DNA of 64,000 nucleotides. Source: Deltaproteobacteria bacterium (GTDB lineage Bacteria > Myxococcota_A > Polyangia > Nannocystales > Nannocystaceae). How positions within the stretch are numbered: the stretch's first letter is position 1; each line of letters starts with the position of its first letter. Below are positions 1 through 64,000 of the stretch, piece after piece. The stretch spans positions 1,987,630 to 2,051,629 of the forward strand of contig JADJEE010000012.1 of the NCBI GenBank assembly GCA_016709225.1, written 5' to 3'. The position numbers and the translations under genes were made by a program. The notes beneath the pieces were generated by a model. The model had not been told where the DNA came from. It was given only the letters and a program-made list of their open reading frames with translations, and did no database searches.

Positions 1-1260
1 GCCCTGGTGGCCGAACGCGCCGTGGGTGCCCCACAGCACGCCCTCGTTGATGATGCCGCCGTCGGCGACATCGAGCGTGGCTTGATCCTGGAAGGTCGCG
101 CCGGGGCCGGTGACGTTGGTGAAGTACGAGTTGTACACCGCCATCGTCGCGCCCTGCTTGATGTTGTAGCCGATGCTCTTCATCGCATTGCCGCCCTCGC
201 CCTGACCGACGAAGGTGAGGTTCGCGATGGTCGGGCTGGTGAGCGGCTCGGCGGTGAAGTTGTCGGGGCCGTTCGACCACTCGAGGCCGTGGTTGCCATC
301 GGGCTCGCCCGGATCCTGGTGGACCACGACGTACTGGAACGAACCCGTGAAGCCCAGGTCGACGTCGAGGGCGTCGTCGGCCATGCCCGAGAGGATCAGG
401 TAGGTGGCATCGAACGCGCCGCCGAAGAATTCCATCGCGTCGTCCGAGCCCATGTGGCTCTGCACGTGGTCGACGGTGGTGTCGGTGCCGCAGGTGTAGA
501 ACGTGATGCCGTTCAACTCGTTGTCCATGACGAGCTCGAAGCCGGCCCACTCGACGCGGACGTACTGCAGCGTGCCGCAGTCATGCGCAGCGTCGCTGCC
601 ACCGTAGGTCGGCGGGTCGGCGAAGCCCTCGGCATCACCGACGCCGTTGGGCAGGTTGGTGACCGCCGTGCCGAGCAGCACGAGGCCGCCCCAGTCGGCG
701 CGCTGACGCTCGCCCTTGGCCTGCGCCGAGGTCAGCACGATCGGCGCGTCGGCGGTGCCGGCGGCGTTGATCTGCGCATCGACGTCGATGACGAGCGCGC
801 TGCCGTTGGCGCCGACCACGGTGGTGCCGGGCTCGAGCGTCAGGGTCGCGCCGCGCACGAAGGTCGCGGTCGTGAGCACCCAGACGGTGTCGCAGGTCAG
901 CGTGGTGTCGGCGGTGACCTCGGCGGCGACCTCCATGCGGGGCGCGTTCGGGTCGTCACCGTCGACGCAGCCCGGCGGGGGGCCGGTGTCGGTGTCGGTG
1001 TCGGTCGTGTCGACGCTGGTCGTCGTCATCGTCGCGGAGGCCGAGTCGGTCGCCGAGGCCGAAGCCGAATCGGTCGCCGAAGCGGACGCGCTGGCCGACG
1101 CCGAGGCCGAGGCGGAGGCCGAGTCGGTCGCCGAGGCCGAGCCGTCGGTGGTGTCGGCGCCGGTGTCGTCGGCATTGGTCTCGTTGTCGGTGTCCGACGG
1201 GCAGCCAGCCAGCCCCAGGGGGAGGGCGATGGCGACGCAGATCTTGCTGAGGCGCTGCAT
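1..1260 (-). CDS. Secreted lipoprotein, partial (N-terminus inside the window, C-terminus runs off the 5' edge). Has a signal peptide with a PLGLAGC lipobox, then a Ser/Ala/Thr/Asp-rich low-complexity linker, then a conserved domain I cannot place in a family.
   Basis: Reverse-complement translation from ATG (rc 1258-1260) gives MQRLSKICVAIALPLGLAGC... followed by the linker and a well-formed domain (…GVLWGTHGAFGHQG). Third-position GC is high in this frame, and the gene lies downstream of the TonB-dependent receptor in the same orientation. The ORF track lists only antisense artefacts here (7..1317, 716..1720). Confidence 0.6.
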   Translation of the reverse strand, partial: MQRLSKICVAIALPLGLAGCPSDTDNETNADDTGADTTDGSASATDSASASASASASASASATDSASASATDSASATMTTTSVDTTDTDTDTGPPPGCVDGDDPNAPRMEVAAEVTADTTLTCDTVWVLTTATFVRGATLTLEPGTTVVGANGSALVIDVDAQINAAGTADAPIVLTSAQAKGERQRADWGGLVLLGTAVTNLPNGVGDAEGFADPPTYGGSDAAHDCGTLQYVRVEWAGFELVMDNELNGITFYTCGTDTTVDHVQSHMGSDDAMEFFGGAFDATYLILSGMADDALDVDLGFTGSFQYVVVHQDPGEPDGNHGLEWSNGPDNFTAEPLTSPTIANLTFVGQGEGGNAMKSIGYNIKQGATMAVYNSYFTNVTGPGATFQDQATLDVADGGIINEGVLWGTHGAFGHQG

Positions 1261-1393
1261 GGAAAAGCTCCTGCGGGTGAAGAAGTGGTCCCGCTTCTCG
1301 GCCAGCGTTATGGCTGACCGAAGTGACCGTTCGAGTGCACGCAAGCGAACTCTCTGTCACGAAGCGGCCGAGCGATCGTCACGCCGCGGGGCG

Positions 1394-4300
1394 CTACAGC
1401 TCATACGAGATGCCGAACATGATCGTGGCACCCGGATACATGCGGTAGTTCAGCGCCTTCTGCGGCCCCTGTCGCCACACGATCGGCCAGTTGAGCATGT
1501 TGCCGACCTGCAGCAGGCCGGCGAGGTTCTTGTAGATGCGCTGCTTGCCGACGAAGTCGAGCTGGTGGATCGCCTGCTGGTAGATGTCGGGCAGCTTGTT
1601 GCCGCCGACGAACGCGAGGTTGCGGCCGACCATGTTGTAGAGCAGACGCAGGCTGGTGCCGCTGCTCTTGTGCTCCCAGTCGAGGTAGGCGTTCGCCACG
1701 AACGGCGACTGCCCCTGTAGCGGCCGCACGCGCGAGGTCGAGACGTCCTTGGCGGCCTCGGGATCGCACAGCGGATCTTCGATCGCGCAGTTGTCGTTCA
1801 AACGTACGCGGGAGAACACGTACGCGAAGTTGGCGCCGACCGAGACCTCGCGCAGCTGCTTGGTGATGAACTCGAGGTTCTTGCGCAGCTCGAGCTCGGC
1901 GCCGACGTTGTAGGCATAGCGCGCGTTGCGGAACGAGACGTTGGGGTTGCTGGCGCCGGCCGACATCGTCCGCTCGATCGGATCGATGAAGTACTTGCCG
2001 AACAGCGACACCGCGACGACCTCTTCGGCGCTCGGGAACCACTCCCAGCGCAGATCGCCGTTCCAGATCTGCGCCGACTTCAGGCTCGGGTTGCCCAGCA
2101 CCGTGATGCCGCCGGCGAAGTCCGAGAACAGAAATGGCGCCAGCTCGCGGAACTCGGGTCGCGCGACCGTCTGCGTGGCGCCGATGCGCACGTTCATCTT
2201 GTCGGTCGCCGGGAAGATGAACGACAGCGAGGGCAGCACGCTGTTGTTCTTGATCTTCGACGAGCGCATTGCGTCGGTCTGGCCGGTGAACTGATCGAAC
2301 GGCTCGACCTTCTGACGGTTGGCCTCGAAGCGCACGCCGCCGGCGATGCGGAACCACCGCACGATCGGGAGGTCCAGCATGCCGTAGGTGGCGTAGATCT
2401 GCTGCTCCGCACGGTAGCTGTCGTAGGGCTGCGTGGTCTCGGAGAGGTAAAACGGCTGCTGGCCACCGGCCGCAGGGCTCAGGCCGCCGCCGATGTACTT
2501 GTTGATGAGCAGGTTGCCGGTGCCGAGCGGCGCATCGATGCCGTTGACGGTCTGGAAGGTGAAGCGGCGCACCGTGAAGGTGCGATCCTTGCCCTCGGCC
2601 CACACGCCGATCTTGGCCTTGCCATCGAGCTGTCGCCACTGCTTGAACGGCAGCGTGAAGTCGACCGCGCCGCTACCGGTGTGGTCCTTCAGGTTCAAGA
2701 ACATCACGCTGGCGCCCGACCCCGACAGCCGCCAGTCGCCGGCGCCGGGATCGGGCTGGTAGACCATGTCGCGGATGCTGGGATCGTCGCGCTGCGCCTG
2801 GGCGTAGGAGCCGAACCAGTCGATTGCGAGATCCTTCGCCTTGGGGATCACGTGGTGACCACCCAGGCGCGTCAGCAAGATCGAACGCATGACGTAGCGG
2901 ATGCGCGTGGTCAGCAGGTCGCCGTTCTCGGCCGGGCCGGTCAGCGAGCGGGCCTCGTTGTCGGCATCGCGCGAGTAGAACGCCAGCGCGCTGAGCTTGT
3001 TGTGCTCGTCGACGTCGTACTTGACCATCGCGACGGTCGACCACTGCGCGTTGGCGACGGTGCGGATGCCGCGGAAGTCGATGCGCGGCGCGGTGAGATC
3101 GTAGTTGCCCGAGCCGGTCGGCTCCTCGACCACCGAGTACCACTTCCAGTTCTCCCGCAGCGTGCGACGCTGGTTGCGATAGCCGGCCGACACCAGGAAG
3201 CCGAGCTTGCTGGTGTTGGTGGGCTTGAAGCCGTAGCCGACCGTCGCTTGGCCGTTCAGATCCGGCAGCGCGACGCGACCGCGACGCACGCGGGTGTCGG
3301 TGTAGAGCGACTCGCCGAAGCGCTCGATCTGCTTCGCGGTCCACACCGGCTTGAGGTCGTCGCCGAGCGCGTTGCGGTTGGCGGGATGATCGTTGGGAAT
3401 CGCGTCGGGCAGCCGGCGCGGCAGGTTGCCGAAGCCGAACGCATCGGGCCCTGGAAATCCGCCCTCGAACGTGCGGTCGCGGAACGTGGTCTGGGTGTTG
3501 CCGCCGGTGCGCAGGTTGAGCTCGAACAGTAGCTTGCGCGGGATCTCGCGGCTCTCGAGCTGCACCGAGCCGCCGGCGAAGTCGCCGGGCCGATCGGGCG
3601 TGAAGGTCTTCTGCACGTTGATGGCCGACAGCGCACCCGAGGGCACGATGTCGAGTGGCACGGTGCGGATGTCGGGCTCGGGCGAGGGTAGGCGCGCGCC
3701 GTCGAAGAGCGTGTTGCCGTAGCGGTGGCCGAGGCCGCGCACGAACAGGTACTTGCCGTCGAGCACGGTCGCACCGACGATGCGCACCGCCACCGACGCG
3801 GTCGAGCCACCGCCCGACTTCGAGATGCTCTCGCGGCTGAGGATGTCGCGCGTTGCCGCCGACTCGCGCCGCTGCTGCAGCCGCGCGCCCTCGCTCTCCT
3901 TGTTCATCTCGGCCTTGACCGCGACGACCATGTTCGCGCCCGCCAGCTGGGTGAGCTCGCTGTTGATGGTCTCGTCGCTGCCCTTGCTGACGACCACGCC
4001 CGAGATGCGGCGCGGCTCGTTGGCGTCGCTGCGGATGCGCAGGTCGTAGGTGCCCGGCGGGAGCTCGAGCACGTAGTTGCCCTCGAGATCGCTCTTGGTC
4101 TTGTACTGGGTGCCGAGCGCCTCGACGTAGGCGCCGATGAGTGGCGCGCCGGTGGTCGCGTCCTTGAGCTTGCCGCGGATCGTGCCCGCGTCGCCCTTGA
4201 CCTCGACGGTCTTGACCTCGAGCTCCTTCGCGAGCGCTTCCTTGTCCTCGGTGAGATCGACGACCTCGAAGCCACCGTCCCAGCTCTCCTCCTCGGCGGG

Positions 4301-4615
4301 CGCGACCGGGCCGGTGGGCTTGGCGGGTGTCGGCGGCGTCTCGGCCGGCGGCGGCGTCTCGGCCGGCGGCGGCGTCTCGGCCGGCGGCGGCGTCTCGGCC
4401 GGCGGCGGCGTCTCGGCCGGCGGCGTCGTCGGGGCCGCGCCCGGTGGCGTCGACGGTGGTGTCGACGGCGGCGGCGTGGCGCTCGGTGGCGTCGGCGTCA
4501 CCGCGCCCGGCCCCTGGTAGTCACGCGACGCCGGCGGCGCGGCGCGTGCCACCTGCGGAGCTGCGGATAGACCCATCGCGAGCAGGACCCGTTGGACCCG
4601 GCGAGACATCGTCAT
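1394..4615 (-). CDS. TonB-dependent outer-membrane receptor of the Oar-like class. Signal peptide, a (PAETP)x5 Pro-rich linker, a carboxypeptidase-regulatory-like domain, then plug and barrel.
   Basis: A 1078-aa ORF. The CarboxypepD_reg-like segment reads IRGKLKDATTGAPLIGAYVEALGTQYKTKSDLEGNYVLELPPGTYDLRI, followed by plug and barrel-like sequence. The listed start is TTG; the internal ATG at 4615 (MTMSRRVQRVLLAMGLSAAPQVARA) gives a clean signal peptide. Confidence 0.85.
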   Translation of the reverse strand: MTMSRRVQRVLLAMGLSAAPQVARAAPPASRDYQGPGAVTPTPPSATPPPSTPPSTPPGAAPTTPPAETPPPAETPPPAETPPPAETPPPAETPPTPAKPTGPVAPAEEESWDGGFEVVDLTEDKEALAKELEVKTVEVKGDAGTIRGKLKDATTGAPLIGAYVEALGTQYKTKSDLEGNYVLELPPGTYDLRIRSDANEPRRISGVVVSKGSDETINSELTQLAGANMVVAVKAEMNKESEGARLQQRRESAATRDILSRESISKSGGGSTASVAVRIVGATVLDGKYLFVRGLGHRYGNTLFDGARLPSPEPDIRTVPLDIVPSGALSAINVQKTFTPDRPGDFAGGSVQLESREIPRKLLFELNLRTGGNTQTTFRDRTFEGGFPGPDAFGFGNLPRRLPDAIPNDHPANRNALGDDLKPVWTAKQIERFGESLYTDTRVRRGRVALPDLNGQATVGYGFKPTNTSKLGFLVSAGYRNQRRTLRENWKWYSVVEEPTGSGNYDLTAPRIDFRGIRTVANAQWSTVAMVKYDVDEHNKLSALAFYSRDADNEARSLTGPAENGDLLTTRIRYVMRSILLTRLGGHHVIPKAKDLAIDWFGSYAQAQRDDPSIRDMVYQPDPGAGDWRLSGSGASVMFLNLKDHTGSGAVDFTLPFKQWRQLDGKAKIGVWAEGKDRTFTVRRFTFQTVNGIDAPLGTGNLLINKYIGGGLSPAAGGQQPFYLSETTQPYDSYRAEQQIYATYGMLDLPIVRWFRIAGGVRFEANRQKVEPFDQFTGQTDAMRSSKIKNNSVLPSLSFIFPATDKMNVRIGATQTVARPEFRELAPFLFSDFAGGITVLGNPSLKSAQIWNGDLRWEWFPSAEEVVAVSLFGKYFIDPIERTMSAGASNPNVSFRNARYAYNVGAELELRKNLEFITKQLREVSVGANFAYVFSRVRLNDNCAIEDPLCDPEAAKDVSTSRVRPLQGQSPFVANAYLDWEHKSSGTSLRLLYNMVGRNLAFVGGNKLPDIYQQAIHQLDFVGKQRIYKNLAGLLQVGNMLNWPIVWRQGPQKALNYRMYPGATIMFGISYEL
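4327..4413 (-). repeat. In-frame tandem 15-bp repeat, 5-6 copies, encoding (PAETP)n in the N-terminal linker of the TonB-dependent receptor
   Basis: ggcggcgtctcggcc repeated on the plus strand. Translates to PAETPPPAETPPPAETPPPAETPPPAETPPT in the receptor frame. Confidence 0.8.
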
Positions 4616-4650
4616 GTTGGCCTTCTGCAAGCGCGAGTGGATCGCGATCG

Positions 4651-5079
4651 CTACTCGAGCTTCTTGGTGATCATCACCACCGGCGACGCAGCTCCACTGC
4701 GCGCCAGATCGACGGCACCGAGCACGGCGCCGTAGGGCGCCTCGTCGTCACCGTCGAGGTAGAGCACGTTGTCGGGGCGCGCATTGAACATGCGGCGCAG
4801 ACGCTCCGGCAGCTCCTCGCGCGCGAGCGCGACGGTGTTCACCTCGAGCGAGCCATCGGCGAGCACGCTCAGCACCAGCGGCTTGTCGGCGTCGTTGACC
4901 TGATCGAGCTGCTCGTCGGTGTCGTCCTTGGGCGGCAGCCGCACGTTGAACGCCTCGGTCATCACCGGCGCCAGCGTCATGAAGATGATGAGCAACACCA
5001 ACACCACGTCGACCAGTGGCGTGACGTTCATGTCGGGGCGGACCTTGGCCTTGAAGCCGGTGCCGATGCTCATGCCCAT
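4651..5079 (-). CDS. exbD: ExbD/TolR biopolymer transport protein
   Basis: Contains the ExbD motif NVTPLVDVVLVLLIIFM. A GGAGAG Shine-Dalgarno sits 8 nt upstream of the ATG at rc 5079. Confidence 0.85.
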   Translation of the reverse strand: MGMSIGTGFKAKVRPDMNVTPLVDVVLVLLIIFMTLAPVMTEAFNVRLPPKDDTDEQLDQVNDADKPLVLSVLADGSLEVNTVALAREELPERLRRMFNARPDNVLYLDGDDEAPYGAVLGAVDLARSGAASPVVMITKKLE

Positions 5080-5083
5080 GGTG

Positions 5084-5527
5084 CTAGCTCTCCTCCGACG
5101 ACCACTCGCGACCCACGCCGACCGCCAGCGAGACCCCGGCGAAGCCGATCTGCTGGGCCTCGTGGAAGTAGCCGCGCATCACTCGATACGGCAGCGTGGC
5201 GTCGCCGCGCAGCAACACGCGACGCCTTGGATTCTCCGACCAAGCCTGCCGCAGCGCGGCCATGCACTGGTCCTTGCTCATGTCGACCTTCTCGTAGGTG
5301 CAGACCTCGGCGCGATCGACCGTGAGCGTGATGGGCTCGTTCTCGGTGTCGACCTTGTCGGCCGCGGTCACCTTCAACAGCTCGATGGTCTTGCCATCCT
5401 GCATGTTGGGGATGACCACCATGAAGATGATGAGCAGCACCAACACCACGTCGACCAACGGCGTGACGTTGATGTTAGGGGCGATGCCGCGCTTGCGGCC
5501 GCCACCAGCGTCAAGCTGAACGCCCAC
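5084..5527 (-). CDS. exbD: ExbD/TolR biopolymer transport protein (second copy)
   Basis: NINVTPLVDVVLVLLIIFMVV motif. GTG start that overlaps the 3' end of exbB. Confidence 0.8.
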   Translation of the reverse strand: MGVQLDAGGGRKRGIAPNINVTPLVDVVLVLLIIFMVVIPNMQDGKTIELLKVTAADKVDTENEPITLTVDRAEVCTYEKVDMSKDQCMAALRQAWSENPRRRVLLRGDATLPYRVMRGYFHEAQQIGFAGVSLAVGVGREWSSEES

Positions 5528-6185
5528 CGGCGCCCTCCAAGTAGTCCACCAGCTCGCTGGCGGCGTGCTGCATGGTCATGTCGAACTTGTCGAAACGCGC
5601 GGTGAGGTAGTTGAAGACCAACACCGCACCGATGGCGACCACGAGGCCCACCGCGGTCACGATGAGCGCCTCGGCAATACCGGCCGAGACCGCACCGATG
5701 CCACCACCACCCGAGGCAGCGATGCCCTGGAAGGCGGTGATGATGCCGATGACGGTGCCGAACAGGCCGATGAACGGCGCAGTCGAGCCGGTCGACGCGA
5801 GGATGCCCATGCCACGGCGGGCCTCGGCGGCGAGCTGCTCGAGGCGTCGCGCGAGCTCGCGGCGCGACATCTCGACCGCATCCACGGCCTCGTCCTTGCG
5901 GTTGGCCTTGAAGCTCTCGAGGCCGAAGCGGATGAGCCGCGGCAGCGGTGCCTTGGCGTACTCGGCCCCGCGCGCCAGATCGAGCAACGTGTCGACGTCG
6001 CGATCCTCGAGCAGCGGCCGGGCCTTGGTGGCGAACGCCGACGACAGCGCGGTCGCGCGACGCAGCACCATGATGCGCTCGATGGCGACCACGAGGCTCG
6101 CGAAGCCCATCCCGACCAGCGAGATGGCGACGAGGCGGGCCATGAGGCCCATGGATTCCCAGATTTCGACGAGTGACAGCTCCAT
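5511..6185 (-). CDS. exbB: ExbB/TolQ/MotA-family proton channel
   Basis: Three TM segments and the characteristic GLFGTVIGIITAF…AEALIVTAVGLVVAIGAVLVFNYL sequence. ATG start. Confidence 0.9.
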   Translation of the reverse strand: MELSLVEIWESMGLMARLVAISLVGMGFASLVVAIERIMVLRRATALSSAFATKARPLLEDRDVDTLLDLARGAEYAKAPLPRLIRFGLESFKANRKDEAVDAVEMSRRELARRLEQLAAEARRGMGILASTGSTAPFIGLFGTVIGIITAFQGIAASGGGGIGAVSAGIAEALIVTAVGLVVAIGAVLVFNYLTARFDKFDMTMQHAASELVDYLEGAGGRSA

Positions 6186-6217
6186 GACGATGACTCCTGG
6201 CGGACCGAAGCGGGCGT

Positions 6218-7078
6218 CTAGCCGCCGGTGAGAGAGAACGGAATGGTCGCTTGCTGCCAGACCGAGATCGGCTCGCCAGCGATGGTGGAGGGCGTGAACT
6301 TCCAGCTCTTGACCGCATCGATCGCGGCCTTGAGGAACAGCTTCTCCGCGGCGTCCTTCTCTTCCTCGGTGGCCGCGGTGCTGCGCTTGCGCAGGACCTT
6401 GGCGCCGCGGACGGTGCCGTCGCGGTGGATGTGCAGCTTGAGCACGACCTCGCCGGTGATGCCCTGGTCGCGCAGCGACTCGGGATAGGCCGGCGACTTG
6501 TTGCCGGGATCGGGCTTGGCCGCGGTCGCGTTCTCGGGCCTGTCGATCGGCTTGGTCGGATCGATCGGCTCGGCCTCGGGCTTCTTCGGCTTGGGCGGCG
6601 CTTCGACCTTGGGCTTGGGCGGTGCTTCGAGCTTCGGCTTGGCCGGCTTGGGCGGTGCGGTACCGGTGCCGGTGCCACCGGGCGTGCCACCACCGGCGGG
6701 CGCGTCGTAGGTCTTGCCGACGTTGGTCTCGGGCGCGACGTCCTGCGGCTTGGCTGGCGGCGGCTTGAGCTTCGGCTTCGGCTTCGGCTTGCTGGTGACC
6801 TGCACCTTCGCCTCGGGCGGCGGCGGCGGAGGTGGCTCCTCCTCGACGACCGGTTCTTCTTCGACCGCGAAGTCCTTCAGCTCGGGCTCGAGCCCGACAT
6901 CGACGATCTCCTCGTCGTGGTCACGCGTGAGCCCGTAGGCCAACGCGCCCGCGTAGATGGCGATCGCCGTCAGCAGCGCGCCGCCACGGCGTCGCTGGAA
7001 GAACAGCTTCTCGCTGCTGGGATCGAATCCGCCGAGCATGCGCAGCGGGACTATGGCCGCGCCCGGTATCCGACGCAT
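6218..7078 (-). CDS. tonB: TonB energy transducer
   Basis: N-terminal TM segment, a Pro/Lys-rich spacer (PKPKPKLKPPPAKP…), and a C-terminal TonB domain (GEVVLKLHIHRDGTVRGAKVL…AIDAVKSWKFTP). Confidence 0.8.
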   Translation of the reverse strand: MRRIPGAAIVPLRMLGGFDPSSEKLFFQRRRGGALLTAIAIYAGALAYGLTRDHDEEIVDVGLEPELKDFAVEEEPVVEEEPPPPPPPEAKVQVTSKPKPKPKLKPPPAKPQDVAPETNVGKTYDAPAGGGTPGGTGTGTAPPKPAKPKLEAPPKPKVEAPPKPKKPEAEPIDPTKPIDRPENATAAKPDPGNKSPAYPESLRDQGITGEVVLKLHIHRDGTVRGAKVLRKRSTAATEEEKDAAEKLFLKAAIDAVKSWKFTPSTIAGEPISVWQQATIPFSLTGG

Positions 7079-7244
7079 GGCGGCGATGTTTCAGGTGTGT
7101 CACGAACGCAGAGTGTCGTGGTGCCGTGATGTGACGTAACTGCGGCCCGCGTCACACAGGCGTGGCCCACGCGCGCCGATCGACGCGGACGCCCGACAAT
7201 GGTTCGGTGGCGTCACCTGCCTGTGACGTGGGCACGCGACGGTC

Positions 7245-7952
7245 ATGATCCCGATGTCCACCACCATCCTCGTGGTCGATGACGAACAAGATCTCGTGGC
7301 GACGATGGAGCATGCTCTGCGTCGCGAGGGCTTCCGTACCGTCGCGGCTCACAACGGCCAGGATGCGCTCGCGCTGGCCTCCCGCGAGCCGCTGCCGGAT
7401 CTCGTGCTCTTGGATCTGATGTTGCCTGATCTCTCGGGCACCGAGGTCTGCCGCGCACTGCGGGCACGCGACGCCACCCGCAACCTGCCCATCGTCATGG
7501 TGACCGCGCGCGACGAAGAGATCGATCGCGTGGTCGGCTTCGAGGTGGGCGCCGACGACTACATCGCCAAGCCGTTCAGCCTGCGCGAGCTGGTGCTGCG
7601 CGTGCGCGCGATCCTCCGACGCGCACAGAACCCCGAGCCCGAGTCGAGCGAGACGTTGATCGAGCTCGGCCCGGTGCGCATCGACGCGCTGGGGCACCGC
7701 GTATGGATCGGCGGCGAAGAGATCCAGCTGACCGCGCTCGAGTTCAAGCTGCTGCACACGCTGGCCTCGCGACGTGGGCGCGTGCAGACCCGCGAGACCC
7801 TGCTGCACGATGTCTGGGGCCATCAGTCCGGCATTCCCACGCGCACGGTCGACACCCACGTGCAACGCCTGCGCAAGAAGATCGGTGAGGCGTCGGACTT
7901 CATCGAGACGCTGCGCGGGGTCGGCTATCGCTACCGCCCCAACGTCGAATAG
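7245..7952 (+). CDS. OmpR/PhoB-family two-component response regulator (receiver plus winged-helix domain)
   Basis: ILVVDDE…D54-like LLDLMLPD…receiver, then LTALEFKLLHTL…TVDTHVQRLRKKI winged-helix. ATG at 7245. No cognate histidine kinase is adjacent. Confidence 0.9.
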   Translation: MIPMSTTILVVDDEQDLVATMEHALRREGFRTVAAHNGQDALALASREPLPDLVLLDLMLPDLSGTEVCRALRARDATRNLPIVMVTARDEEIDRVVGFEVGADDYIAKPFSLRELVLRVRAILRRAQNPEPESSETLIELGPVRIDALGHRVWIGGEEIQLTALEFKLLHTLASRRGRVQTRETLLHDVWGHQSGIPTRTVDTHVQRLRKKIGEASDFIETLRGVGYRYRPNVE

Positions 7953-8020
7953 AGCCGGGCGCGGGCACGCCCACCACCACCCTCGAGCCCCCGCGACGGC
8001 GGTTGGAGGTCGACGGGGCG

Positions 8021-9049
8021 TCAACCCGCCGCGACGATCAACGCCTCGAGCTCGACCACGTCGAGCGCGTGCGCGTACACGCGAAGATCATCGAGCTCGC
8101 CGACGAAGAAGTCATCGAAGATGTTGCCGGTATCGTTGTCGGCGCCCAAGACCAGCGGCGCGTCCTGGTAGCCGATGCTGACCCCGTCGACGGTCGCGAC
8201 CGCCACGGCGTCGCGGTACAGCGTGGCGGTCGCGCCATCGACCACCAACGCGACGTGGAACCAGGGCTGGTTGGGGTCGAAGGCATGGTCCGCGCCGAGC
8301 GTGTACGGCGTGGTTCCATCCGACACGGCGGCGAACAGCTGCCCCGAGTAGAACTCGATCTCATAGCTCGCGAGGTTGCCATCGCCGACGAGTCGATTGA
8401 GGAAGACCCGGGTGCTCGTCGAGTTGGTCGTGTCGCGCACCCACAACGCGATCGTGAAGGCGCCCGCGAGATCGAGCGGGCCCGTGCCCGCGACCGTCAG
8501 GTAGCTCGAGCCGGTGAAGCTGGCGGCGTCACCGATGCGGCCGGGCACCTTGGCCGGGCACCCGGGGCCGTCGCACACCACGGGCAGCTCCAACGGCCCG
8601 ATGTCGGTGGCACCGGAGAGCGCCATGAAGTCATCGTCGAGCGGCAGGTGCAGCACGAGATCGGACTCGCCACCGCCACTGCTGCTGCTGTCTGCAGCCG
8701 CGCCCGTGCTCGAGTCGGTGGCACTCGTCTCGGGCTGGCACAGCCCGCCGTCGCACATCAGACCGGGCAGGCACTGGGCCTCGATGCACGGGCAGCCCTG
8801 CGTCGCCGACACGCAGTCGTCCGGGACGCACAACATGGTGGCGGGGTCGCAGACGAGCGAGTCGTTGCAGGTCGCGTTGGGGTAGCAATCACATCCGGCG
8901 TCACCGGCCGCGCACGCCTGCGACGTACTGCCGACGCCCGTCTCCGAACCATGGGACTCGCCCTGCGCCGCCGTACCGGCGCTCGACGACGGGTTGAAGC
9001 ACGCCGTCGCGAGCAACGAGCCGACGAGAGGCAGCCACTGCGCACGCAT
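8021..9049 (-). CDS. Secreted lipoprotein with a Cys-rich N-terminal region and a C-terminal LamG/concanavalin-A-like domain
   Basis: The listed start is TTG; the ATG at rc 9049 gives MRAQWLPLVGSLLATAC with a lipobox. The C-terminus reads …FTIALWVRDT…FHVALVVDG…LYRDAV…DDLRVYAHAL, typical of Laminin_G_3. Confidence 0.6.
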   Translation of the reverse strand: MRAQWLPLVGSLLATACFNPSSSAGTAAQGESHGSETGVGSTSQACAAGDAGCDCYPNATCNDSLVCDPATMLCVPDDCVSATQGCPCIEAQCLPGLMCDGGLCQPETSATDSSTGAAADSSSSGGGESDLVLHLPLDDDFMALSGATDIGPLELPVVCDGPGCPAKVPGRIGDAASFTGSSYLTVAGTGPLDLAGAFTIALWVRDTTNSTSTRVFLNRLVGDGNLASYEIEFYSGQLFAAVSDGTTPYTLGADHAFDPNQPWFHVALVVDGATATLYRDAVAVATVDGVSIGYQDAPLVLGADNDTGNIFDDFFVGELDDLRVYAHALDVVELEALIVAAG

Positions 9050-9127
9050 CGTCGGAGCGTAGCGCAACCGGGCCAGCGCATCACCTACCGCGGGGTCCCG
9101 CGGAATTCGCCGTTCACGCCGCGACCT

Positions 9128-10156
9128 TCACTGCGCCGCGAAGCGGCGCACGGGCACCATCGCGCCCTCGCTGATCGTCACGAACGCGCTCCCGCCGGGG
9201 AGCACCGCGAGCGCCTCGCCATCGGCGTCGGGCAACGTCGGCAGCGGACAGGGCGGGCCCGCGAAGGCCTCCGCGAGGTCGACGCCCGTGGGTCGCCGCC
9301 ACGCGAACGCGTGGGAGTAGGTGCGGACGATCGCAAGACTGCCGTCGTCGGCGATGTCGCCACCGGTCGCGAGCGGACTGCCCGGCAGTGGCTCGACCCC
9401 GAACGACAGCGTCGCGATCTCCTCCATCGTGGTCTTGCTCTCGACGTCGATCGGCGCGACGGCGCGGAACACCCGCGAAGGCCCCGCGTCCTCCTTGGTC
9501 ACGATCAGCAGATCGCCGGTCAGCGGGTCCGACAGCAGCGTCTCGGCGTTGTGCGGCCCATCGGGGTACTTCAGATCGATCGGCACCACGCCGCCCAGCG
9601 GCAGGCCCTCGCCGCCGGCCGCATCGACGACGGGCTCAGGCACGCGGTAGACCGTCACGTAGCCGCGGATGGTTCCGTTGTCACCGATGTCCGCGAGGTA
9701 GAGATGGTCGACGCCGGCCTCGGGCCCGGGGCCCAGCGCCATGTCCTCCCAGTCGAGCGCGAACGCCCCTTCGAGCAGATAGCTCGCGATGGTCTCGCCC
9801 GTCGGTCGCACCGCGAACACGCGCGGCGTGTCACCCGAGTCGTTGTGCAGCCACAACACGTCGGGCTGGGTGCGGCTCGCGACCAGCCCCGAGGTCTCGA
9901 CGATCGCCGGGTCGGTCAGCATCCCGATCGGCTCGCCGTCGGCGAAGCTCGGGCACGTCGGCAGCTCCGGCGCGCCCGTCGAGCTCTCCGCACTGCTACC
10001 GCTGGCCTCGCTCGACGAGGCGCCCGTGCCATCGCCGTGCGTCGAGCCCGAGCTACCCGCGGTCGAGCCTACTTCGCTGTCGGCGGCGGCGGATCGATCG
10101 CCACAGGCGACGGTGAGCGAGCACAGCAGGGGGACGACACGCAAGGCAGTGGACAT
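9128..10156 (-). CDS. Lipoprotein of unknown function. The core is possibly a beta-propeller or phytase-like fold.
   Basis: MSTALRVVPLLCSLTVAC lipobox, a Ser/Gly/Thr linker, then a conserved core. ATG at rc 10156. Confidence 0.55.
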   Translation of the reverse strand: MSTALRVVPLLCSLTVACGDRSAAADSEVGSTAGSSGSTHGDGTGASSSEASGSSAESSTGAPELPTCPSFADGEPIGMLTDPAIVETSGLVASRTQPDVLWLHNDSGDTPRVFAVRPTGETIASYLLEGAFALDWEDMALGPGPEAGVDHLYLADIGDNGTIRGYVTVYRVPEPVVDAAGGEGLPLGGVVPIDLKYPDGPHNAETLLSDPLTGDLLIVTKEDAGPSRVFRAVAPIDVESKTTMEEIATLSFGVEPLPGSPLATGGDIADDGSLAIVRTYSHAFAWRRPTGVDLAEAFAGPPCPLPTLPDADGEALAVLPGGSAFVTISEGAMVPVRRFAAQ

Positions 10157-10202
10157 GGCAGCGGGCGCATCCCTCGACGCGCCCGCGCATCCTACTCCAG
10201 CT

Positions 10203-10697
10203 TCACACGAGGCGGCGCAGCATCACCCAGCCCAGGCCGATGAGCGCCGCGACGAAGCCCACCAGTCCGAGCACGCCGGTATGCACCAGCATGAACACGC
10301 GCATCGCCGACAGCAGCCAGTAGATCACCGCGAAGCCAATCACCATGATCGCGCCGCCGCGCACGCGCGCACGAATGGCTTCTTGGCGCCCGGGGTGGAT
10401 GCGGTGCTCGATCATGATCGCCGCGCCGAGCATCCACACCGGCGCCAGCAGCCAGGTCACGGGCACGTCCGTGACCGTGCTGGCACCGTGCTGCGAAATC
10501 CACACGAGCGAGCAGATCGCCAGCAGCACCGCGCCGAGGCCCACCGCAATGCCGAGGTTGGCGACCGATTGCGAGCCCCGTCGATGGCCGCCGCGCGCCA
10601 GCATCCACGCGGCCGCACCGAACATGAACGGCACTGCCACCAGGACCACGAGTGAACTCGCGCCGCCCCCCAGCAGTGCGCGCATCAGATCGGCCAT
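10203..10697 (-). CDS. Small integral membrane protein, about 4 TM helices, unknown function
   Basis: The R-rich upstream part of the listed 305-aa ORF looks spurious; only the hydrophobic tail is credible coding sequence. An internal ATG (MADLMRALL…) begins that part. Divergent from the Hsp70-like gene. Confidence 0.5.
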   Translation of the reverse strand: MADLMRALLGGGASSLVVLVAVPFMFGAAAWMLARGGHRRGSQSVANLGIAVGLGAVLLAICSLVWISQHGASTVTDVPVTWLLAPVWMLGAAIMIEHRIHPGRQEAIRARVRGGAIMVIGFAVIYWLLSAMRVFMLVHTGVLGLVGFVAALIGLGWVMLRRLV

Positions 10698-10987
10698 GCT
10701 CACGGTCGCGCGGTACCGTGGTCGGACCGCCAGCATTCCGCGGCCCGAGCACGCGAGGCGATGGCCCTGCTGCGTGGCCTCGCGGGTGTGAACCTGTGCG
10801 GCATGGATCTGGTCGAGGTCACGCCGATGCTCGATCACGCCGACGTGACGTGCTTGCTGGCGGCACACCTGCTGTACGAAGGCCTGGCCCTGGCCGCGCT
10901 GCCCCGCACGTAGCGTACGCGCGTCGACGCGCGTGCCGTCGGCCGTGCAAGCCCGGCCGGGTTCCGGCACACTCGCGGCCCCTCGCC

Positions 10988-12307
10988 GTGACCGCCCCCA
11001 CTCCCCGCGTCGGCATCGACTTCGGCACCTCGAGCTCGGCGATCGCCATGGCCGACGCCGATGGTGCCGTGCGATTCGCCCAGTTCCCCGCCGGCGTCGA
11101 TCCGACCGCCGCGGTCGCAACCGGCATGGGCCCGAGCTGGCGCACGCTGTTGTTCTTCGACCCCGACGCGCAGAAGGTCGAGCTGCCGGTGCAGTACCAC
11201 GCCGGCGCCGAGGCCATCGCCGCGTACCTCGAGGCCGCAGGCGAGGGTCGCCTGGTGCAGTCGTTCAAGACCCACCTCACCAGTGAGTCGCTCGGGCGCA
11301 CGCAGATCGCCCACCACGCGCTCGGGCTCGAGGACATGATCGCGCTGTACCTGCTGCGGCTGCGTCAGCGCGCGGAGGCCGATCTCGGCTGCACCATCGA
11401 GCGCGCGCTCATCGGACGGCCGGTGCGCTTCGCCGGTGGCCGCAGCCCCGAGGACGACGCGCTCGCCGAGCGACGACTGCGGGCCGCGGCTGCGCTGGCG
11501 GGCTTCCACGAGGTCGAGCTCGAGCTCGAGCCGGTCGGCGCCGCGCACCACTACGCGCGCACGCTGACGCGTCCCGAGCTGGCGCTGGTGGCCGACTTCG
11601 GCGCCGGCACCACCGACTTCTGCGTGATGAAGGTCGGCCCGACCGGGCACGACACCGCACCTGCGCGCGACATCGTGGCGATCGGCGGCGTGGCGGCGGC
11701 GGGCGACGATCTCGACGCCGCGCTCATCGATCACATCGTGTGCCCGCTGCTGGGCAAGGGCGACAGCTACGTCGAGATGGGCGGGCAACGCAAGGCCATC
11801 CCGAGCTCGTACTACTACAAGCTGGCGCGCTGGCATCACCTGTCGTTCTTGGGCGGCACGCGGACGCGCACCGAGCTCGAGCGGCTGCGTCGGGGCGCCC
11901 AGCACCCCGAGCGCATCGCCGCGCTCATGCATATCATCGAGACCAACCAGGCCTTCCACCTGCACAAGTCGGTCGAGCGCGTGAAGCTCGAGCTCTCACG
12001 CCACGAGCACGCCGCCTTCCACTTCACCGACGGGCCCATCGACATCCACGCCGAGGTCACCCGCGCGGACTTCGAGCGCTGGATCGTCGACACCACCGAC
12101 GCCATCGCGAAGGCGCTCGACGACACGCTCGCGCGGGCCAAGCTGGCCCCGCGAGCAATCGACTGCGTCTTCATGACCGGCGGCACCGCGTTCGTGCCCG
12201 CGGTGCGGCGCCTGTTCGAGCAGCGCTTCGGCGCCGACAAGCTGCGCAGTGGCGACGAGCTGATGTCGATCGCCTCGGGTCTGGCGCTGCGTGCCAGCGG
12301 GTCGTGA
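10988..12307 (+). CDS. Hsp70-family protein of the YegD/HscC-like atypical DnaK-homologue class
   Basis: VGIDFGTSSSAIA (the phosphate-1 motif), ADFGAGTTDF, MTGGTAFVPAV. The R-rich N-terminus of the listed ORF is spurious. The likely start is GTG at 10988, immediately before VTAPTPRVGIDFG. Confidence 0.8.
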   Translation: MTAPTPRVGIDFGTSSSAIAMADADGAVRFAQFPAGVDPTAAVATGMGPSWRTLLFFDPDAQKVELPVQYHAGAEAIAAYLEAAGEGRLVQSFKTHLTSESLGRTQIAHHALGLEDMIALYLLRLRQRAEADLGCTIERALIGRPVRFAGGRSPEDDALAERRLRAAAALAGFHEVELELEPVGAAHHYARTLTRPELALVADFGAGTTDFCVMKVGPTGHDTAPARDIVAIGGVAAAGDDLDAALIDHIVCPLLGKGDSYVEMGGQRKAIPSSYYYKLARWHHLSFLGGTRTRTELERLRRGAQHPERIAALMHIIETNQAFHLHKSVERVKLELSRHEHAAFHFTDGPIDIHAEVTRADFERWIVDTTDAIAKALDDTLARAKLAPRAIDCVFMTGGTAFVPAVRRLFEQRFGADKLRSGDELMSIASGLALRASGS

Positions 12308-12360
12308 GTTGTCGATTCGGCCTCGACGGACGGGGTCGCGAGCGGGTATGCCAGCGGCCG

Positions 12361-13182
12361 ATGACGATTCGAGTCCACCACCTCGAGTGCGGCCGCATGA
12401 CACCGATCGCGGGCCGTCTCGTGTTCGGTGCGGACGCGCGGCACCGCCACCTGCTGTGCCACTGCGTGCTGCTCGAGCTGCCCGATCGTCTGGTGCTGGT
12501 CGACAGCGGCTTCGGCCTGGCCGACATCGCCGACCCGCGCGGGCGTCTGGGTGGGCTGTTCCTCGGCGGCATTCGGCCGCAGCTCGACTCGCACGCGACC
12601 GCCGTGAGCCAGATCGAGGCCCTCGGGTTCGCGATGTCCGACGTCCGCGACATCGTGCTCACGCACATGGACGTGGATCACATCGGCGGCATCGCCGACT
12701 TCCCCCACGCCCGCATCCACGTGAGCCAGGCCGAGCTCGATCGCGCGACCACGCGGCCGACCTTCGACGATCGTCTGCGCTATCACCCGGCGCAGTGGGC
12801 CCACGACGCGAAGTTCCGCACCTACGCGGCGCAAGGCGAGCCGTGGTTCGGCTTCGCCGCGGTGCGCTCGCTCGACGACCTGCCGCCCGAGCTGCTGCTG
12901 ATCGAGCTCGCGGGCCACTCACGCGGGCATGTCGGTATCGCGATCGACACCGGCGCGCGCTGGCTGCTGCACTGTGGCGACGCGTACTTCCACCGCAACG
13001 AGGTCGCCGCCACACCGAGCTGCCCCGCCGGCCTGCGGTGGTTCCAGCGCTTCATGGCCCAGGACAACGCGCTGCGCGTGGCCAACCAGGCCCGCCTGCG
13101 CGAGCTCGCCGCGGAGCACCGGGCAGACGTGCGTCTGTTCTGCGCCCACGATGTCGACGAGTACGAGGCGCTGGCGCAGTGA
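12361..13182 (+). CDS. MBL-fold metallo-hydrolase (metallo-beta-lactamase superfamily)
   Basis: THMDVDHIGG (the HxHxDH motif), …HSRGH…, HCGD. Clean ATG at 12361. Lies inside a longer spurious ORF. Confidence 0.8.
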   Translation: MTIRVHHLECGRMTPIAGRLVFGADARHRHLLCHCVLLELPDRLVLVDSGFGLADIADPRGRLGGLFLGGIRPQLDSHATAVSQIEALGFAMSDVRDIVLTHMDVDHIGGIADFPHARIHVSQAELDRATTRPTFDDRLRYHPAQWAHDAKFRTYAAQGEPWFGFAAVRSLDDLPPELLLIELAGHSRGHVGIAIDTGARWLLHCGDAYFHRNEVAATPSCPAGLRWFQRFMAQDNALRVANQARLRELAAEHRADVRLFCAHDVDEYEALAQ

Positions 13183-13193
13183 TGCGCGCCCGG

Positions 13194-15074
13194 TCAGAGC
13201 CGTACCTGCGACACCGGCTCGAGCCGCGGCGGATGACCGCGGCGCGCCGAGTGGACGCGGTAGCGACGGCGCAGGATCCAATCGCCCTGTAGGAAGTCGA
13301 TGTCGACCTCGGCTGGCGCGTCGATCGGCTCGGCGACGAGCTCCATGCGGAGTGCGTGTCCCGACAGCGGCGTCACGCCCAGGCTCTTGCGCTTGTCGGC
13401 GTCGACCAGCTCGAGCTCGCCGCGCCGGAGGATCAGCAGCGTCTCGCTGGGGTGGCGCGTGAAGACCAGGCCGATCGCCGCGCCGTTGCCATCGAACTTG
13501 CGCAGCAGCTTGGCGGACTCGCTGTGCACGAGCTGCACCTCGCTGCCGATGCCGAGCGCGAGGTATCCGGCCGCCGCGGCGACGCCGTGGATGGCCTGCG
13601 CGCCGACGCGCTGCTGCCACGGCACCTCGCGCAGCTCTCGATCCCAACGCGTCACGGTGCCGTCGGCCTGGCCGACCAGCAGGTCGCCCTCGCGTGCGCG
13701 CGACAGCGACGTGACCAACGCGGGGCTCGGCAGCGGGCGCATCACGGTCTCGGCGTCGGCATCGGCCCAGTAGCTGAGGCCGCGCGCGTCGGCGCGGTAC
13801 AGCGAGGTCCCGCTCTCGAGCACGAGCGCGCCCGGTGTCGCGAGCCCCTCGCGATAGCCCGCGCTGACGTCGGTGACGACCGGCACCGCGGCCGCCGAGC
13901 TCGCCGGCGCGGCGACCGGTTCGACGGCCTCGGCAGCGGACTTGGACCCCGCCTGCGACGACGCCCACGCGAACGCGCCCGCCGTCGCCACACACGAGAT
14001 CACCGACGCGACGATCCACGGCGTGGCACCACTGCGCCGCTGCACGACCGGCTCGATGGTGGTGACCTCGGCGGTGCGTTTGGGCTGGACCGACGTGCGC
14101 AGCGCGGCCCGCAGCGCGACCATGAGCGTGTGGGTGTCGCTGAAGCGGTCGCTCGGTGCCTTCGAGAGGCAGCGCTCCGCGACCGCTGCGACCGCGGGCG
14201 GCAGCTCGGGGCACAGCGTCGTCAACGGCGGCGGCGCGTCGTAGACGATCGCGTGCAGCAACGCCGGGGTCGACGGAGCGTCGAACGCCCGCCGCCCGCT
14301 CAGCAGCTCGTAGAGGATCGCACCGAGCGCGAACACGTCGGTGGTGGCGTCGACCGAGCTGGTGTTGCCGGAGGCCTGCTCGGGGCTCATGTAGTTCGGC
14401 GTGCCCATCACCACGTTGGTGCGGGTCATGGCCTCGGCAGCGCTCTTCATCTTGCTGATGCCGAAGTCGAGCAGCTTCACGCCCATGCGCATGCCGGCCT
14501 CGGCGGTCTGCGTGCGAATCATGATGTTGCTGGGCTTCAGGTCGCGATGCACGATGCCGGCCGCGTGCGCGGCCGCGAGCGCCGAGCACAGCGGATCGAA
14601 CAGCCGCAACACCTCGCGAGGCGTCGCGCGCCGCCCGTGCATCCAATCGTCGAGGGTCACGCCGTCGACGAACTCCATCACCATGTACGGGCTGCCGTCG
14701 ACGTCGGTGTTGAAGTCGAACACCTGCACGATCGCGTCGTGATCGAGGCTCGCGGCGATCTCGGCCTCTTGCCGAAAGCGGGCGTAGGCCTCGGCATCGC
14801 GGGCGAGGTGGTGCTCGAGGAACTTGATCGAGAAGCGCTGCTGCAGGCGTACGTGCACCGCCTCGTAGACGGTACCCATGCCGCCCGCGGCGATCGCTCG
14901 CGTGATGCGATAGGTGTCGGCGAGCAACGCACCGATGCGATTGTCGCCGGCCCGGCTTCCCGCCGCGCGCGCGGCCGCCATCCCCGGGTCGTCGGGCGGA
15001 CCGCCCAGGAACGCGGTGCGCTGGTCCGCAGACACGACCGCGAGGCTCGAACGACCCGACACGGATCCGGTCAT
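13194..15074 (-). CDS. Ser/Thr protein kinase with a C-terminal beta-propeller (WD40/PQQ-like) repeat region
   Basis: The kinase core reads GGMGTVYEA…AIVHRDLKPSNIM…DFGISK…GTPNYMSPEQ. The C-terminal part is repeat-rich. ATG at rc 15074 (MTGSVSG…). The rest of the 867-aa listed ORF is an R-rich artefact. Confidence 0.85.
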   Translation of the reverse strand: MTGSVSGRSSLAVVSADQRTAFLGGPPDDPGMAAARAAGSRAGDNRIGALLADTYRITRAIAAGGMGTVYEAVHVRLQQRFSIKFLEHHLARDAEAYARFRQEAEIAASLDHDAIVQVFDFNTDVDGSPYMVMEFVDGVTLDDWMHGRRATPREVLRLFDPLCSALAAAHAAGIVHRDLKPSNIMIRTQTAEAGMRMGVKLLDFGISKMKSAAEAMTRTNVVMGTPNYMSPEQASGNTSSVDATTDVFALGAILYELLSGRRAFDAPSTPALLHAIVYDAPPPLTTLCPELPPAVAAVAERCLSKAPSDRFSDTHTLMVALRAALRTSVQPKRTAEVTTIEPVVQRRSGATPWIVASVISCVATAGAFAWASSQAGSKSAAEAVEPVAAPASSAAAVPVVTDVSAGYREGLATPGALVLESGTSLYRADARGLSYWADADAETVMRPLPSPALVTSLSRAREGDLLVGQADGTVTRWDRELREVPWQQRVGAQAIHGVAAAAGYLALGIGSEVQLVHSESAKLLRKFDGNGAAIGLVFTRHPSETLLILRRGELELVDADKRKSLGVTPLSGHALRMELVAEPIDAPAEVDIDFLQGDWILRRRYRVHSARRGHPPRLEPVSQVRL

Positions 15075-15198
15075 CGGCGGCCATTCGGGCTGCTTGAGCG
15101 CGCCGCGGGCTTTGCGGCCGCGTGCCGGCAGGACGATGGTTCGCCTGCACGCACACATTCGACCGACTATCCTCGACCAGGTGCAGTCAGGTGACGAC

Positions 15199-16503
15199 GT
15201 GCGAACGAGCCTGTGGGTCGGCCCCGGCCCCGCGTGCGATCGCGTGCCGCGGATCCCGGGCAGCAAGAGCCTGACCAACCGCGCGCTGCTGCTGGCCGCG
15301 CTTGCGCGCGGTCGCTCGTCGATCAGCGGTTGGCTCGACGCCGACGACACGCGCCTGATGGTGGCCGCGCTGCGGGCGCTCGACGTGTCCATCACCGGTG
15401 GCGACGACCCTGGGCAACCCTTGCAGATCGACGGGCGCGGCGGGCCGTTGCGCTGCGACCACGCGCCGACGCTGCAGGTCGGCACCGCTGGCACGGTCGC
15501 GCGGTTCTTGCTGGCCGCGGTGGCCGCGAGCCCCGGCGTGTTCGTGCTCGACGGCAGCGCACGCATGCGCGAGCGACCGATGGGCGGACTCGTCGCAGCA
15601 CTACGCGATCGCGGCGCGGTGCTGACCGCCCTCGAGCGCGCCGACGCGCTGCCGCTGCGCAGCGGCCCGCATCCGGCCGCATTGCGCGGCGGCACCATCG
15701 TGCTCGAGCGACCCGCCAGCTCGCAGTTCGTCAGCGCGCTCGCGTTCGCGGGGCTGCTGGCCGACGCCCCGCTCGAGATCGTCCTGCGCGAGGGCACGCC
15801 CGCGCGGCCCTACGTCGACATGACGCTGGCGGTGATCCGCAGCTTCGGCGGCGAAGCGCGCTGGTCGGCCGCGGACCGCATCCTCGTCACCCCCACCGTG
15901 CTGACGGCGATGCCCTACCGCGTCGAGCCCGACGCGTCGGCGGCGACGTACTTTCTCGCGCAGGCGGCAATCTACGGCGGCAGCTGTCGCATCGACGCGC
16001 TCGGCCACGACAGCCTGCAGGGCGATGCGGCGTTCGTCCATGTGCTGGGGCGCATGGGTGCGCAGGTCGAGCAACGCGGTGATGTCACCGTGCTGCACGG
16101 CGGCGCGGCGCTGCAGGGCGGCACGTTCGCGCTCGACGACATGCCCGACACCGCGCTCACGCTCGCGGTCGTGGCCCTGTTCGCGCGCGGGCCCACGCAC
16201 ATCACGGGGGTCGGCGTGCTGCGCCACCACGAGAGCGATCGGCTGGCGGCGGCGGCCTGCGAGCTGCGCAAGCTCGGTGCCGCCGTCGAGGTCTTCGACG
16301 ATGGCCTACGCATCACACCGCCGAGCGCGCGCCCCGAGCAACCGGTCGCGATCGACACCTACGACGATCACCGCATGGCGATGGCGTTCAGCCTCGCGGG
16401 TGCCGTCGAGATCCGCGACCCCGCCTGCGTCGCCAAGACCTTCCCGGGCTACTTCGACGAGCTGGCCCGCCTGGGCGTGCCGGTGCAACGCACACCCGGA
16501 TAG
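15199..16503 (+). CDS. aroA: 3-phosphoshikimate 1-carboxyvinyltransferase (EPSP synthase)
   Basis: IPGSKSLTNRALLLAALA lies 18 residues from the proposed GTG start, as in E. coli AroA. LxxGxxxxD, RERPMGGL and the C-terminal DDHRMAMAF motif are present. The upstream ATG at 15136 would overlap the divergent kinase. Confidence 0.9.
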   Translation: MRTSLWVGPGPACDRVPRIPGSKSLTNRALLLAALARGRSSISGWLDADDTRLMVAALRALDVSITGGDDPGQPLQIDGRGGPLRCDHAPTLQVGTAGTVARFLLAAVAASPGVFVLDGSARMRERPMGGLVAALRDRGAVLTALERADALPLRSGPHPAALRGGTIVLERPASSQFVSALAFAGLLADAPLEIVLREGTPARPYVDMTLAVIRSFGGEARWSAADRILVTPTVLTAMPYRVEPDASAATYFLAQAAIYGGSCRIDALGHDSLQGDAAFVHVLGRMGAQVEQRGDVTVLHGGAALQGGTFALDDMPDTALTLAVVALFARGPTHITGVGVLRHHESDRLAAAACELRKLGAAVEVFDDGLRITPPSARPEQPVAIDTYDDHRMAMAFSLAGAVEIRDPACVAKTFPGYFDELARLGVPVQRTPG

Positions 16504-16640
16504 CCCCGCGCCCGCGCCCGCGCGCAGGCGCCCGTGCGCCCGCGAAATCGCTGCCGATGGTCGCGCAGCCGCGTTCGACGTGATACTTCGGCGAATGGCA
16601 CCCCGAGGTGAGTGGGTGCGGCTGCCGACCGAGACCTCGC

Positions 16641-17975
16641 ATGAAGCCTGGCGACACGCTGACCGTCATGGCCGAGACGCTGTCGAAGCACGGCGACGGC
16701 GTGGCCCGACAGGGCGGCATCGAGATCCACGTCGCGGGTCTGCTGCCGGGTGAGACGGGCGACGTCGAGATCGACTACGTCAGCCGCCAGAAGCCGCGCG
16801 CCCACGCCCGCGTGGTGCTGCGACGCAACACCCATCCCGGTCGTCGTCCGGCACCGTGCCGCCACCACGGACGCTGCAACGGCTGTGGTCTGATGGACAT
16901 GGACCTGCCGAGCCAGCGCCAGCTCAAGCGCGTCGAGCTCGAGCGTACCTACGGCATCTTCATCGATCGCATGGTCGGCGAGACCCTCGACGGTCGCGGC
17001 TATCGCCACTCGAGCAAGCGCGTGTTCGCCGGCAGCCCCGGACACATCCGACTCGGCAGCTACATGCGGGGCACCCACAACGTCGCCGACATGGGCGGCT
17101 GCCTGGTCGATCATCCCGACATCGCGGCCTGTGCCGACGAGCTGGCGCAGGCCGCCGATGCCGTGCACGCCGTGCCCTACGACGAGACCGACGGCGAGGG
17201 CGACCTTCGCTACGCCTGGTTCAAGGCCGACGGTCGGGGCCGCGTGCTGCTCGCGATCATCACGGCCGAGCCGTGTCACACCGCGGTGCACGAGGTCGCC
17301 TCGCGGCTGACGATCCCGGTCGGCATCGCGTGGGGCGTCAACGCGCGCATGGGCAACGACATGCGCGGCACCACACTACGACCGCTGCGTGGCCGCCAGA
17401 GCATCGAGATCGAGTTCGCCGATCCGCTCCGCGACGAGGCCATCGTCAGCCATGTCGGCGCGTTGGGCTTCCTGCAGCCGAACCCGCAGGTCGCGTCGTT
17501 GGCCTACCACGACTTGGTGCGGGTGCCGGCCGGCGGCGCCCTGCACGGACGCACCGCGCTCGATCTCTACGCCGGCGCGGGCGTGACCACGCGCCTGCTG
17601 CGACGCCACTTCCAGATGGTCGCGCCGTGCGAGTCGTTCCCCGAGAGCGCGCGGGCGCTGGGCGCCGAGCCCGAGCTGGTCGAAGAGTTCCTGGCGCGCA
17701 TCCTCGCCGATCCACACCACCTGCATCGCCACCCCGAGCTGGTGGTCGCCAACCCGCCGCGCGGTGGGCTCGGCCCCACCGTCTGCGAGCAGCTCAACAC
17801 GCTGGCAGTTCCGCGCCTGCACATCATGAGCTGCTCGCCCGGATCCCTGGTCGAGGACCTCCGTCGCCTCACCGGGGAGCACGGCCGCTACAAGCTCATC
17901 GGTGCGCGAGCGTTCGACACCCTGCCCCAGACCAACCACATCGAGGTCGTGGTCTGGCTGGTCGGCCGAAGCTGA
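16641..17975 (+). CDS. 23S rRNA (uracil-C5)-methyltransferase of the RumA/RlmD family (TRAM domain, Fe-S Cys cluster, SAM methyltransferase)
   Basis: N-terminal TRAM-like domain, a Cys cluster (CRHHGRCNGCG), and a C-terminal SAM-methyltransferase fold (LDLYAGAGV…). ATG at 16641. Confidence 0.8.
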   Translation: MKPGDTLTVMAETLSKHGDGVARQGGIEIHVAGLLPGETGDVEIDYVSRQKPRAHARVVLRRNTHPGRRPAPCRHHGRCNGCGLMDMDLPSQRQLKRVELERTYGIFIDRMVGETLDGRGYRHSSKRVFAGSPGHIRLGSYMRGTHNVADMGGCLVDHPDIAACADELAQAADAVHAVPYDETDGEGDLRYAWFKADGRGRVLLAIITAEPCHTAVHEVASRLTIPVGIAWGVNARMGNDMRGTTLRPLRGRQSIEIEFADPLRDEAIVSHVGALGFLQPNPQVASLAYHDLVRVPAGGALHGRTALDLYAGAGVTTRLLRRHFQMVAPCESFPESARALGAEPELVEEFLARILADPHHLHRHPELVVANPPRGGLGPTVCEQLNTLAVPRLHIMSCSPGSLVEDLRRLTGEHGRYKLIGARAFDTLPQTNHIEVVVWLVGRS

Positions 17976-18099
17976 TCCAAGCGCTCGCCCGCGCCGCTTG
18001 GTGCCGCGCCGACCGACGGTTCCGCGGCCGACCCGAACGAGGGTGCTTGCCGCCGCCGGGCGATTGGGGCGACAATCGAACGCACAGAAGAGGTGCCCG

Positions 18100-18528
18100 A
18101 TGGCGAACCCGCAGAACTTCATCTCCGAGGACACCACCATCAAGGGCAGCATCACGACCGCGTCTTCGCTCACGGTCGCGGGCGCGGTCGAAGGCGACAT
18201 CAACGCCGGCGGTGACGTGACCATCCTCGCCGACGCGTCGGTCCGCGGCGACGTCTCCGGCCCCGCGGTCACGATCTCCGGCAAGGTCGAAGGCCGTGTG
18301 AACGCGTCCGGCCGCCTGCTCATCACCGCGCGCGGCTTCGTGCAGGGCGACATCGCGGTGCGCTCGCTCCACATCGAAGAGGGCGGGACCCTGCAGGGGC
18401 AGTGCAACATGGGCTCGGCGGCCCCTGCCGCGGCCAAGGCCGGCAACGGGCGCACGATCGCGCCGCCGTTGTCCTCGCTGACGCCTCCGCCCGCCTCGCC
18501 CGCGGCAGCGCGCCCGCCCGAGCGCTGA
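18100..18528 (+). CDS. Bactofilin (polymer-forming cytoskeletal protein)
   Basis: Repeating beta-helix pattern I.G…V.G.I.A.GDV.I…V.GDV. GAAGAGG ribosome-binding site before the ATG at 18100. Pro/Ala-rich C-terminal tail. Confidence 0.8.
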   Translation: MANPQNFISEDTTIKGSITTASSLTVAGAVEGDINAGGDVTILADASVRGDVSGPAVTISGKVEGRVNASGRLLITARGFVQGDIAVRSLHIEEGGTLQGQCNMGSAAPAAAKAGNGRTIAPPLSSLTPPPASPAAARPPER

Positions 18529-18649
18529 GATCGTCGTTCGTTCCCCGCCGACGCTGCGCGCGAGGCTGCGCACTCGGCCGCCGCGGGACCGCTTGCAACC
18601 CGGCGCGCGTGCGCCCGTCCAGACAACACAACCGGAGAGAACCACCACC

Positions 18650-19060
18650 ATGCCCCGCAATCGAATCCTGTTCCTGCTGCTGGCCCCCGTCCTCGCGCTC
18701 TCGGCGTGCAAGAAGGACTCGGCCGTCCAAGAGACCATCGACCTGCTGGACAAGCACAGCAAGGAGATCAAGGCGAAGGTCACCGACGCCACCGACAAGA
18801 AGGCGGGCGTGGCCGAGGCGCAGAAGTACATCGACGCCAACAAGGACGACATCGCCAAGCGCATCAAGGAGATGGGCGAGCTGAAGGGCTTCCAGGTCAG
18901 CGAGGAGATGCAGTCCAAGATGGCCTCGTCGCTGGTCGACGCCGCCTTCATGTGCAGCAAGATTCAGGTCGACCTGATGTCCGCCACGATGGAGGACAAG
19001 GACCTCGACGCCTCGCTCGAGAAGCTCTGCAAGACCTGGGACGACGCCGTCAAGATCTGA
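18650..19060 (+). CDS. Small lipoprotein, predicted helical, unknown function
   Basis: MPRNRILFLLLAPVLALSAC lipobox. ACCGGAGAGA ribosome-binding site before the ATG at 18650. Lys/Asp/Glu-rich mature protein. Confidence 0.6.
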   Translation: MPRNRILFLLLAPVLALSACKKDSAVQETIDLLDKHSKEIKAKVTDATDKKAGVAEAQKYIDANKDDIAKRIKEMGELKGFQVSEEMQSKMASSLVDAAFMCSKIQVDLMSATMEDKDLDASLEKLCKTWDDAVKI

Positions 19061-19117
19061 CGCTCGACGCACAAGGACGCGCACGCGACCTGAGCCTTTC
19101 TCCGGTCCCGAGAGGCC

Positions 19118-19146
19118 CGACGGCTAACCCCCGCCGGGCCTTCTGC
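19118..19146. terminator. Putative bidirectional hairpin between convergent genes
   Basis: AGGCCCG-(15-nt loop)-CGGGCCT stem followed by TCTGCGTTGGTTG. Confidence 0.35.
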
Positions 19147-19155
19147 GTTGGTTGC

Positions 19156-19338
19156 TCAGCGATAGCTCATGTGCAGATCGCAGCGCGTCGGCGTGAACGA
19201 GGCCACGCGCACGCGGACGTCCTTCTCGCCGCCGAGCTCGAGCGCGGCCTGCACGGCGGTCGCGTAGCAGCGCGCGATGAGCTCGGGCACGAGGTGCGGC
19301 GGATAGTCGATGACCCAGAAGTCACCGTTAGGGCGTCG
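19156..19338 (-). pseudogene. 3'-terminal gene remnant, about 60 aa, with no start. The reading frame opens directly after an in-frame TAG.
   Basis: The reverse-complement frame gives …NGDFWVIDYPPHLVPELIARCYATAVQAALELGGEKDVRVRVASFTPTRCDLHMSYR* with high third-position GC. The upstream side is cut by a stop codon and by the start of the lower-GC island. Confidence 0.35.
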
Positions 19339-19582
19339 CTACGCCCGCGAGGTGATGCCACGATGCATGCGCGCGAAGATGTCGCGCCCGCAGCTGCGAC
19401 CTTCCCTGCCGACAGTCGCAGGAGAGACCGTCGAAGGACCTTGCGGTCGCAGCGACGCAGCTCGACCGGTCGATCGCGCGGGGCACCGCCGAGTTCCGCG
19501 ACGCACTACGACATTCGGCCGCTGCGCTGCCCGCGGTCGTCGTGCTCGGCCTTAGCACGCTTGGCGGACACCCGAGAACAGA

Positions 19583-19723
19583 CTACGGACCACGGGCGAC
19601 AGCCCGCTTCATGACGCCGTCCAGCCCGTCCCACGTCACCCGCAGCAGGCGCGCAACGCCCGAGATGCCGGCCTCGTTCAGCCAGTCGATCACGAGGCCT
19701 CGAAGATCATGGATTTGCGGCTC
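19583..19723 (-). pseudogene. Possible IS630/Tc1-like transposase N-terminal HTH remnant
   Basis: …IHDLRGLVIDWLNEAGISGVARLLRVTWDGLDGVMKRAVARGP* follows the DLRxRV..EAGxSxxxAAxxFxVSxxxxxRWxxR..G pattern of IS630 transposase N-termini, but is truncated after about 45 aa. Confidence 0.3.
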
Positions 19724-20000
19724 CCCGGGAGAATTCGTGGGTCGATCGCAGCGTTGCGTGAGGCCGAGTTGTCGGTCCTGCCCCCGTCGTCCCCCTGCAC
19801 GGGACCCGAGCCGCGGGCCGATTGGCCAATCGTCAGACCACACGAGCGAGTACGATCTTTCCTCACGACTTACGGAAGAACCATCTACTCTCGACCTACG
19901 GCAGGCCGTTGTAGTCACCGTGTCCCCTCGCTCGGCCAAAAGGCCACTAGTCAGCAGCTTGCGCGTACGCTCGAATCGGAGCATTGAACGACCCAATTGA

Positions 20001-20030
20001 CTTGACGCAGTCCCAGAACCCCGCTAGATA
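20001..20030 (+). promoter_or_regulatory. Candidate sigma-70-like promoter upstream of the first Cys-rich secreted paralogue
   Basis: TTGACG, 17-bp spacer, TAGATA. Confidence 0.3.
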
Positions 20031-20072
20031 TGCACTACGCATGTGGCTCAGGCAGCAAGGACATCCCACGCA

Positions 20073-20561
20073 ATGCGCAAACCAACCCTGGGCGGCCATA
20101 TGAATCGCAGATCGTGTATAGCCATTCTGTTTGTTGCTGGGTCGGGACTAGGCCTTGCGCTTCACCCTACGACTTGGTCGTTTGCGATGGCTGAAACCCC
20201 GCGCAATTCGCCCGTCCCGGCCCCCTATTCGAAGAGCGGGGAAGCAGAGGTCTCGCGCGCAAGCGCAACTGACACGCTGAGCTCGTGCACATGGGAAACC
20301 TTCAGCAGCACAACATCGGCTCTCGTCAATGCGGCGTGTCCGATACCTGCCAAGCGCGTAATCTCCGGCGGCTGCATCAGTAGCGCCTCGGGGCGCAAAC
20401 TGATTTGGATGCACCCATACGAGGAGGCCGCAATTGGGTCGCTTCCACTGCCCGACAACGGAGAGTGGTGGCACGCAACCGACGGCAACACAGGCTGGTC
20501 GTGCAACTTCTCCTCGTCTGGGACTACGAATACCGCGCTGGCGCTTTGTTGCGGCACCTAG
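20073..20561 (+). CDS. Small secreted Cys-rich protein, paralogue 1 of 3 in tandem. I could not place it in any family I recognise. C-terminal LCCGT.
   Basis: Signal peptide MRKPTLGGHMNRRSCIAILFVAGSGLGLAL (alternative ATG at 20100). Three conserved blocks: SCTW…S..TS, CP….ISGGC, and W…NTGWSC.F … ALCCG. Lower GC than the backbone. Confidence 0.55.
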   Translation: MRKPTLGGHMNRRSCIAILFVAGSGLGLALHPTTWSFAMAETPRNSPVPAPYSKSGEAEVSRASATDTLSSCTWETFSSTTSALVNAACPIPAKRVISGGCISSASGRKLIWMHPYEEAAIGSLPLPDNGEWWHATDGNTGWSCNFSSSGTTNTALALCCGT

Positions 20562-20646
20562 TTGCAATCAGCGTAGTCAGCCACTACGGATCGCGTCTGC
20601 CAGAAGGCGCTGAAAGACGATCAGCACAGTGAACACACGGACAACA

Positions 20647-21210
20647 ATGAGTCTTGTAGCCGGCGCCGGGCTTGCGTTGTTTCTGCTAGTCGGAGCAGGA
20701 GTGGCGGGCGCTCAGGCCGAGATCACGAACTCTGCCGACAACTATTCACCCCGTCTCAATGACGGGACTGTTGGGGATGGCCGCGATGGCCGCAGCAGCA
20801 ACACGCCAGCGGCCAACACCGACGAACTTCGCAGCGATGCAGTCGCGGTGCTCGCAGACTCGACTGACCATCTAAACAGTTGCGGCTGGCGTACGACCAG
20901 CGCATCGTGTGACTGCATCACGAATGATTGCGGAGCACTTCCGAATCACTGTGGGTACACGGTTGCATGCCCGGTTGGAGAGGCGGCAATCTCCGGCGGC
21001 TGCCGAATTTCGGGCGACTCAAGCGTCGAACTTCTTTCAAGTCGTGTGTATTCAAACTCGTCACCACTTCAGCTACTATATGCGACTGTTTGGTGGGGAG
21101 TGAGCGCAAATACTGGCTGGAGCTGCGAATTTGACAACGTAGACACGATGCCTTCCGGTTGGCCGCCAGTGTTTCCTACGATTGAAGTCACGGCGCTTTG
21201 CTGTGGATAG
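20647..21210 (+). CDS. Small secreted Cys-rich protein, paralogue 2 of 3. C-terminal ALCCG.
   Basis: Signal peptide MSLVAGAGLALFLLVGAGVAGAQA, with a GTG 18 nt upstream as an alternative start. The same blocks are present: SCGW, CPVGEAAISGGC, NTGWSCEF, ALCCG*. Confidence 0.55.
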   Translation: MSLVAGAGLALFLLVGAGVAGAQAEITNSADNYSPRLNDGTVGDGRDGRSSNTPAANTDELRSDAVAVLADSTDHLNSCGWRTTSASCDCITNDCGALPNHCGYTVACPVGEAAISGGCRISGDSSVELLSSRVYSNSSPLQLLYATVWWGVSANTGWSCEFDNVDTMPSGWPPVFPTIEVTALCCG

Positions 21211-21248
21211 CACGTCCAAGGTCCTCATCGCGAATAGGCATATACGTC

Positions 21249-21731
21249 ATGGCACCAGTGCATCTTTCCAAAGGCCGGCCAGGTCGGGGACACCACTTTC
21301 AGCTTGTCTTGCTGTTCCTGTGCTCCGCAAGTTGCTCTTCGTTGGACCAAGGCGACGATAAGCCTATTCCGGCGACCCCGAACGATGACGACGGAGATAG
21401 CGAATCGGCCGACGACGATGAAGCCGTGGAACGGGCAGGGGCGTCCGATGAATTGGACACTTGCTGGTGGGTAGCATCACCGAATGGTGGCACGTCGGTC
21501 GGCACCGACTTTACGGTGAACTGCCCGGCGTCAAGACGGCCAATTGCAGGCCATTGCATGCACACCGGCTCCGCGCAGCTAACGGATTCACACCCGTTCG
21601 AAGCGAGCAATGCATCGAATCTCCCAGAAGCTGGGGAGTCCTGGTACTCGACTAGTAGCACGGCGGGATGGCGCTGCGCTTACGACGCTTCGGTGTCAGC
21701 ACAGATCGGCGTACTTTGTTGCGGATCATAG
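21249..21731 (+). CDS. Small secreted Cys-rich protein, paralogue 3 of 3. C-terminal VLCCGS.
   Basis: The listed start is a TTG that overlaps the stop of paralogue 2; the ATG at 21249 (MAPVHLSKGRPGRGHHFQLVLLFLCSASC…) gives a signal peptide. Blocks: TCWW, CPASRRPIAGHC, TAGWRCAY, VLCCGS*. Confidence 0.55.
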   Translation: MAPVHLSKGRPGRGHHFQLVLLFLCSASCSSLDQGDDKPIPATPNDDDGDSESADDDEAVERAGASDELDTCWWVASPNGGTSVGTDFTVNCPASRRPIAGHCMHTGSAQLTDSHPFEASNASNLPEAGESWYSTSSTAGWRCAYDASVSAQIGVLCCGS

Positions 21732-22203
21732 AAGGCTCGCTGTCCTGACTCTGGCGTTCGCAGGAACACATGATTTTGCGTTGGCGGGCGTCCGTGATAC
21801 GCTTGCCGTGACGCGCCGCGCGGGTGACTATGTGGCACGGGATCTCGTCCAGGCAGAGGTGCTCTGGATCGTCGGTGTGTTCGCGATCAGCGAACTGTGA
21901 TTGAGGCGGAGGTCGTCTCGTTCGTTCGCTCCCGGGTCGACTCCGCGGCTCCGCCATCGCGAACTCGCGGGTGTGCACGTTGGTGCGGTTGCCAGGTCGG
22001 GTCCACCTGGATCGACTTCGTGTGCTGATTCAGAGATTCGCGGGAGAAGCCGCTGCGCGCGCAATGCGCGAGCAGTGGTGCGCGATGGAGGCGAGGATGT
22101 CGTCGGCGCTCTTGGTCCAGGCGGACGGCTTCGGCTCGTCGTTGGTGCAGTGTCCGTGCGCCGGACCGCGTGCGTGGTTGAAGCAGCCGCGGGGCTTCCC
22201 GGT

Positions 22204-23810
22204 TCAGCCGCGCGCAGACTTCCAGCTCGCCGGCAGTAGATCTGCCGCGTCGGCCTCGCGGACGCGCCGCGAGAGCCGAGCGAGCACGTCGGTGAGGTAC
22301 GCGACCGGGTCGACGTCGGCGAGCATGCAGCAGCCGAGGATCGTGTACACCGCCGCAGCTCGGACGCCGCCGGCATCCGAGCCCGCGAAGAGGAAGTTCT
22401 TGCGGGTGAGTGCGACGCGGACATGCATGCGTTCCACGGCACCGTTGTCGAGCGGGATGTCTGGATCGTCGAGGAACCGGAGCAGCGCGTCTTGGTGGTT
22501 GAGCACGTATCGGATCCCACCGCCCATCGGTGACTTCGGCGGTTCGAAGGGTTGGTGCGTCTCGCACCAGCGGATCAGTTCGCCGCAGACTGCCGCGCTC
22601 TTCGTGGCGCGCTCGGCGTGCCGCGCTTCGCGATCGAGACCGCGGATCTCGTCTTCGATCTGGTACAGCACCTTGTACGCCGAGACCGGCAGCGAGGCGC
22701 GATCGTCTCCGGCCTCGAGCGCGGCGACGAACTTCCGACGTGCGTGCATGTTGCACCCGCACTCGATGATGTCGTCGCGCGCGAAGCTCTTGTCGAAGAG
22801 CGTCGCAGCGTCCGCGACCGTATAGCCCTTGCGCAGCCTCAACAGATCCTCGGGACCGATCTCGCCTTCGCGCTGCCCGACCTTCTTGCCGGTGCTCGCG
22901 TAGAAGTAGAACGCCGAGTCGTCGCCGACGCAGCCCCACAGCGAGCCGATTCGCTTGCCCGTGCCGACGCGCTTGTTGGTGCCATCGCGGTCGAGCACCG
23001 GCAGACCTGTGCCGTCGATATGCATGATCTTCGCCGCGAGCGTGCGCTCCTTCGCGGCGCGCACGAGCGGTGCCAGCAGCTCCGTCGCCCACGTCACCTG
23101 ATCGGCGAGCGTCGACACCGATAGCTCGACACCGAGACGCGCGAAGCGATCGCGCTGCCGATGCAGCGGCAGGCCATCGCGGTACTTCTCGACGAGCAGA
23201 TTGGCGACGAGCGCACAGCCCATCCGTCCGCCCTGGACCACCTTGTCGCCCAGCGGCGCGCGCACGACCTCGGCCTCGCAGTCGTCGCACGCCAGCTTCT
23301 CGCGGCTGTCGACGCGTATACGATCACCTCGGCCGGGATCAAGTCGAGGATCTCGGTCGTGTCGTGCCCGATGCACCGCCGCTCCTTGCCGCATCGCGGG
23401 CACGGCCGAGCAGCGGTCGGCACGACGATCGGGTTCGGAATCCGCCGCAAGTTCGCCGGCAGCGGGCGGCGAAGCGGCGGCTGAGGAGGCGCCGGCGTGC
23501 CTCCGCGCGCCGCAGGTGCGACCTCCTCGCTGGTCTCGCGCAGCTTCTGATCCGCTGCGTCGCGGGTCGCGTCGCCGGTGCTCGCGAGGCTCTCGAGCAG
23601 CAACGCGAGCTGAGCCGTCGACACGCCCTCGTTCGTGCGACGAGGTGAGCGAAGCTCGGCGAGCTTGCGTTCGAGCTCGCTGTTGCGGGCAACGAGCTTC
23701 GACACGAGCTCGAGCACCGTGTCGAGCTGGCCCTTGTCGAGCAGCTCGCGAAGCACCTCGAGCACGGGGGCGCGCTTCGTCGTCGTGCTTGCCGATCCCG
23801 TCTTGCTCAT
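22204..23810 (-). pseudogene. tnpC: IS66-family transposase TnpC, with the reading frame split by a single-nucleotide frameshift near 23335
   Basis: The N-terminal leucine zipper and zinc finger (…CPRCGKERRCIGHDTTEILDLIPAEVIV) are in one frame (ORF 23094..23948). The rest (…IRVDSREKLACDDCEAEVV…DGLPLHRQ…DDPDIPLDNGAVERMHVRVALTRKNFLFAG…) is in the -1 frame (ORF 22204..23850). The junction is gaggtgatcGtatacgc. Confidence 0.75.
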
Positions 23811-23898
23811 GCCGACGTCGACACCATAGCGGCGTCCGGCGCCGCGGCAACCGAAAATCATCGCACGCCCGCGTGTGGTTGCGCGCGGTCGCCCGGCA

Positions 23899-24267
23899 TC
23901 ACGCGCGTGCGTGCATCGGCGGCTCCCATCGACGTGACGCGCGAGCACGTGTGATGTCGATGCCCTCGAGTAGCATCGAGAGCTCGTGCACGTCGATCTC
24001 GACCGTCGACACCTCTTCGGCCACGCGCTGTGGAAACGTGAAAGTGCCCCGCTCGAGCCGCTTGTGCACGATCGTGAAGCCGCCGCGCGTGTACACCAGA
24101 AGCTTCACCTGGGTCTTGCGCCGGTTGAGGAAGACGAAGACGTGCCCGCTCAGCGGATCTTGCGCGAGCACGCTGCGAACGTCGGCACTCAGCCCGTCGA
24201 ACGATCGCCTCAAGCTCACCGGCGACGTCGCGACGTACACCTTCACTGCCCGCAGCAGCAGGATCAC
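23899..24267 (-). CDS. tnpB: IS66 Orf2 (TnpB)
   Basis: VILLLRAVKVYVATSPVSLRRSFDGLSADV…DPLSGHVFVFLNRRKTQVKLLVYTRGGFTIVHKRLERGTFTFP. GTG start that overlaps the TGA stop of tnpA (GTGA). Confidence 0.8.
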   Translation of the reverse strand: MILLLRAVKVYVATSPVSLRRSFDGLSADVRSVLAQDPLSGHVFVFLNRRKTQVKLLVYTRGGFTIVHKRLERGTFTFPQRVAEEVSTVEIDVHELSMLLEGIDITRARASRRWEPPMHARA

Positions 24268-24614
24268 GTCTTCGGCCTCAAGGTGATCATCTCCGAGACG
24301 AGTTGAGCGAGCCACTGTGCCGACACACGATCGGCGCGCACCTCGATCTCGACCTCGCCGACGTGCACCACGACCTCGGCCACCACCGCCGGCTCGGACG
24401 CCAGCATCGGGACGAACTTGACCGCGCCGCGCGTGCCCTCCGTCGCGACGCGCCGCTTCCACCACCGCAGCCTCCCGCTGCCGAGCTCATGCCGCCGCTC
24501 GAACTCCGCGAGCGTCAAACCACTGCGCTTCCACGCGCGAACTGCTGCGCGGCCATCGGCCGTCGTCCATCGCACCCCGCTCGCCGGCGCCGTCCACTCG
24601 CTCCCGCGTGACAT
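24264..24614 (-). CDS. tnpA: IS66 Orf1 (TnpA, HTH)
   Basis: …WKRSGLTLAEFERRHELGSGRLRWWKRR… pattern of IS66 Orf1. The ATG at rc 24614 lies inside the 73-bp duplicated segment. Confidence 0.7.
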   Translation of the reverse strand: MSRGSEWTAPASGVRWTTADGRAAVRAWKRSGLTLAEFERRHELGSGRLRWWKRRVATEGTRGAVKFVPMLASEPAVVAEVVVHVGEVEIEVRADRVSAQWLAQLVSEMITLRPKT

Positions 24615-24745
24615 GCCCGCGAGCGTGCACGATCACTGGGCGGCCACGCGGGTGCGCTCGGGCGGACGGACACCTCCCGCGTGACATGCCCGCGAGCGTG
24701 CACGATCACTGGCGGCCACGCGGGTGCGCTCGGGCGGACGGACAC
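24601..24745. repeat. Tandem direct duplication (73 + 72 bp) inside the IS66 right end. Each copy contains the tnpA ATG and ends with the IS terminus sequence ggcggacggacac.
   Basis: 24601-24673 and 24674-24745 are identical except for one G. The 13-mer ggcggacggacac therefore appears three times (24661, 24733 and the true terminus at 24799-24811). Confidence 0.85.
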
Positions 24746-24961
24746 GCGCGTGGCTGAACCGGGAAGCCCCGCGGCTGCGTCAACCACGCACGCGGTCCGG
24801 CGGACGGACACCCACGGTCGTCGAGCACGAGCGCGGTCGGTCGAGATGGTCGCGCTTCAGGGTTGTCGGTGGGCGGCCCAAAGCGGCGCGCGCCCAACGC
24901 GGCCGGCGTGCTATGAGCATGCTGGCTCGCGTGGGCGCGTCTCCGGGGTCAAGCGGCAGCG

Positions 24962-25372
24962 TCAGATTTGCTCGAGGCAGGAGGCCGGCGGAGAGAGTCT
25001 CTCGAACCCGAGCTCGCCACGTGCAGAGGTCAGCTCAGCCACGATGGTTGAGTGTGGGACTTGCGCCATGCGCCCTACCATAAAGCCACGGTAGTTACGC
25101 ACAGCTTCACGTGGGGTCAGTTGGCCGAGAGTGCCGGACGAGACCCACTCCGCCGTGAGGACGTCGATCGCGAGCGCGGTGGCCTCCGACTTCGGCGGCG
25201 CAGGCACGTACTGCGATCGGATCTCAGCCACGCGTCGGGCGTCGAGAGTGTAGGTGCCGACTCGAGCGACTGAGCAGTCCTCGCCCTCAGACGGACCGGG
25301 CGCCGGACCAGGAACCGGGCCTTTGCACGCCGGGCAGATCACGATCAGCAAGGTGAGGAAGTAGCGTTGCAT
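24962..25372 (-). CDS. Small secreted or lipoprotein (136 aa), tightly coupled downstream of the S8 protease. Possible cognate inhibitor or chaperone.
   Basis: MQRYFLTLLIVICPACKG signal peptide. AGGAGG sits 6 nt before the ATG, and the start is 10 nt after the protease stop. Lower GC. Confidence 0.6.
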   Translation of the reverse strand: MQRYFLTLLIVICPACKGPVPGPAPGPSEGEDCSVARVGTYTLDARRVAEIRSQYVPAPPKSEATALAIDVLTAEWVSSGTLGQLTPREAVRNYRGFMVGRMAQVPHSTIVAELTSARGELGFERLSPPASCLEQI

Positions 25373-25381
25373 GACATCCTC

Positions 25382-27868
25382 CTAATCACCGCCGCCATCA
25401 GGCTCATTGTCCACTTCAGACGTGGCCATGCAGAAGACATGAACAACCGCAGACCCCGAACTACTCACCCATTCTTTGTCGACGGTCACCTCGACGCACG
25501 TGTCCTCCACGTTGACCAGCGAGTCCTCGAACGCTACCATTTTCTTGTGATCGTGATCAGCGTTGATGCGCGTGTAGCTAGGAGTACCGTAGCCGACCGC
25601 GCAGGTGCCATTCCCCTGCTTCGGGCGCAGGCGCAGCTCGAGATCGATGCGACTGATGTTGTCCTTTCCGGACATGTCCTCGATCGCCATCATGACGCAC
25701 TTGACCTCTTCGGTGCCCGTTGCAACAGGGCCACCAAAGGCGATGTATTGCTGGTCTGCGGTACCACTGGTGAATGTGTAGGTGTTGTACGAGAGCGCAC
25801 CTCCCGCAAAGCTCGGCGAGCCGTTCGAAAGCAAGCGGAGCTTCGCTCGTCCGAGACCAAAGAGGTTGTCCGCACCCACGACGTTCTTCGTTCCCGAGCT
25901 GTTGCCCCGGTCACCCATGCCGAGCATCACCGTGTGCAAGCGTCCCACGTTCGAGATCCACGTTTGGCCATCGTTCAGACCCCAGTCCTTGACGAGAGCC
26001 GCCATCCCGGCAACAGCCGGCGCGGCAAAACTCGTACCGACCCACTGCCCGGTGCTCACGCAGCCGTTGGTGCCGGAGCCCGAGGTTACGTAGTTCACGT
26101 AGGCAGATGGCGCCGCGAGGTCTGCCATGGACAACGCCCCGCCCACCGTCGTTCCGTCCGGCGACTGGATAGACCCACCGCCGCGACTCGCGTAGGTGTC
26201 GTCGATATCCATGACCGAGTACAACGTGTCGTCCGTGCTGAGCCCGTTGACCGAGAAGGTCTTGGGAATGTCCGCAGGGCTGGACATGTTGCACGACGAT
26301 CCCGTCGTGCCGTTGTTCCCCGCCGATACCGCGATGAAGATGCCGTCGTCGAACGCGCCCTCGTAGGCGTCCTCGAGATCATAGCTCGAAGTCGCGTCAC
26401 AGGTGGCGTTCGGATACGAATCACCATCATTCCAGCCGTTGCTACTGCTGATGATGCTCGTGAGATAGCAACTACCCGGACCGGATGGCGTGAGCTCAAT
26501 GTCGATGCCCTGAAGGCAACTCGTTGACATCACGTGACGGCTCATCAGGGTGCTACCCTGGTGATCGAAGAACTGAACGACCGCCTCCTTTCCGTAGCCG
26601 CTCGCCGAGTTCTCCCACGAGGCACTGTGGTTCGTGGTGCTGTCGCAAACCGTCAAGCCTTGAGCCTGATCCTGGGTGTAGTCGCCGACAGCGATGGAGG
26701 ACACGACGGTGCCGTGGTTGACGTTCGAGGCCTCCGAGTAGTTGGCTTGTGAGTAGCTCTCACAGTACTCAACCCAACACTTCCACCGGCCAAGGAGCCG
26801 TTCAGTCTCGCATCCACTGTCGTCGTCAAAGAAGCACGCTTCGTCATTGAAGTGCCACTGCTCTTGGATGCCGATCGTGATTTGTCCCGCACCGTTTTCA
26901 GCGTTGAATCCGGCGTCGATGTACGTCTGAGCGTCAGTGTAGGAGCGCGAATCTCGATGGATTCCGATCGCGCGGCTGCCGTGCGACTGAAGACCAACGT
27001 CGTCGAGATCGATCTTCGTGATGTCTTCGCGCGCCTGCAGCTCCTCCAACAGGCCCTTCGAGACAGAAGCGCCTAGCCACCCCGTGGTCCAGTGATAGAC
27101 GCGGATCGTTCCGCCGCTTTCCACGATCTGTGCTGCCAATGACGACGACCGCTCCAAAAATGCTTCCTCTCGCTCGGCCAGCGCGACTTCGCGCTGTTCG
27201 ACCGCGGCAGCATACGTCTCTGCGCTCCACATCCCCACCTCAGGAAGTAGCGGAACATCCCAATCGGGGGCACCCCGCAACTTGATCAGCACGTCGAGGG
27301 AGTCATCCGGTCCAGCTTCCTCGGCCGCAGCGAGGAGGGTAGGACGCACCACGAGAGGCGCATCGTCGGATGGTTCCGCAGGCGGGTCGACGTTTGGAAC
27401 TCGAGTCACCCGATAGGTGTCGGTGCGCGTGCCTTCCGCGTCCACGACCGACGTTACCGTCTCTTCGTACAGGTACTCGTCCTGTAGGTGCGTATAGGGA
27501 CGCGAGACCTTCCGCCAGGTCTCAAGGTCCAGCTCACCGACCTCCGTTGACGAGACCATCTCGCCACTTTCGTTCTCTACGAGAACCTTCTCGTACACCA
27601 ACTCGCGTCCAGCATTAGCTGCGTCCGGATCTCGTACTTCGGTCTCGACATCGCCAGCACCGCCCGAGCTCCCTTCCTCAATCTCATCCGCGGGGAGGAC
27701 TTCCGAGCGTGGGCTATGCAGCCCTCCCTCGGCACTGTCGACGGGCGCTCGGTCATCGCAGGCGGGCGCGAGAGCCAATGTGGATAGAGCCCACATGCGA
27801 CGCAGGCACGTCCAGCGGTTCGCACGGGAATTGCCAATCGCAACAAGCTTCTTCGCCGAGGTTGACAT
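25382..27868 (-). CDS. Subtilisin-like serine protease (S8) with a long N-terminal pro-region, 829 aa
   Basis: His motif NVNHGTVVSSIAVG and Ser motif GTSFAAPAVAGMAALV. Signal peptide MSTSAKKLVAIGNSRANRWTCLRRMWALSTLALAPAC. GGAGA ribosome-binding site before the ATG at rc 27868. Lower GC than the backbone. Confidence 0.85.
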   Translation of the reverse strand: MSTSAKKLVAIGNSRANRWTCLRRMWALSTLALAPACDDRAPVDSAEGGLHSPRSEVLPADEIEEGSSGGAGDVETEVRDPDAANAGRELVYEKVLVENESGEMVSSTEVGELDLETWRKVSRPYTHLQDEYLYEETVTSVVDAEGTRTDTYRVTRVPNVDPPAEPSDDAPLVVRPTLLAAAEEAGPDDSLDVLIKLRGAPDWDVPLLPEVGMWSAETYAAAVEQREVALAEREEAFLERSSSLAAQIVESGGTIRVYHWTTGWLGASVSKGLLEELQAREDITKIDLDDVGLQSHGSRAIGIHRDSRSYTDAQTYIDAGFNAENGAGQITIGIQEQWHFNDEACFFDDDSGCETERLLGRWKCWVEYCESYSQANYSEASNVNHGTVVSSIAVGDYTQDQAQGLTVCDSTTNHSASWENSASGYGKEAVVQFFDHQGSTLMSRHVMSTSCLQGIDIELTPSGPGSCYLTSIISSSNGWNDGDSYPNATCDATSSYDLEDAYEGAFDDGIFIAVSAGNNGTTGSSCNMSSPADIPKTFSVNGLSTDDTLYSVMDIDDTYASRGGGSIQSPDGTTVGGALSMADLAAPSAYVNYVTSGSGTNGCVSTGQWVGTSFAAPAVAGMAALVKDWGLNDGQTWISNVGRLHTVMLGMGDRGNSSGTKNVVGADNLFGLGRAKLRLLSNGSPSFAGGALSYNTYTFTSGTADQQYIAFGGPVATGTEEVKCVMMAIEDMSGKDNISRIDLELRLRPKQGNGTCAVGYGTPSYTRINADHDHKKMVAFEDSLVNVEDTCVEVTVDKEWVSSSGSAVVHVFCMATSEVDNEPDGGGD

Positions 27869-28633
27869 GCACAATTCTCCAGACCGGTGTTTCGGTCGGT
27901 TCGTCGGTACAGATCGTTGCCACGCCGCGCACATGTCCGCGCGCGGTGGCCCAGATTGGCCAAAACTCTGCGGCCGAGCATACGGCCGATTGGGCAGATG
28001 TGTCAACCGATGATTTTGCGTCAGAAGTATGAGTTCTTTACTCGGCGTCTAGCCGGGTCTAGCCGGACAATTTGCGGCGTCGGCAATGCAACACGGTTGG
28101 CATCGTTGGGTGTCAAAGTGACGCTCTCCGGGAGAATAGTCGCGCGGTTTCCGTACGCTGCGCACCTTCGCCAGCGCTGAACCAAGGCGAGGTAAGGAAG
28201 AGACCAGCGTGATGCTTCAATAATTCGCCGGCGGCCGGGGAGCGAGCGCCACCGACCTTTCAGCTCCTGTGGCACGCTACGTCCGAAGTGGGATGGCAAC
28301 GTCGCAGACGTCGTGGACGACACCAGGCGGCTCACCGCGATCGCGATTGCCCCCCTCGTCTCTCGGCCGGTGCGCATTCACTGGTTGTGCAGCTCGGCAG
28401 GAAGTCAGTCAGAAGGAAGACAGCGAGCGCTCCGTGTAGAAGCTCACAAGTGGCCATTGGATCACTCGGCTTGGACCTCAACACCGGTTACCGGGGGCCT
28501 TGAGCTACTGCTCGTCTTGCCGTGGAGGCCGTTCCCCTGGGAGAGAGTTCGTGGGCGGTCGGGTAGATCGTCGAGTAGCGACATGAGGACCGAGGGCGCG
28601 CAGCCACCCGTGTCGATGTCGCGAATCTGTGAC

Positions 28634-28658
28634 AGGCGCACCAAGCGCAGCGCTTCGC
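28634..28658. promoter_or_regulatory. Perfect 11-bp inverted repeat (caagcgcagcg-ctt-cgctgcgcttg) about 50 bp upstream of the Cys-rich lipoprotein gene. Candidate operator.
   Basis: Seen directly in the sequence, inside an 840-bp lower-GC intergenic region between divergent genes. Confidence 0.3.
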
Positions 28659-28708
28659 TGCGCTTGGCATACCTGGACATGACGTGGCGGTGGTGGCATG
28701 CTCAGCGC

Positions 28709-29224
28709 ATGGCAAGATTGTGGTCGCATCCAGCGACTTCGTTTGTTTGTCTCCTATCACTGAGCTGTTCGGACCGGAAAGGCGGCGATGAGGGCGTGGC
28801 GTCTAACACCGCCTCAAGCTCGGACGGGGATGGCGAGAACGGGAACTCCGAGGGTTCTTCCACGACGAGCGAAGCACTCGGGGTCGAGGATTGCGAAGGT
28901 CTCCTTGTCGAGGCCGACTGCAACAACGCCATGCTCGCCGATGTTGGCCAATGCATGTGGGTCCCGAGATACGCACCGGCGCCCGGCGTGACAAGCTGCG
29001 GAGCACAAGACGCAACGGAGGCGTGCGTTGGAATCATCGGTAGTCAGCAGGGATGCGGGCTGTATTCTTGTCCTGGCGATGAAGGCGTCAATATCTACTA
29101 TCGACAAGCAGATGGCGGAATTGAACTGTTCGTCAGCCCTCTGTGCGGCCCGGAACCTGTCGGGGGGTGGATGGCGTGCCAGGCAAACATCCCCGAGTGT
29201 TCTTGTCCCTGCTCTGCTAATTAG
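28709..29224 (+). CDS. Cys-rich lipoprotein, paralogue A
   Basis: MARLWSHPATSFVCLLSLSCS signal peptide. Conserved core C.GI.G.QQGCGL..C…..LY.R…..E.F.SP.CGPEPVG.W.AC……ECSC.C shared with the next gene. Confidence 0.6.
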   Translation: MARLWSHPATSFVCLLSLSCSDRKGGDEGVASNTASSSDGDGENGNSEGSSTTSEALGVEDCEGLLVEADCNNAMLADVGQCMWVPRYAPAPGVTSCGAQDATEACVGIIGSQQGCGLYSCPGDEGVNIYYRQADGGIELFVSPLCGPEPVGGWMACQANIPECSCPCSAN

Positions 29225-29231
29225 GAGGCAT

Positions 29232-29666
29232 ATGAAGCGCGCATGCCTGATCCTGCATGTTACCTTGCTGGGAGTGACAGCCTGCACCCAGACTGAGCTT
29301 GAAGACTGCGAGAAGATTCAGCACGAGTCAAAATGTGAAGATGCCGATGTTGATGGCGCGGGTGCCTGTCATTGGGTCGAGGCCTATCGGCCGTCTGTGT
29401 CGGAAACCGCATGCGAAGTGGGCGAGCCGACCGGCTTGTGCGTCGGCATCGGAGGCACCCAACAGGGCTGCGGTCTCTTTGGGTGCGAGCCAGGGTCCGA
29501 AGATGAATCGGCGAACCTCTACTTCCGCCATGATGGCCCGCAGGTCGAAGTGTTCGGCAGCCCAGAGTGCGGCCCCGAGCCAGTCGGCGATTGGACCGCT
29601 TGCTCGAGCGCCGACGCGCCGGCCGAGTGTAGTTGTCTGTGCGGCGTCGCAGAGCCGCCCTCGTAG
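29232..29666 (+). CDS. Cys-rich lipoprotein, paralogue B
   Basis: AGGAGG ribosome-binding site. MKRACLILHVTLLGVTAC lipobox. Same Cys framework as paralogue A. Confidence 0.65.
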   Translation: MKRACLILHVTLLGVTACTQTELEDCEKIQHESKCEDADVDGAGACHWVEAYRPSVSETACEVGEPTGLCVGIGGTQQGCGLFGCEPGSEDESANLYFRHDGPQVEVFGSPECGPEPVGDWTACSSADAPAECSCLCGVAEPPS

Positions 29667-29730
29667 GGCCGGCGCCGCTAACTTACGATGCGGCATGTGT
29701 CAACGAGAATGAGATTTTTGGGTTGAGAGT

Positions 29731-30797
29731 TTAGTGAAGTCCGAGCTCGCTCTCCGAGCGATTCTCGGGTGGGTTGATCCAGACTGCCTTGGGGAGCGTG
29801 GGCACCTGCGGTGGGCCTGCGACGAAGCGCTCTGGGTTCTTCGCGAAGGCTTCGTTCATCACGAGCTGGCGCTGCGCGAGGACCTCGGTGGCGCGCCCGA
29901 AGAAGACGTCGGCGGGAGTGAGGCGAGCGATGCCGGAGTGCCGGTGCTCGTCGTTGTACCAGGCGAAGAAGCGCCGGCAGAAGTCGCGCGCGTGGTCGAA
30001 GCTCTCGAAGCGCTCCGGGAAATCTGGGTGCGACTTGAGGGTGTGGAACTCGGACTCGGAGTGCGGGTTGTCGTTGCTGACGCGCGGTCGGCTGAACGAC
30101 GCCGTGATCTCGAGGTCGCGCAGCAGCTGCTTCACAGTCTTGCCCCTGGGCACGGGCCCGCGGTCGGCGTGCAGCTTGAGCGTGCCCGGTTCGATCCCGT
30201 GGCGGTTGCACGCCTCGCGGATCAGCTTCGCCGCGAGCTCGCCGCTCTCCTCGTGGGCGAGCATCCAGCCCGGGTTGTAGCGGCTGAAGAGATCGATGAT
30301 CACGTACAGCGGGTAGTAGGTGTACTTCACCGGACCGCGCAGCCACGTCACGTCCCACGTCCAGACCTGGTTGGGTGCCGTGGCGATCAGTTCGGGTCGC
30401 GCGTACTTTGGGTGCCGGGCTTGATCGCGGCGCTCGCGGATCTCGTCCTGCAGCGCCAGAATCCGATACATCGTGCGGGGATGGCAGAGGTAGTGCTGCT
30501 CGTCGAGCAACGTGGCGTGCACGGTCGCCGGCGCCTTGTCGACGAAGCGCTCGGAGTGGAGCACCTCAAGCACGTTGGTCCGCTCGGCTTCGGAGAGCGC
30601 GCGTGAAGGTCGTCGACGTGGTCGGCGGGGGGCCATGCAGGGGCCGGCTGCCGCCAGCGGTACGCAGTGCTCCGCGGCACGCCGAGCGCCTCGCAGGCGA
30701 CCGCCACGCCGAGCTGGTCCGCGAGTTCGTCGACCGCTGCCTTCACGTCGGCTCCTCGGTGTCGTCGCTGTCCAGCCCCAACACCTCCGAGAGTTTT
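29731..30797 (-). CDS. IS3-family transposase OrfB (DDE integrase core), expressed as an OrfAB fusion by -1 frameshifting
   Basis: …VWTWDVTWLRGPVKYTYYPLYVIIDLFSRYNPGWMLA…HADRGPVP…WYNDEHRHSGIARLTP. The upstream part of the listed ORF is out-of-frame junk. Confidence 0.8.
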
Positions 30798-31150
30798 TTT
30801 TGGACCTCGATGATCTTCTCGGCCTTGCGCAGCTTCTCGCGCAGGCGCTCGTTGTCACGCCGCAGCTTCTCCAGCTCGGCCTGCTCCGCCGTCTGCTTCG
30901 GCTTGGGTCCGCGTTTGCGCTCCAACGCCTTCAACGTACCCTCGAGCCTCTGCCCGCGCCAGCTCGTGAGGTGCGACGAGTACAGGCCCTCTCGCCGCAG
31001 CAGTGCGCCCACTTCGCCCGGCTTCGTGCAGGCGTCGGCATCCTGCAGCACGCGCAGCTTGTACTCCTTCGTGAAGCGCCGCCGATGCGCTCTCTCTCGG
31101 GTCTCCGTCTCGACCTTCCGTGGGTTCGCGCTCGATGTCATTTCGTACAT
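30743..31150 (-). CDS. IS3-family transposase OrfA (HTH plus leucine zipper)
   Basis: MYEMTSSANPRKVETETRERAHRRRFTKEYKLRVLQ…LEKLRRDNERLREKLRKAEKIIEVQKKLSEVLG. Ends just after the slippery site. Confidence 0.8.
   Translation of the reverse strand: MYEMTSSANPRKVETETRERAHRRRFTKEYKLRVLQDADACTKPGEVGALLRREGLYSSHLTSWRGQRLEGTLKALERKRGPKPKQTAEQAELEKLRRDNERLREKLRKAEKIIEVQKKLSEVLGLDSDDTEEPT
30794..30801 (-). promoter_or_regulatory. Programmed -1 ribosomal frameshift site: A AAA AAA heptamer, seen as T8 on the plus strand
   Basis: OrfA frame reads …GTC CAA AAA AAA CTC…; the OrfB frame continues at -1. Confidence 0.6.
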
Positions 31151-31452
31151 GGTCCCTCGCGCCCCTCAGTAAATTCCGGCTCGGCAGTGTCTCATCCCTC
31201 GTTGGCACAGGGGGCGCGCTGCTCGACTGGGTACGCGCCGGGGCTCCGGACGCAATGAAGGAGCGTGAGGTCGAGCAGGCCGCGGTTCTGCTCGAGCGCG
31301 TCCTCAACCAAGAGACCGAGCCCGAGCCCGGCCGACCAAGACGAGTACAGACCCGCAGGGGCGTCGCTGGCGTCGCTGAACACCGCGTCTGCGACCCGAA
31401 CATGCGCCACGGCCGAAAAATGCCGCTCACACGCCTTCAACGGCTACAAGCG

Positions 31453-31680
31453 CTAGATCGCGACTTCGATCGACGCGCCGCTCGTGCTCGCAGCCGAAGC
31501 GCGACCCGCCAACCAACCCGAACGCGGGGTGAACCCTCGCTCGTTGACCAAGTAGCGCCGTACGGCGAGTTCCACGAGTTCTTCATCGACCACGGCTTTC
31601 TTGCACATGCCGAGATCGCCGCGCTGGATCGAGACGGCGTGAAAGTCCGCCGTCGTCCCTGGCGCGACCAGACCAAGCAT
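31453..31680 (-). CDS. Small hypothetical ORF (75 aa) between the IS3 element and the metalloprotease gene
   Basis: Good third-position GC bias (MLGLVAPGTTADFHAVSIQRGDLGMCKKAVVDEELVELAVRRYLVNERGFTPRSGWL…), but no recognisable domain. Confidence 0.25.
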   Translation of the reverse strand: MLGLVAPGTTADFHAVSIQRGDLGMCKKAVVDEELVELAVRRYLVNERGFTPRSGWLAGRASAASTSGASIEVAI

Positions 31681-31733
31681 GAAGGCTTCGGCAACAGCGC
31701 CTTCAAGATCGGCCTTCGCCGACGATTAAGTGG

Positions 31734-33647
31734 CTACTCTCTTCGCGGACGTCGCAGAGACCAACCGAGCGCCAGCCCACCGAGCGCGAGAACGAGGCCC
31801 TCACGACCCTCGCCGGGCTGGTTGCACGCGCAGCCGGCCGGCGAGTCCATGTTGATGCTCGGATCGCCCGTGCTCGACTCGTCGGCGTCGCCGCCCGAGC
31901 TGTCCGACGGCGTGCCGGTCGGATCAGTCGTGGTGCCGCCTTCGCCACCCGACGTGTCGGCGCTCTCGACGTGCTTGATTTCGACAACGATAGGGTCGCT
32001 ATACGCGTCGTTTGGGCCGTCGAACACCCTCGCGCCGAAGATGTACGTGCCCTCGGGGATGTTCGTGACGTCGTAGTCGTACGGCGCCTCGAACAGCTTG
32101 AAGTACGGCTTGGGCTGATCGTCGACACCGACCACCTGCACGTAGAGCTCGACCTCGGTCACCAGGCGATCGTCCATCGCCTCGACGTTGATCGTGAAGT
32201 CGCTGCCGGGCTCGAAGATCGCACCGTCCTCCGGGTAGGTGATCGCCGCGGTCGGCGGCGAGATGTCGAGCGGCCACGGCTCGGCCGAGCACTCGAGCGA
32301 GCCGATGTTGCCATCGGCCATCTCGGGCGAACCGCCGTCGCGGCAGGTCGGCGAGCCGCTGCCACCGTCGGGGAACTGCACGTCGATGACCGCGTGGGTG
32401 CCGAGCATGTCGACGACGGTGAACGACACGTTGCCGGTCGGGTCGGTGTACGAGTCGCCCGGCTGCATGAAGTAGCCACCGTCGCTGGCGGCCTCGAGGA
32501 TGTACGGCGACGGCGAGTAGTCGTAGCTGCTCGACAGGTGCAGGAACACGCCGTCGAGACCAGCGTCGACGCCGATCGACTGACGGTACTCGAGGTAGTA
32601 GAAGCGACCGTCGCCGGAGGCGAACTCGAGCGCCTGGGTGCCGTTGCACGGCAGCTCGGTCGGCAGCAAGTTGAAGGTGCCGCTGGTCTCGGTGTTGACG
32701 ACGTTGCAGCCCTCGAGCCAGCCCATGTAGGCCTTCTGCGCCACGTTCATGTGATCGCAGCCGCCGCCCATCGGGTCGTGCGGATCGCCGTACTCGACGT
32801 GCTCGCACTCGCCGTCCATGGTCGGCGCGATCACGCCGGCGGGGCAGTCGTACGAGTGCGAGTGGCCCATGCCGTAGTTGTGGCCGATCTCCTGCGCACG
32901 CACGACGCAGCCGAGGTTGCCGTTGTACCAGCTGTTGCGCGCCGGGGCCTCGACCGAGCCGAGGGTGGCAAGCCCGCCCCAGCCGCACGGCAGGCTGGGA
33001 TAGAAGGCCCACATGTACTGCTTGTACTCGTCGGGATCGTGGCCGTGGTCGACGAACGCCTGCAGGCCGCGATCGGCGATCACGTCGGCGTAGCAGTCAC
33101 CGGGGTCGTCGATCTGGTAGGGGCCGAACACGTCGCCCGCGATGGTCTCCTTGCCGTAGGAGTTCTCGCCGTAGAACACGTTGGTCGAGTCGCCGGCGAT
33201 GAACATGTCCTGGGTGACGGTGCCGTTGTTGGGACCTTGGTTGGCCGGGTTCCAGAACAGCAGCACGGTCGCGATGCGACGGTAGGTGTACTTCTCGGGA
33301 TCGATGAGCGGCTGCGGCGGCAGTGCCAGCACCTCGAGCTCGTCGATCTCGTAGGTCCGCTCGTCGAGCGGCTCGCCCCACACGCGCACGAAGGTCTCGT
33401 AGGCGAGGTCTTGCTCGACCTCGCCGGCGAGCTCGAAGACGCCGTCGGGCGTCTGCACGTGATGGGTGATGCGCGCAGTGCCGTCGTCCATCGACGCGAT
33501 CCGCTTCTCGTACTTGCCCTCGATCGACCCGGCCGTGATGATGCCCGAGCGCGACAGCAGCTCGTCGCCGGGGCTGTCGCCTTGCTGGCATGCGGGCAGG
33601 ACCAGGGCCGTGAGGGACAGTGCAGGGAGCAGGCGGCGAAGGGACAT
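31734..33647 (-). CDS. Secreted zinc metalloprotease (HExxHxxGxxH metzincin-type) with a C-terminal MYXO-CTERM sorting signal
   Basis: HEIGHNYGMGHSH. Signal peptide and lipobox MSLRRLLPALSLTALVLPAC. The C-terminus GCACNQPGEG-REGLVLALGGLALGWSL-RRPRRE is the Myxococcales MYXO-CTERM pattern. GGGGAGGGA ribosome-binding site before the ATG at rc 33647. Confidence 0.8.
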   Translation of the reverse strand: MSLRRLLPALSLTALVLPACQQGDSPGDELLSRSGIITAGSIEGKYEKRIASMDDGTARITHHVQTPDGVFELAGEVEQDLAYETFVRVWGEPLDERTYEIDELEVLALPPQPLIDPEKYTYRRIATVLLFWNPANQGPNNGTVTQDMFIAGDSTNVFYGENSYGKETIAGDVFGPYQIDDPGDCYADVIADRGLQAFVDHGHDPDEYKQYMWAFYPSLPCGWGGLATLGSVEAPARNSWYNGNLGCVVRAQEIGHNYGMGHSHSYDCPAGVIAPTMDGECEHVEYGDPHDPMGGGCDHMNVAQKAYMGWLEGCNVVNTETSGTFNLLPTELPCNGTQALEFASGDGRFYYLEYRQSIGVDAGLDGVFLHLSSSYDYSPSPYILEAASDGGYFMQPGDSYTDPTGNVSFTVVDMLGTHAVIDVQFPDGGSGSPTCRDGGSPEMADGNIGSLECSAEPWPLDISPPTAAITYPEDGAIFEPGSDFTINVEAMDDRLVTEVELYVQVVGVDDQPKPYFKLFEAPYDYDVTNIPEGTYIFGARVFDGPNDAYSDPIVVEIKHVESADTSGGEGGTTTDPTGTPSDSSGGDADESSTGDPSINMDSPAGCACNQPGEGREGLVLALGGLALGWSLRRPRRE

Positions 33648-34039
33648 GCTCCCTCCCCATATCATCCTTTGCGGGCGCTCGCAGCGGCTTTGGGCGGGCG
33701 TGGCGAGGACAGGCTTTGTCGCCGCGCGCAAGCGGGTCCGCGCGTGGGTGCACGCACGATCGAGCGTCCGGAGAGCGCACGCCTCGTCGTCGGACCCGAG
33801 CGTCGCGGACCGACGGCGCGCGCCTGCATGCCGTGCGACAGCACACGATTGCCGCACGCGCGAGCCCGACCCACGCGTGCCGTGCTCGCGCCCGCCGATG
33901 CTGTGCGCTGCGGTCTCGCGGCTCCACGCGTGTGAGCCGATCGCGACGATCACACGCGCAGCCGTGCGGCTCCACACTCGCGACGTGACACGCGCGATGT
34001 CTTCGCGCGCGAGGTTCCTTGCTAGCTTCTTCGACGACG

Positions 34040-35725
34040 ATGCACGACGTTGCCAAAGGTGCAGTGCTCGCACCTGTAGAGTTCGAAGTCGAGCCCAGCC
34101 ACTACCACCACTGGAAGGTCAGCTACGACGGTGCGATCGCACGCGTGGCGATGGCCGTCGATCCGGCGGCGCCACTTCGCGACGGCTACGAGCTGAAGCT
34201 CAACTCGTACGACCTCGGCGTCGACATCGAGCTGGCCGACATCGTGCGTCGCATGCGATTCGAGCACCCCGAGGTGCGCGCGGTGGTGCTGACCTCGGGT
34301 AACGACCGGGTGTTCTGCGCCGGTGCCAACATCAACATGCTCGGGCTCTCGAGCCACGCGTGGAAGGTGAACTTCTGCAAGTTCACCAACGAGACCCGCT
34401 GCGAGATCGAGGATGCGACCGACGCGAGCGCGCAGGTGTGGCTGGCCGCATGCAACGGCACCACCGCCGGCGGCGGCTACGAGCTCGCGCTGGCCTGCAA
34501 CGAGATCTATCTGCAGGATGACGGCAACTCGGCGGTCAGCCTGCCGGAGGTGCCGCTGCTGGGCGTGCTGCCCGGCACCGGCGGACTCACGCGGCTGGTC
34601 GACAAGCGCAAGGTCCGTCGCGACCGCGCCGACGTGTTCTCGACCACCGCCGAGGGCGTGCGCGGCAAGAAGGCCGTGCAGTGGAACCTGGTCGACGCGG
34701 TGTTCCCCCGCTCCAAGTTCGACGAGAAGGTGCTCGAGCGCGCCAAGGCCGTCGCCGACAAGGCCGCGGTCGGGCTCGCGCCGGGCGAGCGCAAGGGCGT
34801 CGCGCTCGGCAAGCTCGCACCCGAGATCACCGACAACGGCCGCCGCTATCGCCACGTCGCGCTCGAGTGGGACGACACCACCCGCGTGGCCAAGCTGACC
34901 GTCGCAGGCCCCACCGCCGACGACGTCGCGGTGGTCGAGCGCGGCGGCGAGGCCATGCGCACGGCCGGCAGCGATCTGTGGTCGCTGCGTGCGTGGCGGG
35001 AGCTCGACGACGCGCTGCTGCACCTGCGCGTCAATCACATGCAGGTCGGGCTGGTGATCGTGCGGACCACCGGCGACCTGCAGCAGACGCTCGCCCACGA
35101 CGCCGCGCTGGTGAAGGCACGCGAGCACTGGTTTGCGCGCGAGGTGCTGCTGCACATGGGCCGCGTGCTGCGGCGCTTCGACAACACCAGCCGCTCGTTC
35201 TTCGCGTTCGGCGACGCCGGCACCTGCTTCGCCGGCTGTCTGCTCGAGCTCGCGCTGGCCTCCGATCGCTTCTACATGCTCGAAGACGAGGACCACCCGG
35301 TGCACGTCGCGGTCTCGGAGCTCGAGGAGGGCGCGCTGCCGATGCACACCGGCCTCACGCGGCTGCAGACGCGCTTGCTGGGCACGCCTGCGCAGCTCGA
35401 GGAGCTGGTCGGCAACCGCAGTCCGCTCGACGCCGAGGCGGCCGACGACGCGGGCCTGGTGACCGTGCGACTCGACGGCATCGACTGGGACGACGACACC
35501 CGCATCGCCATCGAAGAGCGCGCGAGTTTGTCGCCCGACGCGCTCACCGGCATGGAACAGAACCTTCGATTCCCCGGTCCCGAGACGCCCGACAGCAAGA
35601 TCTACGCGCGCCTCACCGCGTGGCAGAACTGGATCTTCATCCGTCCCAACGCGACCGGCCCGGCCGGCGCACTCACCCTCTACGGGCGCCCGGAACGGCC
35701 CCAATTCGACTGGCAGCGCGTGTAG
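34040..35725 (+). CDS. boxC: Benzoyl-CoA-dihydrodiol lyase (BoxC), an enlarged crotonase-fold enzyme
   Basis: About 560 aa. The crotonase motif VFCAGANINMLG is present, and the protein is immediately followed by BoxB. Overall organisation and length match BoxC. Confidence 0.7.
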   Translation: MHDVAKGAVLAPVEFEVEPSHYHHWKVSYDGAIARVAMAVDPAAPLRDGYELKLNSYDLGVDIELADIVRRMRFEHPEVRAVVLTSGNDRVFCAGANINMLGLSSHAWKVNFCKFTNETRCEIEDATDASAQVWLAACNGTTAGGGYELALACNEIYLQDDGNSAVSLPEVPLLGVLPGTGGLTRLVDKRKVRRDRADVFSTTAEGVRGKKAVQWNLVDAVFPRSKFDEKVLERAKAVADKAAVGLAPGERKGVALGKLAPEITDNGRRYRHVALEWDDTTRVAKLTVAGPTADDVAVVERGGEAMRTAGSDLWSLRAWRELDDALLHLRVNHMQVGLVIVRTTGDLQQTLAHDAALVKAREHWFAREVLLHMGRVLRRFDNTSRSFFAFGDAGTCFAGCLLELALASDRFYMLEDEDHPVHVAVSELEEGALPMHTGLTRLQTRLLGTPAQLEELVGNRSPLDAEAADDAGLVTVRLDGIDWDDDTRIAIEERASLSPDALTGMEQNLRFPGPETPDSKIYARLTAWQNWIFIRPNATGPAGALTLYGRPERPQFDWQRV

Positions 35726-35782
35726 TCGACCCACGGTCGGACCACACCAAGTGCACGCTCACAAGGAAGAGACCCGCACACC

Positions 35783-37204
<1,422 letters not shown>

Positions 37205-37415
37205 CGCCACCTCCCCGGCGCGCCGCCGCGCAGACACCCCGCCGGTCGCCGCTCGCGACCCGCGGGGTGTTTCGTTTCATGAGGTTCGGCGCGCGCGGTT
37301 GCACGCGCCCGAGGGGTTCGCCGCGTCATGCCTGGTGGCGCAAGCTCCCACCGAACTTCGGGTCGGCCCGCACGAGCGCGACGCCGCGCGCGAAACCGTG
37401 GCATTCCAGTTCGCA

Positions 37416-38840
37416 ATGACTTCACGCCACGCGTTCTCCTTGGGTTTGCTCAGCTTCGTCGTCGTTGCCTGCGGCGGTGACGACGGCACCACCACCACGA
37501 CCAACGCCGGCTCGGACAGCAGCAGCGGCAGCGCCGACTCGAGCAGCGGCAGCGTCACGATGACGAGCACGACGGTGGCCGACTCGAGCACCAGCGACTC
37601 GACCACGATGACGTCGACCACCGCTGCCACCACCGGTGACGAGTCGAGCTCCGGCGGCTCCGAGTCGGGCGGTTCGAGCTCGGGTGGCTCGGACTCGTCG
37701 GGCGGCTCGAGCTCCGGCGGCTCCGAGTCGAGCTCGGGTGGCGCAGTGCTCGATGCCGACGGCGACACCATCCTCGACGACACCGACAACTGCGTCGTGA
37801 TCTTCAACCCCGATCAGAGCGACATCGATCTCGACGGCGTCGGCGACTTCTGCGACGACGAGATGATCGACGACGGAGTCACGCTGTACATCCCCGTCGA
37901 TGCGGTCGTCGATCTCGGCGGGCTGCTCTGCTACGAGCAGGTGCAGATCAACGGCACGCTGCATGTGCTCGAGATGGCCGACGGCGGCGTTGGCACGCTG
38001 GTGATCGTCGCGGACCGCGTGGCGCTGGCCGACGGTGGCGTGATCGATGCCGAAGGTGCCGGTCCGGTCGGTGGTCAACCCAGCCAAGGCGTGACGCTGG
38101 GCGGCTTCGTGGGCGACGGCGTCGGTGGCTCGTGCGGCGGTGGGCCCGGCAACTCGGTGGGTCAGGGCGGCACCGGCGGAACCTACGGTGGCATCGGCGG
38201 GGCGCCGGGCGACACGTATGCCGTGGGCAACGCCTGTGATCTCTGCAGCGAGGCGACGATTGCCCACTGCGAGGGCGCGGCGGGATCGATCTACGACAGC
38301 GATGACGGCATCGACGTCAGCGTCGGCTCCGGCGGCGGCGCGGGCGGCAACTCGGCGGGTTGCAGCGGCGCCGGTGGCCGTGGTGGCAATGGCGGCGGCG
38401 GCGTGGCGATCGTGGCCAACGAGTGGGCGCACATCGACGGCGTCGTGCTCGTCGGCGGCGAGACCCCACCTGGCGACGAGAGCCCGTGTGGCTATCGCCC
38501 CGGTGGTGGCGGTGGCTCGGGCGGCGGCTTGCTGATCGCTGCGCCCGAGATCGCCGGTGCGGCCAGCGGCGTCCTCAATGCCCACGGTGGCAACGGCGGC
38601 GACAGCCCCGGTGACGTCGGCGCCACGTGGGGCTGGGGTGGCGGTGGCGGAGGCGGCGGGCGCGTGAAGCTGTTCGCCGACACCAACACCTTCGCCGGCG
38701 TGATCGACGTGGGTGGCGGCGCGGGTGGCGAAGCACCCGGCGACTCCAACAGTGCCGTGGGGCTGCCCGGTGACGACGGCGTCGCCGGTGGCGACAGCTC
38801 GGTGCCGCCCGAGTTCATGGGCTTGGTCTGCCCCGCCTAG
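37416..38840 (+). CDS. Lipoprotein with a Ser/Thr/Gly-rich linker, thrombospondin-type-3-like Ca-binding Asp repeats, and a Gly-rich C-terminal domain
   Basis: MTSRHAFSLGLLSFVVVAC lipobox. DADGDTILDDTDNCVVIFNPDQSDIDLDGVGDFCDD. Poly-G stretches. Confidence 0.65.
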   Translation: MTSRHAFSLGLLSFVVVACGGDDGTTTTTNAGSDSSSGSADSSSGSVTMTSTTVADSSTSDSTTMTSTTAATTGDESSSGGSESGGSSSGGSDSSGGSSSGGSESSSGGAVLDADGDTILDDTDNCVVIFNPDQSDIDLDGVGDFCDDEMIDDGVTLYIPVDAVVDLGGLLCYEQVQINGTLHVLEMADGGVGTLVIVADRVALADGGVIDAEGAGPVGGQPSQGVTLGGFVGDGVGGSCGGGPGNSVGQGGTGGTYGGIGGAPGDTYAVGNACDLCSEATIAHCEGAAGSIYDSDDGIDVSVGSGGGAGGNSAGCSGAGGRGGNGGGGVAIVANEWAHIDGVVLVGGETPPGDESPCGYRPGGGGGSGGGLLIAAPEIAGAASGVLNAHGGNGGDSPGDVGATWGWGGGGGGGGRVKLFADTNTFAGVIDVGGGAGGEAPGDSNSAVGLPGDDGVAGGDSSVPPEFMGLVCPA

Positions 38841-38901
38841 CTCGTCGTCGTCGACGGGGCGCCGCGTCCATCGACGGGGCGCTCCGCAGCGTGGACGCCC
38901 T

Positions 38902-38989
38902 GCGCCCGAGCGCTACTTCACCCGCGCCCGAGCGCTACTTCACCCGCGCCCGAGCGCTACTTCACCCGCGCCCGAGCGCTACTTCAGCT
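38902..38989. repeat. Four tandem 22-bp direct repeats (gcgcccgagcgctacttcaccc) at and beyond the 3' end of bfr
   Basis: Copies at 38902, 38924, 38946 and 38968. Copies 1-3 are identical; copy 4 diverges in its last 3 nt and contains the bfr stop codon. The upstream copies re-duplicate the last codons, the stop, and 11 nt of downstream sequence. Confidence 0.85.
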
Positions 38990-39446
38990 GCTGCGCGAGG
39001 TAGTGCTTGGTGCCGATCTGTTCGATCAGCTGCAGCTGGGTCTCGAGCCAGTCGACGTGGGTCTCCTCCGACGCCAGCATCGTCTCGAGCAGATCGGCGC
39101 TGGTGATGTCGCCCTCTTCGCGGCACAGCTTCACGCCCTTGCGGAAGCGATCGACGGCGTCGTACTCCATCTTGAGATCGAGCTCGAGCTGCTCCTGCAC
39201 CGTCTCGCCGACGGTGATCTTGTGATAGCGCTGCACGTTCGGCACGCCCTCGAGGAAGAGGATGCGCTCGATGAGCGCGTCGGCGTGCTTCATCTCGTCG
39301 ATGGACTCGGCGCGGATGTGGCTCGCCAGGACGTTGAAGCCCCAGTTCTGGCACATCTTGGCGTGGATGAAGTACTGGTTCACCGCCGTCAGCTCGGCGG
39401 TCAGCACTTCGTTGAGGACGTCGATGACGTTGGCGGAGCCCTTCAC
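38979..39446 (-). CDS. bfr: Bacterioferritin
   Basis: MKGSANVIDVLNEVLTAELTAVNQYFIHAKMCQNWGF…EMKHAD…EE.H.DWLE is the canonical Bfr sequence. Confidence 0.9.
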   Translation of the reverse strand: MKGSANVIDVLNEVLTAELTAVNQYFIHAKMCQNWGFNVLASHIRAESIDEMKHADALIERILFLEGVPNVQRYHKITVGETVQEQLELDLKMEYDAVDRFRKGVKLCREEGDITSADLLETMLASEETHVDWLETQLQLIEQIGTKHYLAQQLK

Positions 39447-39558
39447 GGCCGCGAACGTAGCACGCGCGCGCAGTGGCTGACGATCGGGCGCGGGCGCATG
39501 CCCCTTCGCGGCAATCGAGAACGAAAGTCGAAGTCGCTCCCGGCCGAGCGCGCGTCGT

Positions 39559-39759
39559 TCAACGCTTGAGCGGAACGTCGCTCTGACCGCGTGCGGTGCC
39601 GGCGGACCCTTGGATCAGCTCGCGGATCTGCTGCACGCACGCGCCACACCCCGTGCCCGCCTGACACGCGGTGGCGATGCCCTTCACCGTGCAGTTGCCA
39701 CGGCGGATCTCCGCTTGGATGGTGCGGCTCGAGACCGCCTTGCACAGGCACACGATCAT
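39559..39759 (-). CDS. bfd: Bacterioferritin-associated ferredoxin, BFD-like [2Fe-2S]-binding domain
   Basis: MIVCLCKAVSSRTIQAEIRRGNCTVKGIATACQAGTGCGACV. Sits upstream of bfr. The rest of the listed 170-aa ORF is R-rich junk. Confidence 0.7.
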   Translation of the reverse strand: MIVCLCKAVSSRTIQAEIRRGNCTVKGIATACQAGTGCGACVQQIRELIQGSAGTARGQSDVPLKR

Positions 39760-39964
39760 GATCGCGAATCCGGGTCGAAGCAGCGGCCGCGAGGCCGGGC
39801 GGTCTTGAAAGTGATTTTCAAAACCACTCAATATGTAACGCGAGGGCCCGCGCGGCGCAAGCCGATCGATGTGGATCGATGGGCTCGAACCTGCGGGCCC
39901 GCCGTGAGGCTGCCCCCGACCCCGGCCAGCTGCCCGGCCGGGGGCTCCCCGAGGGCCGCGCGGC

Positions 39965-41869
39965 CTAGGAGGCGTCCGGCGACGTGCCGCCGACCCGACC
40001 GACGCGACGGGCCAGGGCCCACGCGAGCACGCCGTTGCCGAGCAGCCACGCGCGGTCGACCCACGCGCCACCGGGGAGTGCCGTCACCAGGGTCGGCAGC
40101 ACGAAGGCGCCGTGCAGCAGCATCGCGGCGGTGCCGAGGCCGAGCCCCACGAGCGCCGGTCGCAGCGCGCGGACCTTGAGCAACGCGACGCTCGCGGCGA
40201 GCGGCAGCGCGGCCGAGAACCACAGCGGCGAGCCAAAGCCGAGCCAACCATCACCGCCGCCGGCGAGCGACGCGGCCTGGTACGCCATCGGCGTGGTGCC
40301 CAGCGCACCGCTCGTCCATGCCACCGCACCGGCGAAGCCGGCCGCGCCGAGCCAACGCGCGCGGCCACGCAGCTGCGCGAGGCCGAGCCCACCGATCGCG
40401 GCGATGAAGAGCAGCCCGGTGAAGCCGGCGCGCTCGGGCGCGTAGTCCCGCTGCGCCGACACGGCCGCTTGCGCATCGACGATGCCGGCGCCGAATCGAT
40501 CGTCCCACTTCACCTTCTTCGGGTGTACCGCGGTCGCCTTCATCACGCGCTCGACCTCGTCGGGATTGGTGACGCCGCTCGAGACGATGAGCGCCGCGAC
40601 GCCAGCGGCGTGCGGCGAGGCCATCGAGGTGCCCTGGAACCACAGATAGTCGTTCTCCATCGGGCGACCGATGCGGATCGTGTTCTGCAGGACGCCGTCG
40701 GGCTGACCGTCGCCGTTCTTGTCGGCGCGCGTGTCACCGCCGGGCGCGGCCACGTCGATGTCGCTGCCCCAGTTGCTGTAGTGGGTCAGCTCGCGGCCGT
40801 AGTCGGTCGCCGAGACGGCGATCGAGAACTTGTTGGCGGCGGGGTAGCCCACGCGAGAGCGGCGCTCGTTGCCCGCCGCGCACACCGTGACGACGCCCTT
40901 CTTGTGCGCGTACTCGATGGCCTTGGCCAGCACGCGCGAGGGTAGCGGGCCGCCGAGGCTCATGTTGATCACGTGGGCGCCGTGATCGGCGGCGTAGCGG
41001 ATCGCGTTGGCAATGCCCGGCACCGCACCGCGGCCGTCCTTCGACAGCACCTTGAGCGGCATGATCTTCGCGCCGAAGGCCACACCGGTGACGCCGATGC
41101 CGTTGTTGGTGCTCTGCGCGATGGTGCCGGCGACGTGGCTGCCGTGGGCGTGATCATCGAGGCCCTTGGGCAGGCCATCGATGAAGCTCTCGCCCTCGAC
41201 GAAGCCGGTGTTGTTCAGATCCGGCAGGCCGCGCACGCCGTCGGCGTCCTTGTACGCGACGCCGGTGTCGATGACCGCGACCACCGTGCCCTCGCCGCGG
41301 GTCGTCGTCCACGCCTCGGGCGCGTGGATCTGTTCCATGTGCCACTGCAGCTTGAACATCGGGTCGTCGACCGGCAGTCGCGTGCCCTTGTTCGCCTCGA
41401 GCTCGTCGTCGACCGCGGGCGCGGCGTCGATGTCGTCGAGGCCGTACATGATCTCGGGCTCGAAGCCCTCGACGATGCCGTCGGCCAGCGCCTCGGCAAG
41501 ATCGGGGCGCGTGGCGCCCTCGGCCTCGAGCACGAAGAGGTGCTCGCCCTCGCTGTAGAAGCCGGCCGACTGCACGCGCACGTCGGGGCGCGCGTCGAGG
41601 GCCGCGACCCACGCGGCGATCTCGTCTTCGGAGGCACCCTCGCCCTCCTGCGGGTCCACGAGGTCGAGCACGAGGCGCCCGGTGGTGGCCTCGGAGCCCA
41701 CGCCGAGCTCGGCCGCGAGCGCCGTCACGGACTCGGGCGTGATGTCCTCGGCGGCAAGCCCCGCATCGCTGCGATCGTGGCTGACGAACAACACGCCGCC
41801 GAGCGCGGCGAGGGACATGCCCGCGACGACGGCGCGTGCGCGGCGGTGCAGAGTCGGGAGCTTGGACAT
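39965..41869 (-). CDS. Subtilisin-like serine protease (S8) with a pro-region and a C-terminal hydrophobic anchor region
   Basis: Asp motif VAVIDTGV, His motif HGSHVAGTIA, Ser motif GTSMASPHAAGVAALI. Signal peptide MSKLPTLHRRARAVVAGMSLAALGGVLFV. C-terminal TM-rich tail. Confidence 0.85.
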   Translation of the reverse strand: MSKLPTLHRRARAVVAGMSLAALGGVLFVSHDRSDAGLAAEDITPESVTALAAELGVGSEATTGRLVLDLVDPQEGEGASEDEIAAWVAALDARPDVRVQSAGFYSEGEHLFVLEAEGATRPDLAEALADGIVEGFEPEIMYGLDDIDAAPAVDDELEANKGTRLPVDDPMFKLQWHMEQIHAPEAWTTTRGEGTVVAVIDTGVAYKDADGVRGLPDLNNTGFVEGESFIDGLPKGLDDHAHGSHVAGTIAQSTNNGIGVTGVAFGAKIMPLKVLSKDGRGAVPGIANAIRYAADHGAHVINMSLGGPLPSRVLAKAIEYAHKKGVVTVCAAGNERRSRVGYPAANKFSIAVSATDYGRELTHYSNWGSDIDVAAPGGDTRADKNGDGQPDGVLQNTIRIGRPMENDYLWFQGTSMASPHAAGVAALIVSSGVTNPDEVERVMKATAVHPKKVKWDDRFGAGIVDAQAAVSAQRDYAPERAGFTGLLFIAAIGGLGLAQLRGRARWLGAAGFAGAVAWTSGALGTTPMAYQAASLAGGGDGWLGFGSPLWFSAALPLAASVALLKVRALRPALVGLGLGTAAMLLHGAFVLPTLVTALPGGAWVDRAWLLGNGVLAWALARRVGRVGGTSPDAS

Positions 41870-42134
41870 CGGTGTTCCCCTGCGAAGCCCCGGCGCGTGC
41901 GACAGGGGCGGTCTTGGCGGTCGCGGTGCAGAGTGCGCCGCGATCGCATCCGAGAATAGCAGGCGCACGGGTGCGAAGCTGCCAGGGCGCAGGCGTACAG
42001 CATCGCGGGGTGCCGCGGTGGGCCGCTGCGGGCGCGATCGGCGGCCCTACGACGACGATCCCGAGACGAGCGCGCAGATCCCCGCTTCGCGAAGGACTCG
42101 CCGCGACGGCACCATGCATCGACGTCGATTCGTG

Positions 42135-42890
42135 ATGGGTGTGCATGGGCCGAGCCGGTGCGAAACTGCGACGCGCACGTCGTCGTCGCGCCATCGCGCC
42201 GCGCGATGCTCCCGTCGCGTGTCTTCGACTGTGCCAGCGTCCCTCGTCGTCCTCGCAGGTCTTGCGGGCCTCGTCGTCGTGGCGAGCGCGTGCGAGGTGG
42301 TCGGCTCGATCGGCGGCGTCGACGACCTCGCCGCTGGCGGCAGCGACTCGGCCACCTCGACGGGTGGCACCGAGAAGCGACCCGACGGGCCGGAGCGCCC
42401 CCGCGACACCGACGACGACCTCGCGACCTCGAGCGCGGGCGCCGGCATGCCGACCGACGCATCGAGCAGCTCGGACGGGGCCGACACGCCGTACAAGCTC
42501 GACGTCGGCACTGGCAACGGTACCGGCAACGACACCGATACGGATACCGTCGGCACCTTGGACGCGGTGTGCTGCAGCGCCAGCATCGAGCCCGGCTGCG
42601 CGCAGGACTCCGAGCTCGAGGCCTGCGTCTGCGGCTTCGATGCCTACTGCTGCGAGACCGCCTGGGACGACACCTGCGTGGGCATCGCAACGTGGGGCGA
42701 GTGTGGCGGCGGCTGCAGCGGCCCCGAGATCCCGCCGACCGACTGCTGTCTCGCCTCCGAGCGCGCCGGCTGCATCGACGCCCAGGTATCGGCCTGCGTC
42801 TGCGACCACGACCCCTACTGCTGCGACGTCGCCTGGGACGACGTCTGCGTCGGCGACGTCGCGCTGCACGAGTGCGGCCTCTGCCCGTGA
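42135..42890 (+). CDS. Lipoprotein with two Myxococcus-type Cys-rich repeats
   Basis: …LAGLAGLVVVASAC lipobox. CC…C…C.C..D.YCC…WDD.CVG repeated twice. The start is uncertain (ATG at 42114 or 42135, GTG at 42216). Confidence 0.6.
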   Translation: MGVHGPSRCETATRTSSSRHRAARCSRRVSSTVPASLVVLAGLAGLVVVASACEVVGSIGGVDDLAAGGSDSATSTGGTEKRPDGPERPRDTDDDLATSSAGAGMPTDASSSSDGADTPYKLDVGTGNGTGNDTDTDTVGTLDAVCCSASIEPGCAQDSELEACVCGFDAYCCETAWDDTCVGIATWGECGGGCSGPEIPPTDCCLASERAGCIDAQVSACVCDHDPYCCDVAWDDVCVGDVALHECGLCP

Positions 42891-42957
42891 CGCGTCGCCC
42901 CCGCGCGCCCGCGCGGTTGCTGCCGTCGCGGGTCGCTGATAGGCTCCCGCCCACAAC

Positions 42958-43031
42958 GCGCTCGTAGCTCAGCTGGATAGAGCATCAGGCTTCGAACCTG
43001 AGGGCCGGGAGTTCGAATCTCTCCGGGCGCA
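42958..43031 (+). tRNA. tRNA-Arg (anticodon TCG)
   Basis: Manually folded cloverleaf. Acceptor GCGCTCG/CGGGCGC with one G-U pair, D-arm GCTC-AGCTGGATA-GAGC, anticodon stem TCAGG/CCTGA with loop CTTCGAA, T-arm GGGAG-TTCGAAT-CTCTC, discriminator A. CCA is not encoded. Confidence 0.85.
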
Positions 43032-43103
43032 CTGGGTGGGCGACGCAGCTTCGTAGCCCCGGTCGTGACGTCGTACGGGAGCGTCGAGCGGGACGCGGGG
43101 CGG

Positions 43104-44675
43104 ATGGCTTCCGTCCTGATGCGGTGCGGCGACGACACGACACACCGCGCGGCGGTCCGTGCGAACCTGGCGTGCGTGCGCCCTGCTCTGCCGCTGTTCG
43201 CGTGCGTCGTCGCCCTCGCTTGCGGTCGCGTAGCGCCGGACGCGAGCCCGTCGCCGGGCGCGTCCGGCGACCCGGTGACGCCACCGACCGATGCATCGCC
43301 CACGCCCGCGACGCCCGTCGACGCGGCGAGCACCGCGGCGGCGCCCCCCGCTGCACCGCACGCGGACGCGCCGCGGCCGGAGGTGACGCCTGCCGACGCG
43401 CCTGCGGGCGAGGTCGCGGCGAGCGCAGCGATCGCGGGCGCGTTGCGTTCGCCGCTGCCACCCGGTCCGATCGCTGCGTTCGCGATCGTGGGGCCCGATC
43501 AGACAATCGTCGCGCCCATCGATCCTGCGATCGCGCCGCTGCGCGTCACCGGCATCTGGGTGCTCGACGACGCGACGGCAACTCCGAAGGTGTCGTTCCA
43601 CGCGGGCGTCGGCGCGGCGATCCCAACCTGCGCCTGCGATCGCAATGACGCGTGTGGCGAAGCGGTGAGCGATGCCGTGGGCGAGGGCCCGATCTGCAGC
43701 TGCCGCGCGCCGGGCCCGGTCGACGACGGCGTCGACGAGGGTGGCGAGTGCGAGTTCATGGACCCTCGTCCGGCAGCGCTCGTCGGCGGCGTGCTGTACA
43801 TGCAGGTCGACACGCACAACACGTGCGAAGGCATGAACCTCTACGGCGAAGACTGGTACCCGCTGACGATGGTCGCGTCACCGACCAAGCACAGCGGCAA
43901 GGGGCTGAAGCCGCGCGGCTGCGACCCCGGCGTCGCGACCGGCGTGGACGTGCTCGCGCCACGACCCGATCCACCGCCCTGCGGCCCGCGGGAGACCGAT
44001 GGCGGCTGCGACGTCTGCGACGCGATGAGCCCCAATCTCGAGGTCTTCGCGATCCAGCGCGGCGAGCTCGTGCACCTCGAGGAAGACGCGGACACCGTCG
44101 GTGGCGGCGTGCGGCGCTGGTCGTCGCGCGCGCTCACACCGAAGACTTGCCCGAGCACCGCGGACACCTGCGGCAGCACCACGGCGTTTCCGCAGGTCGA
44201 GCGCGCCGACGGCTGGTGGGTCGCGAACGACGGCGCCCATGCACTCACGCAGCAGCGCGACGGTGCGCTCGCCATCGTCAGCGCCAGCGGCACCATACCC
44301 GTGGGCAAACACGACGATGACATCCTGGGCGTGCGCTACCACGCCGATGCGCGAGCGCTCATCACCACCATGGCCACGCGAGCGCCCAGCGGCACGACCA
44401 CGTGCGAGGTGGGTGATGCCCCGGTCTCGTGGGGCACGCAGTGCGTCGAGCACATGCGTGCGGGTCGGCTCGAGGACGCGCGTGCGGCCTGCGAGCACGG
44501 GCTCGACGAGACCACGAAGCCCGCCGCGCGTGGGGCCCTGCTGTACAACCTCGGCGTGATCGCGCAGCGCTCCGGTGACACCGCAGCCGCGCGCAAACAC
44601 TTCGAGGCCTCGCTCGCCGCCCGCCCCGGCAACGCCGCCGTACGCAAGGCCCTCGCCGCGCTCGGCCCCGGCTGA
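43104..44675 (+). CDS. Lipoprotein with a Pro/Ala-rich linker, a Cys-rich middle region and C-terminal TPR-like helices
   Basis: MASVLMRCGDDTTHRAAVRANLACVRPALPLFACVVALAC signal peptide. The C-terminus reads …RGALLYNLGVIAQRSGDTAAARKHFEASLAARPGNAAVRKALAAL. Confidence 0.55.
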   Translation: MASVLMRCGDDTTHRAAVRANLACVRPALPLFACVVALACGRVAPDASPSPGASGDPVTPPTDASPTPATPVDAASTAAAPPAAPHADAPRPEVTPADAPAGEVAASAAIAGALRSPLPPGPIAAFAIVGPDQTIVAPIDPAIAPLRVTGIWVLDDATATPKVSFHAGVGAAIPTCACDRNDACGEAVSDAVGEGPICSCRAPGPVDDGVDEGGECEFMDPRPAALVGGVLYMQVDTHNTCEGMNLYGEDWYPLTMVASPTKHSGKGLKPRGCDPGVATGVDVLAPRPDPPPCGPRETDGGCDVCDAMSPNLEVFAIQRGELVHLEEDADTVGGGVRRWSSRALTPKTCPSTADTCGSTTAFPQVERADGWWVANDGAHALTQQRDGALAIVSASGTIPVGKHDDDILGVRYHADARALITTMATRAPSGTTTCEVGDAPVSWGTQCVEHMRAGRLEDARAACEHGLDETTKPAARGALLYNLGVIAQRSGDTAAARKHFEASLAARPGNAAVRKALAALGPG

Positions 44676-45208
44676 GCGCGACGGGTCCGCCGCCTGAAGC
44701 ACCCCCTCGAGCTCGGCGACCGCGAGCCGGCACGTGGCGCCCGAGGTCCGGCAAGGGCTCGCGGCGTTCACCGGGACGAGCCCGGCTCCGATGGTGAACG
44801 AACGCGGCGCGCCCGATCGCGCTCGCGCCCGTCGACGACCGCGAGCCCTGCGGACGCGTGATGCAGCGAGCACGCGGCGACGTGCAGCGCGGTCGCGGCC
44901 GATGCCACGCGATCGCACGAGCTCGCCAGGGCCTCGCTCGCGAGGCGCAGCCGCGGTGTCGCTCCGCTCCCTGCATCGCCGTCCTGCGATCCACCCACGC
45001 GCACGTAGGCCCGCTGGTCGGCCCGGGTGCGGGCCCACTTGCAGGCCGGCCCCGACGCGCAGCCACGACGCGGACAGCCCCTCCCCGCGGGTGGAGGACG
45101 GGCGCCCACGCAGGCGCCCGAATTCGCCGGCCTCGCAGATTGCTCGATCCGATCGGCGCCGGCGCGACACAGGCAGCTCGAAGAGGCCGCGACGTCCGCG
45201 GGAGACCC

Positions 45209-48200
45209 ATGCCACGACTGCTCGAGCGCCTGCGATTGACGCCTGTCCGAAGCGACTCCTACCCTGGAAAGGTGGCGGGGTCGGTCGAGCAGGCGGACAC
45301 GGTCGACGCCGCCGCGATCGAACGCGCACCCGCCCAGCCCGCAACGCCCGGCGACGATCTCGGGCTGGCCCCCGACACGATCTCGGTCGAGCGGGTGCGC
45401 GCCGCCGTTCACCGACGGGTGTTCGGCGAGGTGGTGGAGCCGGTGCGGATCGGTCGCTACACCGTGCTGAAGCGACTCGGCGCCGGTGGCATGGGCGTGG
45501 TCTATGCCGCCTACGACACCGCGCTCGACCGCAAGGTCGCGCTCAAGCTCCTGAACGCCGACACGCTCGACCCCGCGCGCGAGGCCTCGCGCCGTGCACG
45601 GCTGGTCCGCGAGGCCAAGGCGCTCGCGCGCCTGTCCCATCCCAGCATCGTGCAGGTGTTCGAGGTCGGCACCCACGAGGAGCAGCTCTTCATCGCGATG
45701 GAGTTCGTCGACGGCGTCACGCTGGGCACGTGGGTGCGTGAACGCAGCCGTGGCTGGCGCGCGATCACGGCGATGTACGTCGCGGCCGGCCGCGGCCTCG
45801 CAGCTGCCCACGCGGCGGGCCTCGTGCACCGCGACGTCAAGCCCGACAACATGCTGGTGGGACACGACGGTCGCGTCCGCGTGCTCGACTTCGGCCTCGC
45901 GGGCGACATGGCATCGCCGTCGGATGGCGACGTCGAGGATGGGAGTGCCCCGCAGCCGGCGCTCGGCCCCGCAGCGCCGCTCACCAGGACCGGCATGGTG
46001 CTCGGCACGCCGGCGTACATGGCTCCGGAGCAGCACCTGGCGCGACGCGCCGACGCCCAGAGCGATCAGTTCGGCTTCTGCGTCGCGCTGTGGGAGGGGC
46101 TGTTCGGCGAGCGGCCGTTCGTGGGCGAGAGCCTCGCGGAGCTCTCGGCCGCGGTGATCCAATCGCGACTGCACGAGCCCAGCCACGGCGCGCAGGTGCC
46201 CCGTGCACTGCGACGTTGTCTGCTGCGCGGGCTCGCGCGAGAGCCCGCACAACGCCACGCGTCGATGGACGCGTTGCTCGGGCAGCTCGAGAGCATCCTG
46301 CGCTCGAACGCCCGTCGCGTCGCGGCCGCCGGCGCGGTCGTGAGCGGGCTGCTGCTGCTGGGCGGCGTGGGGATGTTCATGCAGCGCGAGCAGACCCACG
46401 ACGCCCGCGCGGAGGCGTTGAGCAGCGAGGTCGTGGATCAGCGCTCCCGCGCCGACGAGGCCGAGCTGGCGCTGCGCGCCCGCGAAGAAGCGGTCATCGT
46501 CGCCGAGTCGCGGCTGTTGTTGCCCACCGATCCGACACGTGCGTTGGCCTCGCTGCGCCGACTGCCCGAGGCCGCGGCCGCGTGGTCGGCCCCCAGCGCT
46601 CGCATGCTCGCCGCAGAGGCGATCGAGGCCGGTGTCGCCGAGCGGATCGCCGAGCTGCCCCCGACCACGAGCGCGCGCGTGCTGTCACCCGGCGGCCGCT
46701 GGGCCTGGCACACGCAGGACGAAGGCGGCGCGTACGTGCTCATCGAGCTCGCGAGCGGCCGCCGCGTCGTGCTCGACGCGGGACCCCCCGACGTGTTCCC
46801 CGAGCTGACCTTCTCGCGTGACGAGACCCAAGTCGTGACCGCGCAAGCGGGCGCAATCCGGCTGTGGGACCTCGCGCGCGGCGACGCCCGCGAGCTCGGC
46901 AAGCTGGCCGGATTCGCGGGCGCGCGCCGCTTCGCCGACGATGGCTCGCGCGTGACGGTCATCGAACACGGTGATACGACCGTCGCGATCGTGACGCCGC
47001 TGGCGGATGACGTCGCGCCGCTACGTCGCACGCTATCCGAGGTCGAGTGGGCACCGGTGATCAACCGCGACGGCACCGAGGTGGTCGGGGGCAACGGCAT
47101 CGATCGACTGTGGGTGCACGATCTCGTTGGCGATCGCCGACGAACCCTCGCAGGTGCGGTGCGCTCGGGGCCGCAGCTGTCGCCGGACGGCCGCTGGATC
47201 GCAGCGCTCGCGGCGGACGGTCTGGCCGTGTGGCACGACGGCGCCACGACGCCGACGCTGCTCCCGATTCCCGCGGGACTGCGGGGCGACACGATCGCGT
47301 TCGATCCCGCTGGCACCACCGTCGCGCTCGCGAGCGCTGCGGGTCCGATCGTCGCGTGGGATCTCGCGAGCCGACGCTCGCGGACCATGAACACCGGCGC
47401 ACGCGCGCAGCGACTGTGGGTCATGGGCAACGGCCGCGTGGTTGGCCTGCGCGAAGACGGCAGCAGCACGCTGTTCGATCGCACCGGCCACGATCAGCGA
47501 ACGCTTCGCAGTGAGCCCGGCATCACCGACCTCGCGATCGTCCCCGATCTCGACGGCGCCCCGGCGATCGTGACGGTCGGTGAGGGCACCGAGGCGCGCT
47601 GGTGGCGATGGCCCGACGGCGCCGTGCTCGAGCGCGGCGCCGGCCCTGCCGGTGACGTGGCAATCGACGCGGACACGACGACACTGCTGTCGAGCGGTGA
47701 CGACGGTGCGGTGCGTCGCACCGACACCCATGGCAGCGTCGTGATCGTGCAGGGGAGCGCCGGCGTCGCGCCTTCGCTGGCACTGTCGCGCGACGCAGCG
47801 CGGCTGGCCGTCGGCAGCGGTGACGCAATCACCATCCGCAGCCCCGACGGTGTCGAGATCGCACGGCTGGGCGACCTGCACGGTACCGACGAGCTCCGCT
47901 TCCTCGCCGACGACGAGACCGTGGCATGGCGCGGCGTCGACGGTGTGCAGCGGTGGCGGCCGGGTGGCGACGCGGTGATGTTGCGCGCGGGCTCGTGGCA
48001 TGCGAGTGCGGTCAGCCCCGACGGGCGCAGCGTGGTCACACTCGGGAGCGAGCTGGCGCGCTTCGACGAGGGCGCCCAGGCACCGAGTTGGCGCGTCGAC
48101 GTCGAGCCTGCCTGGCGTCACGTCATCGTCGACCGCAGCGGCGAGCGCGTGCTGGCAGCCGGGGTCTCACCGACGATGACGATCTTCGACGCCGTCACCG

Positions 48201-48529
48201 GCGAGTCGCGGATCATCACCACGGCAGTCGTGGGCCTCGAGGACGTCGCGTTCGGTGCCGACACCGACACGTTGTTCGCGGTCGGCCAGCAGGCCTATGT
48301 CATCGACGCCCGCGATGGCACCACGCTCGCGTACGCGATTCCCACCGGCACGACCACGCTGGGCGATCGCAGCGTGGCCGTCGGCGCCGATGGTCGTCAC
48401 TTCGCCTACGCCGGCGCCGACGGGCTGCTGTGGCGGCGCCACTTCGACGCACCGGTGCCGGCCGCGGCGTTACAGGCGTGGGTCGCTGGCGCCGTCGCGT
48501 GCACCGATGTCCCTGAGGGCGCGCGATGA
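45209..48529 (+). CDS. Ser/Thr protein kinase with one TM segment and a large C-terminal beta-propeller (WD40-like) repeat domain, 1106 aa
   Basis: Kinase core GAGGMGVVYAA…LVHRDVKPDNML…DFGLAG…GTPAYMAPEQ. TM segment VAAAGAVVSGLLLLGGVGMF. The C-terminus has repeated …DG…V.T.S.DG… units. GGGAGAC ribosome-binding site before the ATG at 45209. Confidence 0.85.
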   Translation: MPRLLERLRLTPVRSDSYPGKVAGSVEQADTVDAAAIERAPAQPATPGDDLGLAPDTISVERVRAAVHRRVFGEVVEPVRIGRYTVLKRLGAGGMGVVYAAYDTALDRKVALKLLNADTLDPAREASRRARLVREAKALARLSHPSIVQVFEVGTHEEQLFIAMEFVDGVTLGTWVRERSRGWRAITAMYVAAGRGLAAAHAAGLVHRDVKPDNMLVGHDGRVRVLDFGLAGDMASPSDGDVEDGSAPQPALGPAAPLTRTGMVLGTPAYMAPEQHLARRADAQSDQFGFCVALWEGLFGERPFVGESLAELSAAVIQSRLHEPSHGAQVPRALRRCLLRGLAREPAQRHASMDALLGQLESILRSNARRVAAAGAVVSGLLLLGGVGMFMQREQTHDARAEALSSEVVDQRSRADEAELALRAREEAVIVAESRLLLPTDPTRALASLRRLPEAAAAWSAPSARMLAAEAIEAGVAERIAELPPTTSARVLSPGGRWAWHTQDEGGAYVLIELASGRRVVLDAGPPDVFPELTFSRDETQVVTAQAGAIRLWDLARGDARELGKLAGFAGARRFADDGSRVTVIEHGDTTVAIVTPLADDVAPLRRTLSEVEWAPVINRDGTEVVGGNGIDRLWVHDLVGDRRRTLAGAVRSGPQLSPDGRWIAALAADGLAVWHDGATTPTLLPIPAGLRGDTIAFDPAGTTVALASAAGPIVAWDLASRRSRTMNTGARAQRLWVMGNGRVVGLREDGSSTLFDRTGHDQRTLRSEPGITDLAIVPDLDGAPAIVTVGEGTEARWWRWPDGAVLERGAGPAGDVAIDADTTTLLSSGDDGAVRRTDTHGSVVIVQGSAGVAPSLALSRDAARLAVGSGDAITIRSPDGVEIARLGDLHGTDELRFLADDETVAWRGVDGVQRWRPGGDAVMLRAGSWHASAVSPDGRSVVTLGSELARFDEGAQAPSWRVDVEPAWRHVIVDRSGERVLAAGVSPTMTIFDAVTGESRIITTAVVGLEDVAFGADTDTLFAVGQQAYVIDARDGTTLAYAIPTGTTTLGDRSVAVGADGRHFAYAGADGLLWRRHFDAPVPAAALQAWVAGAVACTDVPEGAR

Positions 48530-49152
48530 GCAGCGACGAAGAGCTCTACGCGGCCTGGACCGCCGGTGATCGGGCCGCCGGCGGCCGACTCGTCGATCGA
48601 CACCTGCGCTCGATCGCTCGCTTCTTCGCCAACAAGATCTGGGACGGCGACGACGCCGAGGAGCTGGTCGGCACCACCTTCGAGCTGTGTGCCCGCACCC
48701 TGGGCAGCTTCCGCGGCGAGAGCAGCTTTCGAACCTTCCTGTTCGGCCTCGCCCACAACGTGTTGCGCAACCACATCCGCAGGCGCCGGCCCGAGATCGG
48801 CGAGATCGATCTCGAGAGCAGTGCGGTGCGTGACCTCGGGCCATCCCCGCGCACCGCCGCGGCGCGCCGACGCGAGCAGGCCTTGCTACTGCAGGCGCTG
48901 CGCGCGATCCCCCTCGAGCATCAGATCGTGCTCGAGCTGGTCTACTTCGAGGGCCTCTCGCGCACCGAGATCGCCGCCGCGCTCGAGCTGCCGGCGGGCA
49001 CGGTCGCCAGTCGGCTGCGCCGCGCCGATGAGCTCTTGCGGCAGCAGCTGCGACGCCAGGCCCACGACGCCGCCCACTTCCACGCGACCCACGACGGGCT
49101 GGCGCAGTGGGCCGAGCAGCTCCGCGAGCAGCTCGGCCGCGCCGACGGCTGA
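48526..49152 (+). CDS. ECF-type RNA polymerase sigma factor (sigma-70 regions 2 and 4)
   Basis: …FELCARTLGSFRGESSFRTFLFGLAHNVLRNHIRR… is region 2; …LEHQIVLELVYFEGLSRTEIAAALELPAGTVASRLRRA… is region 4. The ATG overlaps the kinase stop (ATGA). Confidence 0.85.
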   Translation: MSSDEELYAAWTAGDRAAGGRLVDRHLRSIARFFANKIWDGDDAEELVGTTFELCARTLGSFRGESSFRTFLFGLAHNVLRNHIRRRRPEIGEIDLESSAVRDLGPSPRTAAARRREQALLLQALRAIPLEHQIVLELVYFEGLSRTEIAAALELPAGTVASRLRRADELLRQQLRRQAHDAAHFHATHDGLAQWAEQLREQLGRADG

Positions 49153-49315
49153 GCAGGGTTTGCCGGCCGGGCTGCGAGCGGCGCCCGCATGCGCGACGTC
49201 GCGCGACGCCGCGGCGGTGGACTCCGCGTCGGGCCGACCAACCTGCGCAACCGCACGCGGCATCGCGGGAACCTTTGGCGCGCAGCGAACCACGCCGGCG
49301 CGGGGGAACTCGCGG

Positions 49316-50422
49316 ATGGATGTCGGATCAACCGTGCGACGCGCGGTGCTCATGGGGCTCGTCGCACTGCCATGCGCATGCAACGACGTGCGCAGCGATC
49401 GGGGCGCGGAGGGTGGCGCGGTCGCGACGATCGCGAGCGCGGCCGACGACTCCGGCGTCGCCCAGGGCACGCTGGGTGGCGACGGCGACGGCGACGCAGG
49501 CCCGGACAGCGGCGCCGATGACGGTCCGCTGGACGGCACGGGCGCGAGCGTGTTCGACGTCGGCGGCCCCTCGGGCGGCGGTGAGACCGGCCCCGTCATC
49601 AACGACGACGAGTGCCAGAAGATCGACTTCCTGTTCGTGATCGACAACTCGGGTTCGATGTTCAACGAGCAGCAAGCGCTGGTGTCGAGCTTCCCCGGGT
49701 TCATCGCTGCGATCCAGCAGAAGGTCAACGCACAGAACTACCAGATCATGGTGGTCGACACGGATGCGGCCCACGCAAACCTCTGCACCGACGTGTGCAT
49801 GACGCTGCCCAACTGCTTCGGCACGCCGTGCAACAGCATCCCGACACCCACCGTCTGCGACGAGACCCTGGGCGCCGGCGTGACCAAGAGCAGCGCCGGC
49901 CTCGAGTGCGGCGTGACGGCACCGGATCGCTTCATGGTGGACGCGCAGCCGGATGTCGGCGGGACGTTCGCGTGCATGGGCAAGGTCGGCATCACCGGGC
50001 AAGACGTGGAGCGCCCGATGGACGCGATGGTCGAGGCCGTGACCAGCCAGGCCGAGCCCGGCGCCTGCAACCAAGGCTTCCTGCGCGACGACGCAATCTT
50101 GGTGGTCACGTTCATCACCGACGAAGAGGACGACGGCGACTCGCTGGGCGACCCCGCCAGCTGGAAGCAGGCCCTGGTCGCGGCCAAGGCCGGCAACGAG
50201 GCGGCCGTGGTGGTGCTCGGCCTGGTCGGCGATCCCGACGTGATGGGTGGCACGTGCGGGCCGCTCGGGCTCGCCGAGCCTTCACCGCGCCTGCGCACCT
50301 TCGCGGAGTCGCTGCAGTTCGGCAGCTGGGGCTCGATCTGCGCGGTCGACTACGCGCCGTTCTTCGCCGACGCGGTCGAGGTCATCGACTCGGCGTGCGA
50401 GCAGTTCGATCCCGAAGGCTGA
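49316..50422 (+). CDS. Lipoprotein with a von Willebrand factor A (VWA) domain
   Basis: MDVGSTVRRAVLMGLVALPCAC lipobox. MIDAS motif DFLFVIDNSGSM. GGGGGAA ribosome-binding site. Confidence 0.7.
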   Translation: MDVGSTVRRAVLMGLVALPCACNDVRSDRGAEGGAVATIASAADDSGVAQGTLGGDGDGDAGPDSGADDGPLDGTGASVFDVGGPSGGGETGPVINDDECQKIDFLFVIDNSGSMFNEQQALVSSFPGFIAAIQQKVNAQNYQIMVVDTDAAHANLCTDVCMTLPNCFGTPCNSIPTPTVCDETLGAGVTKSSAGLECGVTAPDRFMVDAQPDVGGTFACMGKVGITGQDVERPMDAMVEAVTSQAEPGACNQGFLRDDAILVVTFITDEEDDGDSLGDPASWKQALVAAKAGNEAAVVVLGLVGDPDVMGGTCGPLGLAEPSPRLRTFAESLQFGSWGSICAVDYAPFFADAVEVIDSACEQFDPEG

Positions 50423-50505
50423 CGCCGCGCTGCCACGCCGCGGCCCCTGGTGCAGGGCCCTCGCACGTCAGCGACGAGCGTGCGCACGACGACGCGTACC
50501 CGTGG

Positions 50506-51063
50506 TCACACCGGCTGCGCGTGCAGCAGCTTCATCAGCACCGTGTGATCGGTGTGATCGCGAACACCCGGGAGATGCAGCAGGCGCCCGAGCTTGCCGA
50601 GCCCATGGTTGTTGAGCAGCTCGAGCGAGTGCATCACGATGCCGCCGGGGTGCTGCGGGTTGCCGACGTCGATGTCGACCTCGATGGTCTCGCCCTCGGC
50701 CCAGCCGATCTGGACCGACATCACGGCGGTGGTCTGTCGCACCGCGTCGGTGATGCCGTGGTGCCGCGCGAAGCTGTCCCACTTGAAGGCATGCGTGCCC
50801 CGATCGGTGTTGTCGCGCACCGCCGCCACGAACTCGGCGCTGTAGTCGAAGAAGAGCCGGTCGTCGCGGATGCCCCCCACGCCGTCCCGCAGGCGCAGCA
50901 TCGCGACGCCCAGCTGCGCCCGCAGGACCAGCGCGAACGTGATGTCGAAGAACGCCGCGCGGCGATGCTTGGAGAGGCCATCGAACGCGGCGCCCGAGAT
51001 GCCCGAGTTGGAGAGGATCTGTCGCTGCCGCGGCCCGAGGCCGTCGAAGTTCGCGTGCGCCAT
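50506..51063 (-). CDS. Hypothetical protein, 185 aa
   Basis: Clean ATG with a GGGAG ribosome-binding site, coherent codon bias, no domain recognised. Lies downstream of the giant helicase gene. Confidence 0.5.
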   Translation of the reverse strand: MAHANFDGLGPRQRQILSNSGISGAAFDGLSKHRRAAFFDITFALVLRAQLGVAMLRLRDGVGGIRDDRLFFDYSAEFVAAVRDNTDRGTHAFKWDSFARHHGITDAVRQTTAVMSVQIGWAEGETIEVDIDVGNPQHPGGIVMHSLELLNNHGLGKLGRLLHLPGVRDHTDHTVLMKLLHAQPV

Positions 51064-51215
51064 CGTGATCGAGCTCCCGAGGGTATGTGCCGCGCAGCGG
51101 CTGCGGTTCCCGGCGAGGTGCAGAATTTCCGCCGCCGGCGCGCCTGCACCAGCTCGAACCCCCGCCTGGGGTGGCGCGAGCTGGCGCGGCCGGCGTGCGG
51201 CGCCCGATGGGGCGC

Positions 51216-54200
51216 CTAGCGGCGACGAGTCGCGCGCCGCTCGATCTCCGCCACGACGTCGGCACGGCGGCGCGACCAGGTCGCCGCATCGACGTGCATC
51301 ACATCCCATCCCCGCAGCCGCAGCACCGCAGGTCGGTGGAGATGGCGTTCGAAGGCGTCGGCTGCATCGGCGCCCTCGTCGGTGAGCACCGCGAGTACGA
51401 AGTCCGGCGTGTCGGCGGCGCCGATCGCCAGCGGTATGCGGAACTCCGACGCGCCCAGGCCCAGCTCGCAGCGCAGGCCGGTGCGCTCGAGCGCCAGCGC
51501 GATCTGGACCGCGAGCGGCACGTGCCCCTCGAACGAGGCACGCTCGCGCTCGCCCGCGGCGTTGCGTCGGCGCCCGCGCACGTCGTCGAGCACCTGCTGC
51601 GCCTGCAGACGCTGCCCCTTGCCGAGCAGGAATGCGAACTCGAGGTAGGCCTTGAACAGTCGCGGGCCATCGTGGGTGGCGTCACCGACGTGCAGCAACT
51701 CGGGGTCGAACGAGGCGACCACGTAGCACTCGGCCTTGGCGCGGGAGATCGCGACGTTGAGGCGCCGCTCGCCGCCGCGTTGCCCGAGCGGACCGAAGCG
51801 CGCCGGCACGTAGCGCTCGCTCGCGCCGCCCTTGCGGGTGCGCTCGACCGGCGCGTGGCCGAGCGAGAACAGGATGACGTCGCGCTCGTCGCCCTGCACC
51901 GACTCGAGGTTCTTCACGAACGGTCGTCGATCGATGGCATCGACGGTGGTGGCAGCCCGCCACGCCGCGGCGAATCCGTCGTCGGCGGCGACGCGGGCCT
52001 CGACCGCGTCGAGCACGGTCTGACGCTGGCGGAGGTTGAACGTGACGACCCCGATGGTCGGCGGCTCGCTGCGCGACAGCAGCTCGGCGATGAGCGCCAC
52101 GACGCGTTCGGCCTCGGGGCGATTGAGCCCGGCGTCGTACTGCCCGCCCTCCACCGCGATCCACCGCAGGGCCGGCGGCGCGGTGGGCCCCTGCGTCGAG
52201 GGGATGGTGAGCAGCTCGCCGTCGTACATCGCGTGGTTGGAGAACGCGATCAACGACTCGTCGCGGCAGCGGTAGTGCCACTGCAGGCCCGCGTGGGGAC
52301 AGCGCGCGCGCGCCAGCGCCAGCAACGACTCGGCCGCGAACACGTCGCGCACCGCGAGTTCCTCGGCCGAGCGATCTTCGTCGTCGGTGCTGCTGGTGCC
52401 GAGTTCGAAGTACGACGACGGCGGCATCTGCTTCTCGTCGCCAGCGATGACCACCCGCTGCGCCCGCAGCATCACCGGCAGACCCGACTCGACGGTGCAC
52501 TGCGAGGCCTCGTCGAAGATCACGAGGTCGAACAGCGGCTCGCGCGGGAACAGCACCGTCATGGTCTCGGGCGACAGCAACCAGCACGGCATCACATCGA
52601 GCAGGCCGACGTCGGCGAACTCGCGGACGAAGCGGCGCAGTGGCATCAAGCGGCTCTTCTTGCCGACCTCCTTGAGCAGCGACTCCTTGGCGCGCTGCGG
52701 GTCGCTCCGGCGCGCGCGATAGCCCGCGTTCGGCGTCTGCAGCAGCTCGGCCTGGTCGGCCCGAGCGACGATGGCAGCAACCTCGAGCGCTGCGATCTCC
52801 GGCTCGAGCCGCGTCATCGTCTCGATCGCACGGTCCGCGCGCTGGGCGGTCGCGATCGTGCCGAGATCGTCGATGCGTGGCTGCAGGTTGCGGGCGCGCT
52901 CCAGCTGCGCCGCCGCCCATGCCCGCGCGATCGACTCGCGCCAGTCGGTGAAGGGGCGACCCGCGAGCGCCGCGGCCACGCGATCGAGCAACGCCGGCGC
53001 GGCCGTCATCGTCTCGCACGCCAGCGCGGTCCAGCCGTCGAGCTCGCGCAGCCGCGTCGCGTCGCGGGCGAGCCGGTCCGCGAGCTCGCGTAGTGCCGTG
53101 GCGTCGTCGCGCAGGACCCACGGGAACACCCCTGCGATGGCCGCCAGCGCCTGCAGCAGCCGCTGTTGCGCCTCGGACTGCGCGAGACGGTGCGCCGCCC
53201 ACTCGTCGGTGGCGGCGCGCTCGAGCGAGATGCCGATCGCCGCCAGCGTCGTGGCCGCGGCACGCACCGGGGCCGCGAGTCCGGCCAGCAGCTGCAAGCG
53301 CTCGATCGCCGCGCCCGCGCTGGCGGCATCACCTTGCGCCCGCGCCGACAGTCCGAGCCGCTCGAACAGCGCCCGCGCTTGCGCCCACGCGCGCGCGGCG
53401 TGCAGCCGCGATTGCAGCCGCGCGAGAAACTCGGCATCGAAGCCGGCCGCCGCCTGCTCGGGCCACAGTCGCACCAGCGACGCGCGCACCTCGGCCCGCG
53501 TGCGCCACCACAGCGGCGAGACGATCCGCGTCCAGCGACCGGCGAACGACTGCAGCACCGTCACCGCGCGCTCGGCGGGATCGTCGACCACGAGCCCGCC
53601 GGGGCTCCACTGCGCCAGCGCCTGCGACTCGCCGCGCCAGCGCTCCACGAGCGACGCGACACCGTCGTCGCCGTGCAGGCACAGCGCGGTGAGCAACGCG
53701 ATGTCGTCGGGGCCCTGGCAGGCCGCACGCGCGGCGTGCAGCGCGAGCAGACCCTCGCGTGCGCGCGCCAACGCGTCGCGATCGACCGGCGCCGGCGCCA
53801 GCGCAGCGTCGAAGGCGTCCGCGTGGGCGATGGCGTCGCGAAGCTGCACGCGCATCGCCGTGAGCGCCGCGTCGTCGTACCCGCGCAGCGAGCCGCGCGC
53901 GAGCCCCCGCTGGCGCCACCACGCGCTCGGGGCCCACAGGTCCTGGTGCGGATGCAGCCGCTCGACCAGCTCGAGCAGTCGCAGCAGGCGTTCGCGATCG
54001 ATACCCGCGAGCGCGGGATCGACGACGTGGGGCTCGCCGCTGGCGACCATCGTGATGAGCTGGCCGACGCACAGGCCGGCGTCGTCGATCCGCTGCGCGA
54101 GCAGGTTGCGATCGGCCTCGAGCGCGGCCTTGGCCTGCTCGTACTCCATGCGCAGCAGCTCGAGGCGGCCCGGCGGCGAGGCCGAAGGTCGCTTGGCCTC

Positions 54201-56948
54201 GAGGCGCACCCGCACCCGCTCGAACAACGGCTTGCGGTCCTCGTGCACGTCGTGCACCACCGCGAGGTACTGTCCGAGGCCCCGAACCTCGAGTCGCTGC
54301 CCGACCACGTCGAGCGCCGCACGCTTCTCGGCGACCACCGCCACCCGCTCGCCGCGACGCAGCGCGTCGGCCACCAGATTGACGATGAGCTGGCTCTTGC
54401 CGGTCCCCGGCGGGCCATCGACGACCGTCACGCGGTGGCTGCGACACTGCGCCAGCACGGCGCGCTGGCTGGGATCGGCCGCGACCACCGGCCAGCCCGG
54501 CGCACCCGGGTCGGTCACCGCGGGCTCACCGACCACGCCGGTCGTGGCGGGCAGCAACGCGGCCGCCGAGGCCAGCACGGTGGCGGGCTCCTTCGCGAGG
54601 TCGGCGAGCTCGCGCAGCAGCGCGTCGTAGTCTTGCAGGAGATCGGAGCTCGACTGGGGGAACAACCCCAACAGCGCGCACTCCTCGATCGACAGCCGCG
54701 GCGGGGCCTGATCGAGGTCGCGGTCGCGATCGCCAAACGGCACCAATGCGGTCGACTCCACCGCCACCGGCACGCCGATCTCGCGCAGCTTCGCGAGCAT
54801 GGCTTCGACCCCGCGCGCGGGATCGGCCACAATGTCGTCGAGCTCGCGTCCGAGTTCGTCGGGGAAGGCGAGCGTGGCCTTGTTGAAGAGCAGGCGCAAC
54901 AGCGACTGGTTTGCGATCGGCTCCTCGTCGCTGCGCCGGCGCAGCGAGAAGCCCCGCGCACCGCGACCGTCACGCTCGAGCTCGACCGGGAACAGCACCA
55001 GCGGTGCTCGCACGCCGTAGCCGACCTCGGTCACGCCGCGCGGCGCGATGTTGCCGACCAACACGGGATAGCCCACGTACAGCTCGTTGGCGCCGGTCTC
55101 CTCGATGCGATCACGGACCTCGCGGTGCAGCTCTCGCAGCTGCGCGGAGCAGGCCTCCGCGGCGTCGTGTCGGCCGGCGTCGTCGGCGGTCACCAACACC
55201 GCCTCACGGCCGCCGCGCACCAAGGTCAGCGTGCGCTCGGCGGTGCCGGGGCGGATCGCATCGAGCGCGACGAGATCGAAGCAGCGCCCGCGCACGAGCC
55301 GACGCAGCCGCACCGAGGGACTGCGTCCGTCGCCGGAGATCAGCTCGTCGCGCAGCCGCGTGATGGCGTCCGTCAGCGCCCGCCTCGAGGCGTCGATCGG
55401 CGCCGCCGCGGCCGATGGCGGCTGACGGGTCGCCACCAGCCGCACCGGCTGGTCGAGCGGCGCACCGTGCAGTGGCGGGCTGACCTCGATGCCGCGATCA
55501 CGGAACAGCTGCGCGAGGGGTGCGAGGGCCTCGGGCGTGGTCGCCTGCACGCCGGCGAGCCGCAGCAGACGACGCGGTGCGATCGACGACTCACCGCGAC
55601 GCTCGACGCTGTCGCACAGCGCGGCGAGGGCGTCGGCAACCTCGTGCTTGCGCACCGGCAGCGGGATCGCGACCTGCTCGAGCAGCTCGAGCTCGAGCGG
55701 CGACTGCATCGCGGCGATCGCAGGGCGGATCCAGCGGCGGAACTCGCCGCCGTGCCCGAGCGCCTCACCGATCGCGAGGATCGTCTGCACCTCGCGCGCG
55801 TCGACCACGTCGTCGGCACCCATCACGTGGGTGAGCAGCAAGAACAGGCTGCGCACGAGATCCGGCCCGCCGGCACGGACCATGCCGCCGGTCTCGTAGA
55901 AGCGGGCGAGCGCGACCTCGGGATCGAGCAACTCCGACCAGCCGGGGATGGTGCGACCGAAGGCGTCCTCGATCGCGTCGAGCTCCTCGGGCGAGATCAC
56001 GCCATCGGCAGCGGCGACCAGCACCGCGCACGCGAGCGCGCACTCGCCCAGGAACGCCGGCGGCTCGTCGCGCGCGTCGAAGTCGACGTCGACGCGGCTC
56101 GAACCCAGCGCGCGCGCGATCACGGCATCGACCTCGGCGAGGCTGCGCGTGCTCGCGCCGCGCCCCGTCAGGCGCTGGTACACATCGCTCTCCGAGAACA
56201 GCCACAGCGCCCAGGCGCGCAGGCTGTGCTCGGGGTGCGTGGTCGCGAGCGCGGCTTCACCGGCCGCTAGCGTGCGATCCATGAGATCTCGCGCCTGCTC
56301 GAGGTAGGCCGCGGTGTCCCACGTCAACGCGTCGCCGGGCAGGCCCGTGGTCGCGATCATCTCGAGCCGCAGCGCTGCGTCGAGATCCTGGCACGCGAGC
56401 AGGCCGAAGCGATCGGCCGTGATCTCGCGCGCGACCGCGAGTCGACGCGCGGCCTCGGCCTGGGCGCTCGGCAACACCCCCGCCTCGGCCAGCTGCAGCC
56501 CCGCCAGCGCGGTGGCCCCGAGCTCCGTCCAAGGCCCGTGCGCCAGCCAATGACCCAGCTCGTGCCCGAACAACGCCACGGCGGCACCGTCGTCGAGCAG
56601 CGTCAACATGCGCCCCTGGATCTCGAGCAGGATCGGCGACTGCACGAAGTGCAGCGCCGCGTTCTCGCGGCCGCTCGACTGGTAGAGCTCGAGCGCGCCA
56701 TCGATCGCCAGGGCCGCTCGCGCCGCCTCGGCCTGGGCATGGGCGGCGGGTGCCATCGTCGGCGACAGCGCGAGCGCGTCGGCGTGCAGGCGGCGACGAA
56801 TCGCCTCGGCATCACGCGGCACCAGCGAGGCCCGCTGCACCGCGAAGCCGGGGAAGCCGTCGAGCGCGGCGGCCAGCTGCCGCTCCAGCGAGAACCGCAC
56901 CGCCTCGACGTCGAGACCGACCAAGCTCGTGCGCGTCGTGGCCGTCAC
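51216..56948 (-). CDS. Giant (1910-aa) multidomain protein. N-terminal M48-like HExxH metallopeptidase motif, a TerB-like domain, a DUF4011-like region, an SF1 Upf1/DNA2-type helicase core (AAA_11/AAA_12), and a C-terminal DUF3320/REase-like (DUF559-type) nuclease fold.
   Basis: FGHELGHWLAHG…REITADRFG (HExxH with a downstream E..ADRF, as in M48). TerB-like …VISPEELDAIEDAFG…VMGADDVVDAREVQTILAIGEALG. Walker A VVDGPPGTGKSQLIV, Walker B VIFDEASQ, LESVQGDERDVILFSL, RRLNVAISRAKAECYVV. C-terminal …CELGLGASEFRIPLAIGAADTPDFVLAVLTDEG… GTG start overlaps the TGA of the upstream permease. Confidence 0.85.
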   Translation of the reverse strand: MTATTRTSLVGLDVEAVRFSLERQLAAALDGFPGFAVQRASLVPRDAEAIRRRLHADALALSPTMAPAAHAQAEAARAALAIDGALELYQSSGRENAALHFVQSPILLEIQGRMLTLLDDGAAVALFGHELGHWLAHGPWTELGATALAGLQLAEAGVLPSAQAEAARRLAVAREITADRFGLLACQDLDAALRLEMIATTGLPGDALTWDTAAYLEQARDLMDRTLAAGEAALATTHPEHSLRAWALWLFSESDVYQRLTGRGASTRSLAEVDAVIARALGSSRVDVDFDARDEPPAFLGECALACAVLVAAADGVISPEELDAIEDAFGRTIPGWSELLDPEVALARFYETGGMVRAGGPDLVRSLFLLLTHVMGADDVVDAREVQTILAIGEALGHGGEFRRWIRPAIAAMQSPLELELLEQVAIPLPVRKHEVADALAALCDSVERRGESSIAPRRLLRLAGVQATTPEALAPLAQLFRDRGIEVSPPLHGAPLDQPVRLVATRQPPSAAAAPIDASRRALTDAITRLRDELISGDGRSPSVRLRRLVRGRCFDLVALDAIRPGTAERTLTLVRGGREAVLVTADDAGRHDAAEACSAQLRELHREVRDRIEETGANELYVGYPVLVGNIAPRGVTEVGYGVRAPLVLFPVELERDGRGARGFSLRRRSDEEPIANQSLLRLLFNKATLAFPDELGRELDDIVADPARGVEAMLAKLREIGVPVAVESTALVPFGDRDRDLDQAPPRLSIEECALLGLFPQSSSDLLQDYDALLRELADLAKEPATVLASAAALLPATTGVVGEPAVTDPGAPGWPVVAADPSQRAVLAQCRSHRVTVVDGPPGTGKSQLIVNLVADALRRGERVAVVAEKRAALDVVGQRLEVRGLGQYLAVVHDVHEDRKPLFERVRVRLEAKRPSASPPGRLELLRMEYEQAKAALEADRNLLAQRIDDAGLCVGQLITMVASGEPHVVDPALAGIDRERLLRLLELVERLHPHQDLWAPSAWWRQRGLARGSLRGYDDAALTAMRVQLRDAIAHADAFDAALAPAPVDRDALARAREGLLALHAARAACQGPDDIALLTALCLHGDDGVASLVERWRGESQALAQWSPGGLVVDDPAERAVTVLQSFAGRWTRIVSPLWWRTRAEVRASLVRLWPEQAAAGFDAEFLARLQSRLHAARAWAQARALFERLGLSARAQGDAASAGAAIERLQLLAGLAAPVRAAATTLAAIGISLERAATDEWAAHRLAQSEAQQRLLQALAAIAGVFPWVLRDDATALRELADRLARDATRLRELDGWTALACETMTAAPALLDRVAAALAGRPFTDWRESIARAWAAAQLERARNLQPRIDDLGTIATAQRADRAIETMTRLEPEIAALEVAAIVARADQAELLQTPNAGYRARRSDPQRAKESLLKEVGKKSRLMPLRRFVREFADVGLLDVMPCWLLSPETMTVLFPREPLFDLVIFDEASQCTVESGLPVMLRAQRVVIAGDEKQMPPSSYFELGTSSTDDEDRSAEELAVRDVFAAESLLALARARCPHAGLQWHYRCRDESLIAFSNHAMYDGELLTIPSTQGPTAPPALRWIAVEGGQYDAGLNRPEAERVVALIAELLSRSEPPTIGVVTFNLRQRQTVLDAVEARVAADDGFAAAWRAATTVDAIDRRPFVKNLESVQGDERDVILFSLGHAPVERTRKGGASERYVPARFGPLGQRGGERRLNVAISRAKAECYVVASFDPELLHVGDATHDGPRLFKAYLEFAFLLGKGQRLQAQQVLDDVRGRRRNAAGERERASFEGHVPLAVQIALALERTGLRCELGLGASEFRIPLAIGAADTPDFVLAVLTDEGADAADAFERHLHRPAVLRLRGWDVMHVDAATWSRRRADVVAEIERRATRRR

Positions 56949-58819
56949 AGGATCACTCGTACGCCGCCGAGGGTCTCGATCTGATGCGGGAAGCGGTCGC
57001 CCGGCGTGCTGATGAACATGTAGTTCTTCGGCACCGACAAGGTCTGCGACAGCACCTCGATCATCTCGGGCGTGAAGGTGCCCTCCACCGCCACGAAGTC
57101 GATGCGGATCTGCGGATACAGGTGATCGATGCGCGCGAGGTCCTCGCCGAGGTTGGGCGGTGGCTCACCGCCGGGCGCGAAGACGTGCACCACGATCATG
57201 CGCGTGGTCTGCTCGTTCTCCAGCACGTACTGCACCGCACGGTTGAGCTGCGCGGGGCTGTCGCCCTTGGTGAAGTAGATGATCGATCGACTGTTGATGT
57301 GATCGATCGCGCCACGCACGCTGGTGCCGACCCACTCGTTCAGCCGCCGTAGGCCGTCGATCAACGAGCGCGTGGCCGACAGCGCCGCACGCATCAGCAC
57401 GACCCGCAGGAACATCACGGCCACGATGCCCGCGGCCGAGAAGAAGTAGATCGCGAACACCCGGATGTTCTCGGGCGACAGCAACAGGTTGCCGAGCAAG
57501 CCCACCAGCACGGCGATGAGCGCGACGCTCACCGCCAGCCAACTCGCCCGGATGTCACGCGGCAGGCGTGCGCGCTTGCTCTTGAGCAACATGTTGCCGA
57601 TGGCGAACAGCGCCATCACGCACAGGAACGAGATCGTGTAGACACCGGCCAGCACCTCCACGTCGCCCGCAGTTGCCGCGAGGATCGAGCAACACACCGC
57701 GCAGAAGCCGATGATGATCCAGTGGTTGGTCTTGCGCAGCTCGTTCTCCCGCAGCAACACCTGCGGTAGGCAGCGATCGAGGCTCATCCGCCGCACCAGG
57801 CCGGTGACGCCGACGTACGAGGTGAGCACCGCGCCGGACAGCACCAGCACCGCGTCGACGCTGACCCACGTGCGCAGCACAGGACCCATGGCCACGTCGC
57901 CCATCTGCGCGAGCATGTCGGGTGGCACCGTGGTGATGACGACCAGCGGCAACAAGCCCAGACTCAACAGCGAGATCAGCGGGTTGAAGGTCGCGACCGC
58001 GAGCCACATGTTGCGCAGGGTCTTGGGAAAGACCCCGGGCTTCTGCTCCTCGATGAAGTTGGCCGAGCTCTCGAAGCCGGAGATCCCGAGCATCGCCGCG
58101 GCGAAGCCGTAGAACAGCGCGTGTGAGAGCCCTCCCGGCGGCGGCTCGCCCCAGTTCGCCGACAGCAGCGAGGGGTCGCGGATGATGGTGATGATGCCGG
58201 CGATGCACAGCACCGTCAGCGTCACGATGTGGAAGAAGAAGATCGCGACGGCGACGACCGCCGACTCGCTGATGCCGACGACGTTCAGGAACGCGAACAG
58301 CCCCAGCAACCCGATCGTGGCCCAGAACACGTCGAGTCCGGCCACGAGGTTGTGGGCGTAGTGCATCGCCTCGCCGGCGCTGATGACCGCAGTCGCGACG
58401 TACGACAGCAGCGTGAGCACGGCCGCACCCGCGGCGAGCTTCTTGTTGGTGGTGTTGAGCAACACGGTGTACGTGCCACCGTTGAGGGGCAGCGCGCTGC
58501 CGACCTCGGCGTAGACCGTGCGGAACAGGTACAACACCGCCGCGACCACCGCGAGCACGATCGGCGCGTAGCGCCCGGCCTGGGCCGCGCACAGTGCCGA
58601 GACGTAGAGGCAGCTCGAGGTGATGTCGTTGCCGCAGATCGCAGTCGACGCCCACGTGCCCAGGTAGTTCTTGTGGGGCTGGTCGAGGTGCTTGACCGCG
58701 ACCTTGGAGGTGTCCAGCCCCGTCAGTCGCGTGGCGGTGCCCCAGCCCGCGAAATCCCACGACTCGGAGGTGGATGCAGCGGGATCGTCGGCCATGGGCA
58801 GGCCGGCACTGTATCGCAT
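56945..58819 (-). CDS. APC-superfamily amino-acid/polyamine permease with a C-terminal cytoplasmic extension
   Basis: About 12 TM helices of APC-type sequence (…GSALPLNGGTYTVLLNTTNKKLAAGAAVLTLLSYV…), then a soluble tail of about 150 aa. The stop overlaps the helicase start (GTGA). Confidence 0.8.
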   Translation of the reverse strand: MRYSAGLPMADDPAASTSESWDFAGWGTATRLTGLDTSKVAVKHLDQPHKNYLGTWASTAICGNDITSSCLYVSALCAAQAGRYAPIVLAVVAAVLYLFRTVYAEVGSALPLNGGTYTVLLNTTNKKLAAGAAVLTLLSYVATAVISAGEAMHYAHNLVAGLDVFWATIGLLGLFAFLNVVGISESAVVAVAIFFFHIVTLTVLCIAGIITIIRDPSLLSANWGEPPPGGLSHALFYGFAAAMLGISGFESSANFIEEQKPGVFPKTLRNMWLAVATFNPLISLLSLGLLPLVVITTVPPDMLAQMGDVAMGPVLRTWVSVDAVLVLSGAVLTSYVGVTGLVRRMSLDRCLPQVLLRENELRKTNHWIIIGFCAVCCSILAATAGDVEVLAGVYTISFLCVMALFAIGNMLLKSKRARLPRDIRASWLAVSVALIAVLVGLLGNLLLSPENIRVFAIYFFSAAGIVAVMFLRVVLMRAALSATRSLIDGLRRLNEWVGTSVRGAIDHINSRSIIYFTKGDSPAQLNRAVQYVLENEQTTRMIVVHVFAPGGEPPPNLGEDLARIDHLYPQIRIDFVAVEGTFTPEMIEVLSQTLSVPKNYMFISTPGDRFPHQIETLGGVRVIL

Positions 58820-58861
58820 CGCGTTCGCACGCGCGATCGCGCCCGCCCACGTGCGAACACG

Positions 58862-60220
58862 CTACAGCGTCAGCGGCCCCGACGTGAACTCCGGCGCGCC
58901 GAAGCTCGCGTCGCCCAGCCCGAGCAACCCGATGAACGTGCTGTAGAGATCGCCGGTGGTGCGGCCGGGTTGCGGTGAGTGGCGACCGGTCTGCAGCGCG
59001 CCACCGACCCGGCCCGCGAGCACGATCGGCAGATCGTAAGGGCTGTGCGTGGCGCCGCTGCCCATCTCGGCGGTGGAGTAGAGCAACATGTTGTCGAGCA
59101 ACGTGCCGTCTTGATCGGGCATCGCCGCCAGCTGATCGATGAGGTACGCCAGCTCGCCCATGTACCAGGTGTAGACCGCGCGCGGCACCGAGACGTCGCC
59201 CATGTTGGGGATGTCGTGCACCATCGCGTGCCAACCGGTGTAGGCCCCGGGCACGCCGACGCCGAGCCACGGGAACGTCGGGCCGTCGTAGTTGGTGTAC
59301 TGCAGGGTGCCGACGCGGGTGAGGTCGCAGGCCAGCGCCATCACCATCAGATCGATGAGCACGCGCGACGAGACATCGTCGCGGTTGGCATCCCACGCGC
59401 TGCCATAGGGGTTGGTGTCGTAGTCGCCGGGCAGGTTCAGCATCGGCGTGGTGCAGCCGGCACCCGCCTGGCCCTCGTTGCCGAGCTGCATCTCGAGCGC
59501 ACGGATCTTGTCGGCGTGGTTCTCGAGCGTCATGCGATCGGCCGCGCTGACCTTGGGCGAAAGCCCGTCGAGCGAGCCGATCACGGTGTCGAGCACGCTC
59601 TGCCGCCGCGCATGCAGCCGCGCGATGGTGGTCGCCGGCAACATCGGGTCGACCTCGAGGTCCGAGAACAGCTGGTTGAAGATCGCGGTGGGCTCGGTGT
59701 CCGACGGCACTGGATCCGCCGCACCGGCGTAGATCGCCTGGTACTCGCCGAGGTTGCCCCCGCCGATCGCGAACTGCAACGAGCGGTAAGGCGTGGGGGC
59801 GGCCATGCGATTGGCGATCTCCTGATCGATCGACGGCCCGTCGGGCATGGCGTTGTTGAAGGTGTTGTGCGCGCTGGTGAAGATGCTGTGGCCGTTGCTG
59901 ATGTGGCCGTTCTCGCCGTAGGCCGCGCCGGCTTCGTTCGCCACCTGCGACACCACCACGATGTCGGACTTGCGGCTCTCGAGCGGCGAGAGGATCGACG
60001 ACAGCACCATCGCGTTGTTGGGGCCGCTGGGCGACCACTCGTCGTTGAGCGTGCCCTCGACGTGCATGAACTGCAGGTAGCGCAGCGTCGGTTCGCCCGC
60101 GGCGCGGGCCTGCTGCATGCTCTCGAGGAACGGCAATGCCACCGCGATACCACCGGCGCCACGGAGGAAGTTGCGCCGCGTGGTGCGGCCGCGCGAGACG
60201 GGACCTGGACGTCGGAGCAT
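58862..60220 (-). CDS. DUF1552-family protein with a Tat (twin-arginine) signal
   Basis: MLRRPGPVSRGRTTRRNFLRGAGGIAVALPFL. GGTGGAGGG ribosome-binding site. The start lies 2 nt after the stop of the upstream DUF1592-family gene. Confidence 0.75.
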   Translation of the reverse strand: MLRRPGPVSRGRTTRRNFLRGAGGIAVALPFLESMQQARAAGEPTLRYLQFMHVEGTLNDEWSPSGPNNAMVLSSILSPLESRKSDIVVVSQVANEAGAAYGENGHISNGHSIFTSAHNTFNNAMPDGPSIDQEIANRMAAPTPYRSLQFAIGGGNLGEYQAIYAGAADPVPSDTEPTAIFNQLFSDLEVDPMLPATTIARLHARRQSVLDTVIGSLDGLSPKVSAADRMTLENHADKIRALEMQLGNEGQAGAGCTTPMLNLPGDYDTNPYGSAWDANRDDVSSRVLIDLMVMALACDLTRVGTLQYTNYDGPTFPWLGVGVPGAYTGWHAMVHDIPNMGDVSVPRAVYTWYMGELAYLIDQLAAMPDQDGTLLDNMLLYSTAEMGSGATHSPYDLPIVLAGRVGGALQTGRHSPQPGRTTGDLYSTFIGLLGLGDASFGAPEFTSGPLTL

Positions 60221-60222
60221 GG

Positions 60223-61947
60223 TCAGCCCTCCACCTTGCGGGTGCGGAACGCCTCGCTGCGCGCGAGCGCGACCAACAGCGTGGGGATGTCGCCGCCGGC
60301 GGCGACGAACTCGGGTGCGAACGAATCGACCACGCAGTCGTCGACCGCACCGGGCTCGAGGCCGAAGCCGAACTGATACAGCTGGCTGGCGAAGCAGGTC
60401 GTGACCTCGTCGCTGGCCGCGAGCTTGGCTTGGAGCTCGACCACCCCGTGGAAGCTGCCGGTCACCGCCGCCGGGCCGCCTTGCACGTCGCCGCTGTTGT
60501 CGATTGCGCTGCCGTCGACATCGACGGTGCGCAGGCCACCGATCGCATCGTAGTCCTCGAAGCCGAGGCCGATCGGGTTCATGAGGCTGTGGCAACCGCC
60601 ACAGTTCATGTGGTTGATGAGGATCTCGGTGCGCTCGCGCTCGGTCGAACCCTCGGGGTACTCGGGCACGTTCGCCATCGCATCGGCGGGTGGCGGCGGA
60701 ATCGGCTCACACAGCAGCTGCGTGCGCACGACCTCGCCGCGGAAGATGGACCCGGTGTCGTTGCGGTGCGAGTGTTCCGCCAGCAGGGCGGGCCGCGTGA
60801 GGAGACCGCCGCGTTCCTCCGGCAGCGTGACGCTGGCCCAGGTGCCGGGCGCCGGCGCGTCGACGCCGAACAGGCCCGCGACCTCGGCATCGACCTCGCT
60901 GCGGTTCGAGGTCAACAGCTGCGCGAGCGTGGGCTCGTCGCTCGCGAGCACGCCTTGCACGAAGCGCGAGAATTCTTGATCGATCGACGCCGAGAGCTCG
61001 GCGGTGAACTGGGGGTAGACCGCGGTGTCCTTGTCGTAGGTGGGCACGCCGTCGTAGTGGTTCCACTCGCGGACGAAGCGCTCGATCGCGGGGCCGCTGC
61101 GCGAGGTGTCGGCGAGCATGCGCTCGGCCTGCGCGGCGATCTCGTCGGGGTCCTGCAGGCTGCCCGCGGCCGCGGCCGCGAACAGCTGGTCGTCCGGCAT
61201 CGAGTCCCACAGCAGGAACGACAGCCGCGCGGCGATCTCGTAGTCGCCGAGCGCGATCACGCCCGGCGCGATCTCGTCGCCGCCACGCTCGACCAAGTAG
61301 AGGAACTGCGGGGACTGCAGCGCCGCCGCGACCACCGCTCCGATGCCGTCGGCGAACCCGTCGGTGGCGGCCGCGTCGACGTACAGCGCCAGCAGTGCGG
61401 CGCGCTCGTCGTCCTCGAGCGGGCGCCGGAACGCCCGCGCGCCGAACTCGTCGATGAAGGCCTCGGCGCAGCTCTGATCCTGTGCACCGTCGCAGGTGAC
61501 GACCGCGTCGACGTCGTCGATGATCTGCACGGCGACGTCTTCGGCGGCGGTGAGCAGGTCCATCGCGGTCGGCAGCGACACCACGTTGAGGCTGGGGTTG
61601 TTGCTGTAGTTCTTGTGGGTCTGGGTCTCGGGGAACGCGGCGCTGGGCGTGATCGCGCCGTCGAACAGCGCGGTGACGGTGTTGCGGTACTGCACCGCGG
61701 TCAGGCGTCGCATCGGAGCCGGACCCGCCACGGGCCCGTCGCCGCACGCCGCACTCGCGCCACCGCTGTCCGAGCCCGAGCCATCGTCGGCCGAGCCCGC
61801 CGAGCCCCCCTCGGCGCCGGCGGTGCCATCCGCCGCGCCGGCGGAGCCAGCATCACCGACCCCGTGGTAGCAGCCGGGGGCCGTGAGCCCGAGCCAACCA
61901 CAGATGGACGCGAGCGTGACGAGCGGGGCGTTGCTTCGACGTGTCAT
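60223..61947 (-). CDS. DUF1592/DUF1588/DUF1595-family protein with a CxxCH haem-binding motif (PSD1-like), paired with the DUF1552 protein
   Basis: Signal peptide MTRRSNAPLVTLASICGWLGLTAPGC. HMNCGGCHSLMNPIGLGFEDYD. The long upstream part of the listed ORF is junk. ATG at rc 61947 (alternative 62037). Confidence 0.75.
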   Translation of the reverse strand: MTRRSNAPLVTLASICGWLGLTAPGCYHGVGDAGSAGAADGTAGAEGGSAGSADDGSGSDSGGASAACGDGPVAGPAPMRRLTAVQYRNTVTALFDGAITPSAAFPETQTHKNYSNNPSLNVVSLPTAMDLLTAAEDVAVQIIDDVDAVVTCDGAQDQSCAEAFIDEFGARAFRRPLEDDERAALLALYVDAAATDGFADGIGAVVAAALQSPQFLYLVERGGDEIAPGVIALGDYEIAARLSFLLWDSMPDDQLFAAAAAGSLQDPDEIAAQAERMLADTSRSGPAIERFVREWNHYDGVPTYDKDTAVYPQFTAELSASIDQEFSRFVQGVLASDEPTLAQLLTSNRSEVDAEVAGLFGVDAPAPGTWASVTLPEERGGLLTRPALLAEHSHRNDTGSIFRGEVVRTQLLCEPIPPPPADAMANVPEYPEGSTERERTEILINHMNCGGCHSLMNPIGLGFEDYDAIGGLRTVDVDGSAIDNSGDVQGGPAAVTGSFHGVVELQAKLAASDEVTTCFASQLYQFGFGLEPGAVDDCVVDSFAPEFVAAGGDIPTLLVALARSEAFRTRKVEG

Positions 61948-62091
61948 GCGCGTGCGCGAGAGGAGAGACGCACCTCGCCGGAAGCGGGTGAACGTTTCTC
62001 GGCCGCGCGCGGGCGATTCCCTGGCCCTCGCCGACATGGCATCGTGGCGCACGAACGCTGCAGTCGCGCGCGCTAGCGCCCGGCGACTCGC

Positions 62092-63192
62092 ATGCGGCGT
62101 GCAGCCTTTGCGATGATCGTCCTGGCCTTCGCCCTTGCGACCCTGCTGTCTGCGACGCCGGCCGAGCCCGCAGCGCCGCCGCGACGCGTGGTCGTGCAGG
62201 TCGCCGAGACCGATGGCGTTGCGGCCGCGGAGCTGGCCGCGTTGGTCGAGCGGCATGGCCTCGCCGAGCCGCCACCGATGCAGGTCGCGCCCGACGACGG
62301 CACGCGCGCACGCCTGACGACCGCACGGGCGCAGTGCGACGCTGCGCCCACCGTGGCGGTCTTCTGGCTCGATGCGCGGCGCAATGACGAGTGGCGAGTG
62401 TACGCCCTGCCCTGCGACACCGGCGCACCGTTGGTGCGGGAGATCGTGGTCACGCGCGGCGAGGAAGAGGCCTCGATCGAGGCCGCGTGGGTCATCATGC
62501 GATCCTCTTCGGTGGCGATCGCCGAGGGTCACGAGGTCGCGATGCAGGGCGCCGATCCGGCGGCGATCGATCCCCCGACGGCGCCACCACCCGCGGCCGC
62601 GAAGCCGAGCCCGGTGGCACCGCCACCACCCCGCGACGCGCCGAAGCGGCCACTGCGATGGCAGCTCACCGCGGGCTACGGCGGCGAGGCCATGTCGACG
62701 CGCCCGCGGTGGCGCAACGGTGTGCTCGCGCGGCTGTCGTTCGCACCGCGACCACGCCTGCGGCTTGCGCTGGGCTACGCACTGCTGCTGCCCGCCACCC
62801 GCGACGAGCCCGCAGGCTTCACGTGGTGGCAGCACCAGATCGGGCTGTGGATCGCCGCGGCGCTACCGGTGCATCCCCAGCTGGCGCTCGAGCTGCGCGC
62901 GGGGCCGGAGCTCGAGCTGGTCCGGTGGCGCTCGCAGGCGGATGTCCGCGGGCGCGTGCGCGCCGTGCCGAGGGTCGGCGCCGATGTGGGTCTGCAGCCG
63001 GTGCTGGCGCGCGGGCGTCGGACCGTGCTCGCCCTCGATGTCGGGGTCGGGCTCGCGATCGCGCTCGTCGACGTCGACTTCGTGACCTGCGCGGCGACGG
63101 CGGCGGCGTGCGCCGGGGCCGACCGGCGGGTGGTGCTCGACGCCTGGCGCGTGCGTCCCAGGGCACGCGCGGGCCTTTCCGTGCAATTCTAG
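62092..63192 (+). CDS. Hypothetical secreted protein, possibly an outer-membrane beta-barrel, ending in …LSVQF
   Basis: MRRAAFAMIVLAFALATLLSATPAEP signal peptide. Pro/Ala-rich linker. Alternating hydrophobic C-terminal region with a terminal Phe. Confidence 0.5.
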   Translation: MRRAAFAMIVLAFALATLLSATPAEPAAPPRRVVVQVAETDGVAAAELAALVERHGLAEPPPMQVAPDDGTRARLTTARAQCDAAPTVAVFWLDARRNDEWRVYALPCDTGAPLVREIVVTRGEEEASIEAAWVIMRSSSVAIAEGHEVAMQGADPAAIDPPTAPPPAAAKPSPVAPPPPRDAPKRPLRWQLTAGYGGEAMSTRPRWRNGVLARLSFAPRPRLRLALGYALLLPATRDEPAGFTWWQHQIGLWIAAALPVHPQLALELRAGPELELVRWRSQADVRGRVRAVPRVGADVGLQPVLARGRRTVLALDVGVGLAIALVDVDFVTCAATAAACAGADRRVVLDAWRVRPRARAGLSVQF

Positions 63193-63237
63193 GCGGGTGG
63201 CGAGGTTCATTCACCCGGATCGGGGGCCCGGTGCCTC

Positions 63238-63870
63238 TTGGTCGATGTGGGCCACGCCCTCGCACTGCCCTGGACCTTCGCCGCACCGGAGGACCAGACC
63301 TTGAGCCACGAGGCCGACGTGGCCCTGTTGCGCGCGGCGCTGCGTGCCGATGCGCGCGCGCAGCTCGAGCTCGTGCGTCGACTGACGCCGACGTTGCGCG
63401 CCGTCGCGACCGCGATCCTCGGGCGGGGTGGTGATGCCGACGACGGCGTGCAAGTGTCGCTCATGCGAGTGCTCGAGCGTGCATCGACCTACCGCGGCGA
63501 TGCATCACTCGAACGCTGGGCGCGCACGGTAGCCGTGCGCGCGTGCCTGCGGCTCGCGGAGTCGGCTCGCCGCCACGACCGCACCGACGACGCGATCGAA
63601 GATCACGCCGAGCCCGAGGACGGCGACGACGCGCTGATCGAGACCCTGCCGGGGCCGCTCGAGAACTACCTCGAACAGCTGCCGGCGGCGCAGCGACAGG
63701 CGCTGTTGTTGCGCCACGCGTTGGGCTACTCGGTGATCGAGATCGCCGAGCTCACCAGCGTGCCGGTCGACACCATCAAGTCGCGGCTGCTGTTCGGCCT
63801 TCGTGCGCTGCGCAAGTCGATCCGACGCGACTCGTTCGTGGCCCGCGCGATCGGGGGCCACCGTGGCTGA
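63238..63870 (+). CDS. ECF-type RNA polymerase sigma factor
   Basis: Region 2 …LMRVLERASTYRGDASLERWARTVAVRACLRL…; region 4 …QRQALLLRHALGYSVIEIAELTSVPVDTIKSRLLFGLRALR. Start TTG at 63238 or GTG at 63247. Confidence 0.8.
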   Translation: MVDVGHALALPWTFAAPEDQTLSHEADVALLRAALRADARAQLELVRRLTPTLRAVATAILGRGGDADDGVQVSLMRVLERASTYRGDASLERWARTVAVRACLRLAESARRHDRTDDAIEDHAEPEDGDDALIETLPGPLENYLEQLPAAQRQALLLRHALGYSVIEIAELTSVPVDTIKSRLLFGLRALRKSIRRDSFVARAIGGHRG

Positions 63871-64000
63871 GTCGTTCGAGCACGAGCGCGACGCGGTGAC
63901 CGACGGCCTCGCGGCGTTCGGCCGGCTCGAGCCCGCCCGCGACGACGACCTCGCGCGCGGACTCGCGACCGTGCAGGCGTTCGCGCTGACGCAGCGACGT
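63863..64000 (+). CDS. Probable anti-sigma factor, partial (runs off the window)
   Basis: GTG start overlaps the sigma-factor stop by 8 nt (GTGGCTGA). Good codon bias (VAESFEHERDAVTDGLAAFGRLEPARDDDLARGLATVQAF…). Confidence 0.35.
   Translation, partial: MAESFEHERDAVTDGLAAFGRLEPARDDDLARGLATVQAFALTQRR

Follow-up and report, generated by a model that had tools for sequence, protein, structure and literature searches.

Three adjacent genes on a strain-specific island of a Nannocystaceae genome encode putatively exported cysteine-rich modules with a predicted resistin/PCSK9-module-like fold

The window, that is, the whole stretch of 64,000 nucleotides that was analysed, carries three consecutive small genes, here called A, B and C, which lie on the plus strand. 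The features of the locus are listed below by window position.

19061-31811, unstranded: strain-specific low-GC3 island of 12.75 kb that carries the triplet, delimited by DNA comparison and composition
20002-20030, plus strand: candidate sigma-70-like promoter (TTGACG-17 nt-TAGATA) upstream of gene A, read directly
20073-20561, plus strand: gene A, 162 aa from ATG 20073, with alternative starts GTG 20043 and ATG 20100
20259-20558, plus strand: six-cysteine domain of gene A, predicted to be resistin/PCSK9-module-like, C-terminal end ALCCGT
20629-21210, plus strand: gene B, 193 aa from GTG 20629 or 187 aa from ATG 20647 (ORF list, alignment and P0003)
20854-21207, plus strand: domain of gene B with 10 cysteines, C-terminal end ALCCG
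20908-20952, plus strand: four-cysteine insertion of gene B (CDCITNDCGALPNHC), between the first and second conserved module cysteines
21249-21731, plus strand: gene C, 160 aa from ATG 21249; the in-frame TTG 21198 overlaps the B stop
21435-21728, plus strand: six-cysteine domain of gene C, C-terminal end VLCCGS
22150-24811, minus strand: IS66-family insertion sequence, 420 bp downstream of C (Pfam DDE_Tnp_IS66, 1e-57)
25382-28006, minus strand: subtilase (Peptidase_S8) of 874 aa in the same island (Pfam PF00082, 1.3e-10)

The three plus-strand ORFs from which an earlier sequence-only reading of this DNA had started (20043-20561, 20629-21210 and 21198-21731) are present, and the public gene calls place their starts at ATG 20073 (A), ATG 20647 (B) and ATG 21249 (C). 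The overlap of TTG 21198 with the stop of B is real as had been noticed, and ATG 21249 is the better start for C, because the putative lipobox cysteine then becomes residue 29. P0002 is a near-identical variant of gene C. The promoter that had been proposed upstream of A was found letter for letter, but a consensus promoter scan of 19000-22500 returned 0 sites; the scanner passed over TTGACG-17-TAGATA because its -10 hexamer lacks the final T.

Signal peptides and lipoboxes were assigned by a heuristic reading of the N-termini. Gene A was read as encoding an SPase-I-like signal peptide (...WSFA/MAE, the slash marking the presumed cleavage site), followed by a short linker and then the domain, and a signal peptide of the same type (...GAQA/EITN) was read in B. 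The N-terminus of C resembles a lipoprotein signal (LLFLCSAS/C, with the Cys codon at 21333-21335, Cys29) and is followed by an acidic, Asp-rich linker; the serine at position -3 of this lipobox candidate is non-canonical. Lipobox equivalents were read likewise in L001_C (GLAN/C), P0005 (AIGA/C) and P0050 (VAVA/C).

The island that holds the triplet is missing from two related Nannocystaceae genomes. DNA homology to these MAGs (L017 and L019) extends up to window position 19060 and resumes at about 31812/31944, and just ~225 bp lie between the two island-flanking homology points in L017. The low-GC patch beside transposases that had been described from the letters was borne out, as the GC3 of A, B and C is 0.57-0.67 vs. 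~0.9 in host genes and the IS66 element adjoins the triplet. This element has 66-nt terminal inverted repeats (22150-22215 and 24746-24811, 95% complementary) and carries orfA, TnpB and a transposase whose coding sequence is divided between two frames. On DNA comparison and composition, the A-B-C set evidently sits inside a horizontally acquired island. The ORF at 19583-19996 on the minus strand was at first read as an ISL3 transposase fragment and was dropped after Pfam gave no match.

A, B and C have in common a C-terminal domain of ~95 residues with six cysteines, and their alignment holds 23 invariant columns, the six cysteines among them. All three conserved blocks of the sequence-only reading appear in the alignment, as does its [AV]LCCG at the C-terminus, except that the spacing given for the second block (CP-x4,5-I) does not fit paralogue 1, which has six residues from CP to I (CPIPAKRVISGGC). 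The similarity of the three proteins proved to be beyond chance, with paralogue BLASTP values of 7e-8 (A-C), 1.5e-4 (A-B) and 0.14 (B-C) when the search space was set to 1e9 residues. An exhaustive HMMER search of the domain profile against 1.84 billion representatives exposed a family of 114 clusters at E ≤ 1e-3, 42 of them at E ≤ 1e-10, while in word-indexed protein searches signal peptides took up most of the candidate lists, so that 5 and 4 proteins were returned. The paralogue BLASTP and the profile matches therefore settle the plus strand as coding, in agreement with the strand assumed before.

Scans of A, B and C against Pfam, NCBIfam, PHROGs and PADLOC gave no match, which upholds their description as small Cys-rich proteins with signal peptides and no curated family; a Trp_halogenase line in the curated-library scans (E 0.069) was taken as chance. 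Further, no Pfam family was found over the domain in any of 112 members scanned, two of which are fused to peptidase domains (Peptidase_M64 or reprolysin-like, each in a single member). The family was found in myxobacterial mobile islands and scattered in other phyla, at loci of 37-70% GC; a scan of a genome collection gave 0 confirmed matches, the wider family alignment containing no conserved segment that could be used, and a metagenome scan gave one locus, a duplicate of P0008. These comparisons indicate that A, B and C are real genes of a rare unannotated family.

All six cysteines, in the order C1...C2...C3...C4...C5C6, are present in 99 of the 161 aligned family domains. Their loss in relatives is nested, as either all six, or {C2,C3,C4,C5}, or {C2,C5} are retained, and C3 and C4 are missing together in module 2 of P0025 and in module 1 of P0061. 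This nesting is what a C1-C6, C2-C5 and C3-C4 pairing predicts, so the family domains probably carry these three disulfides. The alignments also showed that the four-cysteine insertion of B is kept in L001_B (CDCDISDCGDRPNDC) and in P0046 (CCDQPDCGDTPDYC), a third B-type protein.

A second organism (locus L001) has orthologues of A, B and C, and their order there is the same. Compared with their positional counterparts there, A is 60%, B 46% (L001_B/P0038, with the same insertions) and C 57% identical (L001_C/P0009, lipobox-like too), vs. 29-39% with their own neighbours. Because each window gene is closer to its counterpart in L001 than to its neighbours, the triplication appears to be old, and A-B-C is, by these identities, a fixed gene set and not a recent diversifying triplication. 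The earlier suggestion of a tandem triplication of diversifying effectors, toxins or bacteriocins was thus not sustained, given these identities, the recurrence of three modules, the acidic domains and the lack of immunity genes at the loci compared.

Exactly three modules were counted in 8 of the 10 loci with usable context. They are arranged as 1+1+1 in the window, L001, L009 and L010, and the P0006 contig was taken as 1+1+1 by its gene sizes (163+180+at least 127); a 1+2 arrangement, with the single module fused to two PPC (pre-peptidase C-terminal) domains, was found in L021 and L022, and a 3-in-1 arrangement in P0025. Three repeats were also found in 12 more distant proteins. The remaining two loci, L011 and L015/L016, have a single module, and therefore a homotrimer, or no trimer, is possible for some members. 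By the reading of N-termini, exactly one subunit per sequenced triplet is lipobox-like. No genes for immunity, maturation/processing or dedicated export were found in the window island, L001, L009 or L010. The coiled-coil and AAA proteins at L009 were considered as conserved downstream partners and rejected, as nothing alike recurs at other loci.

The AF2 model of A reached a pLDDT of 90-98 over residues 51-153 and has six strands. In Foldseek, this model gave weak matches (E 0.4-1.2), PCSK9 C-terminal chains among them, and the model of P0025, a natural three-module relative, gave PCSK9 as all of its best 12 PDB matches (E 1.5e-5 to 3.6e-3, probability 0.99-1.00), with the next match at E 0.15. 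The P0025 model has a pTM of 0.42, and its modules 2 and 3, at pLDDT 55-77, are of low confidence for packing. Moreover, the cysteine order C.W / C(P) / [SG]GC / W.C / CC is common to the family and to PCSK9 modules M1-M3, for which a PCSK9 sequence verified as exact against the PDB was used.

Profile comparisons by hhalign were collinear and statistically weak, with P-values of just 0.0014-0.022 for the resistin and PCSK9 comparisons (mouse resistin, P 0.0014; RELM-beta, P 0.014; an alignment of PCSK9 M1-M3, P 0.0018 and collinear over 73 columns). Neither Resistin nor PCSK9_C1/C2/C3 was found in Pfam scans of A, B and C at E ≤ 10, and the PCSK9_C1/C2/C3 profiles matched none of the 112 relatives at E ≤ 0.01; the sole match of the family profile among PDB sequences, a nanobody at E 0.56, was of no relevance. 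The models and the shared cysteine framework therefore support an all-beta, three-disulfide resistin/PCSK9 C-terminal-module fold for A, B and C, the modelled domain showing both the resistin-type beta-sandwich head fold and the PCSK9 module fold, while the sequences themselves do not establish homology to resistin or PCSK9. Thus, the family that had gone unrecognised still belongs to no sequence family but can be placed structurally.

Resistin forms a homotrimeric head, to which the C-terminal domain of PCSK9 is structurally homologous (PMC6945527, citing Hampton et al. 2007). The explanation that we hold to be somewhat favoured is that A, B and C form an exported, membrane-tethered heterotrimer whose extracellular binding head is built like the trimer of resistin or the C-terminal domain of PCSK9, its assembly and function being deduced from the gene set and the models. 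All three proteins would be exported by Sec; A and B would be released by signal peptidase I, and C would be lipid-modified at Cys29 and tethered to the membrane via an acidic flexible linker of ~55 residues. Oxidative folding would form the C1-C6, C2-C5 and C3-C4 pairs, plus two extra pairs in the B insertion. The three proteins, one copy of each, might then pack round a pseudo-threefold axis into a heterotrimeric head laid out like the resistin homotrimer or three fused PCSK9 modules. This head may be a platform that binds a protein or glycan ligand outside the cytoplasm, and not an enzyme. The signal-peptide types, the formation of the heterotrimer and the binding role are all inferred. Among the roles suggested by the sequence-only reading, toxins and bacteriocins found no backing, and 'adhesin-like modules' come closest to this conclusion.

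Other explanations were weighed against the heterotrimer. That the ORFs are chance frames, or that the opposite strand is coding, could appeal to overlapping minus-strand ORFs of 110-139 aa and to a GC3 atypical for the host, but is refuted by conservation and can be set aside with near certainty, since the plus-strand products have homologues in 114 clusters with six invariant or near-invariant cysteines, a confident AF2 model and orthologous triplets in other organisms. Independent secreted effectors, namely predation toxins or bacteriocin-like proteins that bind and permeabilise membranes in the manner of RELM-beta or resistin and owe their three copies to diversity, are also unlikely. Such a role would suit secreted, disulfide-rich proteins encoded on a mobile island of low GC in the Nannocystaceae, with a modelled fold like that of RELM-beta, whose C-terminal region binds negatively charged lipids and permeabilises bacterial membranes (PMC13647132). 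However, the domains are acidic (D+E vs. K+R of 7/4, 10/3 and 9/3), whereas RELM-type attack needs binding to negatively charged lipids, and cationic membrane attack was rejected as the main model because of this acidity. Further, A, B and C are conserved together and in order as orthologues, lineage-specific expansion was not seen, one subunit per triplet is apparently lipid-anchored to its producer, and immunity, maturation and dedicated export genes were not found at the loci, nor any match in PADLOC or PHROGs.

It is similarly improbable that the modules serve secreted proteases as accessory subunits for targeting or regulation, with the island S8 subtilase as the partner in a 'PCSK9 in pieces'. 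In PCSK9 itself, three modules of this kind are fused to an S8 protease, and a Peptidase_S8 gene lies in the same island; the PPC-fused module of L021/L022 neighbours a large trypsin-like/lysyl-endopeptidase-like protein and an M90 peptidase, and Peptidase_M64 or reprolysin-like domains occur in single family members. On the other hand, the S8 gene lies on the opposite strand, 3.6 kb off, with the IS66 element and another gene between, and its product has no family module in its sequence; no protease genes were recorded near the L009 and L010 triplets, P0031 or P0025, and peptidase fusion is limited to the two scanned members. As for the co-occurrence with S8 proteases or immunity-like genes that had been put forward as a check, no S8 gene lies near the L009 or L010 triplets, and immunity genes were not found at the loci examined. 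A functional link between the subtilase and the triplet is possible and not conserved. About as little weight, or slightly less, was given to the proposal that each protein forms its own resistin-like homotrimer or stays a monomer, the separate paralogues being kept together by the operon alone. Resistin and RELM proteins are homotrimers (PMC6945527), the single-module loci would fit, and the P0025 model, with its low pTM, gave no direct evidence of A-B-C contacts. Against it, three modules per locus recur across very divergent lineages as 1+1+1, 1+2 and 3-in-1, a pattern hard to explain unless three modules act together, and exactly one subunit of each triplet appears to bear an anchor.

A wider proposal can be made, which we regard as tentative and rather doubtful: bacteria may possess an ancient, unannotated family of resistin/PCSK9-CHRD-type modules that work as a trimer of three different proteins, of which two would be soluble and the third anchored by lipid. 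Vertebrate resistin, as a homotrimer, and the PCSK9 C-terminal domain, as three fused modules, would be eukaryotic versions of this layout, and the bacterial complex would represent a new type of extracellular receptor or ligand head. A bacterial family with the same predicted fold and cysteine framework would give evolutionary context to the medically important resistin and PCSK9 modules. The family occurs in three-gene, 1+2 and three-fused layouts, and since the modules of the window are separate, each subunit could be expressed alone for the study of assembly and binding. For microbiology, the proposed complex would be a new disulfide-rich secreted/lipoprotein assembly of marine or soil myxobacteria, encoded on mobile islands. 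The immediate value of the finding is a well-defined, testable structural hypothesis.

Three known or related systems were compared with the triplet. The three-repeat bacterial proteins from the same profile search (for example P0097, P0073, P0082 and P0063; P0098, P0094, P0095 and P0104) have three tandem modules per chain, a secretion signal and the core motif CP.G..V.GGG[C] ... W.C ... A.C in common with it. They are distant (E 1e-4 to 1e-6 to the profile), belong to no Pfam family, retain two or one of the three disulfides and differ in being single-chain fusions that lack the C-terminal LCCG.

Resistin and RELM-alpha, -beta and -gamma (PDB 1RFX, 1RGX, 1RH7), a family described as mammalian for RELM (PMC13647132), are likewise small secreted proteins with many disulfides and a head of beta-sandwich fold, and have the motifs 'CP.G..V..C' and C-terminal 'A.CC' in common with the bacterial family. 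The resistin head has 10 cysteines (five disulfides), an N-terminal coiled-coil helix and an inter-trimer cysteine, whereas the bacterial proteins carry six cysteines (in B ten, arranged differently) and a putatively disordered acidic linker; no helix was predicted in residues 1-58 of A, nor any resistin-like coiled-coil. Trimeric head assembly is a property of resistin/RELM and is proposed for the bacterial proteins, and resistin is a one-gene homotrimer whereas the bacterial set has three distinct genes. RELM proteins bind negatively charged lipids (PMC13647132), while the bacterial modules are acidic.

For the PCSK9 CHRD (V domain; M1-M3 in PDB 2P4E, 2QTW, 4K8R and 7ANQ), the host is a vertebrate and the three modules form one chain on an S8 catalytic domain, whereas the bacterial modules are three separate polypeptides with their own export signals, stand-alone and unattached to any S8 (proteinase-K-type) catalytic domain. 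PCSK9 lacks two features of the bacterial modules, the conserved W..GW.C motif and the acidic loop NLPEDGE.W, and these modules are not His-rich, unlike the CHRD; as the PCSK9_C1-3 Pfam profiles do not match A, B or C, membership in that sequence family is not detectable. Nevertheless, both are built of all-beta units (predicted for the bacterial ones) of ~75-95 residues, the six cysteines of a unit follow one common order (C..W / C / [SG]C / C / CC), and in both the modules come in threes.

Public gene calls on identical sequences started at ATG 20073, ATG 20647 and ATG 21249 for paralogues A, B and C, and the ORF listing gave 20043-20561, 20629-21210 and 21198-21731, in agreement with the sequence-only reading of three consecutive plus-strand genes. 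Their alignment held 23 invariant columns and contained all of the proposed blocks ([ST]C.W, CP...I[SA]G[GH]C, W[WY]....[NT][TA]GW[SR]C.[FY] and, closing each protein, [AV]LCCG), except that the CP-to-I spacing, given as four or five residues, is six in paralogue 1. BLASTP among the three, with the search space fixed at 1e9 residues, returned E-values of 7e-8, 1.5e-4 and 0.14. GC3 was 0.57-0.67 in A, B and C vs. about 0.9 in the surrounding host genes, bearing out the proposed low-GC patch. The suggested sigma-70-like promoter, TTGACG-17-TAGATA, could be read at 20002-20030, but a consensus scan of 19000-22500 called no promoter.

Scans of Pfam, NCBIfam, PHROGs and PADLOC returned no match for A, B or C, as expected from the claim that they belong to no assignable family. 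An exhaustive HMMER search with the profile of the C-terminal six-Cys domain against 1.84 billion cluster representatives matched 114 proteins at E<=1e-3, of which 42 at E<=1e-10, and no Pfam family covered the domain in the 112 relatives scanned. The six Cys, one Gly and the Trp of GW.C were invariant in an alignment of the 50 best relatives. Because the profile search recovered a homologous family with conserved cysteines, the plus strand is the coding one, and the reality of the domain family is hardly in doubt. Most relatives are small proteins (120-240 aa) in which a signal peptide and an acidic low-complexity linker precede the C-terminal domain; a simple heuristic finds a lipobox-like signal in 41 of 92, usually with Asp after it. 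Loci with family members span 37% to 70% GC, and the family is therefore rare yet widely scattered over the phylogeny.

The AlphaFold2 model of A, built on a 50-sequence alignment, was six-stranded and all-beta, with pLDDT of 90-98 over residues 51-153 and an unstructured N-terminal 50 residues. The model of P0025, a natural relative with three modules in one chain, had low overall confidence (pTM 0.42); nevertheless, PCSK9 accounted for each of its top 12 Foldseek matches in the PDB (E 1.5e-5 to 3.6e-3, probability 0.99-1.00), with the first match after these at E 0.15. The sequences used for comparison, the C-terminal part of PCSK9 and mouse resistin, agreed exactly with the PDB. The six-Cys order of the bacterial domain, with 'A.CC' at its end, recurs in each PCSK9 module, and resistin shares 'CP.G..V..C' and 'A.CC'. 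Profile-sequence alignments to both were collinear but weak (P 0.0014-0.022), and the kinship is therefore established in predicted fold and cysteine framework rather than as sequence homology. A resistin/PCSK9-type fold is very probable for the A, B and C domains. In PCSK9 modules the disulfides are C1-C6, C2-C5 and C3-C4. Cysteine loss in the relatives is nested, with all six, {C2-C5} or {C2,C5} retained, and P0025 module 2 and P0061 module 1 each lack both C3 and C4, a pattern that fits this pairing.

The triplet had been taken for a tandem triplication. That it is a recent one is contradicted by the comparison with L001, a 2.3-kb metagenomic contig carrying three genes in the same order: the domains of A, B and C were 60%, 46% and 57% identical to those of L001 genes 1, 2 and 3, respectively, whereas paralogues within a locus shared only 29-39%. 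The four-Cys insertion and C-terminal loop of B are kept in the L001 B protein and in P0046, a third B-type protein. Three adjoining single-module genes were also found in the much more distant loci L009 and L010, one gene of each being frameshifted in the assembly, and in another contig the A-type protein P0006 (163 aa) is followed by genes for 180 and at least 127 aa. In L021 and L022, gene 1 fuses one module to a pair of PPC domains and gene 2 has two modules. P0025 has its three modules in one chain, and 12 more distant proteins carry three tandem repeats. A lone module was seen only in L011 and L015/L016. Thus, exactly three modules occur in eight of the ten loci with usable context, across three gene architectures, which is read as the classic signature of parts working together. 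Further, as assigned by reading the N-termini, each sequenced triplet has exactly one lipobox-like subunit (window C, L001 C, L009 gene 1 and L010 gene 3). On these sequence comparisons, A-B-C is a conserved set of three and not a recent triplication; the triplet first noticed is real, and more structured than was thought.

The PPC-fused and two-module genes lie at L021 1555-3614 and L022 2945-4922 in low-GC organisms (46% and 37% GC), beside a >1689-aa trypsin-like/lysyl-endopeptidase-like protein with a CBM in L021 and beside an M90 peptidase in L022. The L009 triplet is preceded by MbnB/TglH-family and YHS-domain genes and followed, at 11870-15270, by a 575-aa coiled-coil-rich exported protein and a 551-aa AAA_16/AAA_22 membrane protein, none of which recurs in the other loci. 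A large group of distant relatives (P0098, P0094, P0095, P0104, P0100, P0106 and P0076), without a Pfam family, are of about 300 aa and again have three copies, as repeats of CP.G..A.GGG ... DDGW ... YA.C that keep only one of the three disulfides.

The triplet lies among the following features.

Features of the island and its left flank
17902-18528, plus strand: bactofilin (Pfam 2.1e-24), host gene left of the island
18593-19060, plus strand: 155-aa lipoprotein, host gene immediately left of the island, 81-82% identity in L017 and L019
19061-31811: island of low GC3, a mosaic of IS elements and secreted-protein genes, missing from two related Nannocystaceae MAGs (L017, L019)
22150-24811, minus strand: IS66-family element whose 66-nt terminal inverted repeats are 95% complementary; orfA, TnpB and transposase
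24962-25372, minus strand: 136-aa lipoprotein-like ORF, preceding the S8 gene
25382-28006, minus strand: 874-aa Peptidase_S8 subtilase (Pfam 1.3e-10)
28745-29224 and 29235-29666, plus strand: two tandem Cys-rich paralogues with N-terminal hydrophobic segments
29731-31165, minus strand: IS3-type transposase (rve and rve_3 domains) at the right island edge, with an overlapping ORF upstream

In L017 and L019 the next gene after the lipoprotein gene is orthologous to window gene 31734-34118, with about 225 bp between the homologous blocks in L017; since the flanks are adjacent there, 19061-31811 is a strain-specific island of 12.75 kb. Nannocystaceae and Myxococcales MAGs, L017 and L019 among them, carry relatives of the flanking rRNA methyltransferase at 73-87% identity. 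The IS66 element confirms that transposases lie near the triplet. The IS66 transposase frame is split (23094-23948 and 22204-23850), which is either a frameshift or a pseudogene, and short repeats GCGCTCGGGCGGACGGACAC lie at 24654-24673 and 24726-24745, just inside the right-hand terminal repeat. Neither the N-terminal ~400 and C-terminal ~200 residues of the S8 protein nor either of the Cys-rich paralogues matched Pfam; the latter share EDCE...C.W...CVGI.G.QQGCGL..C...LY.R...E.F.SP.CGPEPVG.W.AC...ECSC.C and are unrelated to the A/B/C family. Six contigs (L003-L008) from public runs ERR14790674/5/7, SRR11235435, SRR17089434 and SRR21875704 were 99.98-100% identical to window 18615-24630, indicating that the same strain was sequenced repeatedly, and no IS66-free variant was seen among them.

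The A, B and C modules have no catalytic motif, their eukaryotic counterparts of the resistin/PCSK9 type are protein-binding heads, and modules in relatives are fused to PPC domains, collagen repeats and peptidases; for these reasons a binding rather than an enzymatic role is tentatively proposed. A membrane attack like that of RELM-beta (PMC13647132) is less likely because all three domains are acidic. A partnership with the S8 protease of the same island would parallel PCSK9 and is attractive, given that the protease gene and a PCSK9-module-like triplet are found together, but the pairing is not conserved in the other loci. In the picture judged most likely, A, B and C would all be exported by Sec, signal peptidase I would cleave A and B while C is lipidated, and each module would fold oxidatively. 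The three modules would then join 1:1:1 into a pseudo-threefold head, tethered to a membrane by the acidic linker of C; that A:B:C form such a heterotrimer is about an even chance.

The fold itself is known already, but no description of bacterial members was found in the literature, and in reviews the RELMs figure as a mammalian family (PMC13647132). The proposed head would resemble both the resistin homotrimer and its structural homologue, the C-terminal domain of PCSK9 (PMC6945527, citing Hampton et al. 2007), and the stand-alone three-gene organisation, with one putatively anchored subunit, is new on this resistin/PCSK9-module theme.

Follow-up and report, generated by a model that had tools for sequence, protein, structure and literature searches.

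IS66 family elements carry terminal repeats of about 20 to 30 nt that start with GTAAGCG, and they are associated with 8-bp target duplications (PMC11946415). Within the family, the repeat of ISPsk01 reads GTAAGCGTCCGGCG... (PMC12888890), and ISBst12-type elements possess a single ORF, without tnpA and tnpB, together with 8-bp duplications (PMC12898284). The locus described here lies in the window, by which we mean the whole 64,000-nt stretch of DNA that was analysed. Very probably it is an unnamed insertion sequence of the IS66 family, present as one fixed, non-autonomous copy, with a native unit at 22150-24673 and a 66-nt inverted repeat of secondary origin.

Genes, family, and genomic setting

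The element, its genes, and the adjoining remnant are arranged as follows.

22150-24673, minus strand: probable native IS66-family element, 2,524 bp, equal in length to relatives L002 and L003
24264-24614, minus strand: tnpA, 116 aa, NCBIfam IS66 TnpA accessory protein
23899-24267, minus strand: tnpB, 122 aa, PF05717 TnpB_IS66
22204-23810, minus strand: tnpC, a pseudogene for a zinc-finger (N-terminal) DDE transposase of the IS66 type, divided over two frames
23317-23320, minus strand: frameshift lesion, GTGATCGTATACGCGTCGAC in the window versus GTGATCGTGCGCGTCGAC in relatives, within the conserved AEVIV-RVD motif
22030-22149, minus strand: IS630-family transposase remnant, C-terminal 39 codons, abutting the IS66 right tip

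An initial reading made from the letters alone (the sequence-only reading) had proposed an IS66-family element with tnpA, tnpB, and tnpC, and the Pfam and NCBIfam profiles bear this out. The GTG start of tnpB overlaps the tnpA stop as GTGA at 24264-24267, also as proposed. TnpB matches PF05717 (7.7e-32) as well as NF033819, and TnpA matches NCBIfam NF047593 with 38 bits (cut-off, 28). When its frame is repaired, TnpC matches PF03050 (1e-57, profile positions 2 to 282 of 284), PF13005 zf-IS66 (6.5e-9), and NCBIfam NF033517 transpos_IS66 (6e-88 and 295 bits; cut-off, 180), such that zf-IS66, DDE_Tnp_IS66, and the IS66 C-terminal element are all recovered by profile search. In intact relatives, TnpC, with its zinc finger and DDE domain, would act on both ends, aided by the accessory proteins TnpA and TnpB, and an 8-bp target duplication would be generated on insertion.

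The best metagenomic match to TnpC is a protein of 91% identity, and a scan of GTDB genomes, the source genome not among them, returned relatives at 60% identity or less, plus one fragment at 84%. The clade to which the element belongs is a separate one, distributed mostly in Myxococcota-type metagenome-assembled genomes (MAGs).

The copy sits within a 12.7-kb strain-specific island that is absent from related genomes and is built of mobile-element debris. The 39-aa fragment in its flank was assigned to the IS630 family by tblastn against plasmids; neither this fragment nor the neighbouring ORFs had a match in NCBIfam. A search for the empty site by way of neighbouring genes found related genomes without the whole 12.7-kb island, and the exact pre-insertion site was not recovered. 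The neighbouring gene is also listed for a contig of more than 1 Mb.

Element ends and the 66-nt inverted repeat

One piece on the right and three on the left make up the ends.

22150-22215, minus strand: right end, which doubles as an arm of the 66-nt repeat; approximately its outermost 24 to 30 nt are the native IRR, and the tnpC stop is at 22204-22206
24601-24673, minus strand: unit B2, probable native left end, 73 nt, tip of the IRL type, GTGTCCGTCCGCCCGAGCGCACCC; includes the start codon of tnpA
24674-24745, minus strand: unit B1, apparently the native left end duplicated in tandem, 72 nt, beginning exactly at the tip
24746-24811, minus strand: fragment A', the outer arm, 66 nt, apparently an IS66 right end copied in inverted orientation, with the IRR-type signature GCCGGACCGC

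The inverted repeat at 22150-22215 and 24746-24811 to which the sequence-only reading drew attention is real. Its arms are 66 nt long and 95% complementary, with the outer ends GTGTCCGT.../...ACGGACAC as given there, and they are mismatched at three positions (9, 33, and 61 of the arm) where two had been counted. In the 64-kb window, the 32-nt end pattern occurs at the two arms only, against an expectation of 0 from shuffled sequences. The 13-mer at the right-end tip, GTGTCCGTGCGCC, departs by a single change from the consensus of the clade, GTGTCCGTCCGCC.

The native terminal repeats begin GTGTCCGTCCGCC, and the native IRL (read from 24673) and IRR (read from 22150) align imperfectly over about 24 to 30 nt, compared with repeats of 21 to 32 nt in relatives. 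Relatives display a conserved asymmetry between left and right ends, with GCCCGAGCGC in the IRL and GCCGGACCGC in the IRR, by which both B1 and B2 are of the IRL type and A' is of the IRR type. A' additionally contains GCGCGTGGCTGA, which is the reverse-complemented end of tnpC (its final three codons and the stop), and is therefore a displaced fragment of a right end. B1 and B2 are distinguished by a single C within a C-run. Judged from these signatures, three pieces are stacked on the left side, namely, A' (66 nt), B1 (72 nt), and the true left end.

A' and B1 could be the scars of IS66 copies that inserted into siblings, within their end regions, after which recombination or deletion would have taken away the remaining sequence and the target duplications. 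We infer this route from the arrangement; neither an intermediate nor a sibling copy was found in the source genome. When the right flank was compared with each of the three possible left tips, no 8-bp direct repeat was present, which extends the failure of the sequence-only reading to find a clean target-site duplication, and the loss of the duplication here is attributed to later rearrangement.

Extra end pieces anchored at a tip occur at three loci: the window, L049, where a 100-nt inverted left end lies outside the right tip, and L119, where a 32-nt left end is repeated in tandem. A search of metagenome contigs for the specific left-end pattern found nothing, and among 120 loci obtained with a less strict tip pattern, a real extra tip was present in L119 only. 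A relaxed 12-mer search yielded some 20 loci with closely spaced tips, but nearly all were chance matches with one mismatch in GC-rich DNA, so the claim of recurrence is limited to two loci besides the window. That tip-anchored pieces constitute a recurrent footprint of IS66-family transposase behaviour, such as a preference for sibling copies' end regions as insertion targets, is a tentative idea that we consider doubtful. If true, it would offer an initial hint of mechanism in a family for which the chemistry of transposition is poorly characterised, and end-anchored duplications, if systematic, could inform on IS66 target choice.

Replication slippage or template switching between short tip repeats, as opposed to transposase action, is an unlikely origin for the stack. 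Slippage is a common source of tandem duplications and B1 and B2 are near-identical tandem units, but all three units begin exactly at a transposon tip, and the tip-anchored pattern recurs in copies as unrelated as L119 and L049, inverted in the latter. Moreover, 3 of the 66 positions of A' differ in the resident right end, so A' is not a fresh copy of that end.

Still less probable is the view taken in the sequence-only reading, that the arms are native terminal repeats of a complete IS66 variant whose mobile unit spans 22150-24811. A family-type tip is present at both of the highly complementary arms, and long repeats are known from two relatives, the distant L049 (100 nt) and L027 (about 50 nt, with gaps). 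Against this, the closest relatives (L002 and L003; 87% nucleotide identity, 2,524 bp, with repeats of about 24 nt) can be aligned only between the inner tip at 24673 and the right tip, and across the nearest relatives the repeats are about 21 to 24 nt, with a left tip matching the inner one. Two more intact left tips would lie inside the supposed element, its outer left arm is of the right-end type and includes the end of tnpC, its outer boundaries are without a target duplication, and the genome appears to have no second copy. As for L049, five sibling copies within its genome lack the extra 100 nt, which are, for this reason, also secondary. The 66-nt repeat is, by the same comparisons, probably secondary and not native to the element.

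No obvious target duplications were seen when the flanks of L002 and L003 were inspected, which weakens these two as clean reference copies and may be explained by chimeric metagenome assembly. Among farther relatives, the repeats are mostly 15 to 32 nt, and clean 8-bp duplications are present in L004, L006, L007, L008, L023, L032, L038, and L064. Since a few relatives, L027 for example, have longer repeats, the repeat length of the clade is not rigidly 20 to 30 nt.

Independent assemblies and the tnpC lesion

The source MAG consists of thousands of contigs, and repeats are prone to misassembly, yet it is extremely improbable that artefacts of sequencing or assembly account for the frameshift and the stacked left end. 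The GTATAC insertion is shared by the Logan assemblies of five runs, and the junction of the flank with A' and B1 is 100% identical in four; this identity in independent assemblies of several runs indicates that neither feature is an assembly error. The contigs in those runs end 30 nt into unit B, as expected of a true tandem repeat, and the common 13-nt tip would be too short for a misjoin in a k=31 graph. Two separately deposited MAGs have an identical structure and are one synonymous SNP apart. Examples of runs with this sequence are ERR14790672, SRR21875704, and SRR34217586. At the right tip, contigs continue into the flank without interruption, which suggests that the genome contains no other copy.

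The tnpC frame is broken, and its two halves stand in a -1 relation (equivalent to +2), as the sequence-only reading had noted. That reading had the frames meet near 23335 and suspected a 1-nt indel, but the break is at 23317-23320, and DNA alignment identifies it as a net insertion of 2 nt, with GTATAC in place of the GTGCGC of relatives. Removing TA at 23318-23319 restores a 534-aa ORF that is collinear with its homologues. TnpC follows its native sequence as far as residue 164, a point that separates the zinc-finger region from the catalytic domain. All 120 listed TnpC homologues are single ORFs, of which 119 are 514 to 582 aa in length and the other, P0012, is truncated, with 385 aa. In homologues down to 60% identity, the alignment is continuous across the lesion site, and AEVIVRVD is contained in one ORF.

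Because of the net +2-nt insertion, this copy is predicted to be unable to make TnpC. The sequence-only reading had left two options, an inactivated copy or a -1 slip, and the first is correct; its proposed check, that reads might reveal an intact tnpC ORF, had the opposite outcome, as the assemblies of at least five independent runs share the insertion.

In IS3/IS1-type families, the split transposase frame is conserved and is situated on a slippery heptamer. Expression of tnpC through programmed -1 ribosomal frameshifting of this kind would be compatible with the -1 relation and with both frames being open over the junction, but it is scarcely credible and is rejected because every listed homologue is a single ORF and a slippery site is absent (a direct reading of GAC TTG ATC CCG GCC GAG GTG ATC GTA TAC GCG shows that the frame junction lacks a heptamer of the form X XXY YYZ), with the further objections that the site is a +2 insertion within an invariant motif and that the upstream frame continues for 74 codons past the lesion instead of reaching a nearby stop.

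Comparison with known systems

With IS66, IS679, and ISPsk01-like three-ORF elements, the locus has in common the tnpA-tnpB-tnpC order and the overlap of tnpA with tnpB. Its likeness to canonical IS66 extends to a native unit of about 2.5 kb, repeats of about 20 to 30 nt, and the 8-bp duplications of its relatives. The tips of the clade grade from GTGTCCGTCCGCC through GTGAGCGTCCGG, the latter resembling the tip of ISPsk01, GTAAGCGTCCGG, and the tip of the element has GT...CGTCCG in common with the ISPsk01 repeat (PMC12888890).

In contrast to canonical IS66, the tip is GTGTCCGTCCGCC and not GTAAGCG, related without being identical, and TnpC is only about 38 to 40% identical to plasmid-borne IS66 transposases, the best of them at about 40%. 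The copy itself further differs in being frameshifted, in having no target duplication, and in bearing extra end fragments. The ISBst12 group encodes the DDE transposase of the same family, but in a single ORF as opposed to the three genes here. The -1 split of the frame is shared with IS3/IS1-type elements, whereas here it is private to the copy and results from a +2 insertion at a place with no slippery site.

The fitting annotation is that of an IS66-family pseudo-element with native bounds 22150-24673, and not of an insertion sequence with 66-bp repeats, and of tnpC as a pseudogene with a +2 insertion. Its significance beyond annotation is small, although the copy also marks the 12.7-kb island. 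The element is of an already-known kind, an ordinary dead IS66-family copy that is new as an unnamed member of the family.

Ends of the element

What the window holds is an inactivated, structurally scarred and, it seems, single copy of an unnamed IS66-family element. A sequence-only reading had described a complete IS66 element with long terminal inverted repeats and a frameshifted tnpC; its observations hold with minor corrections, as do the family and the option of an inactivated copy, but not its long native repeats, 1-nt indel, or -1 slip.

Features of the element and its right flank
24811-24746 (in element orientation): A', 66 nt, right-end signature
24745-24674 (in element orientation): B1, 72 nt, left-end signature
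24673-24601 (in element orientation): B2, 73 nt, left-end signature; holds the tnpA ATG
24264-24614, minus strand: tnpA, IS66 accessory gene
23899-24267, minus strand: tnpB, with its GTG start within the GTGA closing tnpA
ATG at 23810 to stop at 22204-22206, minus strand: tnpC, with a change of frame part-way
22030-22149, minus strand: IS630-family transposase remnant, its last 39 codons adjoining the IS66 right tip and the remainder missing

An inverted repeat of 66 nt has its arms at 22150-22215 and 24746-24811, which are 95% complementary, with three mismatches (arm positions 9, 33, and 61) rather than the two first reported, and a 32-nt end pattern occurs in the window at these two sites only (0 expected from shuffles). 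The 13-mer tip GTGTCCGTCCGCC, the outermost sequence of an end, is found three times on the left side (at 24811, 24745, and 24673), and the right tip is one further copy with one change; chance expectation is 0.48, and a count of 4 was reached in 0 of 100 shuffles. B1 and B2 differ solely by one C in a C-run. Left and right ends are distinguished by an asymmetry that is constant across relatives to ~59% protein identity (left, GCCCGAGCGC; right, GCCGGACCGC), with the left signature in B1 and B2 and the right one in A'. At its inner end, A' carries GCG CGT GGC TGA in reverse complement, corresponding to the last three tnpC codons and stop, with one synonymous change relative to the resident GCG CGC GGC TGA. 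Together, the right signature and the terminal tnpC codons show A' to be a piece displaced from an IS66 right end rather than a native left repeat.

In the nearest DNA relative, 87% identical and present in two contexts (loci L002 and L003), alignment to the window is limited to the span between the inner tip at 24673 and the right tip at 22150; its element is 2,524 bp, the same as that span, with repeats of ~24 nt. The native unit spans 22150-24673 and has imperfect repeats of ~24-30 nt. The "unusually long" native repeats of 66 nt are rejected because the nearest relatives end at the inner tip and A' is of right-end type.

At every extra left-side junction, DNA from the interior of the IS meets an intact tip. 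Junctions of this kind would be expected if one IS66 copy had inserted within the end region of another, and homologous recombination between direct copies would reduce such a nested arrangement to B1 and one full element. The inverted A' would require an additional deletion, with which the loss of the target duplication and the truncation of the IS630 gene are consistent. Scars of this type occur at two further loci. At L049:3100-5794 lies an IS66-family relative (~54% TnpC identity) whose repeats are extended to 100 nt by an inverted duplicate of its own left end, 100 nt long and set directly beyond the native right tip; the same 7.3-Mb contig contains five sibling copies, all of which lack this addition. 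At L119:8257-8320, an unrelated contig from a metagenome has 32 nt duplicated exactly in tandem, beginning right at an IS66-type left tip. Recurrence beyond the window is supported by L049 and L119 only; further cases from a relaxed motif search were rejected as chance matches on inspection.

Target duplications of 8 bp are clean in relatives at eight loci: GTGCGTCG (L004), CTGCGGAG (L006), CAGCGTAG (L007), GTTTCCGA (L008), CTTGGCTC (L032), CCGACAGC (L064), TTTCGCAT (L038), and GCTTGTGC (L023). In the window copy, the 8-mers before A', B1, and B2 all differ from the 8 nt past the right tip (TGCACCAA), in agreement with the initial report of no clean target-site duplication. The IS630 remnant was identified by tblastn, in which 27 aa were 70% identical to annotated IS630 transposases (E = 1e-5).

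The lesion in tnpC

The sequence-only reading correctly placed the two parts of tnpC in different frames, offset by the equivalent of -1, but the break lies at 23317-23320, ~15 nt from the site it gave. The DNA there is GTGATCGTGCGCGTCGAC in L002 and in locus L060 versus GTGATCGTATACGCGTCGAC in the window, a net gain of 2 nt, equal in frame effect to -1, rather than a 1-nt indel. Removing TA at 23318-23319 gives back a 534-aa ORF collinear with homologues; this repair and the DNA comparison identify the lesion as a +2 insertion that breaks tnpC and leaves an inactivated copy. The window protein retains all residues invariant in ten aligned homologues (60-91% identical), which leaves the insertion as the one obvious lesion in the gene.

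Programmed frameshifting, the -1 slip offered as an alternative, is rejected. All of the best 120 homologues listed have a single ORF (119 of 514-582 aa and one truncated copy, P0012, of 385 aa); LIPAEVIV-RVDSREKL is unbroken in the ten-homologue alignment; no X XXY YYZ slippery heptamer occurs in GAC TTG ATC CCG GCC GAG GTG ATC GTA TAC GCG around the lesion; and the upstream frame stays open for 74 codons past the lesion before a stop. In a close relative (L068:2386-4603, 82% identity), tnpC is also disrupted, being called as 105 aa plus 385 aa, and decay through disrupted frames seems to be frequent in this IS66 clade.

Copy number and genomic setting

The deposited MAGs GCA_020051655.1 and GCA_017996215.1 also contain the locus, and both contigs differ from the window by one C/G SNP at 22435, synonymous in tnpC (GTG versus GTC, Val). 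In independent assemblies of four runs, flank-A'-B1 is reproduced at 100% identity in contigs that stop exactly 30 nt into B1, and IS-side contigs of independent run assemblies start exactly 30 nt before the end of B2. Breaks k-1 nt into unit B (assembly k-mer, 31) are as expected for a genuine tandem B1-B2. GTATAC is present in assemblies of at least five runs. The IS-side contigs cross the right tip into the flank unbroken, and the copy therefore seems to be the only one in its genome. Positions 17899-29720 recur at 99.9-100% identity in runs ERR147906xx, ERR14173715, SRR11088415, SRR11235435, SRR116740xx, SRR21875704, and SRR34217586; recurrence across several accession series points to a repeatedly sampled, near-clonal organism.

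In related genomes with a core 96-98% identical (loci L205, L206, and L211), window position 19063 is joined to 31748 with only ~127 nt between, and 19064-31747 is therefore a 12.7-kb strain-specific island. Its G+C content is 0.55-0.63 over much of its length versus ~0.72 outside, and it contains the IS66 copy, the IS630 remnant, a ~3-kb stretch without called genes, and an S8 peptidase gene. That stretch (19061-22149) has zero genes called in the MAG annotation, its ORFs have no match in NCBIfam, and it is probably degraded sequence. Another relative, at locus L209, aligns to 17927-21764 and shares the left part of the island to that point; beyond 21764 its sequence diverges and codes for a Mu-type transposase (rve plus Mu-transpos_C_2), suggesting that mobile DNA has landed at this site repeatedly.

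Relation to the IS66 family

Profile searches matched TnpB to PF05717 (7.7e-32) and NF033819, TnpA to NF047593, and the frame-repaired TnpC to DDE_Tnp_IS66 (1e-57, nearly the whole profile), zf-IS66, the IS66 C-terminal element, and NF033517 (295 bits; cut-off, 180). These matches confirm the three-gene IS66 module that had been read from the sequence. Plasmid-borne IS66 transposases are only ~38-40% identical to the window TnpC; the nearest proteins among the matches listed (77-91% identity) are unnamed and metagenomic, and its relatives come mostly from Myxococcota-type MAGs.

Members of the IS66 family have 20-30-bp repeats and 8-bp direct repeats (PMC11946415), and the ~24-30-nt repeats of 22150-24673 agree with that published repeat length. 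The window tip GTGTCCGTCCGCC differs from the textbook IS66 tip GTAAGCG; tips within the clade grade through GTGAGCGTCCGG, near the ISPsk01 repeat GTAAGCGTCCGGCG... (PMC12888890).

Follow-up and report, generated by a model that had tools for sequence, protein, structure and literature searches.

Private chaperones for secreted hydrolases are, to our knowledge, few and mostly Gram-positive or devoted to lipases: PrtM for PrtP, PrsA, and the Lif proteins for lipases. PrtM is transcribed divergently from PrtP, and Lif (LipB/LimA) of Pseudomonas and Burkholderia is a private periplasmic steric chaperone encoded directly downstream of a secreted hydrolase. SurA, Cj1289, PEB4, LIC12922 and PpiD are general chaperones for outer-membrane or secreted proteins, 250-660 aa long, and we know of no SurA-like protein that is operon-coupled to one client. 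In SurA, the N+C core module carries the chaperone activity even without the PPIase domains (PMC2556385). PrtM itself, which by analogy seems the nearest precedent for the locus described here, is a lipoprotein chaperone of the parvulin family that serves the S8 proteinase PrtP specifically; it is encoded with PrtP, which is inactive in its absence (PMC3307742). Bicistronic expression of speB and prsA in Streptococcus pyogenes, another related arrangement, is the subject of a paper cited in PMC8489961.

We analysed a window of 64,000 nucleotides (the whole stretch of DNA under study), in which an S8 subtilase gene and a small partner gene lie on the minus strand in the identical reading frame. 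The subtilase gene (25382..27868, minus strand) runs from an ATG at 27868 to a stop at 25382, i.e., 829 codons including the stop and hence 828 aa, and its product is identical to a public database protein of 828 aa (P0002, 'S8 family serine peptidase'). The preliminary description was thus right about the S8 identity and one residue too long with its 829 aa. It also reported a GGAGA ribosome-binding site, which is present 7 nt upstream of the ATG, and a very long N-terminal pro-region, which agrees with the approximately 335 residues that precede the catalytic domain. About 110 nt upstream of the ATG, a consensus scan picked up a promoter-like site, TTGACA-18-TATGCT (27977..28006, minus strand; 10/12 matches, a pattern match only). 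A pattern scan for intrinsic terminators found none near this island, nor were tRNA or Rfam features found there. The protease starts with a signal peptide carrying a possible lipobox (LALAPAC) and ends, after the catalytic domain, with a beta-rich domain of approximately 150 aa. Its N-terminal region probably includes its own propeptide: a beta-alpha-beta-beta-alpha-beta segment resembling one is predicted at residues ~190-290 (AlphaFold2 [AF2] model from a two-sequence alignment; pLDDT 50-77 in this segment, 33 overall).

The assignment to the S8 family rests on the Pfam profile Peptidase_S8 (PF00082; 41.5 bits, E 1.3e-10, cutoff 21.8 bits), which matches all nine of the clade members that were scanned (best E 7.6e-26). 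Orthologues in 12 other loci are 29-59% identical to the window protease. Both catalytic motifs given in the preliminary description were recovered, NVNHGT with His385 and GTSFAAPAVAGMAALV with Ser613. The residues follow the order His, Asn, Ser and align with those of subtilisin BPN': His385 (26714..26716, minus strand; HGT motif) with His64, together with the oxyanion-hole Asn518 (26315..26317, minus strand; SAGN motif) and Ser613 (26030..26032, minus strand; GTSFAAP motif), all three being invariant in the clade. Where BPN' has its catalytic Asp (Asp32), the window protease has Glu336, encoded by a GAG codon (26861..26863, minus strand). When BPN' was aligned with the window protease and the nine clade members spanning this position, Glu was found in 8 of the 10 clade proteases, including that of the window, and Asp in the other two (L010 and L022), so that a carboxylate is kept in all 10. 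The alignment suggests that Glu-His-Ser replaces Asp-His-Ser in the window protease and most of its clade, with a putative triad role for the Glu. A literature search for a subtilisin-like Glu-His-Ser triad returned no paper, which is not proof of novelty. Roles of the protease in anti-phage defence or type VII secretion were rejected because the matches to mycosin and IteS/IetS models were far under their cutoffs and covered the Ser region only.

The junction between the two genes is tight (25373..25389, minus strand): the TAG stop of the protease is overlapped by a perfect AGGAGG, which lies 5 nt before the ATG of the partner, and the partner ORF begins after a spacer of 9 nt. The ribosome-binding site and the close spacing had both been pointed out before, the latter with a figure of ten nucleotides that should read nine. 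Judged from this arrangement of Shine-Dalgarno and stop codon, the partner gene is translationally coupled to the protease. The two genes had further been described as distinctly lower in GC; this is clear for the protease (0.606, against 0.693 for the window) and modest for the partner (0.650), and the stretch from 25 to 30 kb has a GC of 0.60-0.62.

The partner gene (24962..25372, minus strand) encodes 136 aa, with a hydrophobic signal-like segment at the N-terminus (residues ~1-16), a Pro/Gly linker and a domain that runs from Cys33 to Cys132 (24977..25276, minus strand). In the AF2 model, which is confident, DSSP assigns to this domain a beta-hairpin, four helices and a C-terminal strand, an arrangement that resembles the N+C core of SurA. 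As modelled, it does not have the alpha/beta fold of the Streptomyces subtilisin inhibitor (SSI, I16) or of the I9 propeptide-like inhibitors, which are likewise small secreted partners of subtilases and had been suggested in the preliminary description. Foldseek against the PDB gave nothing significant for the partner (best E 1.9), with 3nrk, SurA, Cj1289 and PrsA in its list. At the sequence level, the Pfam profiles SurA_N, SurA_N_2 and SurA_N_3 do not match the window partner, and SurA_N_3 reaches only one of its 88 relatives, below threshold (E 0.03). A PDB sequence-profile search with the family was sub-threshold as well, giving only the PPIase HP0175 (E 0.12). Since it belongs to no SurA_N profile, we file the partner as a new sequence family that is, on the model, SurA-core-like by fold and not a member of Pfam SurA_N. 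Searches of Pfam, NCBIfam and PADLOC gave it no match, a Trm112p hit (E 0.039) being spurious.

The small ORF could at first sight be taken for an orphan. A word-index search with it matched only the protein itself, and the same search with the protease gave one homologue. The contig of that homologue and an exhaustive profile (HMM) search, which found 88 related small secreted proteins or clusters, overturned this; the word-index outcome was a sensitivity artefact, and a word-index 'orphan' can be one more generally. Across the family (n = 88), the two cysteines that bracket the domain are conserved (C33 in 75, C132 in 82) and may form a disulfide, and so are P57 (83/88), P59 (80/88) and D70 (80/88). 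The signal peptide and these cysteines support an extracytoplasmic location. The preliminary description had left open whether the protein is secreted or a lipoprotein: the signal-like segment fits export, and the lipoprotein part is doubtful, because the candidate lipobox (IVIC or CPAC, within LLIVICPAC) is non-canonical and a lipobox-like Cys occurs in the signal peptide of only ~30 of the 88 relatives. 'Secreted' is thus the safer term.

The pairing with the protease is conserved. We examined 13 partner loci (those of P0001, P0004-P0007, P0010, P0011, P0014, P0021, P0036, P0072, P0081 and P0093), and in every one of them a same-strand member of the S8 clade lies upstream of the partner gene. 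The two genes directly abut in 12 of these loci, the other (L025) having one small Cys-rich gene between them, and the abutting junctions outside the window vary between an overlap of 23 nt and a gap of the same length. In L010, no obvious ATG or GTG start was seen in the 100 nt between the protease stop and the contig end. Pairwise identities of proteases and partners correlate (r = 0.80, eight loci), i.e., the two genes co-diverge. The synteny of the pair, proposed earlier as a check on the link between the genes, is therefore real and tight, and the possibility that the small ORF is not conserved has been disposed of. The hosts are metagenome-assembled genomes labelled Deltaproteobacteria and Acidobacteriota, and appear to be diderm bacteria.

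This is probably a protease encoded with its own folding helper, since the two genes were found together in each of the related loci that we examined. We hold with moderate confidence that they form a module for protease maturation, in which the partner is a PPIase-less periplasmic chaperone dedicated to the subtilase. As expected of a maturase of the PrtM/PrsA type, its gene stands next to that of an exported protease (13/13 loci). In the scheme that we propose, the first gene would provide a large exported subtilase in which a long N-terminal region precedes the catalytic domain and a beta domain follows it, and the second a small exported single-domain protein resembling the N-plus-C 'core module' of SurA/PrsA/PpiD-type chaperones. 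The Sec pathway would carry similar amounts of the two proteins across the inner membrane. In the periplasm, the partner would bind the unfolded or pro-form subtilase and hold or fold it, preventing aggregation or premature activation and allowing autocatalytic maturation or onward export, much as PrtM does for PrtP in Lactococcus. The specificity of the partner for the adjoining protease is suggested by adjacency and co-divergence; we infer that the two proteins bind physically, that the partner has chaperone activity and that the protease is its client. As the protease probably carries a propeptide-like segment of its own, an external foldase is not obviously required.

The partner might alternatively handle substrates, as an adaptor or holdase presenting clients such as Cys-rich lipoproteins to the protease, or tether the protease to the membrane, which we regard as unlikely. 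SurA-type cores do bind unfolded polypeptides (PMC2556385), and candidate clients are at hand. The preliminary description placed the pair beside Cys-rich secreted families, and we found such families on both sides of it: family A at 20.0-21.7 kb and family B at 28.7-29.7 kb. Family B comprises two copies that are 49% identical, a secreted protein (28709..29224, plus strand; the start is uncertain, 28679 or 28709) and a lipoprotein (29232..29666, plus strand) with an AGGAGG site and the lipobox LGVTAC. The pair has family B beside it in the window and in L001, L017 and L025, i.e., in 4 of 13 lineages, but the DNA fetched for the other nine (some of it on short contigs) lacks this family, while the pair is constant. 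We class family B copy 2 as accessory to the module, within one sub-clade. A PDB sequence-profile search with family B gave sub-threshold matches only. Family A was not found in any related locus. With family B in so few lineages and family A in none of the others, the earlier idea of a secreted-effector cassette that has the protease as its processing enzyme is weakly supported. No third gene is conserved across the partner family, which speaks against the adaptor reading. As for a tether, the lipobox-like Cys of ~30 partners speaks for it, but a lipid anchor is not conserved, the signal peptide of P0005, e.g., having no Cys. On the other side of the pair, an IS66-family element (22150..24811; 66-nt inverted repeats, 95% complementary) comes within 150 bp of the partner gene's 3' end, and Pfam TnpB_IS66 and DDE_Tnp_IS66 mark the corresponding region of L002.

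Tight operon coupling to a secreted protease is also typical of protease-inhibitor pairs: AprI/Inh blocks serralysins and staphostatins block staphopains. The partner, which is tightly coupled and exported to a compartment where premature protease activity would do harm, could accordingly be a periplasmic inhibitor or immunity protein on a helical SurA-like scaffold that blocks the subtilase until export. We judge this improbable in view of the longer members of the family. Fourteen of the 88 have at least 220 aa, and among these long relatives Pfam Rotamase_2 matches seven, Rotamase three and Rotamase_3 two. Matches exceed the gathering cutoffs in P0021 (Rotamase, 28.4 vs 21.7), P0068 (25.7 vs 21.7) and P0078 (Rotamase_2, 28.4 vs 27), and in all three the parvulin domain is C-terminal to the shared domain, a position that differs from that in SurA or PrsA, where it is inserted within the core. 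The gene of one of them, P0021, directly follows an S8 gene. The parvulin (PPIC-type) PPIase domain is absent from the 136-aa partner of the window; its presence in longer relatives speaks for a foldase or holdase rather than for an inhibitor. Of the two roles first suggested for the small protein, inhibitor or maturation partner, the second fits and the first is disfavoured. That the small ORF encodes a general chaperone, or arose by chance, and has no specific link to the protease, as its lone word-index match to itself and the lack of Pfam, NCBIfam or PADLOC matches might suggest, is very improbable and already contradicted by its synteny with one protease clade in 13/13 loci, which come from different lineages and whose junctions overlap or nearly abut, as well as by its 88 homologous clusters, its confident predicted fold and the co-divergence of the two genes.

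Read as a dedicated maturation chaperone, the partner can be set against the systems described above. Like the PrtM-PrtP pair of Lactococcus lactis, the window pair is predicted to combine a large exported S8 subtilase with an extracytoplasmic chaperone that is encoded next to it, is dedicated to it and belongs to the SurA/PrsA structural class. PrtM differs in its size (~33 kDa), its parvulin domain and its proven lipid anchor, whereas the window partner has 136 aa, no parvulin domain and an uncertain lipobox. Unlike PrtM, it is co-directional and translationally coupled with its protease, and no sequence similarity between the two was detected. Compared with the SurA-like proteins, it is pared down to one domain, which a pair of conserved cysteines closes. 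What the speB-prsA operon reportedly shares is the co-transcription of a secreted protease with a PrsA-type foldase; it differs in its Gram-positive host, in the protease, SpeB being of the cysteine type, and in PrsA, a full parvulin lipoprotein. The likeness to Lif is one of concept only, a private chaperone gene right after the gene of an exported hydrolase. Lif is larger (~340 aa), anchored in the membrane and all-helical; its fold is unrelated, and its client is a lipase, not a protease.

The partner family thus consists of 88 clusters for which Pfam, NCBIfam and PADLOC have no model and which are tied to one protease clade wherever examined (13/13). We suggest, tentatively and with somewhat less conviction than we have in the module itself, that it is an undescribed family of obligately client-dedicated periplasmic mini-chaperones, i.e., a disulfide-closed SurA-type core of ~100 residues that co-evolved, as a translationally coupled unit, with Glu-His-Ser subtilases needing an external steric chaperone. 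Subtilases of this clade, with their unusual Glu in place of the catalytic Asp in most members, may need co-expression of the partner to give an active product, which matters in practice for their annotation and expression. If the partner is a chaperone, its ~100 residues would make a compact system in which to study the recognition of one client by a SurA-type core, and to ask whether natural chaperones can do without PPIase domains, as engineered SurA can. The two genes would, if this is true, be a minimal model for the study of client-specific chaperones in the diderm cell envelope.

The two genes lie on the minus strand, and the preliminary description of them as a pair of a subtilase and a small exported protein stands with minor corrections. 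The protease ORF runs from an ATG at 27868 to a stop at 25382 (829 codons including the stop, hence 828 and not 829 aa) and its start is preceded at 7 nt by GGAGA. It matches Pfam Peptidase_S8 (41.5 bits against a threshold of 21.8) and carries the His (NVNHGT) and Ser (GTSFAAPAVAGMAALV) motifs as described. The partner ORF (25372-24962, 136 aa) starts 9 nt past the protease TAG, and the perfect AGGAGG ahead of it overlaps this stop codon. A promoter-like site (TTGACA-18-TATGCT, 28006-27977, a pattern match only) lies upstream of the protease. The lower GC content ascribed to both genes is clear for the protease (0.606, against 0.693 in the window) and modest for the partner (0.650). Both genes share one reading frame with only the TAG and 9 nt between them (25373-25384), so that read-through of the stop would fuse the two proteins; we found no evidence of such fusion occurring. 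Also upstream of the protease, one public assembly annotates a gene (L004, 1344-1700) at a 118-aa ORF (28021-28377, minus strand). The final 65 nt of this ORF are shared with the longest-ORF form (28313) of the divergent Cys-rich gene, no family match is recorded for it, and it is unlikely to be genuine.

Is the pair conserved? A word-index search with the partner returned no match beyond itself, and one with the protease returned a single homologue (P0003, 58% identity) in the related locus L001. There, the ORF directly 3' of P0003 is homologous to the partner (34% identity over 134 residues, E 1e-22), and next to it comes a gene homologous to that of the Cys-rich protein in the window. Scanning for patterns built from the protease alignment revealed three further loci: L009, in an Acidobacteriota MAG, and the metagenome contigs L010 and L011. 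In L009 and L011, the start of a homologous small ORF overlaps the protease stop; the L010 contig ends too soon after the protease to show a partner. An exhaustive profile search with the partner family against 1.84 billion representative proteins (E up to 1e-3) then gave 91 matches, 88 of them small proteins (median 147 aa) in which a signal-like N-terminus precedes a match to the complete domain. The remaining three, P0013 (5128 aa), P0092 (4104 aa) and P0038 (543 aa), are long; each matches parts of the profile 7-13 times, and they are probably compositional artefacts.

We fetched the loci of 13 family members, chosen across the whole range of E-values down to the weakest, 9.7e-4. A protease of the same S8 clade is encoded upstream, on the same strand, in all of them (checked by tblastn where the contig truncates the gene). 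At the junctions, the two genes overlap by up to 23 nt or are up to 23 nt apart, with the exception of L025, where a Cys-rich lipoprotein gene separates protease and partner. Across the eight loci with near-complete pairs, the pairwise identities of the two proteins correlate (r = 0.80, the pairs not being statistically independent), which shows that protease and partner are inherited together. Divergence is faster in the partner: between the window and L001 it is 31% identical, against 59% for the protease. One locus, L022, encodes a second S8 of the same clade (1-2185, minus strand), next to the pair and divergent to it, which has all four residues (Glu, His, Asn and Ser). The 804-aa upstream protein of L019 (123-2537), likewise beside the pair, aligns only loosely, has Ala at the Ser position, and may be a pseudo-protease or unrelated.

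The predicted fold of the partner suggests what it may be. AlphaFold2, given the mature sequence and a 3-sequence alignment, produced a model (pLDDT 89.8, pTM 0.81) with a beta-hairpin, four helices, a C-terminal strand and a short helix; listed with it are LIC12922 (7.5), SurA (7.0, 6.2, 5.9), a Bacteroides PPIase (5.5) and PpiD (5.2). Fourteen of the 88 relatives are long (at least 220 aa), with matches to Rotamase_2 in seven, to Rotamase in three and to Rotamase_3 in two. Three of these exceed the Pfam gathering cutoffs, with the parvulin domain C-terminal to the shared domain, and one of the three, P0021, directly follows an S8 gene. Because the predicted fold and the parvulin domains of the long relatives agree, we assign the family to the parvulin-type envelope foldases, as a divergent branch; the partner in the window would be a member that lacks the PPIase domain and keeps just the chaperone core. 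The Pfam SurA_N models do not match the partner, which we thus class as SurA-core-like in predicted fold and as a new sequence family. Among the 88 members, a P-x-P...D motif is nearly invariant and the domain lies between two cysteines (C33 in 75, C132 in 82), a pattern that fits a disulfide-closed extracytoplasmic domain.

The protease itself has an unusual residue at the position of the catalytic acid. When the clade is aligned with subtilisin BPN', Glu336 (26861-26863) falls on the catalytic Asp32. Ten clade proteases span this position: eight have Glu (the window, L001, L009, L011, L012, L019, L020 and L022) and two have Asp (L010 and the main copy of L022). The His, the Asn of the oxyanion hole and the Ser do not vary within the clade. 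That Glu and Asp replace each other at a single column is an argument for this residue being the functional acid, and the alignment suggests that the clade uses a Glu-His-Ser triad; a full-text literature search for such a subtilase triad found no paper with these terms. Matches to mycosin and to IteS/IetS were far below threshold, and these identities were rejected. In the full-length AlphaFold2 model (pLDDT 33), the only moderately confident part, residues about 170-290, shows elements in the order beta-alpha-beta-beta-alpha-beta, much as in subtilase propeptides; this hints weakly that the protease may have a propeptide of its own.

The preliminary description also suggested that the protease could be the processing enzyme of a secreted-effector cassette with the Cys-rich families, and as a general trait this does not hold. 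Family B, Cys-rich lipoproteins with about 10-12 cysteines and the motifs CHWV...QQGCG...CGPEPVGDW...ECSC, is found beside the pair in four lineages only: the window (two plus-strand copies at 28.7-29.7 kb: 28679 or 28709 to 29224, the start being uncertain, and 29232-29666), L001 (4638-5087), L017 (578-925) and L025 (859-1314). Relative to the pair it is placed variously: upstream in divergent orientation, 3' of the partner, or separating partner from protease. It has no match in Pfam or PDB. It is not a general feature of the module; it is possibly a sub-clade-specific accessory, as a substrate or some other partner. Family A comprises three tandem plus-strand paralogues encoding secreted, Cys-rich proteins (20043-20561, 20629-21210 and 21198-21731; 23-34% identical, all ending ...LCCG[TS], local GC about 0.59). 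It is separated from the protease genes by an IS66 element and was found in no related locus.

The low-GC block (25 to 29.7 kb) is flanked by two insertion sequences. The IS66-family element (22150-24811) has 66-nt inverted repeats (22150-22215 and 24746-24811, 95% complementary) and, just inside its right end, a perfect 72/73-nt tandem duplication (24601-24745). The IS3-type element (29731-31150, minus strand, about 29.7-31.2 kb) comprises orfA (30743-31150) and orfB (29731-30858). The sequences of this organism in public assemblies, L002 and L003, stop no more than about 150 bp from where the second family B gene ends, roughly where the IS3 begins. The orthologous cassette of L001 (1500-5000) has a GC content of 0.55-0.60, against 0.65-0.70 in its flanks, and this suggests horizontal transfer of the whole module within that sub-clade. 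No clear GC drop is seen in L009 (0.65-0.70 in the protease region, 0.63-0.76 in the flanks).

What might the partner do? It had been described as secreted or a lipoprotein; the relatives do have a signal-like N-terminus, and a lipid anchor is not conserved in the family. That the partner is a substrate adaptor or an anchor seems unlikely, and that it is an inhibitor, one of the roles first envisaged, more unlikely still; coincidental proximity to the protease retains very little probability. We rather favour, as somewhat probable, a chaperone or maturation factor for the protease; a share of the probability is given to none of these readings. In SurA, it is the N+C core, without the PPIase domains, that confers chaperone activity (PMC2556385), and PrtM, a parvulin-family lipoprotein chaperone specific for the S8 proteinase PrtP and needed for its activity, is encoded together with PrtP (PMC3307742). 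The most economical reading is that the partner would be a periplasmic chaperone dedicated to one client and produced in step with it; we infer its binding to the protease, its chaperone activity and the protease being that client. Subtilases served by a dedicated helper of the PrsA/SurA class are a kind of system already known. What is new here is the minimal helper without a PPIase domain, its strict translational coupling to the protease, its occurrence in lineages that appear to be diderm, a partner family without any existing family model, and the Glu-for-Asp substitution in the protease clade.

Follow-up and report, generated by a model that had tools for sequence, protein, structure and literature searches.

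The window, by which we mean the whole stretch of 64,000 nucleotides analysed here, holds two adjacent genes for small cysteine-rich lipoproteins, flanked on the left by a divergent S8 (subtilase) peptidase gene and on the right by an IS3-family element (Table 1). The original prediction had placed the pair between the protease and the IS3 element, and two adjacent ORFs of 171 and 144 residues are indeed found there; the coordinates given for gene 1 hold, and the start of gene 2 moves by one nucleotide (29232, not 29233). An AGGAGG motif, read earlier as the ribosome-binding site of gene 2, is also present, merely 3 nt ahead of the ATG.

Table 1. Coordinates of the features at the two-gene locus; the last two rows refer to the metagenome scaffold L139, all others to the window.
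Feature	Position	Strand	Remarks
IS66-family element	22204-24614	-	TnpA-like ORF, TnpB_IS66, DDE_Tnp_IS66; left edge of the low-GC cassette
Accessory protein	24962-25372	-	136 aa; 9 nt downstream of the S8 gene; signal peptide ends ...ICPAC
S8 (subtilase) peptidase, divergent	25382-27868	-	828 aa; signal peptide ends ...LAPAC; transcribed away from gene 1
Perfect inverted repeat, 12+3+12 bp	28641-28667	.	42-68 nt upstream of ATG 28709
Gene 1	28709-29224	+	171-aa 12-Cys lipoprotein; start uncertain
Gene 1 signal peptide, lipobox	28709-28768	+	...LSLS-C20
Gene 1 Ser/Gly/Asp-rich tether	about 28769-28882	+	
Gene 1 12-Cys domain	28883-29212	+	
AGGAGG, Shine-Dalgarno-like	29223-29228	+	overlaps the gene 1 stop codon; 3 nt 5' of the gene 2 ATG
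Gene 2 (P0001)	29232-29666	+	144-aa 12-Cys lipoprotein
Gene 2 signal peptide, lipobox	29232-29285	+	...GVTA-C18
Gene 2 12-Cys domain	29298-29642	+	
IS3-family element	29696-31209	-	right edge of the island; orfA + orfB (rve); Pfam rve / HTH_Tnp_1 on L004
L139 S8 gene	1510-3948		
L139 204-aa accessory gene	3932-4546		signal peptide ends ...HSVAC

The two proteins had been described as paralogous, and BLASTP aligned them with 49% identity over 115 residues (E=1e-31), far beyond chance. The core quoted for them, CVGI.G.QQGCGL..C ... CGPEPVG.W..C ... ECSC.C, was found in both. They are cysteine-rich, as claimed, with a higher count than the 10-12 residues reported: both contain 14 Cys, of which 2 belong to the signal peptide and 12 to the mature domain. 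The proposed lipobox is likewise present at both N-termini. They pass a PROSITE PS51257-style rule (basic n-region, uncharged h-region, [LIVMFWSTAG]2-[LIVMFYSTAGCQ]-[AGS]-C, with the Cys at 15-35) at Cys20 in gene 1, where the h-region is weak (LWSHPATSFVCLLSLS), and at Cys18 in gene 2. The two products are thus predicted Sec/SPII lipoproteins that would be processed by the Lgt-Lsp pathway.

The start of gene 1 is uncertain. The public gene call uses ATG 28583 and yields a 213-aa protein (P0003), and since third-position GC in the gene 1 frame remains raised back to about 28500, a start at this ATG, upstream of the palindrome discussed below, is possible. The architecture of the family favours ATG 28709, from which the lipobox Cys is residue 20. 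Among expression signals, no sigma-70-like promoter was found on the plus strand upstream of gene 1, and the sole plus-strand terminator-like site (28722-28738) falls within the gene. There was no Rfam match in 27800-29750, and neither gene 2 nor the cassette S8 peptidase had a plasmid match.

The divergence between the two genes is deep. Synonymous sites are saturated (pS 0.82, with pN 0.34), and the pair is therefore ancient. Gene 1 is no closer to its neighbour (44% identity) than to homologues from elsewhere (44% to P0005, 43% to P0007). Every homologue locus retrieved carries a single copy, and the family HMM detects exactly two members in the window (E=1.1e-34 for gene 2 and E=7.6e-30 for gene 1). 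Single copies elsewhere and old divergence imply that the tandem consists of two old paralogues that were joined, an arrangement particular to this organism. Genes 1 and 2 are thus old paralogues side by side and not a recent duplication. The comparison of gene 2 with a 69%-identical homologue in locus L007 gave a dN/dS of 0.32, which indicates that gene 2 is under purifying selection. Contigs L001-L006, obtained from other samples, match the window without a difference over 1701 nt (100% identity); they represent the same strain and are thus uninformative on conservation. Genes 1 and 2 are genuine, selected genes.

The original prediction recognised no named family and pointed to profile searches and structure prediction as the way to check this. 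Pfam, NCBIfam, PADLOC and PDB sequence searches with both proteins and with family profiles indeed returned no significant match. DUF2380 was considered and rejected: gene 1 reached only 10.7 bits (E=0.36, against a gathering cut-off of 26.3), gene 2 had no match, and a single one of 33 family members matched weakly. Gene 1, gene 2 and a 36-sequence alignment, used as queries in word-indexed protein searches, found beyond themselves only P0002 (the 69%-identical homologue of gene 2), P0036 and P0037. Scans of genome contigs with patterns derived from the alignment yielded no family match, and a DNA pattern for P.CGP.P.G.W..C gave at least 120 matches in genome contigs, none of the matches listed being real by hmmsearch. 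The word-indexed searches being nearly empty, the family became visible only because an exhaustive HMMER profile search was run over 1.84 billion cluster representatives. This search recovered 38 proteins at E<=1e-3 (17 at E<=1e-10), of which P0025 is a spurious repeat protein and P0026 and P0039 are apparently frame-shifted. No characterised family was matched. A literature search on cysteine-rich lipoproteins of Nannocystaceae found nothing relevant. The family is rare and so far undescribed.

The other matches are small proteins of 124-246 aa that share one architecture: a signal peptide with a lipobox Cys, an optional Ser/Thr/Gly/Asp-rich tether and one domain of about 115 residues. A lipobox-like Cys follows the hydrophobic N-terminus in 37 of the 47 retrieved sequences, and most of the remaining 10 are N-terminally truncated or have over-extended start calls. 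The domain contains exactly 12 Cys in 29 of 33 sequences, spaced C-x8-C-x9-16-C-x11-15-C-x8-9-C-x9-10-C-x4-C-x22-31-C-x9-15-C-x4-16-C-x-C-x-C. Further near-invariant features are C-x-W, G-C and C-G with a Trp ten residues later; genes 1 and 2 fit this motif set (C-x-W, G-C, C-G-P-x-P-x-G-x-W). A cluster member close to P0007 is GenBank MBC8067757.1, from a "Nannocystaceae bacterium", and thus from the Myxococcota. Ser/Thr kinases and ECF sigma factors abound at the homologue loci, a pattern that we take to fit this phylum as well. At one of these loci (L134, 6533-8489), P0020, a family member, begins 2 nt downstream of the stop codon of a gene for a sigma-54-dependent response regulator (Response_reg, Sigma54_activat, HTH_8). 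A second assembly shows this arrangement too, and the two genes may be co-transcribed.

With an alignment of three sequences, AlphaFold gave an unusable model (pLDDT 48), and the 33-sequence domain alignment was used instead. The result was confident (pLDDT 85.2, pTM 0.78, all five models at 80 or above). The modelled domain is alpha/beta, with three short helices and four main strands: two short helices lie at the N-terminus, a hairpin (74-89) is found among the strands, and the C-terminal helix bears the C-x-C-x-C motif. The loop 55-72 of the domain, around the C-x4-C pair, has low pLDDT and is the most sequence-variable part, acidic and Gly-rich. No structural neighbour of the model was found in the PDB, nor any likeness to known inhibitors, potempins and the Streptomyces subtilisin inhibitor (SSI) included. 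Because the cysteines (about 10% of the residues) are even in number and invariant, an export signal is present and the modelled fold is regular, we infer that the domain contains six structural disulfides. That these proteins form a family of lipoproteins built on a disulfide-bonded module is, as a joint claim, highly probable.

The gene pair lies in DNA of unusual composition. GC content between 25 and 30 kb of the window is 0.60-0.62, against 0.69 overall, and third-position GC (GC3) is 0.63 in gene 1 and 0.70 in gene 2, against about 0.9 in host genes. The cassette is bounded by mobile elements. The IS3 element has imperfect terminal inverted repeats (TGTGTCAACGAGAATGAG / CTCATCCCTCGTTGGCACA; TGTGTCAACGAG... 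and ...CTCGTTGGCACA at the two ends), from which its bounds were set, and no clear 3-bp target-site duplication was found. Since several contigs of the same organism (L001, L002, L003, L005 and L006) end exactly at this element, it is suggested to be multi-copy in that genome. GC content falls to 0.59-0.60 a second time beyond the IS66 element on the left (window 19500-22000), in a stretch with three ORFs that had no Pfam match (20043-20561, 20629-21210 and 21198-21731); this stretch may be part of a larger island of about 19.5-31.2 kb. On the other side, the minus-strand gene at 31734-34073 is host-like (GC3 0.89) and encodes a gametolysin-like metalloprotease (Peptidase_M11) that also contains a Big_7 domain. 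The protein ends in a tail (…GCACNQPG…hydrophobic…RRPRRE) similar to a MYXO-CTERM sorting signal, and no NCBIfam match was obtained for this tail. Next to it, on the plus strand (33989-37204), BoxB, the benzoyl-CoA 2,3-epoxidase subunit B (TIGR03225, E=1.7e-211), is encoded after a gene of the enoyl-CoA hydratase family, as part of an aerobic benzoyl-CoA (box) pathway cluster.

The intergenic spacer between the S8 gene and gene 1 measures 840 bp, as had been reported, if the S8 start is 27868 as in the public gene calls (27869-28708). It is low in GC relative to the window (0.59-0.63 versus 0.69); as a special property of the spacer the low GC did not stand, being typical of the surrounding 25-30 kb island. 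The spacer shows no similarity to other loci. A 118-aa minus-strand ORF is publicly annotated within it (28021-28377; GC3 0.67) and, because it has no Pfam match and a weak coding signal, is probably spurious. We also considered the spacer as a decayed tyrosine-recombinase gene, the minus strand across the palindrome reading AKRSEALRLVRLSQIRDIDTGG; no ORF gave Pfam support at E<=10, and this candidate was rejected.

The palindrome upstream of gene 1 (CCAAGCGCAGCG ctt CGCTGCGCTTGG) is perfect, as described, with arms of 12 and not 11 bp; the distance of about 50 bp to gene 1 was roughly right, the repeat ending 42 nt before ATG 28709. The original prediction had named its conservation upstream of homologues as what would point to a regulator-binding site, and its absence there as a refutation. 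We regard an operator, bound by a dimeric transcription factor of genes 1 and 2 or of the divergent S8 promoter, as quite unlikely. A perfect repeat with a 3-nt spacer, unique in the window and set between divergent genes at 42-68 nt ahead of the ATG, would suit such a site. However, the palindrome is absent upstream of all ten homologues examined, the orthologous L139 cassette described below included, as is any comparable inverted repeat, and it was found in none of the fetched loci except the same-strain contigs, so that the idea of a conserved site finds no comparative support and fails by the condition set in the original prediction. Nor does any regulator gene adjoin. Moreover, first-order Markov simulations predict 0.43 perfect inverted repeats (arms of at least 12, loop of at most 8) per 64 kb, and the palindrome on its own is statistically not compelling. 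It would lie inside coding sequence if gene 1 starts at 28583, and an RNA structure would explain it equally well: the transcript would form a 12-bp GC-rich hairpin (-45 kcal/mol in a 101-nt context, z=-2.1) which, having no U-tract, is not a classical intrinsic terminator. The palindrome is strain-specific and lies outside the conserved anatomy of the family; a 5'-UTR hairpin, a local operator or chance could each account for it. In L007, an imperfect palindrome with 21-nt arms (CGATCAACGAGTGCGTTGCAACGGACTCGTGGATCG, 683-718) precedes the closest homologue of gene 2 by about 200 nt, and its sequence is unrelated to that of the window palindrome.

The chief new result, which like the age of the pair and the single copies elsewhere was not part of the original prediction, is the linkage to the peptidase. 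On the ENA metagenome scaffold L139, one strand encodes in succession an S8 peptidase of 812 aa, a 204-aa lipoprotein and the family member P0005. The S8 peptidases of the window and of L139 are 58% identical over 815 residues, and the 136-aa accessory protein of the window is 34% identical to the 204-aa lipoprotein (E=1e-22). Two organisms thus share a linkage of these three gene families, although in the window the S8 block has the opposite orientation to the 12-Cys genes. In L139 too, the cassette (GC 0.57-0.58, GC3 0.59-0.66) differs from the flanking L25 and Uma2 genes (GC3 0.89 and 0.84). The cassette is compositionally foreign in both places, and apparently mobile. Scans of metagenome contigs for further S8 orthologues, by alignment and with the pattern HDHKKMVAF, found none.

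The cassette S8 peptidase is itself very divergent: its Pfam match is limited to the His-to-Ser part (E=1.3e-10), and phmmer at 1e-3 gave no match in the PDB. The His (NHGTVV) and Ser (GTSFAAP) motifs are present. At the place of the catalytic Asp motif, usually v-v-D-t-G, both orthologues read T-I-G-I-Q-E-Q, and the acid residue may, on the basis of this alignment, be Glu or be located elsewhere. The accessory protein had no Pfam or PDB match. A second S8 gene, mycosin-like, lies 10 kb from the cassette (39965-42046, minus strand; TIGR03921, E=1.3e-60, below cut-off), so that S8 genes are frequent in this genome.

Two other family members have protease neighbours: in L137 an unrelated 650-aa S8 peptidase is encoded directly downstream of P0027, and in L010 a trypsin-family protease directly upstream of P0037. 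Peptidase adjacency was thus observed in the window (divergent), L139, L137 and L010, and no protease was present within two genes in seven of about twelve homologue loci. As the window and L139 have to be treated as a single evolutionary event, these cases amount to only two or three independent linkages. The statistics are therefore weak, and p~0.05 for chance adjacency is a rough estimate of our own, not a computed value. The neighbouring 546-aa proteins of L136 and L137 proved unrelated.

Several known groups of proteins invite comparison. SSI (MEROPS I16) and the Kazal and Bowman-Birk inhibitors are also small and secreted; disulfides stabilise their scaffolds of about 50-115 residues, and serine proteases are their targets. 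The 12-Cys domain, in contrast, matches them neither in sequence nor in fold, has far more predicted disulfides and lacks a recognisable reactive-site loop. With DUF2380, DUF4215 and the Myxococcus cysteine-rich repeat it shares occurrence in Myxococcota, export and richness in Cys. Unlike these myxobacterial modules, it is a single non-repetitive unit of 115 residues, and it matches no Pfam or NCBIfam repeat family. The closest known system, as an analogy in working principle, would be that of the potempins, outer-membrane lipoproteins of 98-132 residues encoded beside the peptidase that they inhibit, a subtilase among them (PMC9890683). In the KLIKK-peptidase/potempin system of Tannerella forsythia, their proposed role is to protect the outer membrane of the producer (PMC9890683). 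The likeness would lie in small lipoproteins encoded beside a secreted peptidase, a subtilase in the case of PotC and mirolase, and in the presence of several diverged paralogues. Potempins are OB-folds or eight-stranded up-and-down beta-barrels, whereas the predicted 12-Cys structure is alpha/beta and matches none of them; the relation is thus one of analogy, not of membership.

From these elements, a role may be proposed. The 12-Cys lipoproteins would be exported by Sec and lipidated, and, once in the oxidising envelope, the domain would adopt a compact alpha/beta fold with six disulfides; stapled in this way, it would presumably resist proteolysis. Tethered to the membrane beside the co-encoded subtilase, it would act as the partner of the protease, most likely by binding it tightly as a guard or inhibitor and so protecting the envelope of the producing cell, like a potempin, and less likely as a substrate or pro-protein set free by it. 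With two diverged copies, two specificities would be available. That these lipoproteins are a disulfide-locked envelope partner of the subtilase, for example a potempin-like guard or a substrate, is a serious possibility that we advance tentatively, and we hold the functional coupling to the protease with the same caution. It draws on the conserved linkage of S8, accessory and 12-Cys genes in L139 and on the protease neighbours of P0027 and P0037; on the other side, seven of about twelve homologue loci lack a nearby protease, S8 genes are frequent in this genome, and the low GC that these genes share could mean mere hitch-hiking in one mobile block. An inhibitor specifically is unlikely; the model has no fold likeness to any known inhibitor and the variable loop 55-72, acidic and Gly-rich, is not an obvious mimic of a subtilase substrate. 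A bolder version, which we also consider unlikely, would make the domain a new fold class of membrane-tethered peptidase inhibitor directed against the G-I-Q-E-Q subtilase, carried with it as a mobile low-GC "protease plus antidote" cassette among high-GC Myxococcota, the two copies again corresponding to two specificities.

The proteins may instead be stand-alone envelope lipoproteins that take no part in proteolysis and serve in ligand or surface binding, in adhesion or as structural components, their adjacency to S8 reflecting nothing but a shared, horizontally moving low-GC block. This is quite possible, if somewhat doubtful. Most homologues have unrelated and mutually different neighbours, among them a sigma-54 activator, a GreA-like protein, FTHFS, ferritin, kinases, a Na/H exchanger, GH26 and radical SAM proteins, and the composition of the cassette, atypical in both hosts, together with its position between IS66 and IS3 in the window, would agree with joint transfer. 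However, the S8, accessory and 12-Cys genes are still linked at 58%, 34% and 44% protein identity in spite of an inversion of orientation, and two additional, independent protease adjacencies exist. The domain could also be cargo: a signal, toxin or adhesin module, for instance, anchored as a pro-protein until the adjacent protease releases it by severing it from tether or lipid. In gene 1 and many relatives, a long Ser/Thr/Gly/Asp-rich linker separates the lipid-modified Cys from the domain, which would suit this reading, disulfide-rich domains survive outside the cell, and the protease adjacency in L139, L137 and L010 would be accounted for; but the linker is only 3-5 residues long in gene 2 and about half of the family, and no toxin or signalling family was matched, so that we find this very unlikely.

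A last alternative concerns the cysteines themselves, which could form metal-thiolate clusters, as in metallothioneins or copper-storage proteins, in place of disulfides. Twelve invariant Cys and a terminal C-x-C-x-C would be in keeping with such a function. Metallothionein-like proteins have about 20-30% Cys in C-x-C/C-C clusters and little regular secondary structure, and are cytoplasmic or metal-loaded. We rejected this identity for the 12-Cys domain on account of its Cys content of about 10%, its confidently predicted regular secondary structure, the signal peptide and the absence of any match to a metallothionein or other metal-binding family or structure. Exported lipoproteins would moreover fold in an oxidising compartment, and the even number of invariant Cys, their modest proportion and the confident alpha/beta model fit structural disulfides, which makes metal binding highly improbable.

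The 12-Cys family is no major surprise, as uncharacterised Cys-rich lipoprotein families are common in myxobacteria, and it does not establish a new biological principle. Whether or not the coupling to the protease is real, it defines a clean, very rare domain whose fold is predicted with confidence and has no known structural neighbour; this domain could reasonably be proposed as a new Pfam entry and as a target for structure determination. Should the coupling exist, the pair would represent a second, structurally unrelated case of the potempin principle, in the predatory and protease-rich Myxococcota, and the domain would be a new disulfide-rich inhibitor scaffold.
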